In this document: one piece after another, positions 1 through 20,000 of the stretch
Layout: each line of letters opens with the position of its first letter
Position numbering within the stretch: the first letter of the stretch is position 1
Origin: an uncultured virus (IMG/VR IMGVR_UViG_3300044699_000169)
Lineage: Duplodnaviria; Heunggongvirae; Uroviricota; Caudoviricetes
Reading direction: 5' to 3' (one strand)
IMG/VR virus record: IMGVR_UViG_3300044699_000169
Length of the DNA stretch: 20,000 nt
Notes under the pieces: generated by a model
Told to the model about the DNA's origin: nothing
Seen by the model: only the letters and a program-made list of their open reading frames with translations
The model's database searches: none
Translations under genes and position numbers: made by a program

Positions 1-769
1 CCGTGGCGACGGGCGTGCTGGTGATGCCGTCGTAGGCGATCAGAGTGATGTCCGGGACGACCGATCTGTTCACGGCGTTCGAGATGAAGAACAGCCAGAG
101 GCCGATCTCCGTGACATTGACCGTCACGGCCTGAGAGTTCGTAATGCCCGTCGTGATTTCCAGCGTCGTCGTCGAGGTATTCTGGACGCTGGTACGGACG
201 TTGTTCCTCGAGCTGATGATTGGACCGACCGGGGCAACCAGCGCGTTCCGCGTATGGCTCTCCAGGGGAACGCCGTTGCCGATCTGGAAGCCTGCTCCCG
301 ACAATTCGGGGTTGGCAGTCGCGCCGAATGACCCGGGAGAAAGACTGACTTCAGGCGTCAACCCGAGACCGCCGATGCCCGTCCCGTTGTTGAGCATGAC
401 GGTGACGCTGCCGCCGCCTGAATCCACCAATTGCACGTTCTGACCGAACAGGTTCCGAAGGATGCGGGCGAAGTTGCGGATGTAGGACCGGGACTCCCAC
501 TTCCTGGCGATCTGGAAATCCTTTTTTGGCGTGTAGACGCGGACTTCGCCCGTCAGTCGTCCGATGTGGCCGAAGCCTGCGATGTCCTTGACCGGCAGGA
601 CCGCGTTGAAGTCCTCCTCATTGACGCGCTCGAACCTCCGCTTCCCTGGGAACTGACGGAGGAAGGTCGTGTCGGGTTTTGCCTTCCCGACGCGAAAGAG
701 GGTCTTCAACTGTCTCTGAGAGAGCGGAACAATCGCCTCTCTGGGCTCAGTGATGAGCGAGGACGCCAT
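1..769 (-). CDS. Hypothetical protein, partial (>=256 aa, MASSLITEPREAIVPL...), Gly/Thr/Val-rich, possibly virion structural
   Basis: ATG at 769 after AAGGAG; frame open to the window edge (read by hand, not in ORF track). Confidence 0.75.
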   Translation of the reverse strand, partial: MASSLITEPREAIVPLSQRQLKTLFRVGKAKPDTTFLRQFPGKRRFERVNEEDFNAVLPVKDIAGFGHIGRLTGEVRVYTPKKDFQIARKWESRSYIRNFARILRNLFGQNVQLVDSGGGSVTVMLNNGTGIGGLGLTPEVSLSPGSFGATANPELSGAGFQIGNGVPLESHTRNALVAPVGPIISSRNNVRTSVQNTSTTTLEITTGITNSQAVTVNVTEIGLWLFFISNAVNRSVVPDITLIAYDGITSTPVAT

Positions 770-783
770 AAAAATTTCTCCTT

Positions 784-1128
784 CTACACGACGGACGTAG
801 ATGTAGCAACGCCCACCGTGGGCGCTTCGCCAGCGGGAACGTCGGGAGTTACGAGAGAGTTCGAGGTCAGCAGGGGAATGGACTGTAGCGCGTTTACGGA
901 GAGCGTCTCCGCAAACGCCACTCCAATCGTGGGCGTTTCTGCCGCCGGAGAGGAGACTGAACCAAGATCCGGCACCGCGATCAGGCTGCGCGCCAGTTGA
1001 ATGAGAGGCTGAGCGAACGCGATCTTCTGGACCCCGACCGTCATGGTGCCGCCCTGAGCAAAGGCGATGTCTCCCGCCCTCATCGCTCTCAGGGATTGAA
1101 TCTGCGGATCGGGGAGAAATTTGCTCAT
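784..1128 (-). CDS. Hypothetical protein (114 aa) with PT[IV]GVA motifs
   Basis: ORF track; tightly packed minus-strand gene run. Confidence 0.7.
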   Translation of the reverse strand: MSKFLPDPQIQSLRAMRAGDIAFAQGGTMTVGVQKIAFAQPLIQLARSLIAVPDLGSVSSPAAETPTIGVAFAETLSVNALQSIPLLTSNSLVTPDVPAGEAPTVGVATSTSVV

Positions 1129-1129
1129 G

Positions 1130-1246
1130 CTACACCACGCTCACCGTATGGCTCACGCCGACCGTCGGCGGCGGCGGCTCGACGATCTGCGGATTCGTGG
1201 ACGATGTATCCACAACGACGATCGGGCTTATGATCACGGTGCTCAT
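1130..1246 (-). CDS. Small hypothetical protein (38 aa, MSTVIISP...PTVGVSHTVSVV)
   Basis: ATGA overlap with upstream stop; C-terminus resembles that of the next gene. Confidence 0.55.
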   Translation of the reverse strand: MSTVIISPIVVVDTSSTNPQIVEPPPPTVGVSHTVSVV

Positions 1247-1545
1247 ACCGCGAACCCCTTTCCGGTCGGATACTCGACCGTCAGCTTGTCGATACCCCCG
1301 TCCGATCCGAGGTCCCCGATGCGCTGCTGGACGCACAGAAGCCGAAGGAAGTCGATCAGGGAAATCGTGACCGAACCCGTGGCAACGCACGCGGCATGGT
1401 GGACCATGACGTTCGACACCTGCCCATCGTGAGACGGGCTTCCGGTGGCCTTGTCGTTCCACACGTCCATGATCGGCTGCCCGCACACGTCGCACGCGAC
1501 GAGGGGTCTATCGAGGATTGAGTCCGAGTAGAGCTTGAAGGCCAT
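1243..1545 (-). CDS. Hypothetical protein with CxxC...HxxC putative Zn site
   Basis: ORF track; GGAGG SD. Confidence 0.75.
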   Translation of the reverse strand: MAFKLYSDSILDRPLVACDVCGQPIMDVWNDKATGSPSHDGQVSNVMVHHAACVATGSVTISLIDFLRLLCVQQRIGDLGSDGGIDKLTVEYPTGKGFAV

Positions 1546-1554
1546 TCGATCCTC

Positions 1555-1890
1555 CTACGGTCCGATATCCCAGCCATGGGGGCGCTCGCTGATGACGCCA
1601 AGGGTGGACGCTTTGACTGAGATGACGCGGCCCGCCGGCAGCACCATCGGTCCATGTTCGTAGGTCGATTGGGGCTGGATCGACAGTTTCGTCTCAACGT
1701 CCGCGTCCGTCCCAGCTGCCACGCTCGTCTTGTTCCAGATCGTGAGTTGGATCGAGGACAGGGAATCATTGTTCACGAAGCGAAGCACTGGGATATCGAA
1801 CTCATGATTGGCCGGAACAGGGCCAATGATGTTCGTTTCCACATCGGGAACAAGTCCCGGCGCAATGTCCAGGGCAACAGTCGTAGCCAC
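1555..1890 (-). CDS. Hypothetical protein (111 aa), beta-rich
   Basis: ORF track; GTG start overlapping upstream TAG; GGAGG SD. Confidence 0.75.
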   Translation of the reverse strand: MATTVALDIAPGLVPDVETNIIGPVPANHEFDIPVLRFVNNDSLSSIQLTIWNKTSVAAGTDADVETKLSIQPQSTYEHGPMVLPAGRVISVKASTLGVISERPHGWDIGP

Positions 1891-2120
1891 TAGCCGCCTC
1901 CAGTCACGCCGACGTTGTGGAACATGCTAAAGCGGAAGATGTCCCGGGGATCTATGGCGGCGGTCGGCGCGGTCGCATACTTGAGGCCCGTTGGAGATGT
2001 CGAATCCGCCGTCAGCACCGTTCCGTCGGGACCCGGCAAAAGGGGGGTCATGCTCGCGGCCCCGGGGACGCTGCTCCCAACCAGGATCGTGCCTTTGACC
2101 TGGGATTCTGGGAAGCTCAT
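1890..2120 (-). CDS. Hypothetical protein (76 aa) with tail-fibre-like GPDGTVLTADSTSPTGLKY segment
   Basis: ORF track; motif typical of phage fibre segments; TAGTAT 6 nt upstream of ATG. Confidence 0.7.
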   Translation of the reverse strand: MSFPESQVKGTILVGSSVPGAASMTPLLPGPDGTVLTADSTSPTGLKYATAPTAAIDPRDIFRFSMFHNVGVTGGG

Positions 2121-2129
2121 AAGACAATA

Positions 2130-2798
2130 CTATCCAAAAATCACGTCATCGAACAGCGCCAGCTGAAGGAAGACGTCGGCGTCCCCAGCGTCGTCTCTCT
2201 GGTCGAGCACCCTGGCGTAGTGCTCGGGAAACTTCTGCTTCATCAGCATGAGGCCCCTCTTGATGGCCGGAAGGTCCAGGACGTGCGCTTCGTCCCCCTC
2301 AGTGTCCCGAATGATAAGCTGACCCCCTGGGATCGTGGGGATCAGCTGCGACCAGTGGTAGTACTGCTCGGACCCATCTTCCCGGCGAGGCTGCATCCTG
2401 CCGCCTTCCTTGAAGTCGGCCATCTTGGTGCCAGGCGGAAGCTTTTTCCCGTCGATCCGGTACCAATAGTTCGATCCACCTTCGAAGGCATTGGAGAGAA
2501 GGTCCCGAACCATCTGTTCGGTCTTCGGATCGAGGCGCTCCTCCACGCGGGACACGTCCGGGCGACCTTTCTCGAGGATCCCGAAACGATCGCCCAGGGT
2601 GCTCTTGAGTTGCTCGAGGGAAAGGGACATCGACTCGTCGATCACGCTGATCGACGGCTCGGTGATCTCTCCGGCGGCTGCGTACTCCCCCAGGAGATCC
2701 TTGAGCTCGTTGAATTCTGAGTTCGTGAGTTTCGCGAAATACCCATCCGGACCGTCGCCGGTCACGAACCTGACGTCGTAGATGTCACGCTTGGACAT
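2130..2798 (-). CDS. Hypothetical phage protein (222 aa, MSKRDIYDVRF...)
   Basis: Probable start at 2798, adjacent to upstream stop; high-GC3 codons. Confidence 0.8.
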   Translation of the reverse strand: MSKRDIYDVRFVTGDGPDGYFAKLTNSEFNELKDLLGEYAAAGEITEPSISVIDESMSLSLEQLKSTLGDRFGILEKGRPDVSRVEERLDPKTEQMVRDLLSNAFEGGSNYWYRIDGKKLPPGTKMADFKEGGRMQPRREDGSEQYYHWSQLIPTIPGGQLIIRDTEGDEAHVLDLPAIKRGLMLMKQKFPEHYARVLDQRDDAGDADVFLQLALFDDVIFG

Positions 2799-2799
2799 C

Positions 2800-3189
2800 T
2801 CAACTCTCGATCTCGAAACCCATGGCCTGGAGCTCCTCGGCAGAGATGTCCTCGTACTGGCCGATGAAGGCTTCGCCATCCTCGAGCGTGGTGTAGACGT
2901 GCTCACGACGGAGCTCTTTTCCGGTGGCGTCGATCAGAGCTTCGGAGAGGGCTTCCAGGTACTCGTCCACGATCTCCCCTTCGAAGCCTTCCTTCGCAGC
3001 CTCATTCCACTCCTTGGACGGGAAGGCTTCGCGCGCCATACGCTCAATGGTCTGGTAGGATCCGATCCAGTGCATCCGGTCGATGCGGTTCTTTTCCGTG
3101 CGTCGCCACTTCTCCGCACGAAGATCGGAAAGAAGGCCGGGAATGTCCCACTGACGCCGGATCGTCGTCAGGAGCTTCTTCTGGTTCAT
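2800..3189 (-). CDS. Hypothetical protein (129 aa, acidic C-terminus)
   Basis: ORF track; GGAG SD. Confidence 0.8.
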   Translation of the reverse strand: MNQKKLLTTIRRQWDIPGLLSDLRAEKWRRTEKNRIDRMHWIGSYQTIERMAREAFPSKEWNEAAKEGFEGEIVDEYLEALSEALIDATGKELRREHVYTTLEDGEAFIGQYEDISAEELQAMGFEIES

Positions 3190-3233
3190 GATCCGGCCAC
3201 TCTCCGATCGTCCACGATGGAAACGGCCTTCTC

Positions 3234-3605
3234 TTAGAAGAAGAAGCTTCCGCTGTAGGGCCTCACGTAGAGAACCGGCTGGCGAGGAACGGCCGGCTGC
3301 TCAGGCTCGCAGATGAACCGCTCTTCGCCGTCCTCTTCTTCCGTCTTCTTGCAGATGTAGCGCGGCCGCGCAGGCTCGGCAGGCGGATAGAAGTACGGCT
3401 GATTCCAGTAGAAGGGGTAGCTCGGACCGGAGAAGAACGTCGGGAAGAACGGGAATCTGCCGAAATTGGTACCGGTGTCGCTCGTGTTCCCGTCGGAAGG
3501 CGCTGGGGAGGACGAAGGGCCTGGGGAAGCTGCTGGGGAAGGCCCTCCGTTCTGGCCAAGCCTCACGGAAACCTGGGGAAGGAAGCCCTGTCTCGTCATA
3601 TGCAT
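3234..3605 (-). CDS. Pro/aromatic-rich hypothetical protein with FLPQVSVRLGQ leader
   Basis: ORF track; GAGGGAG SD; TATCTT -10 upstream. Confidence 0.7.
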   Translation of the reverse strand: MHMTRQGFLPQVSVRLGQNGGPSPAASPGPSSSPAPSDGNTSDTGTNFGRFPFFPTFFSGPSYPFYWNQPYFYPPAEPARPRYICKKTEEEDGEERFICEPEQPAVPRQPVLYVRPYSGSFFF

Positions 3606-3654
3606 TCTCCCTCTATCCCATCAAGATACCATCCGCCAAGTTCAAAAGGTAGGG

Positions 3655-4239
3655 TTACGCGTTAAGTTCGACGACGTTGTCGCTCGAGTCGAGGATCGCG
3701 TAGCCGCCATCCCAGCCGGGCTGGGTGAAGCCGCCGTCGCTCATGGCGTGATCGGCTGGATCCACCGTACATCCGAAGGGGCCTGAGCGTCGGTTGATGG
3801 GTCCGGTCCTCGGGCCCACGTACTCGACCCAGTAGGTGTTCTCGTGACCCGACTCTTCTGGCGGCGCGCCCCAGACCGTCTCTGAAGGATGCCGGTTGCT
3901 CCAGGTGGCGATCACGATCTGGCCGTTGCAGTCGTCGGGATCGCAGAAATCCCAGCCCTTTTCAGGCTTGACGAGATCTCCCTCCCAGCCTTCGACACGG
4001 ACCCGGAAGCGGTCCTTCTTGAGGTAGATCGCCGACTGACGCCGGCTTGGGAAGACCTGGATGCTTCCCCAGTGGTAACGCTGTATGCGCGGACCGGTGG
4101 CGACGATCACGCGCTCAAGCACCTTTCGGCGTTCTGGGTTGGTTTTTTCCTCTTCCTTGAGCTTCATCGCGATGATCTCGCACTGCGACTCACCGCTCAT
4201 GCAGCTGATCCGCCCGGATCGTGCTGGGGCGCCACTCAT
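3655..4239 (-). CDS. Hypothetical protein (~194 aa)
   Basis: ORF track; ATG 4239 preceded by GAGAGG. Confidence 0.7.
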   Translation of the reverse strand: MSGAPARSGRISCMSGESQCEIIAMKLKEEEKTNPERRKVLERVIVATGPRIQRYHWGSIQVFPSRRQSAIYLKKDRFRVRVEGWEGDLVKPEKGWDFCDPDDCNGQIVIATWSNRHPSETVWGAPPEESGHENTYWVEYVGPRTGPINRRSGPFGCTVDPADHAMSDGGFTQPGWDGGYAILDSSDNVVELNA

Positions 4240-4303
4240 GAATGACCTCTCAATCGTTCCCAAAAGAATAGCATGAAGACGCGTCCGTCTCCACGCTTAC
4301 CCG

Positions 4304-4573
4304 TCACGAGAAAGCTTCCTCTCGAGCTCGATCAGGTCCCGGAAGCTCTATCTTCAGGATTTCTCCGGAAAGAATTAGAGCATGGAGCTGCTCCATTCTG
4401 TCGGGCTTTCCGAGGTAGTAATCCTGGATCGCTCCGGCCTTTTTGTACTTCTCGAGCATCTTAGCGATCTCTTCAGCCTGCCCCATAGTGAGCTCGGCGA
4501 TGAAGGGCTTCGTTTCGTAGGTCGGAAACTTCAGACGGGCAACGAAGGAGAGTTTTCTAGCCGCAGGAGCCAC
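4304..4573 (-). CDS. Hypothetical protein (~89 aa)
   Basis: GTG overlapping upstream TAG; within ORF 4304..4639. Confidence 0.6.
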   Translation of the reverse strand: MAPAARKLSFVARLKFPTYETKPFIAELTMGQAEEIAKMLEKYKKAGAIQDYYLGKPDRMEQLHALILSGEILKIELPGPDRAREEAFS

Positions 4574-4800
4574 TAGATCACCACCGCCCATCCGGACAAC
4601 CGAATCAAGTCGCTGAAACTGCAATTTGCGCGCTTGCACGAAAACAGCGCCATCAGGGTTCCGTCCTCGTTGATGTTGTCAAGTTCGACCAAGACGATCC
4701 CTGAACAATCAGGGCAGGAGAAGAAAACCCTCTTCTTCCCGGTCTTCCAGAGATACCAGGTGCCCGCCGTAAGGGCAGTGTCGTATCGCAAGTCCCGCAC
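4573..4800 (-). CDS. Small zinc-ribbon protein (CPDC...CKRANC)
   Basis: AAGGAGG SD; two Cys pairs. Confidence 0.75.
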   Translation of the reverse strand: MRDLRYDTALTAGTWYLWKTGKKRVFFSCPDCSGIVLVELDNINEDGTLMALFSCKRANCSFSDLIRLSGWAVVI

Positions 4801-4904
4801 TTCTTGGGCCTCCTTAACCAGAAGGCCCCCGGTCGCATGTTCATTTTACGAGAACCTGAGCTCGAGAGCTAGATTCGAAGAGAAGAGGACTGGCGTGAGA
4901 TTTT

Positions 4905-5254
4905 TGGTGGAGGCGGCGGGAGTCGCACCCGCGTCCTGGAGAGATTCACGAAGGCGTCTACGCGCGTAGGCGGCGATTTGTTCTCGGTCTCGGGACGATC
5001 ACCGCCGATCTTCCGTCGACCATATTCCGGATTGTTTCTTGGAAACCCTTTCCCGGACTCTTCGGGCTTCCCAGCCGATTTTTAACGTCGCATCCCGCCG
5101 ATCGGCGTAAGCTGGCGCGACGTCGCGGTCAGGCCGCGAGGGACAGCTGGCGCTTGCCAGTTAGGGTTTTGGTCTCGTTTTTACGCAGCCTCGAGACCGA
5201 CTGCGGCGCGCGGCTTGTCCGATCCGCACTCCAGTCGAAAACTAGTTCGCCCCC
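4905..5254 (-). ncRNA. ssrA: tmRNA, tag (A)GKRQLSLAA
   Basis: 5' GGGGGCG pairs with 3' CGCCTCC-ACCA (G3:U70); T-arm; pk1 (GCAGTC/GGCTGC, GGTCTCG/CGAGACC); TAACT then GGC AAG CGC CAG CTG TCC CTC GCG GCC TGA; 350 nt. Confidence 0.95.
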
Positions 5255-5312
5255 GGTTTAGAAAGATCGACGCTCGGACGTTTTCGTCCAAGCAGTTTAA
5301 TGTTCTTCTGTT

Positions 5313-5636
5313 CTATCGAACGAAGTACCAGCGGAGCGGGAAAGTCCGCGCCGCGGTCGGGGCGAGGATGCCCGTCAGCCCGATCAGGGCCGCCAGTCCC
5401 GCCGCGACCCCGCCCGCCCATCCGGCAACCTTGAGGAAGCCCTTATCCGTATGCGTGGCGGTGTAGATCGACGCATACGAGGCGGCCGCCGCGAGGCTCG
5501 TCCAGATGATGCCTTCAGGGACCAGCGGAGGCTGTATCACCGGTTCATCGGCAAGGATGGGCACGGCCTGTGCGAGACGAGCCGGCCGATACGCTGGGGG
5601 CTGAAACGCGACGGGCCTGAAAGTTGGAGCGTACAT
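5313..5636 (-). CDS. Small membrane protein (107 aa, two hydrophobic helices) with ...ARLAQ leader
   Basis: AAGGAGG SD before ATG 5636. Confidence 0.75.
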   Translation of the reverse strand: MYAPTFRPVAFQPPAYRPARLAQAVPILADEPVIQPPLVPEGIIWTSLAAAASYASIYTATHTDKGFLKVAGWAGGVAAGLAALIGLTGILAPTAARTFPLRWYFVR

Positions 5637-5691
5637 GAATTGTTTCCTCCTTACCCCCATATCCTATCCTTAACCGATCAGCAACGGAAAG

Positions 5692-5725
5692 AAAAACAGC
5701 CCGGACGTTTCCATCCGGGCTGTTT
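5692..5725 (-). terminator. Intrinsic terminator closing the tRNA/HNH operon
   Basis: AAACAGCCCGGA/TCCGGGCTGTTT 12-bp stem followed by a T-run on the minus strand. Confidence 0.8.
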
Positions 5726-5742
5726 CGATCCGCGTCTGACGA

Positions 5743-6354
5743 TCAGGGTTCGAGCTCGACCTCCCAGTATGCACGGCCGAGGAACTGCTCCCAGCTCTCG
5801 CGCCGGGCCTTGGGATGGACCTGGGCGAGCGTCTTCCAGCTTGGCTTCTTCGGCGTCTTGCGAGGAGTCATCCCGGCCTGCTCGAGCGTCTTGTCGGCCT
5901 TGCGCTTGTTGCACTCGACGCACGCGAGCAGACAGTTCTCCCAGGTCGACGTCCCGCCGCGGCTCCGAGGAATCACATGGTCGATCGTGAGCTCCTCCGG
6001 ACCCGGCTGCTTCCCGCAGTACTGGCAGGTGTATCGGTCGCGCTTGAAGATGTTCTTCCGCGAGAAGACCACCGACCGCTCGCCACGTCCTTCGTACTCC
6101 GTGAGGACGACCACCTCGGGCGGGACGATCGCCAGATGCTGGGAGCGGATCAGGCCGTCGCCGACGACCTTCATCGCCTTGGAGACTTCTCCCCAGGAAA
6201 TCAGGTCATGCCGGTCGAACGTGGCCGGGTCGATGACGAAAGCCGATCCCTTGGCGACCAGGCCGATCGCGTCCTTGACGGACGTCGTCTGGATGGGATC
6301 CCAGCGCCGGTTCAGCACCAGCACCGTGCGGTCGAGCGCCTTCAAGGCCTCCAC
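5743..6354 (-). CDS. HNH endonuclease (McrA-like, 203 aa)
   Basis: VLVLN...RD.YTCQYCG...TIDHVIPRSRGG...WEN...C..CN motif; AAGGAGG SD before GTG 6354. Confidence 0.92.
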   Translation of the reverse strand: MEALKALDRTVLVLNRRWDPIQTTSVKDAIGLVAKGSAFVIDPATFDRHDLISWGEVSKAMKVVGDGLIRSQHLAIVPPEVVVLTEYEGRGERSVVFSRKNIFKRDRYTCQYCGKQPGPEELTIDHVIPRSRGGTSTWENCLLACVECNKRKADKTLEQAGMTPRKTPKKPSWKTLAQVHPKARRESWEQFLGRAYWEVELEP

Positions 6355-6410
6355 GGGCCACCTCCTTGCAGACCTGAGAAAATCGGGCTGGAACGATTCT
6401 ATCTCGATTC

Positions 6411-6485
6411 TGGTACCCCGGCCAGGAGTCGCGCCTGGACTTGCGGCTTCGGAGACCGCCGTGCGATCTGTTACACCACCGGGGC
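6411..6485 (-). tRNA. tRNA-Arg(CCG)
   Basis: Cloverleaf, loop CT-CCG-AA, CCA end. Confidence 0.9.
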
Positions 6486-6746
6486 CTGCTCGAGGTATTC
6501 GACGATCACGTCTCCGTGGCATGACATCGGATGGCAGTGGCATCCGAGCTTTTTCCCACGAAGCGCTTCCACATTGGCGCGGAAGGCGTGATCGTTCTTG
6601 ATCTTGAAGTTGAAATCGGCCCGGTAGAGCCGAATCACCTCTTGGCGATCACCATCCGGGCCAAGCATGTACGGATTCCCGAACGTGGATCCGCGTCCGA
6701 TGTAGACGTCGCAGGGGCTGTACCGAATATTGACGACTTGAGTCAC
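6471..6746 (-). CDS. DUF4326 family protein
   Basis: DVYIGRGS.FGNPY...LRGKKLGCHCHP..CHGDV motif. Confidence 0.85.
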   Translation of the reverse strand: MTQVVNIRYSPCDVYIGRGSTFGNPYMLGPDGDRQEVIRLYRADFNFKIKNDHAFRANVEALRGKKLGCHCHPMSCHGDVIVEYLEQAPVV

Positions 6747-6765
6747 CGTACCCAGTATACAATCT

Positions 6766-6841
6766 TGGAACCCCCACCAGGAGTCGCACCTGGACCTCGC
6801 ACGTTCGAAGCGTGCGATGCGATCTGCTACACCATGGGGGC
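6766..6841 (-). tRNA. tRNA-Arg(TCG)
   Basis: Loop CT-TCG-AA, CCA. Confidence 0.9.
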
Positions 6842-6844
6842 GTG

Positions 6845-6919
6845 TGGTCTCCCAGGAGGGAATCGAACCCTCACCTCCACCTTCGCAGAGTGGCGGGCAA
6901 TCCGTTACCCCACCGGGAG
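6845..6919 (-). tRNA. tRNA-Arg(GCG)
   Basis: Loop CT-GCG-AA, CCA. Confidence 0.88.
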
Positions 6920-6927
6920 ATGAATCT

Positions 6928-7001
6928 TGGAGCCCCCGCCCGGAGTCGCACCGGGCCTTGCGATGTAGGAGATCGCCGGGCGTCTACTACCCCACGGGGG
7001 C
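6928..7001 (-). tRNA. tRNA-Arg(CCT)
   Basis: Loop CT-CCT-AC, CCA. Confidence 0.88.
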
Positions 7002-7002
7002 T

Positions 7003-7079
7003 TGGTCAGGGACCCCGGACTCGCACCGGGCCTATGCCTGCTTCCAAGGCAGGTAGGGCGCTATCTCCCCATGTCCCTG
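7003..7079 (-). tRNA. tRNA-Pro(TGG)
   Basis: Loop CT-TGG-AA, C1:G72, CCA. Confidence 0.88.
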
Positions 7080-7085
7080 AAATAT

Positions 7086-7161
7086 TGGTGGGCCGTGCGA
7101 GTGTCGATCTCGCGTCAGGCGTTTATGAGACGCTCGCTCTTTGCCGTTGAGCTAACGGCCC
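7086..7161 (-). tRNA. tRNA(CAT), probably Ile2 (lysidine)
   Basis: Loop CT-CAT-AA; C4:G69 and C5:G68 TilS-type determinants. Confidence 0.8.
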
Positions 7162-7171
7162 TCGAGAATAT

Positions 7172-7251
7172 TGGTCCGGGCGGCAGGATTTGAACCTGCG
7201 TTACTCCTGTATCCGAAACAGGCGGGTTAAGCCAGGCTACCCCACGCCCGG
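7172..7251 (-). tRNA. tRNA-Pro(CGG)
   Basis: Loop TT-CGG-AT, CCA. Confidence 0.9.
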
Positions 7252-7259
7252 ATGAAGTT

Positions 7260-7337
7260 TGGTACACGGGGCGGGATTCGAACCCGCACTACCGACGTTC
7301 TCAGCGTCGTGACTCCTGCCAGTTGGTCTACCCGTGC
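7260..7337 (-). tRNA. tRNA-Leu(GAG), short variable loop
   Basis: Loop CT-GAG-AA, CCA. Confidence 0.9.
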
Positions 7338-7426
7338 AAGTGTTTTTCGAGTAACTTTTTTTGCCCTTCTGGCTCACTTTTGAACAACATACCTTCCCGG
7401 AGAGAGGGGCCCAGTTCCCTATCTCT

Positions 7427-7471
7427 GAGGCCGCAGGGATCGCCAGACCTCTGCGGCCTCGTTTTTTTTTT
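7427..7471 (+). terminator. Plus-strand intrinsic terminator (antisense to the array)
   Basis: GAGGCCGCAG...CTGCGGCCTC stem followed by ~10 T. Confidence 0.65.
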
Positions 7472-7544
7472 GGTGCCCCGCGAGGGAGTTGCACCCCCAT
7501 CACCTGTATGTGAGACAGGCATTCTGCTGTTGAAATAGCGGGGC
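7471..7544 (-). tRNA. tRNA-Val(CAC)
   Basis: Loop CT-CAC-AT, CCA. Confidence 0.9.
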
Positions 7545-7545
7545 T

Positions 7546-7628
7546 TGGTGCGGTCGAGAGGATTCGGACCTCCACCCTTTCGGACTGGCTTCTGAGACCA
7601 GCGCGTCTACCAGTTCCGCCACGACCGC
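7546..7628 (-). tRNA. tRNA-Leu(CAG)
   Basis: Loop CT-CAG-AA, variable arm with GAAA loop. Confidence 0.92.
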
Positions 7629-7636
7629 AAATCTTT

Positions 7637-7712
7637 TGGTGGGCCTGGAGGGATTTGCACCCCCAAAATCTCGCTCCTAAGGCGAGCGCGTATGCTGTTC
7701 CGCCACAGGCCC
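7637..7712 (-). tRNA. tRNA-Leu(TAG), short variable loop
   Basis: Loop CT-TAG-GA, CCA. Confidence 0.9.
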
Positions 7713-7716
7713 GGGA

Positions 7717-7793
7717 TGGTGCCGCCGGCGGGACTCGCACCCGCAAGATCCCGGTTTTGAATCGGGCGCGTCTGCTAGTTGCGCCACGGCGGC
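7717..7793 (-). tRNA. tRNA-Leu(CAA), short variable loop
   Basis: Loop TT-CAA-AA, CCA. Confidence 0.88.
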
Positions 7794-7800
7794 AAATTAT

Positions 7801-8172
7801 TCAGGCGGAAGAAGCTCTCCAAGCCCTGTTGTATGCAACGCTGACTTCCCGGCATGGTGTACAACGACAGCCTCTACGATATCCGGTTCTCGTGCCGTGC
7901 CGAATTGGCCTCCAGCGTTCTTTGGCAGTCTTCTTTCGGTGGCACCGATCGCAAAGTACTTGGCACTTTGTAAGCTCCGCGTTTCGCCTGGCTTCGGACC
8001 AAGACCAGACCCGATGGGTTACTTTTCTGGAAGGATCTTTATGATCAACCTTCAGATCCCTCCAGGATCCACAGTGCCTACATGGACCATTCTTCTTGAT
8101 CCACGTTGATTTTCGGCGAGCGATCCATTCACGCTGGTATGACCGTTGCTGCCGGACACTTCCATAAGGCAT
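7801..8172 (-). CDS. Small HNH endonuclease with C-terminal HGT...GCRC..C Zn module
   Basis: CRHCG...VDHKDP...KCQVLCDRCH motif; SD and TACAAT upstream. Confidence 0.85.
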   Translation of the reverse strand: MPYGSVRQQRSYQREWIARRKSTWIKKNGPCRHCGSWRDLKVDHKDPSRKVTHRVWSWSEARRNAELTKCQVLCDRCHRKKTAKERWRPIRHGTRTGYRRGCRCTPCREVSVAYNRAWRASSA

Positions 8173-8232
8173 GAAACCCCCTCAACCCCACGATGCTGGG
8201 ATTGTACAGGAGGATCCGAAAGAACTCAATTT

Positions 8233-8320
8233 TGGTGCGCTCGGAGGGACTTGCACCCTCAAAAGCCCGGGTAAGAGCCGGGGGGCTGTCGATTTCCGCG
8301 GGGTCGGACGTGTTAAGCGC
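8233..8320 (-). tRNA. tRNA-Lys(CTT), 5' half disrupted
   Basis: Intact anticodon arm (CT-CTT-AC), T-arm and ACCA; D-arm region replaced by duplicated sequence. Confidence 0.6.
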
Positions 8321-8454
8321 ATCCTGCGGTGTTCAGACAAACCTCATTGGAGTCGATCTTCCGCGGGGCTTCCGGACGTGTTAAGCGCATCCTGCAGATA
8401 TGTTTTCCTGCAGGATCGCCCGGAGTCCCTCGAGGGATCGACTTCGAAATTTTC

Positions 8455-8529
8455 TGGGTGGCCTCCGGAGGATTTGCAACCCCATCCCCCGGGTAAAAGC
8501 CGGGTCATCTGCTGTTGATCTTCGGAGGC
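8455..8529 (-). tRNA. tRNA-Lys(TTT)
   Basis: Loop CT-TTT-AC; small indels near the 3' end. Confidence 0.8.
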
Positions 8530-8546
8530 GGATCGGGGAGATGTTT

Positions 8547-9315
8547 TTAAGCGGGAGATTTTCCGTCCGGGCAGCAGTAGACATCGCTCGGAGGGAGAGT
8601 TCCCGTGAGACGAATGCCGATAGAAGGGTCGCTGCCCCCTTGAGCGGTCCACCAAAGTTCACAACCGCAAACACAAAAGCTGGGCCGAATGGCGCTGGCA
8701 CAATGACGCCGCCAACAACGAGCGGGATCATGACCTGTCGATGTATAGAGTTGGAATCCCAAGCAGGGAAACGTTCAGCCCACCGTATGGCCCGCACCGT
8801 TTCCCTTTGGCGTCCAGGTGCCGTTGTAAACCGTTGTCCCGCCGATCTGAACGAACGCAGTGCCGTCGCCGCGCAATGGATTCCGGCGATTCCGTTTCCC
8901 GTCGAATCAATAGGTCCCATGCCGTACTGCATGTTCGGCGATACGATCAGCGGCCCTGGAACTTCCTTGAACGCACCTGTACTGAAATCCCAACGCCGGG
9001 GAACTCCGAGAGGCGGCTTGAAGATTACTGAGGCACCAGAATCCGGATCCATCAAGACGTTCTGGCCCAGTGAAGACTACGCTTCCGACTACTGTCGCCC
9101 ATCCGCAGTTTCCCGCCTCGTCACAGCCCTTAAAAACATTCGCTGAAGAGATTTGCCTCTCGGCAGGAAATCGCAGGAGCTGAACCGCGAGCGGATGAGC
9201 CTGACGGCCATAGCCCGCTCGCGGGACCTCCCAGAGGAGTGACCAGACGCCTTGGGACGCATCGTCCAGATATGGCACGAACGAAATTTACGGGGCAGTA
9301 CTTTCTTCCGGCCAT
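8547..9315 (-). CDS. Frameshifted ~255-aa protein: Cys-containing N-terminus plus beta-rich domain
   Basis: Hand-joined frames read MAGRKYCP...LFSECF/KGCDEAGNCGW.../LRGDGTAFVQIGGTTVYNGTWTP.../LNVSLLGIPTLYID/...DVYCCPDGKSPA*; ~6 single-base indels; TAGAGT 6 nt before ATG. Confidence 0.55.
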
Positions 9316-9356
9316 GAGACTACTCTACCCCTGCAGAAGAGAAGTTTCAAAGCATT

Positions 9357-9432
9357 TGGGTAGCCCGCGTCGGAGTCGCACCCGACATCCTCTGATCGAA
9401 AGGCAGAGATCCTACTGTTAGACGAGCGGGGC
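9357..9432 (-). tRNA. tRNA-Glu(TTC)
   Basis: Glu-type D-arm, TTC anticodon; homopolymer indels. Confidence 0.75.
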
Positions 9433-9440
9433 CATGATCG

Positions 9441-9640
9441 GTTCCACAAGGGGGTGGCCTGGTTCGCCATCTGACGATGGTTCGTCACCCTTGCTCCGGG
9501 CAGCGTGGACTATGTACACTGCCGTCCCGGGGGGCCGCTTATTCTGCCTCGACGACCTACCTCGCGATCTGCGCCCTTTCGGCGCGGCCGATAGATCGTT
9601 GGAATTCGATTCCCGCGCGGCAGGCCACCCTCTTGTGGGA
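9441..9640. ncRNA. Candidate ~200-nt structured RNA
   Basis: 20-bp closing stem TTCCACAAGGGGGTGGCCTG/CAGGCCACCCTCTTGTGGGA enclosing several hairpins; no convincing ORF. Confidence 0.55.
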
Positions 9641-9718
9641 AACGAAAGTAAGATCTCCTGGTGTTTTGGGATCTGGGTTGTAGCTAAAATTCTTCCTGAA
9701 GCTCGAAAGGAGAGCGGA

Positions 9719-10217
9719 ATGTTCCAGGAAGACCTTCTTGAGACAGCTCCCGTTTCAGGGATCCCCGTTCACGCGCACCCGCATGGGCCAGAATGGACCG
9801 CTCCCCGATGTGCCTGCCCCGGAACCCGCACCGATGCCGGAACCTGAACCCGCGCCGGAGCCCGCTCCAGAACCGGAGCCTCTCCCCCTTCCCCCTCCTC
9901 CTCCCCCAGCAGACTGCAAGCGCCTCGGAGTTCCCTTCAGAGAGAACGGATCGTGCCTCCAGCTCTTCGAATGCAAGCAGCCGGATGGAACGATCACCTA
10001 CAAGAAGGAGCCCGCAAGCTGCCCTCCTCGGCCTCGTCCTCCGATCTACTACTTTCCGTACATTCCCCCGATCTACTACTCGCCCTACCCTCCAGAATCT
10101 CGGGAAGCGGCTTTCGAATTCGATGCCGGAGAGAAGAAGACCACGATCGAAGAAGCTGCGCCATATGCTCTCGGCGCCGTCGGGATCGCGGCCGCGCTCT
10201 ACGCGATCTTCAGCTAA
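9719..10217 (+). CDS. Pro/Glu-rich protein with C-terminal membrane anchor and ...RMGQ leader
   Basis: ORF 9738..10217; AAGGAG SD at ATG 9719 implies a 1-nt insertion error (MSRKTFLRQLP...); TAAAAT -10 at ~9685. Confidence 0.75.
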
Positions 10218-10220
10218 ATC

Positions 10221-10294
10221 TGGCAGGCCGCCAGGGATTCGCACCCTGTCCGCCGGTTTGAAGGACCAGCATCCTACTCATAGACGAGCGGCCC
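10221..10294 (-). tRNA. tRNA-Glu(TTC)
   Basis: Loop CC-TTC-AA (C33), GCCA end. Confidence 0.82.
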
Positions 10295-10299
10295 AAGAT

Positions 10300-10373
10300 T
10301 GGTAGCCTCAGCGAGATTCGCACTCGCTCCTGCACCTTGAGAGGGTGCCGACCTACTCATAGTCGATGAGGCC
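10300..10373 (-). tRNA. tRNA-Glu(CTC)
   Basis: Loop CT-CTC-AA. Confidence 0.9.
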
Positions 10374-10374
10374 G

Positions 10375-10450
10375 TGGTACCCCCCGGCAGGAATTGCACC
10401 CGCACTTCCGAGGTAGAAGCTCGGCGCGCTATCTGTTACGCGACAGGGGC
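10375..10450 (-). tRNA. tRNA-Arg(TCT)
   Basis: Loop CT-TCT-AC. Confidence 0.88.
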
Positions 10451-10455
10451 AAGAT

Positions 10456-10541
10456 TGGCACCACGGGTAGGATTCGAACCTACATACTCTTTCGAGCGCC
10501 TCATTAACAGTGAGGTGGGCTACCGATTACCCGACCGTGGT
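10456..10541 (-). tRNA. tRNA-Asn(GTT) with long variable arm
   Basis: Loop CT-GTT-AA; V-arm GCTC-GAAA-GAGT. Confidence 0.88.
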
Positions 10542-10542
10542 A

Positions 10543-10618
10543 TGGAGCCGGTGGCGAGCTCTGCCCTCGCCGCCTCCGAGTTACGAACTCGGCGCTCTGC
10601 TGAATGAGCTACACCGGC
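10543..10618 (-). tRNA. tRNA-Thr(CGT)
   Basis: Loop TT-CGT-AA. Confidence 0.9.
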
Positions 10619-10628
10619 TTGAAGTTTT

Positions 10629-10703
10629 TGGAGCACCGTCCGGGGATCGAGCCCGGTCATGACCGCTTTGCAGGCGGCCGCGTTCCCATTTCGCCAACGG
10701 TGC
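10629..10703 (-). tRNA. tRNA-Cys(GCA)
   Basis: Loop CT-GCA-AA, U73. Confidence 0.9.
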
Positions 10704-10706
10704 AAG

Positions 10707-10782
10707 TGGTAGCGGGAGGGGGAGTTGAACCCGCCGTCTCGGAGTTATGAGCCCCGCGTGATGACCGTATCACTACCCCGCA
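10707..10782 (-). tRNA. tRNA-fMet(CAT)
   Basis: 1:72 mismatch, G-rich anticodon stem, loop CT-CAT-AA. Confidence 0.85.
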
Positions 10783-10859
10783 TCGGAGATCGCCGACCGG
10801 AAGCCGTCGTGCTGAGCACGCTATCCTGGCTCGATCGAACGACTGGTGACCTTCAATAT

Positions 10860-10950
10860 TGGCGGAAGGTGCGAGAGTCGAACTCGCCGCCCGTCTTAGG
10901 GGCCCGTGTTTAGCAAACACGTCTCGCTAACCGATATCGAGCTACCTTCC
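10860..10950 (-). tRNA. tRNA-Ser(GCT)
   Basis: Loop TT-GCT-AA, long V-arm, G73. Confidence 0.9.
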
Positions 10951-10951
10951 A

Positions 10952-11039
10952 TGGCGGAGGCGACAGGAGTCGAACCTGCACGGCCGGTTAAAGCCGGCTC
11001 GCTTCCAACGAGCTGGGCCTGCCAGTGCCCAACGCCTCC
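10952..11039 (-). tRNA. tRNA-Ser(GGA)
   Basis: Loop TT-GGA-AG, long V-arm. Confidence 0.9.
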
Positions 11040-11113
11040 ATGAGGCCGGACTTGATGGATCCAGCTCGAGGGCGAAATCACAGAGAAGCTCGCCCACCAT
11101 CTCTGATCAGTTT

Positions 11114-11201
11114 TGGCGGAGACGGCGTGACTTGCACACGCGCTCCCTTTCGGGGTCCACCGCTTTCAAGGCGGGGCGGCACGCTCACTGCCTTCGTCTC
11201 C
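11114..11201 (-). tRNA. tRNA-Ser(TGA)
   Basis: Loop CT-TGA-AA, long V-arm. Confidence 0.88.
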
Positions 11202-11204
11202 GTG

Positions 11205-11283
11205 TGGTAGAATTTTCACAGCCTTCGAAAGGCGTTTCCCTCTCCCGAGCCCAGGCACTTCGCCTGGGCTCGAATTTTTTTTT
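11205..11283 (+). ncRNA. Candidate antisense-oriented sRNA unit A (extended -10, ~60-nt RNA, terminator)
   Basis: TGgTAGAAT at 11205-11213; hairpin, CT-rich linker, CGAGCCCAGGC/GCCTGGGCTCG stem and T-run. Confidence 0.55.
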
Positions 11284-11376
11284 GGCGGAGAGCTGAGGTC
11301 TTGATCCCCATGCCCGGTTGTGCCGGGCACCATCCCGTTTCGAGCGGGCGGCGAGTTCTCACTCGCTTAACTCTCC
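11283..11376 (-). tRNA. tRNA-Ser(CGA)
   Basis: Loop CT-CGA-AA, long V-arm. Confidence 0.88.
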
Positions 11377-11377
11377 A

Positions 11378-11452
11378 TGGTACCAGCCGACGGATCTGCC
11401 CCGTCACTTTCGGCTTATGAAACCGACGTCATTCTCGTTAGACCAGGCTGGC
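11378..11452 (-). tRNA. tRNA-Met(CAT), probably elongator
   Basis: Loop TT-CAT-AA. Confidence 0.82.
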
Positions 11453-11458
11453 GGATCT

Positions 11459-11534
11459 TGGTAGAATTTCTCCTATACATACCGCCTTTGGGCCAGGGGA
11501 ATAGAGATCTCCATTCTCCTGGCCTTTGTTTTTT
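11459..11534 (+). ncRNA. Candidate antisense-oriented sRNA unit B
   Basis: TGgTAGAAT at 11459-11467; ~17-nt single strand, then GGCCAGGGGAAT/ATTCTCCTGGCC stem and T-run. Confidence 0.55.
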
Positions 11535-11535
11535 C

Positions 11536-11610
11536 TGGAGCTGGCGACCGGTCTTGCACCGGCATCTGTCCGCTTACAAAGCGGGGGCTCTGCTGTTGAG
11601 CTACGCCAGC
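11536..11610 (-). tRNA. tRNA-Thr(TGT)
   Basis: Loop TT-TGT-AA. Confidence 0.9.
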
Positions 11611-11613
11611 GTG

Positions 11614-11671
11614 TGATACAATCCGATCACTAGACCCGCCCAGGGCCCGGGGTTGTTCCCCGGGCTTTTTT
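11614..11671 (+). ncRNA. Candidate antisense-oriented sRNA unit C
   Basis: TGaTACAAT at 11614-11622; short leader, GCCCGGGG/CCCCGGGC stem and T6. Confidence 0.5.
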
Positions 11672-11676
11672 ATTTC

Positions 11677-11752
11677 TGGAGCCGGCGGCGGGTGCTGCCC
11701 CCGCACCTCGGCATTACCAATGCCGCATTCAGAGCTGCTAAACTACGCCGGC
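11677..11752 (-). tRNA. tRNA-Thr(GGT)
   Basis: Loop TT-GGT-AA. Confidence 0.88.
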
Positions 11753-11864
11753 GTGAACAACGGGAGCGGGGCCCGGGTCAGCCCCTCGCGAAGGCGCACA
11801 CCCTCGATCCTTGCCAGCCCGAGCCCCGCCACCAGAGTTAGGGGTCTGAGTGGTCCGGTCGATT

Positions 11865-12063
11865 TCAGTGTACACCGCCGATGAATCTGCTGAAGGCGTA
11901 AAGGACGAGCGCTGCGAGGACCGAGGATCCAGAGCCAGCATCCGAGCGGCATCCGCGACACCATCCCGCTTCCGTCGTAGGGCCTATCGGGAGGTTTCCT
12001 GGAGGTCTTCTCCTGGCGCTGCATTTCCGCAGCACGTCTCAGGATCTCTTCCTTGCGACTCAT
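11865..12063 (-). CDS. Small membrane protein (~65 aa; one apparent indel)
   Basis: MSRKEEIL...CWLWIL continues after a 1-nt shift as VLAALVLYAFSRFIGGVH*; TAAGAT 6 nt before ATG. Confidence 0.6.
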
Positions 12064-12081
12064 GGAAGCATCTTACAAGAT

Positions 12082-12155
12082 TGGTGGGCACGGCTGGAAT
12101 TGCACCAGCATCTCATCCATGTCACGGATGCATTCTGCTTTTGAAATACGCGCCC
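12082..12155 (-). tRNA. tRNA-Val(GAC)
   Basis: Loop GT-GAC-AT. Confidence 0.88.
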
Positions 12156-12158
12156 GAA

Positions 12159-12460
12159 CGAAGCGTTCGCTGACCTCGGTTTAGCCCCCACACTCGCCTG
12201 CTGGACGCTTTAGCCGGTACTTCAGAGCCCGCGCTCCCTTTATGGCGTCTCTCGCTTTCGCGGCAGGGCTGACACAAATCTTGGAAGCTCTTCACTTCCC
12301 CGGCCCGGCCATGATCATCTCCAAAAGGCATGTGGTCGAATAGCGGACCCGAAGGCCCTGCCACTCCTTCGTCCTCCGAGGCGGCTTGAGACATGGAGAC
12401 TTACGTGGGTCGTTTCGCGCCGTGATCGCGTCGACTTTCACCGACAGACCGAACGCTTCG
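12159..12460 (-). ncRNA. raiA motif RNA
   Basis: 11-bp P1 (CGAAGCGTTCG/CGAACGCTTCG); blocks GGTCTGTCGGTGAAAGTCGA, GAAACGACCCACGTAAG, CCTGCCGC-GAAA-GCGAGAG and TCCAGCAGGCGAGTGTGGGG...GGTCA match the raiA-motif consensus as I recall it (not searched). Confidence 0.85.
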
Positions 12461-12466
12461 AAGATC

Positions 12467-12543
12467 TGGTCGGGCTCCGCGGACTTGCACCGCGCTTACT
12501 CCTGCACCCCAAGCAGGCGGGTCGCTATCTACCCCTGAGCCCG
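12467..12543 (-). tRNA. tRNA-Pro(GGG)
   Basis: Loop TT-GGG-GT. Confidence 0.88.
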
Positions 12544-12753
12544 TTATGGATCAAGACTTCGGTGCATGGCGTCCTTCATGCGCTGACGATATTCGTCCCA
12601 ACGCTTGGTCTTCTTGGGGCACACGGCGCAGGCGATCGCTGCCTTGAGCGTGGAGCTCCAGACCCAGTGATGGATCCCGAAGACGCAAAGCAACCTGGAG
12701 AGCCAATTGAATTTCGAGCTCTCAACTCTCCAGGACGGATCGACATGAGGCAT
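12544..12753 (-). CDS. Small phage protein (69 aa; RLLC.FGIH.W...C..C, DUF1660-like)
   Basis: ORF track; TACAAT 7 nt before ATG 12753. Confidence 0.65.
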   Translation of the reverse strand: MPHVDPSWRVESSKFNWLSRLLCVFGIHHWVWSSTLKAAIACAVCPKKTKRWDEYRQRMKDAMHRSLDP

Positions 12754-12776
12754 CGTCCCCATTGTACATCGAATCT

Positions 12777-12850
12777 TGGAGGGACCAGTGGGAGTCGAAC
12801 CCACCCTGGCCGGGTCACAGCCGACCGTGCCGCCGCAACACTTTGGCCCC
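12777..12850 (-). tRNA. tRNA-His(GTG)
   Basis: Loop CT-GTG-AC; no encoded G-1, U73. Confidence 0.85.
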
Positions 12851-12858
12851 ATAAGATT

Positions 12859-12933
12859 TGGTCGGCGTGGATGGTTCCGCCCCATCTTCTTCCGGTTATC
12901 AACCGGATGCTCTAGCTACTGAGCTACACGCCG
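12859..12933 (-). tRNA. tRNA-Ile(GAT)
   Basis: Loop TT-GAT-AA. Confidence 0.9.
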
Positions 12934-12943
12934 ATGAAAATCT

Positions 12944-13017
12944 TGGACGGGGTGACCGGTAATGATCCGGCTTCTCCTCCTTGGCAAAGAGGCGCACTAC
13001 CTTTGTGCTACACCCCG
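12944..13017 (-). tRNA. tRNA-Gly(GCC)
   Basis: Loop TT-GCC-AA, U73. Confidence 0.88.
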
Positions 13018-13027
13018 AAAAATTTTC

Positions 13028-13106
13028 TGGTTGCCCGGGAAGGAATCGAACCTTCGTCCACCCGCTTCAAAGGCGGAGCTCCGATACCAACACAGAGTGC
13101 CGGGCA
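13028..13106 (-). tRNA. tRNA-Gln(TTG)
   Basis: Loop CT-TTG-AA, U1:A72. Confidence 0.88.
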
Positions 13107-13107
13107 A

Positions 13108-13200
13108 TGGTGGGAGCTGGAGGAGTTGAACCTCTCGTCCTTAACCGCCGCTCTTGTTTTGGGACAACGGTTTTACAGACCGCCGAGCGGACCAGCGCCC
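13108..13200 (-). tRNA. tRNA-Tyr(GTA), lacking a local D-arm
   Basis: Loop CT-GTA-AA, T-arm, ACCA; only ~10 nt between acceptor and anticodon stems. Confidence 0.75.
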
Positions 13201-13209
13201 AGGGAAATT

Positions 13210-13285
13210 TGGTGGATCCGGCGAGCTTTGCTCTCGCTACCTCCTGCTTGCAAAGCAGGCGCTCTCCTGATTGAGCTACGGACCC
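13210..13285 (-). tRNA. tRNA-Ala(TGC)
   Basis: Loop TT-TGC-AA, G3:U70. Confidence 0.92.
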
Positions 13286-13292
13286 GAAAGAT

Positions 13293-13367
13293 TGGTGGAC
13301 CCAGGCGGTTCCGCCCCGCCGTCTGCCGATTGCGAACCGGCCGCTCTCCTGATTGAGCTATGGGCCC
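13293..13367 (-). tRNA. tRNA-Ala(CGC)
   Basis: Loop TT-CGC-AA, G3:U70. Confidence 0.9.
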
Positions 13368-13443
13368 GTAGCAGAGGCAGGATTTGAACCTGCAAGCCCC
13401 AGGTTATGAGCCTGGTGAGGTCACCGGATGCCTCTCCTCTGCA
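13368..13443 (-). tRNA. tRNA-fMet-like(CAT), no full CCA encoded
   Basis: Loop CT-CAT-AA, U1:U72 mismatch. Confidence 0.8.
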
Positions 13444-13448
13444 AGATT

Positions 13449-13522
13449 TGGTGGATCCAGGGAGAATCGCACTCCCGCCTCGAGCGTGCCACGCTCGCGT
13501 CCTCCTGCTAGACGATGGACCC
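13449..13522 (-). tRNA. tRNA-Ala(GGC)
   Basis: Loop GT-GGC-AC, G3:U70. Confidence 0.9.
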
Positions 13523-13597
13523 TGGTGCCGGCCTCCGGTGCTGCCCCGGACGCCTCCCGCTTTTCAGACGGGCGCTCTACTGCTGAGCTAGACCGGC
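13523..13597 (-). tRNA. tRNA-Phe(GAA)
   Basis: Loop CT-GAA-AA. Confidence 0.9.
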
Positions 13598-13768
13598 GAG
13601 TAATTCTTCTGCCCGAAGCACGATCCCGAGCGCGTAGGCCCAACGTCTGAACCCTGGAATCTCGAGCTCGTATCTTTCGATGATCGTTTCCCCGGCCCTC
13701 CAGCCGTCTCTCCGGATCGTCCACCCATACTCGGTGAGCGCCTGGATCCGCTTCTCCCGATCGTCCAT
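13577..13768 (-). CDS. Small hypothetical protein (63 aa)
   Basis: GGAGGTG SD; stop lies inside tRNA-Phe. Confidence 0.65.
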   Translation of the reverse strand: MDDREKRIQALTEYGWTIRRDGWRAGETIIERYELEIPGFRRWAYALGIVLRAEELLAGLAQQ

Positions 13769-13857
13769 GCAGCACCTCCACAGGTATCGCGTCTGGATCG
13801 AGAGGGGTGTGACAAAGAATGAAAAATAGGCTAGAATCCCCCGGCAAGGGGGAACTT

Positions 13858-14179
13858 ATGAGCGAACTGCTGCAGGTCACGGACAAGAACTTCGACGAGG
13901 CGCTCAAGGCGCCGCTGGCGATCATTGAGTTCTGGGCGCCCTGGTGCCCGGGCTGCAAGGCCGCCAAGCCCACGATCGCCAAGATCGCCGGCGAGCTCCA
14001 AGGTCAGGTGCTCGTCGTCGGAGCCGACATCGACGAAGCGCCAAAAGCCACCGAGAGGCACGAGGTCACCTCGATCCCGACGCTCGTCTTCTTCAGGGAC
14101 GGCAAGGAGTTCTACCGCATCGACGGGACGACTCCTACCGGCGCCTCATGCCCGACATCAAGAGCCGATTCGGATCTGA
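13858..14179 (+). CDS. trxA: Thioredoxin (WCPGC); 3' end uncertain because of indels
   Basis: VTDKNFDE...EFWAPWCPGC...SIPTLVFFRDG motifs; TAGAAT -10 and GGGGG SD. Confidence 0.88.
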
Positions 14180-14183
14180 AGAT

Positions 14184-14259
14184 TGGTTCCCACGCCAGGA
14201 TTCGAACCTGGAATCTCCACGGTCAGAACGTGGCGTCCTACCGGTTAGACGACGTGGGA
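14184..14259 (-). tRNA. tRNA-Gln(CTG)
   Basis: Loop TT-CTG-AC. Confidence 0.92.
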
Positions 14260-14344
14260 GTAAAGGGCGACACGCACCAGCGAGCGCGCGTTCGACTTGT
14301 CGGTGCAGGCTCATCGCGCGGAGCCCGTTACATCGCCCGAAGCT

Positions 14345-14420
14345 TGGCGCCCCTGATGGGATTCGAACCCACGGTCTCCTCCGTGACAGGGAGGCGGGGA
14401 CTCCACTCCCCTACAGAGGC
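14345..14420 (-). tRNA. tRNA-Asp(GTC)
   Basis: Loop CT-GTC-AC, G73. Confidence 0.92.
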
Positions 14421-14431
14421 GTTTTCAATTT

Positions 14432-14505
14432 TGGCATGCCGGAGAGGAGTCGCACCTCTACCCGCTGACTTGGAAACAGCGATGCTGCTGCTACACCACC
14501 GGCAT
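14432..14505 (-). tRNA. tRNA-Trp(CCA)
   Basis: Loop TT-CCA-AG, G73. Confidence 0.85.
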
Positions 14506-14506
14506 G

Positions 14507-14581
14507 TGGAGCGGGCAGCGGGACTTGCACCCGCGATCTTCTCCTTGGGAAGGAGACGCGTTGCTTCTACGCTACGCCCGC
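14507..14581 (-). tRNA. tRNA-Gly(CCC)
   Basis: Loop TT-CCC-AA, U73. Confidence 0.92.
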
Positions 14582-14584
14582 ATG

Positions 14585-14658
14585 TGGACCGCCTGACCGG
14601 AGTCGCACCGGCATCATCTGGGTGGAAACCAGACGCTCTGCTGTTGAGCTACAGGCGG
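14585..14658 (-). tRNA. tRNA-Gly(TCC)
   Basis: Loop TT-TCC-AC, U73. Confidence 0.9.
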
Positions 14659-14677
14659 ACGAAAGGCGCGTCACCGC

Positions 14678-14706
14678 TTGAAGATTTCATCCCCCTCGCG
14701 TATACT
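14678..14706 (+). promoter_or_regulatory. Sigma70-like promoter, antisense to the array leader
   Basis: TTGAAG-17 nt-TATACT. Confidence 0.65.
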
Positions 14707-14712
14707 CGCTTC

Positions 14713-14967
14713 CCGAGCGTGTGACGGCCTGGCATTGAGGTCGGGGAGGCCCACCCTTCCCGGATGGGCCTCCCCTTCCGATCTTTGTCGTTCCAGCCCG
14801 ATTTTCAAGTGCGGCGCGCGCCAACGCGCCGCGGCTTCCTGGCTCAGGGGCCCGGCCGGAGCCGATGGCGTCCTGAGTCCCTGGTATCCGCCCACCGACC
14901 TTCCAAGGTCGGTGGGTACAACAAAAAAACCCCCGCGTCCTTTCGGGCGCGGGGGTTTCAGTTTTTT
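14713..14967 (+). ncRNA. Candidate ~250-nt multi-hairpin RNA
   Basis: Follows the promoter; four strong hairpins, then the bidirectional terminator. Confidence 0.5.
14923..14958 (-). terminator. Attenuator terminator upstream of the tRNA array (bidirectional)
   Basis: AAACCCCCGCGCCC-GAAA-GGACGCGGGGG-TTTTTTT. Confidence 0.85.
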
Positions 14968-14977
14968 CGAGCTCTTG

Positions 14978-15139
14978 TTACATCACCATCGCCCCCGCGC
15001 CCGTCTGTTCGATGGTTCGATTCCCGGCGGGCTTGCTGCACGTCGCCGGGGAATACGAACCCACGAACAGAGACCAAGCCTGCCGATGGAGGATCTCCAT
15101 CGTTGGCCTTTGGTCTCGGACGCAGGGTAGTGATCTCAC
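14978..15139 (-). CDS. Putative attenuator leader peptide (53 aa, all 20 amino acids)
   Basis: AAGGAG 11 nt before GTG; MRSLPCVRDQRPTMEILHRQAWSLFVGSYSPATCSKPAGNRTIEQTGAGAMVM*; 39 distinct codons; overlaps antiterminator 14992-15002. Confidence 0.75.
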   Translation of the reverse strand: MRSLPCVRDQRPTMEILHRQAWSLFVGSYSPATCSKPAGNRTIEQTGAGAMVM

Positions 15140-15180
15140 GGAAGGTCCGTCTCCTTGTTCGGTGGTCCTGTTACATGAAC

Positions 15181-15209
15181 AACGTAGCCGCCGAAAGGTT
15201 CGGTGTCAA
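15181..15209 (-). promoter_or_regulatory. Sigma70-like promoter of the tRNA operon
   Basis: TTGACA-17 nt-TACGTT with an upstream T-tract. Confidence 0.8.
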
Positions 15210-15228
15210 GCGGAAAAAAAATCGAATT

Positions 15229-16035
15229 CTAGAAGGCGCCAGGACGACGCACGAGATGGACCTGGCCGAGCATTGCCCGCCCCATCGTGAAAGGGGTCGC
15301 CGTCGTCATCGGCGTCGTCAAAGCCGACGATACGAGACCCGACGAAACACACATGCCGCCGCGGACGAGCCTCGCGGTGCCTGCCGGCAACCGCTAGTTC
15401 TCCAGTCAACGCTGGCGACCGGTGGCGGAGTTTCGATGAGCTCGGCGGCTCAGGCGAGGGACTGGCTCGCCCGTCGGATACGGAATCTCCTCGGGCCACT
15501 CGTTCAATTCGTGCGGCGCAGTGCTGGGGCCTCCAGTCGACGGAAGGAACATCCAGGGGGCTGAGTTGCAATTGCTCTTCGAGCGAAGTCGATGGGATTT
15601 GGAATTTCCTGGAGGCCAGTTCGTAGCCAGACTCCGTTCCGAAATCCACGGGCGCAGTGTTCCATTTCTCTTCAAGAGCGGCGATCTTATCGAGACACCC
15701 GTTGTAGGCGTCCACCGCATCGGTGTAAGTCTGATATTCCGTATCTCCAGATTCTTCTCTGTCGATAGTAATGGCTCTTGTGCGTCCTCCATGTTCGCTG
15801 TAAGGATCTCGCATTCCTGTTCTTTTCCTTGAATTTTCGAGGCGTGGAGCGCCCTGCGCTCCATCTCTCTGGCGACTCCTCGGAAAATGGAGCGTGAAGG
15901 AGGTATCTCTTCGGGACTGGAGCTGGCTCTACCGGTAATGCGATGGTACGCGCCCCACGGATCCGTGAATTCGACTTGACCCAAAGACCGAGATCCGGGA
16001 ACTCTGAGAGGAACCCGACCCAAGAACGGGCGCAT
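15229..16035 (-). CDS. Hypothetical protein with MRPFLGRVPL...SLGQ leader, multiply frameshifted
   Basis: GGAGG SD; coding signal passes between ORFs 15406..16035 and 15206..15814. Confidence 0.5.
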
Positions 16036-16051
16036 AGGCTTTCCTCCGAAC

Positions 16052-16246
16052 CTATCGGGAACGCCGCCCGCCGCCGAGCGTCGTCGTTGTGGGACGGCAA
16101 AGGCCGCGAGGGCCCACCTTCATTCCGGGAGGACATTTCGGGGGCCCAGCGTAAGCCGGCGGGAGGCCGCCGCCCCAGGAAGACGGGCCCAAATTGAGCG
16201 GAACCTGACCGATGGACTTTGCTGGGGTGGGCTTGGAGTTCGTCAT
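16052..16246 (-). CDS. Small Pro/Gly-rich protein (64 aa)
   Basis: AAGGAG SD before ATG 16246; TAGAGT -10 upstream. Confidence 0.6.
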   Translation of the reverse strand: MTNSKPTPAKSIGQVPLNLGPSSWGGGLPPAYAGPPKCPPGMKVGPRGLCRPTTTTLGGGRRSR

Positions 16247-16312
16247 ATCCCGAAATCTCCTTACGATCTGCACTCTACCACGGAGCCGTCAAAATGGCCA
16301 AGGCATTCGAGA

Positions 16313-17445
16313 TCAGAGGGGTCCACCGCTTCTCTTGAATGCCCCAAACGGCATCGTCCAGGCGGCGCCGGCCTGGGCGTATCCGTGTGGGAGTTCGTCG
16401 CTCATCGCCATTCGGATCATGTCAGGATCGTCAGGGACGTAGCTACGGCCCTTTGACGCGATGCGCTCGATGTCACCTCCCTGCTGGATCGTGCGACCGA
16501 ACTGGCGCTCATAGTTCAAGATCCGCCAGAACATCCGAGGGTTCACTGCGTTCGCACTCGCCCACTGGTCTGGATTCCCGAAGATGCAGAACATGCACGA
16601 GACGCGGCCCCATCCCAGGTAGTAGGCCGGATGAGGTCGGATCCCCCAACGTTGGATGATTTCCCAGACGCGCTCTTCGGGCCAGTCGATGATCGCGCGC
16701 CACTGATCGACCCGACGAGACTGCGTGGTCGACTTGTGCTTCTCGACCTCGGCATAGCGGGCTGCGTGTTGTTCGATTCCTGGCGGCGCTCTCCGTGAGT
16801 CTCATAGATATCTTCCCGCTCTTGAAGCGCGGATTCATTATTGATCGCAGAATTTGCAACGTCGATCTTGAGGATTGCCGAGCACCACCGGGTCCGGAGG
16901 TCCGCCACCGCAGCAGAGAAACATGAGGCGCGTGTTTGGGCTCCCCCGGTCCCGCCGGCCTGTCCGATCGAGGCCGTCTGGGAGCTGGAACCCGATCTTC
17001 GCCGTCGGTGCATCCTGTTTGTTGATCTCCCCGCTCGAATCCGCCTTCCCGCCACTGGAACTTGATCGGAAGCCCAAGGCCCGGGCGACGTCCTTGCAGT
17101 AGCTCTCCGTACAAGGCCAGTCAAAGAAGCGCGGGTCGATGCCGGACGCCCATCGACGGCCTGAGTGCCAGAGCTCGATCTGTCCTCTCCCTCTCGGGAT
17201 CCCCCCGCAGCTCTAGGGCGTGAAGCACGCAGGCTGAGAGAGTCCTTCCCCCCAGAAAAGGGACACGATGACGTGGTCATAACCGTCAAGGGGAAGGAAG
17301 CTCCGGACGTGTCTCGCCGGATTCTCGGTCGGAAGAGGCATCTTAGAATCCGTTCAGATCCCTGAAGTCTTGATAGGATCCCCACGTCCTGGCGTCGCAG
17401 AATTTCCCGAATCAGATCCTCCAGATCGTTGGGCGTCTCGATGGA
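16313..17445 (-). CDS. PAPS reductase-like (adenine nucleotide alpha-hydrolase) protein, frameshifted; start approximate
   Basis: FSGGKDS PP-loop, RWCSAILK, GERRQES, HPAYYLGWGRVSCMFCIF motifs spread across frames. Confidence 0.8.
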
Positions 17446-17448
17446 TTT

Positions 17449-17603
17449 CTATCTCAGTTTCTCTACGCGTCGCCAGCCATCTCAATCGGAAAGGCTGCAA
17501 CGCCGTGCCATTCGTTCCCGGGTCCGATCCGAACGTGAATGTCAATGTCGGAGGATCCGTCTTCCACGAGCCTCAGAGTTGCCGGCCCGACGCGCCTGAA
17601 CAT
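17449..17603 (-). CDS. Small hypothetical protein (MFRRVGPATLRLVEDG...)
   Basis: AGGA SD; protein-like reading; end uncertain. Confidence 0.45.
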
Positions 17604-17615
17604 GTCCTACAGCGA

Positions 17616-17853
17616 CTATTCGTCGCCTCTCTCCACGTCAATCCAGTACTTGGCCTTGTTGATCCATTGGCGGGCCCGGTCGAGGATGACCGGATCCGGC
17701 TTCCGGTCGGAGGGGATCCTCGCCAGCATCTCCTGGGACGTCGCTCAGAATCGACATGGCCCACAGGCCTGGATTTTCGAACTTGGGCTTCTCGGAAATG
17801 ACCTGGTCGAGGGTCATTCCGAACATCTGGCGCTGCCGATCTTCGTCTGCCAC
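17616..17853 (-). CDS. Hypothetical phage protein (...AMSILSDVQE...ARQWINKAKY), one indel
   Basis: Two frames join after ILSDV. Confidence 0.6.
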
Positions 17854-17862
17854 GATGAACCT

Positions 17863-18246
17863 CTACTTGACCTTCCCAAAGAAGCACTGGTTCTTTGACG
17901 CGTTTCTCGGCTTCGCTGATGACCCCCAGGACGCGCGAAAACCCTGGTGGAGGAGACGCGTCCGATTTTTCCTCTGGCCCTCGTCTCCATTGCTTTCCTT
18001 ATCGCCAGCCTGGGCTCCTCGATGGCTCGAACGATCCGGCGCGACGTGCTTGGCGAAATCAGCTCGCTCTTTCCCCTGCTTCTCGAGATCGAGCTTCGCG
18101 ATGAAGAGGTAGTGATCCGCGGCCGACAAATCGCCTTTGTGGAGACTCCCCGTCGCCGCACGCACCCGCTCATAGGCGGTGGCAAGGGCCGCACCCCTTG
18201 AAAAGCACAGCGCGGTAGGTTTCTTGAGGCGTCTGGGTTTCGCCAC
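17863..18246 (-). CDS. Hypothetical protein, probably with internal indels
   Basis: ORF track; abuts both neighbours. Confidence 0.5.
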   Translation of the reverse strand: MAKPRRLKKPTALCFSRGAALATAYERVRAATGSLHKGDLSAADHYLFIAKLDLEKQGKERADFAKHVAPDRSSHRGAQAGDKESNGDEGQRKNRTRLLHQGFRASWGSSAKPRNASKNQCFFGKVK

Positions 18247-18249
18247 GAT

Positions 18250-18426
18250 CTACTTCTTGGGCTTGATACCCATCTTGTTGAGCTTGCCGATCGCGCAGGC
18301 CTTGAGCTTCTTCTTGGCCTGCTCCGCGCCCTTGACGCCCTTCTTCATCATCCTGGGTTGAGGACCGAGCTCCTTGACGCAGGAGCTGTACGCCGTCAGA
18401 TGGGGGTTCACCGCCTTTTTGGCCAT
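18250..18426 (-). CDS. Small Lys-rich basic protein (58 aa, MAKKAVNPH...GIKPKK)
   Basis: AAAGGAG SD; TAGAAT upstream; read by hand. Confidence 0.7.
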   Translation of the reverse strand: MAKKAVNPHLTAYSSCVKELGPQPRMMKKGVKGAEQAKKKLKACAIGKLNKMGIKPKK

Positions 18427-18465
18427 CGAGATCTCCTTTCGAACGGGACTATTCTATCCCCATTT

Positions 18466-19842
18466 TCATGGGAGCACAATGATGTCCGAGAGTTCCTTCT
18501 CCCAGGCAATCTGCTCAAGACGAAGCGGGTGCTCGTGGAACTCGCTCGGATCGTGGTCCCACATAAAGATCTCCGGCTTGGGATCGGATGGGCCGGAAAG
18601 CTCCGGAACGATCGGCTCCTCGGCCTCATCCTCTTCAGCCTCAGCCGCCTTGCTCCGCATGAACGACCCAGTCCCCGCGCACGGCTTTCTCCCAGTTCGC
18701 CTGGAACCTGGGACGCTCTTTGTTGAACATGGCCCTCGGGCGCCGCGACGAACATCTCCTCGAGCGTGGGATAGACGTCTGGCTTCCGCCGGCGCACGTA
18801 GACGCGGGGGATCTCTCCCTCGTGGCTGATCTTTCCGTAGGTCGAAAGCTTGGCCTCGATCGTCTGGCGATCCCCTTCCTCGGCAATGATGACGCTCCGA
18901 TCGGCATGGGCCTTCTGGGTGTAGATCCGGCGGACCCGGTAGACCGCCCAGGGCCAGCCGTTCAGCATCTGATCGAACATCGAAAGCGCGTCGTAATCCT
19001 CGACCTCCCTGGCGATGCTCATCAGGCTCTTGGTCGAGTAGAGCGTCATGCGCGGATTGAGCGCCATCGAGACGAACTCGATGAAGAGGCTGAAGGCTGC
19101 GCGATCCGGAAACTGCTGAAAGCGGACGAGCACGGGCTCCTTCCCGGCCGCGAAGGGGCAATAGGCGCAGGCGCTCTTGGGCCAGTTTTCCCCCGGTGAC
19201 GCTGCGGATGTAGTCCTCGCAAACTTGACGGCTCCATCCCCAGTCGTGCATGAGCGGATAGATCGACGTTTTCTGGCCGACCGGCCATTTGATGGCCGAG
19301 TAGCTCTGGTCCCGGACAACGCGCCGGGCCTCCTCGGCGTTGAAGCCGATCGCCTGAACGAATGGCTGCCCGTGGACCTCACGCTCGATCCAGGCGTCCA
19401 AAGGCCAACCCTTCGACTTGATCGAGCAGAGCCTTCTCGATCCGGCGACCTGGGGAACGGTGCCGGCGGCGAGGAGCTCGTCGGAGAGCTTGTAGGCTCC
19501 CTCAAGCATGAGGGTATTCGGAGATCTTGAATCGTCGAGGACCGTCATAGGTTCGGTCTTCGACTTCCGGGCGACCTGAACGAATCGGATTCCGTGTCTC
19601 CGAAGCCTGGGAAAGATGTGCGTCTCGATCAGACGCTTCAGGTCCGGAAACTCGTCCCCGGTCATGGCCGTCACGACCGTCAGATCCTTGAGGTCGAACG
19701 ATCCGTTCCCCTGGTAGGTGAAGCTTGGTGGATCCATTCCCTCGGCGACGCTGTAGACGCGAAACGACCTCGAGGCTGGGTTTTCAAGCCAATGAAGCAG
19801 AATGGCCGTGCTGTCCACGCCCATTCCGTAAGAGAGAATCAT
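18466..19842 (-). CDS. PP-loop PAPS reductase/QueC-like protein with acidic tail, ~2 frameshifts
   Basis: SYGMGVDS PP-loop, CSIKSKG, IGFNAEE..R, YPL..WGWSR..C, KSACAYCPF motifs. Confidence 0.75.
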   Translation of the reverse strand: MILSYGMGVDSTAILLHWLENPASRSFRVYSVAEGMDPPSFTYQGNGSFDLKDLTVVTAMTGDEFPDLKRLIETHIFPRLRRHGIRFVQVARKSKTEPMTVLDDSRSPNTLMLEGAYKLSDELLAAGTVPQVAGSRRLCSIKSKGWPLDAWIEREVHGQPFVQAIGFNAEEARRVVRDQSYSAIKWPVGQKTSIYPLMHDWGWSRQVCEDYIRSVTGGKLAQERLRLLPLRGREGARARPLSAVSGSRSLQPLHRVRLDGAQSAHDALLDQEPDEHRQGGRGLRRAFDVRSDAERLALGGLPGPPDLHPEGPCRSERHHCRGRGSPDDRGQAFDLRKDQPRGRDPPRLRAPAEARRLSHARGDVRRGARGPCSTKSVPGSRRTGRKPCAGTGSFMRSKAAEAEEDEAEEPIVPELSGPSDPKPEIFMWDHDPSEFHEHPLRLEQIAWEKELSDIIVLP

Positions 19843-19851
19843 TCCCAGCCT

Positions 19852-20000
19852 CTACAAAATGAATCCCTTGGGCTTCCAGTCGATCGGGAGCCTCTCGCTC
19901 TCGAAAAGCTCGATCGCCTTCGGAATCGTTTCGTTGAGTTCCTTAGCGGCCTGCTCCGGCGTCCAGTTCTCCGGGTTTGGGAGATACTGTGGAGGACCGT
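19852..20000 (-). CDS. 3' end of a hypothetical protein (...DWKPKGFIL*)
   Basis: Open frame from the window edge to TAG at 19852. Confidence 0.55.
   Translation of the reverse strand, partial: GPPQYLPNPENWTPEQAAKELNETIPKAIELFESERLPIDWKPKGFIL

Follow-up and report, generated by a model that had tools for sequence, protein, structure and literature searches.

Of the bacterial RNAs without a known biochemical function, raiA, also called ModT, is one of the best conserved and most abundant (PMC10861870, PMC11706538, PMC12968392). The available text of the raiA papers describes it as an RNA of Bacillota and Actinomycetota, in agreement with what the preliminary description of the DNA analysed here had stated. 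Chromosomal copies lie after comFC in 74% and before raiA/hpf in 66% of cases, and the analysis of these neighbourhoods gave "no unifying theme", with prophage genes appearing in the neighbourhood table only incidentally (PMC10861870). Knock-out of raiA caused defects in sporulation and aggregation (PMC10861870), while in a modT knock-out 75 of 90 tRNA loci were up and the growth transition was delayed (PMC11706538). Binding by KhpA-KhpB has been published for four chromosomal raiAs (PMC12968392). The published knock-outs link the process served by raiA to the change from growth to stationary phase, as well as to how abundant tRNAs and the 5S RNA are.

Other RNAs that accompany tRNAs offer partial parallels. 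With the tmRNA of large actinobacteriophages, an RNA of host type that is related to translation has likewise been copied into the tRNA array of a phage, and the 20,000-nucleotide stretch of DNA analysed here (the window) has a tmRNA gene as well; the mechanism of tmRNA is established, unlike that of raiA. The small stable RNAs species 1 and 2 of phage T4 (rnaC and rnaD) are co-transcribed with the T4 tRNA cluster and cut out by tRNA-processing enzymes, which is the same processing logic as we propose below for the raiA of the window, the RNAs themselves being unrelated to raiA. GOLLD is reportedly found in tRNA arrays of Mycobacterium. ROOL and GOLLD resemble the RNA of the window in being large structured RNAs among phage or array tRNAs, often near tRNA islands (PMC12286853, PMC5737381), but they are mostly phage-associated and form multimeric cages, whereas raiA is known as a monomer that is encoded in single copy on chromosomes (PMC12286853). 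The three are separate Rfam families without a clan, and no sequence or model relation connects them.

The RNA of the window shares with the chromosomal raiA/ModT the arm formed by P1a, GU, P1b, GGU and P1c, the GAAA junction, P3a/P3b, P4, P6-P8 and the blocks at both ends. It differs in lying between the tRNAs of an array, in having about 90 extra nt in P5 and the PK1 strand, and in its changed linker. The usual neighbourhood, after comFC and before raiA/hpf, is absent; the neighbours are tRNA genes, and no ComF, RaiA or KH domain was found among the 41 window ORFs scanned with Pfam. We found no description of a phage-borne or tRNA-array raiA in the available text of the raiA literature (PMC10861870, PMC11706538, PMC12968392, PMC5737381, PMC12286853). 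In that text the word 'phage' occurs once in PMC10861870, in a methods reference, and not at all in PMC11706538 or PMC12968392; in PMC5737381 phages are mentioned only for ROOL and GOLLD; and a raiA model was run over phage genomes in PMC12286853, with no phage raiA reported in the text covered. Within the literature covered, the window RNA adds to a known RNA family a new structural variant, carried by a phage or array. We consider it of moderately high interest because its context bears on an open question about a highly conserved orphan RNA. The presence of raiA next to tRNAs in the arrays of two unrelated lineages is a new and sharper contextual clue, which points to tRNA and translation homeostasis, and this context agrees with the increase in tRNAs that the modT knock-out shows and that has had no explanation.

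Identity of the RNA and its tRNA array

The preliminary description had recognised a raiA-motif RNA, closed by an 11-bp terminal helix, between a tRNA-Pro and a tRNA-Val. A covariance-model search with Rfam 15 (cmscan, gathering threshold) bore this out, with a significant match to RF03072 (raiA) on the minus strand that extended over the full length of the model (positions 1-209 of 209) and scored 104.3 bits, the cut-off being 101.3 (E 5.4e-25). Despite a margin of only 3 bits over the cut-off, the match is far beyond chance, as its E-value of 5e-25 indicates. The terminal helix was also confirmed, as its two strands read from the sequence are perfect reverse complements that extend the 9-bp P1a by 2 pairs, and ARAGORN called the two tRNA genes on either side (Table 1). 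Judged by the model, the window RNA is a diverged member of the raiA (ModT) family that is predicted to be structurally intact.

Table 1. Coordinates of the raiA-type RNA, its elements and its surroundings in the window.
Feature	Position	Strand	Basis
Entire raiA-type RNA with its 11-bp closing helix P1	12159..12460	-	Rfam match 12161-12458
P1a 5' strand, 9 bp of the model and 2 extra pairs	12450..12460	-	covariance match and sequence
P1a 3' strand	12159..12169	-	covariance match and sequence
Conserved 5' core: GU bulge, P1b, P1c, GAAA junction J1 (no P2), P3a/P3b and PK1 loop	12409..12449	-	model alignment
P5 stem (7 bp) around a branched insertion of 70 nt (12324-12393) that contains a UUCG-capped hairpin	12317..12400	-	model alignment, fold
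PK1 3' strand, split by an inserted hairpin (12281-12305)	12278..12308	-	own reading of the alignment
Single-stranded linker, conserved motif UAGNNGUAAG not kept	12269..12277	-	model alignment and motif comparison
P6, short GAAA-capped P7, P8 domain	12197..12267	-	model alignment
Conserved 3' core: P4 3' strand, PK2-forming linker, P1c and P1b 3' strands, GGU bulge	12170..12196	-	model alignment
tRNA-Pro(ggg), upstream neighbour	12467..12543	-	ARAGORN only; cloverleaf fold, encoded CCA
tRNA-Val(gac), downstream neighbour	12082..12155	-	ARAGORN and Rfam tRNA model; cloverleaf, encoded CCA
tRNA array, about 43 genes, 8.2 kb	6411..14658	-	35 by ARAGORN and 8 by Rfam tRNA model (one at threshold)
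tmRNA gene	4905..5254	-	ARAGORN and Rfam, 123 bits
HNH homing-endonuclease-like gene inside the array	7801..8172	-	phrog_4234, E 4e-39
Second HNH endonuclease gene, array edge	5743..6543	-	profile matches

The spacers around the RNA are short, with 6 nt from the CCA of tRNA-Pro to P1 and 3 nt from P1 to the first base of tRNA-Val. Because the ends of the RNA lie this close to tRNA ends, its release by tRNA processing is possible, which lends support to the earlier suggestion that processing of the flanking tRNAs could generate them. The tRNA-Pro has an unusual T-loop and was not reported by the Rfam tRNA model even at E 0.1. Comparison of the raiA locus by blastn with 50,697 phage records and with 72,556 plasmids gave nothing at E 1e-5 and short chance matches at E 10, and the raiAs of two loci described below, L168 and L165, had no match in the phage records. 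As blastn is blind to diverged structured RNAs, these results are weak evidence of absence.

The surroundings combine dense same-strand tRNAs, a tmRNA, two HNH genes and PHROG matches, features of phage or mobile tRNA arrays. The HNH gene within the array matched 141 phage records by tblastn, 132 of them actinobacteriophages (Mycobacterium 121, Streptomyces 7, Gordonia 3 and Mycolicibacterium 1), many of 155-160 kb. The array that had been described as a mobile tRNA operon does look mobile or phage-like on these grounds. Other matches in the window were to phrog_2355 and to the PAPS-reductase-like phrog_424, and a thioredoxin gene is on the plus strand. A 458-aa protein has 343 homologues in metagenomes, without informative names, and gave nothing in the phage records or IMG/VR by tblastn and a scan for relatives. 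When positions 10200-14700 were compared with phages by blastn, only single tRNAs matched.

Two parts of the preliminary description found no support. A putative translation-stress attenuator had been placed upstream of the RNA, but shuffles of the 233-nt spacer at 12544-12776 fold just as well (z -0.09), and no terminator-like site was found on the minus strand at 10000-15355. The proposed link to translation rescue had been drawn from the neighbourhood alone and is unsupported. There was likewise no promoter-like site on the minus strand over the same range, and the sole minus-strand terminator-like site found (15368-15356) is beyond the tRNA array. The lack of promoter-like and terminator-like sites fits one long precursor, of which it is no proof.

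Architecture and conservation of the RNA

The elements of the RNA were mapped according to the architecture scheme in the Results of PMC12968392. The window raiA belongs to the P2-less subtype with P8 and has 298 nt, compared to the usual ~210 nt. Its length of ~300 nt on a model of 209 positions is due to three insertions, in P5, in what we read as the 3' strand of PK1 and in the P8 region, the last adding 6 nt. The preliminary description had noted UUCG- and GAAA-capped insertions; the UUCG hairpin is indeed part of the P5 insertion, whereas the GAAA hairpin is the normal P7 stem in a short form and no insertion.

The closing stem has a GU bulge in its 5' strand, a GGU bulge in its 3' strand, a P1a of 9 bp extended to 11, a P1b of 3 bp and a P1c of 5 bp. 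A three-part P1 with GU and GGU bulges is a feature of raiA, in which junction J1 holds either a P2 stem or a GAA(A) tetraloop-like turn, the P2-less subtype being known (PMC12968392). In the window raiA, J1 is GAAA at RNA positions 20-23, with no P2. All 11 pairs of P3a/P3b (with an A-rich internal loop) and P4 are standard both in the window and in its relative L182, described below, and P3 is also present in the minimum-energy fold of the window raiA. P6 has 5 bp, P7 3 bp with a GAAA loop, and the base of P8 4 bp. In chromosomal raiAs of Actinomycetota MAGs the 5' and 3' core blocks have the same or almost the same sequence; the MAFFT alignment with these copies was unreliable in the variable middle, and only its ends were used.

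The pseudoknots were less straightforward. For PK1, in which the P3b loop pairs with the strand that follows P5, 3 of 7 pairs are non-standard in the covariance model's own alignment. If the 3' strand is read as split, 3 + 3 pairs form around a hairpin of ~25 nt, one of which shows a two-sided change in L182, a comparison of two sequences only. The two pairs assigned to PK2 were wrong, being non-standard in both the window and L182, and were excluded from the pair count; the sequences of the PK2 region match the chromosomal raiA copies on both sides. The minimum-energy fold of the whole RNA was no better than that of shuffles (z -1.07), a value that is uninformative because the RNA is pseudoknotted.

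A metagenome scan with a 22-base window-type pattern identified two contigs, L181 and L182; the window-type 22-mer did not occur in IMG/VR. The raiA of L181 is 99.7% identical to that of the window and has the same tRNA order, and L181 probably represents this element in a different sample. The raiA of L182 is 78.8% identical and scores 81.6 bits, below the cut-off (E 1.7e-19). Given this score, the Rfam cut-off hides the window-type subtype, and surveys at the gathering threshold would undercount phage-borne raiA.

The comparison of the window with L182 covered 63 assigned pairs in 14 helices, of which 49 were unchanged, 3 had one-sided and 11 two-sided changes, and none was broken; the pairs were assigned by homology and derived from these two sequences themselves, the two distinct sequences of the subtype, which favours a 'paired' outcome. 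As a control, the 3' partner was shifted by 1-3 positions; this left 38-46 pairs broken and 0-2 changed on both sides. The two-sided changes were distributed over P1a (3), P4 (2), the base of P8 (3), the hairpin of the P5 insertion (2) and PK1 (1). P1a differs at 4 of 9 pairs, three on both sides and one on a single side, with all nine still paired. Two-sided differences affect 2 of the 4 pairs of P4 and 3 of the 4 at the base of P8, the two pairs of the inner hairpin of the P5 insertion that differ on both sides are still paired, and the change in PK1 is from C-G in the window to G-C in L182. All three insertions are present in L182 with different stem sequences; the stem of the hairpin inserted in PK1 is wholly different in sequence, yet the hairpin still forms.

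In the contigs of four sequencing runs, no variant fell within the 63 assigned pairs; all were in an assigned loop, linker or junction. Variant RNA positions were 202 (GAAA loop to GAGA), 165, 107 and 109 in hairpin loops and 188 in the linker, with others at 191, 73 and 74 and an insertion near 70. As far as sequence comparison can tell, the window raiA looks functional, because L182 keeps all 63 pairs, 11 of them through two-sided changes, together with the extra elements.

raiA on chromosomes, in other arrays and in sequencing runs

We searched 185,579 species genomes with a pattern that combined the P2-less 5' block with the window's P3a variant. The pattern occurred at 10 loci, all in Actinomycetota MAGs, six of which were titled Acidimicrobiia or Acidimicrobiales, three "Actinomycetes bacterium" and one "Actinomycetota bacterium". 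One locus, L173, lies in a genome flagged as unpublished, and counts are given with and without it. All 10 loci were raiA, at 126-150 bits (9 of 9 without L173), and there was a single raiA per genome in each of five such MAGs (four of four without the flagged genome). None of 15 chromosomal raiA loci of Actinomycetota had a tRNA within about 1.5 kb (none of 14 without L173). These 15 MAG copies scored 126-169 bits, compared to 104 bits for the window. The raiA of L029/L168, which is beside a low-GC prophage, scored 188 bits. A class-wide raiA search gave a match in 6 of 151 genomes, under filters that lose weak matches, and is no measure of prevalence.

A pattern scan of IMG/VR returned 38 loci, six of them raiA-like, and a revised pattern returned five. 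One of these five, L164, was a chance match. At least 119 IMG/VR stretches matched the pattern for the 5' block, and the raiA 3' block was found in none of the 80 loci fetched from among them. [quoted passage not shown] The longer record, of 33 kb, is 15% complete by CheckV, and its last 18 kb contain 25 tRNA matches. This phage has a GC content of about 36-43% and encodes NAMPT, NMN-adenylyltransferase-like, Nudix and HNH proteins. By ARAGORN, a tRNA-Ala(tgc), which folds as a cloverleaf, starts 2 nt after the L165 raiA, and a tRNA-Met lies 371 nt before it. The raiA itself has a small P2 and no GU bulge, and its linker is also changed. L165/L167 is a large phage lineage that is unrelated to the window and also carries raiA.

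The position of raiA differs between arrays. In L182 it is found between tRNA-Pro(tgg) and tRNA-Arg(cct), with a tRNA-Met before them, and the gaps to these neighbours are about 525 nt on the upstream and 134 nt on the downstream side, so that tight abutment is not universal. In the window, the homologous Met-Pro(tgg)-Arg(cct) genes directly follow one another at 6928-7161, without raiA. In addition, a 502-nt contig from RNA run X20 has an exact match to tRNA-Pro(ggg) followed by a sequence that, in our comparison, resembles the 5' part of tRNA-Val, with no raiA between them. These sequences hint that raiA may move within arrays, X20 contributing one contig.

The stretch 11900-12800 was matched at half or more of the sampled words in 14 DNA runs from 12 studies, which were soil, rhizosphere and root metagenomes. 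RNA runs X15-X20 matched small shares of it only, and the parts without coverage carry no weight either way. In RNA run X19, the sole contig on the 901-nt stretch was 260 nt long (12187-12442) and wholly inside raiA. The sole contig of run X15, which is labelled metatranscriptomic and was rated as probably DNA, was 188 nt long (12233-12419) and also wholly inside raiA. We regard the contigs of X19 and X15 as a weak hint of raiA expression; contigs from RNA libraries cannot prove transcription because such libraries can contain DNA, nor can contigs show ends.

Possible roles of the array-borne copy

The reading that we favour, with a probability of roughly 0.7, is that the window carries a functional, diverged raiA in a phage or phage-like element of soil Actinomycetota, released from a tRNA array and acting in trans. 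The RNA and its flanking tRNAs would be transcribed together into a single precursor. The 3' end of the RNA would arise just outside the 11-bp P1, through cleavage by RNase P at the 5' end of tRNA-Val, and its 5' end through maturation of the 3' end of tRNA-Pro, and the long P1 helix may protect both. The released RNA of ~300 nt could then act in trans on the host process of chromosomal raiA/ModT, if the published phenotypes are a guide, and the phage would thereby keep the translation state of the infected cell where it is needed. We link raiA to the translation machinery because this copy sits within an array of tRNAs and a tmRNA.

The linker between PK1 and P6 is where the array copies depart from the chromosomal ones. 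In our reading of the model alignment, the conserved single-stranded linker of the UUAGACGUAA type is not kept in the window, where 4 of its 9 strongly conserved letters differ. The UAGNNGUAAG motif was found in none of the four array copies (the window, L181, L182 and L165, which represent three distinct sequences from two lineages), compared to 15 of 16 distinct chromosomal loci, namely 14 of the 15 Actinomycetota loci (including L173) and the host copy in L168. The chromosomal copy without the exact motif is L188. As the conserved, exposed linker is changed in all of them, the phage-array copies may act in a modified form or as competitors, and not simply as spare copies.

Based on this difference, we tentatively put forward a bolder form of the favoured reading, in which phages of at least two phyla took raiA/ModT, a working part of the tRNA and translation economy of the cell, into their mobile tRNA sets, kept its scaffold and rewrote its linker, and so override the host's raiA-dependent run-down of tRNA and rRNA when growth ends. 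If this were true, the linker would be the functional site of raiA, the phage copies would be natural separation-of-function mutants, and the biochemical role of raiA would become directly testable. With the scaffold kept, the periphery added to and the linker changed, the phage copies are usable in complementation and competition tests.

The same loss of the linker motif could also point to an antagonist whose scaffold soaks up partners such as KhpA-KhpB and thereby blocks the raiA-dependent shift of the host to stationary phase and the fall of its tRNA and rRNA. P1 and the core helices are retained in the phage-array copies, as a decoy would need, and KhpA-KhpB bound all four of the raiA subtypes tested, including a minimal one (PMC12968392); since all four were bound, binding seems to rest on the common scaffold. 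Furthermore, late-growth tRNA levels were lowered by the wild type and not by the knock-out (PMC11706538). However, the array copies are few, a chromosomal raiA (L188) is also without the exact linker motif, and the antagonism is a prediction, all of which leads us to consider a decoy unlikely.

Returning to the favoured reading, its mobile element could instead be a chromosomal tRNA island of an uncultured actinobacterium that has its own raiA among the tRNAs. No capsid, terminase or other virion or packaging hallmark gene was found in the 20-kb window, and tRNA array units are known on mycobacterial chromosomes and plasmids (PMC5966550). Against this stand the two HNH genes among the tRNAs, one of which has its relatives mostly in large mycobacteriophages. 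A tmRNA with a near-complete tRNA set is, in addition, typical of large phages. With no tRNA neighbours at any of the 15 chromosomal raiA loci and a different slot for raiA in the related array of L182, we think a chromosomal island improbable.

Nor do we give much credence to a passenger, that is, a host raiA that was caught by chance during the shuffling of an array and is decaying without a function for the element. The low scores of the window and L182 copies, the diverged linker and the X20 contig, in which raiA is absent, are what such a copy might show. But at 21% divergence, 11 pairs have changed on both sides with none broken, the extra hairpins are kept as structures and the variants lie outside the stems; moreover, the L165/L167 lineage has a raiA of its own. 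A cis-acting riboswitch, to which the Rfam type label 'Cis-reg; riboswitch' alone points, is hardly credible and contradicted by the context, as a tRNA begins 3 nt downstream with no open reading frame to control, and action in trans has been published (PMC10861870).

Ends of raiA beside integrases and the ROOL-raiA stretch

In contigs of low-GC (~30%) temperate phages, all that is present of raiA is its final ~45 nt, flanked by the lysis genes on one side and a tyrosine-type integrase on the other, as in L166 (the same contig as L023). A related contig, L168 (the same contig as L029), carries a complete raiA directly beside the integrase, and L004 and L027 are further contigs of this low-GC set. 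Other phages have their attachment sites in tRNA and tmRNA genes, and these low-GC temperate phages look as if they use raiA, at its 3' end, in the same way.

The large ~40% GC phage of the overlapping contigs L165 and L167 has 25 tRNAs. Within L165:2480-4116 (about 25.5-27.1 kb of its longer record, G002), ROOL, tRNA-Met, an unassigned gap, raiA and tRNA-Ala follow one another on one strand, and the gap may hold an additional structured RNA. Also in this phage, ARAGORN called a tRNA whose anticodon has four bases (caaa; L170:1452-1536), possibly a tRNA of the frameshift-suppressor type.

Surroundings of raiA in the window

The pentamer CUUCG (RNA sense) stands at each edge of the raiA insert (12456-12460 and 12159-12163), and in the one RNA-run contig having the Pro-Val junction without raiA, the spacer is UCUUC. 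Recombination at a short repeat, adding or removing raiA, would fit these sequences, and so would chance.

The spacer upstream of tRNA-Pro contains a 13-bp hairpin, and its overall fold was no better than that of shuffled sequences. The spacer also contains a possible small ORF, which weakly matched phrog_15926 (E 0.008); read from an internal Met, it would encode ~69 aa and stop 1 nt short of tRNA-Pro. Positions 12626-12683 are kept in a related RNA-run contig.

Other genes and signals of the window

The 458-aa protein had no homologues among the phage records or IMG/VR searched, and 343 in metagenomes (best 64% identity). Several atypical tRNAs lie within the array: eight tRNA-model matches lacked an ARAGORN call, and seven ARAGORN tRNAs, including the raiA neighbour tRNA-Pro(ggg), went unreported by the Rfam tRNA model. 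The tmRNA gene follows ~1.2 kb past the array on the same strand. A thioredoxin gene lies in a gap of the array, on the strand opposite to the tRNAs, with a promoter-like site at 13809-13837. That strand also carries three GC-rich hairpins, strong ones with stems of 11-14 bp, each with a T run after it, inside and at the edge of the array.

Coordinates of features in the window and in other raiA-bearing contigs
Feature	Location	Strand	Remarks
Partial raiA 3' end	L166:3970-3995		integrase 4112-5311 (-)
Full raiA	L168:12-217		188 bits; contig start; integrase 325-1527 (-)
ROOL	within L165:2480-4116	as tRNA-Met, raiA, tRNA-Ala	321.5 bits
tRNA-Met/raiA gap	L165:3425-3795		371 nt
tmRNA	window 4905-5254	-	123 bits; predicted tag GKRQLSLAA
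tRNA-model match	window 8460-8529	-	no ARAGORN call
tRNA-model match	window 9361-9432	-	no ARAGORN call
tRNA-model match	window 10546-10618	-	no ARAGORN call
Hairpin, T run	window 11246-11272	+	GC-rich
tRNA-model match	window 11381-11452	-	no ARAGORN call
Hairpin, T run	window 11642-11668	+	GC-rich
tRNA-model match	window 11680-11752	-	no ARAGORN call
tRNA-His/tRNA-Pro spacer	window 12544-12776	-	233 nt
tRNA-model match	window 13213-13285	-	no ARAGORN call
tRNA-model match	window 13296-13367	-	no ARAGORN call
tRNA-model match	window 13526-13597	-	no ARAGORN call
Thioredoxin gene	window 13819-14180	+	Pfam PF00085, E 7e-22
Hairpin, T run	window 14927-14958	+	GC-rich
458-aa protein	window 18466-19842	-	PAPS-reductase-like N-terminal part (phrog_424)

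Follow-up and report, generated by a model that had tools for sequence, protein, structure and literature searches.

What sets the timing and dose of tRNA supply in a phage that carries dozens of tRNA genes? The question is raised here by a 20,000-nt stretch of DNA from an uncultured soil phage (the whole stretch is called the window below), in which a long tRNA array is preceded, on the same strand, by a promoter-like site, a short open reading frame (ORF) and an intrinsic terminator. In our reading, to which we give a probability of roughly 0.55, this leader is a ribosome-dependent transcription attenuator that gates read-through into the array. Its parts, in the order in which they would be transcribed, are as follows.

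15181..15209, minus strand: promoter-like site TTGACA-17-TACGTT, with a T run just upstream
15151..15156, minus strand: Shine-Dalgarno-like AAGGAG, 11 nt 5' of the GTG
14978..15139, minus strand: leader ORF (uORF), GTG start, 53 sense codons and TAA
15106..15136, minus strand: opening part of the ORF (codons 2-12), where A-ending codons are frequent
14990..15127, minus strand: three-way RNA fold within the ORF, -85.1 kcal/mol for 141 nt, z = -7.8
14992..15002, minus strand: antiterminator strand GGGCGCGGGGG, codons 47-50, G-rich
14978..14980, minus strand: stop codon, 11 nt past the antiterminator strand and 22 nt ahead of the terminator stem
14923..14958, minus strand: intrinsic terminator, one C-A mismatch, run of 7 T, -26.2 kcal/mol
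14889..14917, minus strand: second perfect hairpin, directly 3' of the terminator
14659..14888, minus strand: structured spacer ahead of the first tRNA, z about -6
6411..14658, minus strand: tRNA array, 44 tRNA genes and one marginal

The promoter-like site, AAGGAG, 53-codon GTG frame, terminator and 11-base antiterminator had been reported in a first-pass annotation of this DNA, and all of them lie where it had placed them. Its counts for the array came out slightly lower on re-analysis: it had listed 46 tRNA genes in place of the 44 and one marginal gene found here, 43 anticodon classes in place of 41 distinct anticodons, and 36 of 43 classes sampled by the codons of the leader ORF in place of 35 of 41. 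The first gene after the leader is a tRNA-Gly at 14658, and the array is interspersed with a raiA-type RNA, two HNH genes and a thioredoxin gene on the opposite strand; the region also carries a tmRNA. Scans of the array detected no tRNA-Tyr, no tRNA-Leu(UAA) and no tRNA-Val(UAC), and the TAT codon of the leader ORF has no detected cognate there. The first-pass annotation had noted that the ORF avoids TTA and GTA, codons whose tRNAs the array lacks; such avoidance is nothing unusual in DNA of 62% GC. An actinobacterial host is weakly hinted at by the raiA-type RNA and by the HNH gene at 7801-8172, for which 132 of the 141 phage records with a relative come from Mycobacterium, Mycolicibacterium, Streptomyces or Gordonia phages.

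The site at 15181..15209 is the sole match to TTGACN-N17-TANNNT in the 20 kb, for which 0.40 matches are expected by chance and at least one was obtained in 70 of 200 shuffles. Taken alone, this lone match is weak evidence of a promoter. Its sequence is identical in two related metagenomic loci, L003 and L004, and we treat it as a putative promoter. Directly 3' of it lies the short ORF with its Shine-Dalgarno-like sequence and start codon. Of 15 candidate gene starts of the window read by eye, 7 are preceded by GGAG-type sites at spacings of about 4-9 nt (orf256 has AAGGAG at 8 nt), so that the 11-nt spacing of the leader AAGGAG is rather long. Downstream, from the terminator as far as the first tRNA, sigma-70-type scans list nothing promoter-like on the minus strand, no TANNNT -10 motif was seen by eye on the minus strand of the spacer at 14659..14888, and no minus-strand terminator-like site is listed between 14923 and 5726.

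The strand GGGCGCGGGGG is a perfect 11-nt complement of the terminator 5' arm (14955-14945), and the terminator's own stem contains a C-A mismatch, both as originally described. An upstream complement of 11 nt was attained in 1 of 5000 shuffles and did not exceed 5 nt at five control terminators, namely four other terminator-like sites and the 14923..14958 terminator read on the plus strand. The antiterminator is not a product of chance, and it is specific to the minus strand. The antiterminator hairpin (-27.2 kcal/mol) and the terminator (-26.2 kcal/mol) are of about equal stability, and before the 3' arm of the terminator is made the antiterminated fold (-102.0) and its alternative (-99.2) are likewise nearly equal.

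The same hairpin invites a second explanation, in which the region would be a separate small unit (the gene of a small protein, or a structured sRNA some 250 nt long) closed by a bidirectional terminator that only shields it from a convergent plus-strand unit, and the tRNAs would be transcribed from an unrecognised, for example phage-specific, promoter, the promoter scans having covered sigma-70-type sites only. Read on the plus strand, 14923..14958 is also a terminator, with a better stem (G-T for C-A) and a T-rich tail, and two plus-strand promoter-like sites, at 13809 (ahead of the thioredoxin gene) and at 14678-14706, point at it. The raiA-type RNA and tmRNA would, moreover, make another non-coding RNA in this region unsurprising. 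We nevertheless consider a separate unit unlikely. A plain terminator needs no 11-nt upstream competitor, which none of the five controls possesses and which serves the minus strand only; the conserved C-A mismatch weakens the minus-strand terminator just enough to equal the antiterminator; and the leader peptide varies radically among relatives, unlike a small protein selected for its sequence.

If the leader is instead an attenuator, transcription would start near 15175 at the promoter-like site and enter the 53-codon leader ORF, and pairing of codons 47-50 with the terminator 5' arm, 40 nt on, would prevent termination. The stop codon lies between the antiterminator and the terminator, so that a ribosome at the end of the ORF would hold the two apart. 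A ribosome following close behind the polymerase would thus come to sit on or between both strands, the terminator would form and transcription would stop at 14923, whereas a ribosome that lags, stalls earlier in the ORF or was never loaded would allow the antiterminator to form first and the polymerase to continue into the tRNAs. The outcome would be negative feedback, in which poor decoding yields more tRNA and good decoding shuts the supply off. In equilibrium folding of the full transcript the terminator wins wherever a ribosome footprint is put; footprinted folding was dropped as a discriminator for that reason, and anti-termination would have to be kinetic, as in known attenuators. That the promoter is active, that the ORF is translated, that translation is coupled to transcription, that polymerase reads on into the tRNAs and that the switch works in this direction are all inferences.

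A ribosome can act in this way only on a frame that is translated, and the codon content of the ORF bears on that point. A recount agrees with the 39 distinct codons, 20 of 20 amino acids and non-repeating run of 31 codons (2-32) claimed for it, statistics that were picked post hoc, with the ORF already seen. Among 412 stop-free 53-codon stretches of the window, the number of distinct codons averaged 32.0 (sd 3.1) and was at least 39 in 0.7%; all 20 kinds of amino acid occurred in 1.0%, and a run of at least 31 in none. Against 5000 stop-free shuffles of the ORF itself, the probabilities were 0.03 for at least 39 distinct codons, 0.005-0.017 for 20 kinds and about 0.0002 for a run of at least 31. 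Read in its two alternative frames, the stretch gives 35 distinct codons with a run of 16 and 37 with a run of 17; the variety is particular to the leader's own frame. That frame has a GC3 of 0.736, whereas stop-free shuffles give 0.618 (P = 0.024), and 13 of the 15 tabulated candidate ORFs of the window have GC3 values of 0.70-0.87. Codons 13-53 favour preferred codons, with a mean RSCU of 1.34 against 1.11 in shuffles (P = 0.003). A-ending codons make up 6 of the 11 at positions 2-12 (P = 0.012) but 2 of the 41 in the remainder of the ORF, and 2 of 11 at the front of each of the other two frames. Judged by the phage's own usage (11 ORFs, 2400 codons), this front contains five rare codons, AGA, TCA, CTA, CGA and CAA; the first four had been named by the first-pass annotation, which also counted as rare AGG (RSCU 1.02) and CCA (0.84), neither of which is.

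Relatives known from DNA are either near-identical (L003 and L004) or partial (the diverged X8 contig, which covers the 3' part only). A search of metagenome contigs with the PAPS-reductase-like gene as query gave seven loci, of which L003 and L004 alone reach the leader, L005-L009 stopping short of any tRNA array; contigs of four sequencing runs leave 15096-15257 uncovered. The leader ORF is identical in the window and L003 and differs by one codon in L004, the terminator stem is unchanged in L004 and the X8 contig, and GGGCGCGGGGG is unchanged in all three relatives. Conservation of the leader is in itself uninformative as a sign of selection, because divergence is mosaic and other zero-difference stretches exist. 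The 25 nt surrounding the stop codon carry 7 substitutions and 5 indels in the X8 contig, and reading by hand shows the flanking spacer rewritten and TAA changed to TGA, yet the stop remains at the same codon position, in agreement with a peptide variant, P0002, that ends in MVE. The second hairpin differs in the X8 contig only within its loop (14904-14906).

Public collections hold six distinct variants of the leader peptide, 40-54 aa long, which were retrieved by protein search and form a biased sample, since such a search finds open frames only. They show many radical substitutions, differ in length by whole codons only (two alignment columns) and end at the same position; the segment KPAGNRTIE, encoded by the 3' strand of one arm (arm B) of the RNA fold, is invariant in all six. 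The gene caller placed the start at GTG in P0009 and at an internal ATG, of non-conserved position, in the other five records. The nucleotide changes inferred for P0009 would break the 31-codon run. Another variant, P0004, has Ala50Ser, for which a G-to-U change at the 3' end of the antiterminator strand is predicted. Retention of rare codons in P0009 was set aside as a signal, being trivial because third positions are unchanged. Longer, read-through forms of the peptide were sought and not found, which is weak evidence. Taken together, the codon bias and the kept frame make the leader ORF look translated.

Searches further afield were negative. No match was found in phage records by blastn with 801 nt, and none in viral contigs with a 25-nt leader pattern, with a leader peptide alignment, or with the thioredoxin and the 95-aa upstream ORF as queries; an 18-nt leader pattern gave one match in viral contigs (L010), by chance. 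The 95-aa upstream ORF has no homologue, and two leader peptide alignments, A2 and A3, found nothing in genome contigs. The stretch is present in twenty sequencing runs, and none of the runs listed is on record as RNA; two that we guessed to be RNA hold small shares, and one of these, X19, covers tRNA parts only. The first-pass annotation had called for a look at other phage tRNA arrays: those of two actinophages, Tonenili (L011) and GMA2 (L012), contain no comparable promoter-ORF-terminator module (0 of 2), a small and indecisive sample of unrelated phages.

The RNA itself is unusually structured, and this feature speaks for readings other than attenuation. The whole ORF folds at -91.6 kcal/mol for 162 nt (z = -7.9), among the most structured stretches here, and within it the three-way fold comprises two long arms and a closing helix in which codons 5-8 pair with codons 45-50. 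Structure of this strength would be expected of a non-coding RNA sooner than of a leader that is translated, and it counts against an attenuator, as does the apparent tolerance of breaks in several ORF helices, as far as nucleotide changes can be deduced from the peptide variants. The fold at 15127-14990 could itself be the sensor, of a protein, a tRNA or a ligand, in an RNA-only switch resembling an OFF-riboswitch to which the ORF is incidental: the 3' strand of the closing helix competes for the terminator arm, as in a riboswitch-like expression platform, the stability of the fold is extreme, the invariant peptide segment is encoded by the 3' strand of arm B, and the inferred arm B changes of the most diverged peptide variant fall at unpaired or wobble-compatible positions. 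Against this, the junction has almost no unpaired nucleotides for a ligand pocket, and the closing duplex of codons 5-8 with the antiterminator (-24.2) lies inside the shuffle range (P = 0.24). An Rfam scan of the leader, T-box and all riboswitches included, gave no family match; Leu_leader (RF00512) scored 20.3 bits against a threshold of 50 and Thr_leader (RF00506) 18.4 bits on the minus and 25.0 bits on the plus strand against 55, each covering the terminator alone. A sensor made of RNA alone would, furthermore, leave the frame-specific codon bias, the whole-codon indels and the fixed stop unexplained, and we think it quite improbable. A tRNA-like or Y-RNA-like element within the ORF, considered because of GGTTCG/CGAACC motifs, was discarded, as default ARAGORN and Rfam find nothing there.

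A folded, non-coding leader of a tRNA precursor, perhaps with RNase III or RNase E sites, could also carry an ORF by chance and end in a leaky, unregulated terminator. The window contains 199 ORFs of at least 40 aa at 60% GC, and the leader stretch is free of stops in one further frame as well. The arms of the fold are near-perfect helices of about 20 bp, presumably similar to RNase III substrates, and strong structure extends through the entire 5' region as far as the first tRNA. A Shine-Dalgarno sequence with a start, the codon bias of P = 0.003, a stop kept between the two competing strands and a significant antiterminator are jointly improbable under this account, even post hoc, and we regard it as very unlikely indeed.

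The attenuator reading is best judged against the systems that it resembles. Leader ORFs control amino-acid operons through trpL, hisL, leuL, thrL, pheL and ilvL, and also pheST. As in those leaders, a short ORF with a Shine-Dalgarno sequence follows right after the promoter-like site, hairpins compete, and in the proposed mechanism the position of the ribosome would select the hairpin, with the supply of charged tRNA as the signal. The amino-acid leaders, however, have 14-32 codons and runs of regulatory codons, whereas the phage leader has 53, none used more than three times, with no tandem repeats and no run of codons for a regulating amino acid of the trp, his, leu or thr type. Their stop codon stands before the antiterminator strand and not after it, and they employ a 1:2 anti-antiterminator helix, which gives termination when translation is absent and for which the phage leader offers no significant evidence. 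The earlier interpretation had followed the trp/his model; what survives of it is a choice between terminator and antiterminator that could be made by a ribosome on the ORF, as suggested by the significance and stability of the antiterminator, the position of the stop and the codon signals, while a trp-type anti-antiterminator is neither needed nor supported, pairing with codons 5-8 being no better than in shuffles. T-box riboswitches likewise use tRNA status to switch between terminator and antiterminator upstream of translation-related genes, but they bind uncharged tRNA directly, with no ribosome, through a conserved T-box sequence and specifier loop; T-box and Stem I models had no match in the leader, even when the cut-off was relaxed from the gathering threshold to E values of up to 10.

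The closest parallel is the whiB7/wblC uORF attenuator of Actinobacteria, and its existence runs counter to the first-pass statement that no example was known: it is described as a general sensor of translational stalling (PMC10274678). That paper, which cites Lee, Lee & Roe, Mol Microbiol 2021, reports that the whiB7 uORF of M. smegmatis encodes 19 of the 20 amino acids, that whiB7 is switched on by depletions related to 18 of 20 amino acids, tRNAs and synthetases included, and that the shortages sensed depend on uORF composition (PMC10274678). Both systems have a distal promoter or promoter-like site, a uORF a few dozen codons long and a Rho-independent terminator opposed by an antiterminator; in mycobacteria and Streptomyces efficient translation of the uORF leads to termination and stalling to read-through, as is proposed here; and the uORF peptide differs widely between species (PMC10274678). 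In the phage leader an intrinsic terminator stands between the ORF and the genes that would be controlled (the first tRNA is 265 nt on), the antiterminator overlaps the ORF and competes for the terminator arm, and the stop codon is placed where a terminating ribosome could, on steric grounds, block the antiterminator. The host group is probably the same, Actinobacteria, which for the phage is weakly indicated. The differences are also clear. The whiB7 attenuator controls a transcription factor that acts in responses to antibiotics and stress, and no tRNA genes; its uORFs are enriched in alanine (PMC10274678), whereas the phage leader is even-handed, with its 39 distinct codons. The whiB7 system is cellular and the present leader phage-borne, no sequence or Rfam relation between the two was found, and the product here, tRNA, would directly relieve the signal, unlike that of whiB7.

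By analogy with the whiB7 uORF, the 39 codons, 20 amino acids and rare, A-ending front codons would make the leader responsive to many tRNA shortages. The first-pass annotation went further and proposed a general tRNA-sampling design. The variety of codons is indeed unusual, and suggestive of a leader built to sample every tRNA; adaptation is not established by it, given the post hoc choice of statistics and the expected break of the run in P0009. Cleavage of tRNA is described as a widespread defence of hosts, against which tRNAs encoded by phages can act (e.g., PMC11555353), and a link between the leader and host anticodon nucleases is speculation. That the leader is a selected gauge of all tRNAs, by which shortage or anticodon-nuclease cleavage turns on the phage's own set, and that it belongs to a widespread class of leader ORFs ahead of phage tRNA arrays, is a possibility that we hold as doubtful.

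A search of the literature for leader-ORF attenuation of tRNA genes found no description, so that the logic, known from actinobacterial whiB7, would be unpublished for tRNA genes within the literature searched. If the attenuator reading is correct, a phage with a near-complete tRNA set would have placed a simple feedback ahead of it, making tRNA when decoding falters. Leader-ORF attenuation, known from genes for amino acids and stress, would thereby come to cover the decoding machinery itself, and the leader would represent a compact natural sensor of the general speed of translation.

The leader ahead of the tRNA array is best explained as an attenuator whose outcome depends on the ribosome, a reading to which we assign a probability of about 0.55. 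The observation made in the first-pass annotation is confirmed, and all the elements that it described are present on the minus strand:

Features of the leader and the array, as read from the sequence
15209-15181, minus strand, promoter-like TTGACA-17-TACGTT
11 nt upstream of the GTG start, minus strand, AAGGAG
15139-14978, minus strand, leader ORF of 53 codons, 39 of them distinct, encoding all 20 amino acids
15002-14992, minus strand, antiterminator strand GGGCGCGGGGG, the perfect complement of the terminator 5' arm
14958-14923, minus strand, terminator with one C-A mismatch
14658-6411, minus strand, very large tRNA array (ARAGORN and Rfam)

Sequence analysis gives good support to a regulated terminator at 14958-14923. 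When the 213 nt upstream were shuffled 5000 times, only one shuffle reached an 11-nt complement to the terminator arm, and the upstream complement is at most 5 nt both at four further terminator-like sites in the window and where the same hairpin is read on the + strand. The antiterminator hairpin (-27.2 kcal/mol) equals in stability the terminator (-26.2 kcal/mol), which is weakened by its C-A mismatch, and in a transcript ending just before the terminator 3' arm the antiterminated and alternative folds are nearly equal (-102.0 vs -99.2). Equilibrium folding yields the terminator in every case, so the choice between hairpins must be kinetic, as in known attenuators. The proposed trp-style anti-antiterminator is not supported: codons 5-8 are predicted to pair with codons 45-50, but shuffles pair about as strongly (P=0.24). 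The stop codon lies 11 nt past the antiterminator strand and 22 nt ahead of the terminator stem.

Antiterminator strand, terminator stem and mismatch are the same in L004, one of two near-identical metagenome contigs that reach the leader, and in the more diverged X8 contig, which covers only its 3' part. Compared with the window, the leader of L004 has two substitutions and a change in the length of one T run, and that of L003, the other close relative, has only the T-run change as far as the contig end; this near-identity says little because divergence along these genomes is mosaic (the neighbouring gene has 94-95% protein identity). No diverged leader DNA was recovered from viral contigs using leader patterns, thioredoxin, the upstream ORF and peptide alignment, or from genome contigs using peptide alignment. 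Nucleotide changes deduced from peptide variants suggest that, of the two long arms of the three-way fold within the ORF, arm B may tolerate only loop, bulge or wobble changes, arm A being looser. Just upstream, at 15400-16000, these relatives, elsewhere 95-100% identical, have replaced or highly diverged sequence (L004 shows 86 and 109 differences per 200-nt bin). The coding signal of this stretch is weak, and it resembles a variable cassette adjoining the conserved leader. A comparable module is absent at the two actinophage tRNA arrays inspected, those of the unrelated phages Tonenili and GMA2.

Five points in the sequence speak for translation of the leader ORF. Codons 13-53 have a mean RSCU of 1.34, whereas stop-free shuffles average 1.11 (sd 0.08; P=0.003), indicating the phage's preferred codons, and the GC3 of 0.736 (0.618 in such shuffles, P=0.024) is similar to the 0.70-0.87 of 13 of the 15 tabulated candidate genes of the window. 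Six A-ending codons, five of them rare, fall among codons 2-12, against two in the remaining 41, and this A-rich front may be no more than the weakly structured start that translated genes commonly have; AGA, TCA, CTA and CGA, reported as rare codons there, are indeed rare in this phage, while AGG and CCA are not. The ORF has 31 consecutive codons without repeat, the other two frames having 35 and 37 distinct codons with longest runs of 16 and 17; of the 412 stop-free 53-codon stretches taken from the window, not one has a run of at least 31, and shuffles produce one at a rate of about 0.0002. These codon statistics were picked post hoc, with the ORF already known. The leader peptide is found in public protein collections in six distinct forms (40-54 aa) with many radical substitutions, length differences of whole codons only and a common end position, one of them (P0009) called from the GTG start; the search detects open frames only, and its failure to find a longer read-through form is weak evidence. 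The X8 contig, which was identified through DNA rather than protein search, carries seven substitutions and five single-base indels in the 25 nt around the stop and, read by hand, has its stop at the same codon position (TGA for TAA), consistent with a variant peptide (P0002) ending in MVE. As a rival reading, a chance ORF above a folded leader is highly improbable.

Counting against translation are the extraordinarily structured fold of the ORF (-91.6 kcal/mol, z=-7.9), the long SD spacing of 11 nt and the calling of five of the six peptide records from internal ATG starts whose position is not conserved, as do the open-frame bias of the protein search and the post hoc statistics. A switch operated by RNA alone, to which such a fold is relevant, is nevertheless unlikely. 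The ORF had been said to sample 36 of 43 anticodon classes, which becomes 35 of 41 once the array is re-counted; that it was deliberately built as a 'codon sampler' may be true but is less likely than not.

A ribosome keeping pace with the polymerase would, at the last codons, separate or cover the two strands and let the terminator form, while one that lagged, stalled upstream or never loaded would let the antiterminator form before the terminator 3' arm has been made; all steps from promoter activity onwards we infer. Scans listed no minus-strand promoter-like site from the terminator up to the first tRNA, and no minus-strand terminator-like site beyond the leader terminator until 5726, so the array may be one long unit fed through the leader gate. 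With the upstream complement confined to one strand of the hairpin, a separate small unit ending in an insulating bidirectional terminator is unlikely. A 74-codon GTG frame without clear codon signal (14671-14895, minus strand) occupies the whole structured spacer between terminator and first tRNA, ending 13 nt before tRNA-Gly.

The window (60% GC) is phage-type and uncultured, from soil or rhizosphere metagenomes, has no DNA match in phage records (blastn, 801 nt), and has genes for HNH endonucleases and for members of a few PHROG families. Default ARAGORN found 35 tRNAs and one tmRNA, and a relaxed run 40 tRNAs; with four more from Rfam, their anticodons read from folds, and one marginal hit, the array holds 44-45 tRNAs rather than the 46 first counted, with 41 distinct anticodons. 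Neither program detected tRNA-Tyr, Leu(UAA) or Val(UAC) in the array. Between tRNA-Val and tRNA-Pro lies a full-length raiA-type structured RNA (12161-12458, minus strand; RF03072, 104.3 bits, threshold 101.3), and its location within a phage translation island may point to a part in translation. A one-piece phage-borne tmRNA (4905-5254, minus strand; short tag GKRQLSLAA) sits just past the array, and two minus-strand HNH genes (5743-6543 and 7801-8172) lie in or beside it. The second most resembles HNH genes found in mycobacteriophages about 155-160 kb in size, and in 132 of 141 matching phage records its relatives lie in actinobacteriophages, which together with raiA hints weakly at an actinobacterial host. 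On the + strand inside the array, a thioredoxin gene (13858-14724; PF00085, E=6.9e-22) has its own promoter-like site (GTGACA-17-TAGAAT, 13809-13837) and a frame open until 14724, antisense to five tRNA genes; a related contig has one extra base after 14133 and another after 14171, so two 1-nt deletions or errors are probable here in the window. Further + strand terminator-like hairpins with T tails (11246-11272, 11642-11668) and promoter-like sites (11439-11467, 14678-14706) could mark small antisense transcripts. A PAPS-reductase-like gene (phrog_424; 18466-19842, minus strand) is frameshifted near 19150 and intact in L003 and L004, implying a 1-nt indel in the window, whether through misassembly or genuine mutation.

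A full-text literature search turned up no case of tRNA genes controlled by leader-ORF attenuation. The claim that the design has no described example falls to the actinobacterial whiB7/wblC uORF attenuator, a general stall sensor of this kind: efficient uORF translation leads to termination and ribosome stalling to read-through, the uORF of M. smegmatis has codons for 19 of the 20 amino acids, the attenuator is activated by depletion tied to 18 of 20 (including tRNAs and synthetases), and taking an amino acid out of the uORF abolishes the response to it (PMC10274678). As that mechanism is described, a general stall sensor is not new; the phage leader would share the stall-sensing design but be wired to a tRNA set, and this wiring would be the new element. 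The attenuator reading can be tested directly and has a bearing on the control of tRNA sets by phages.
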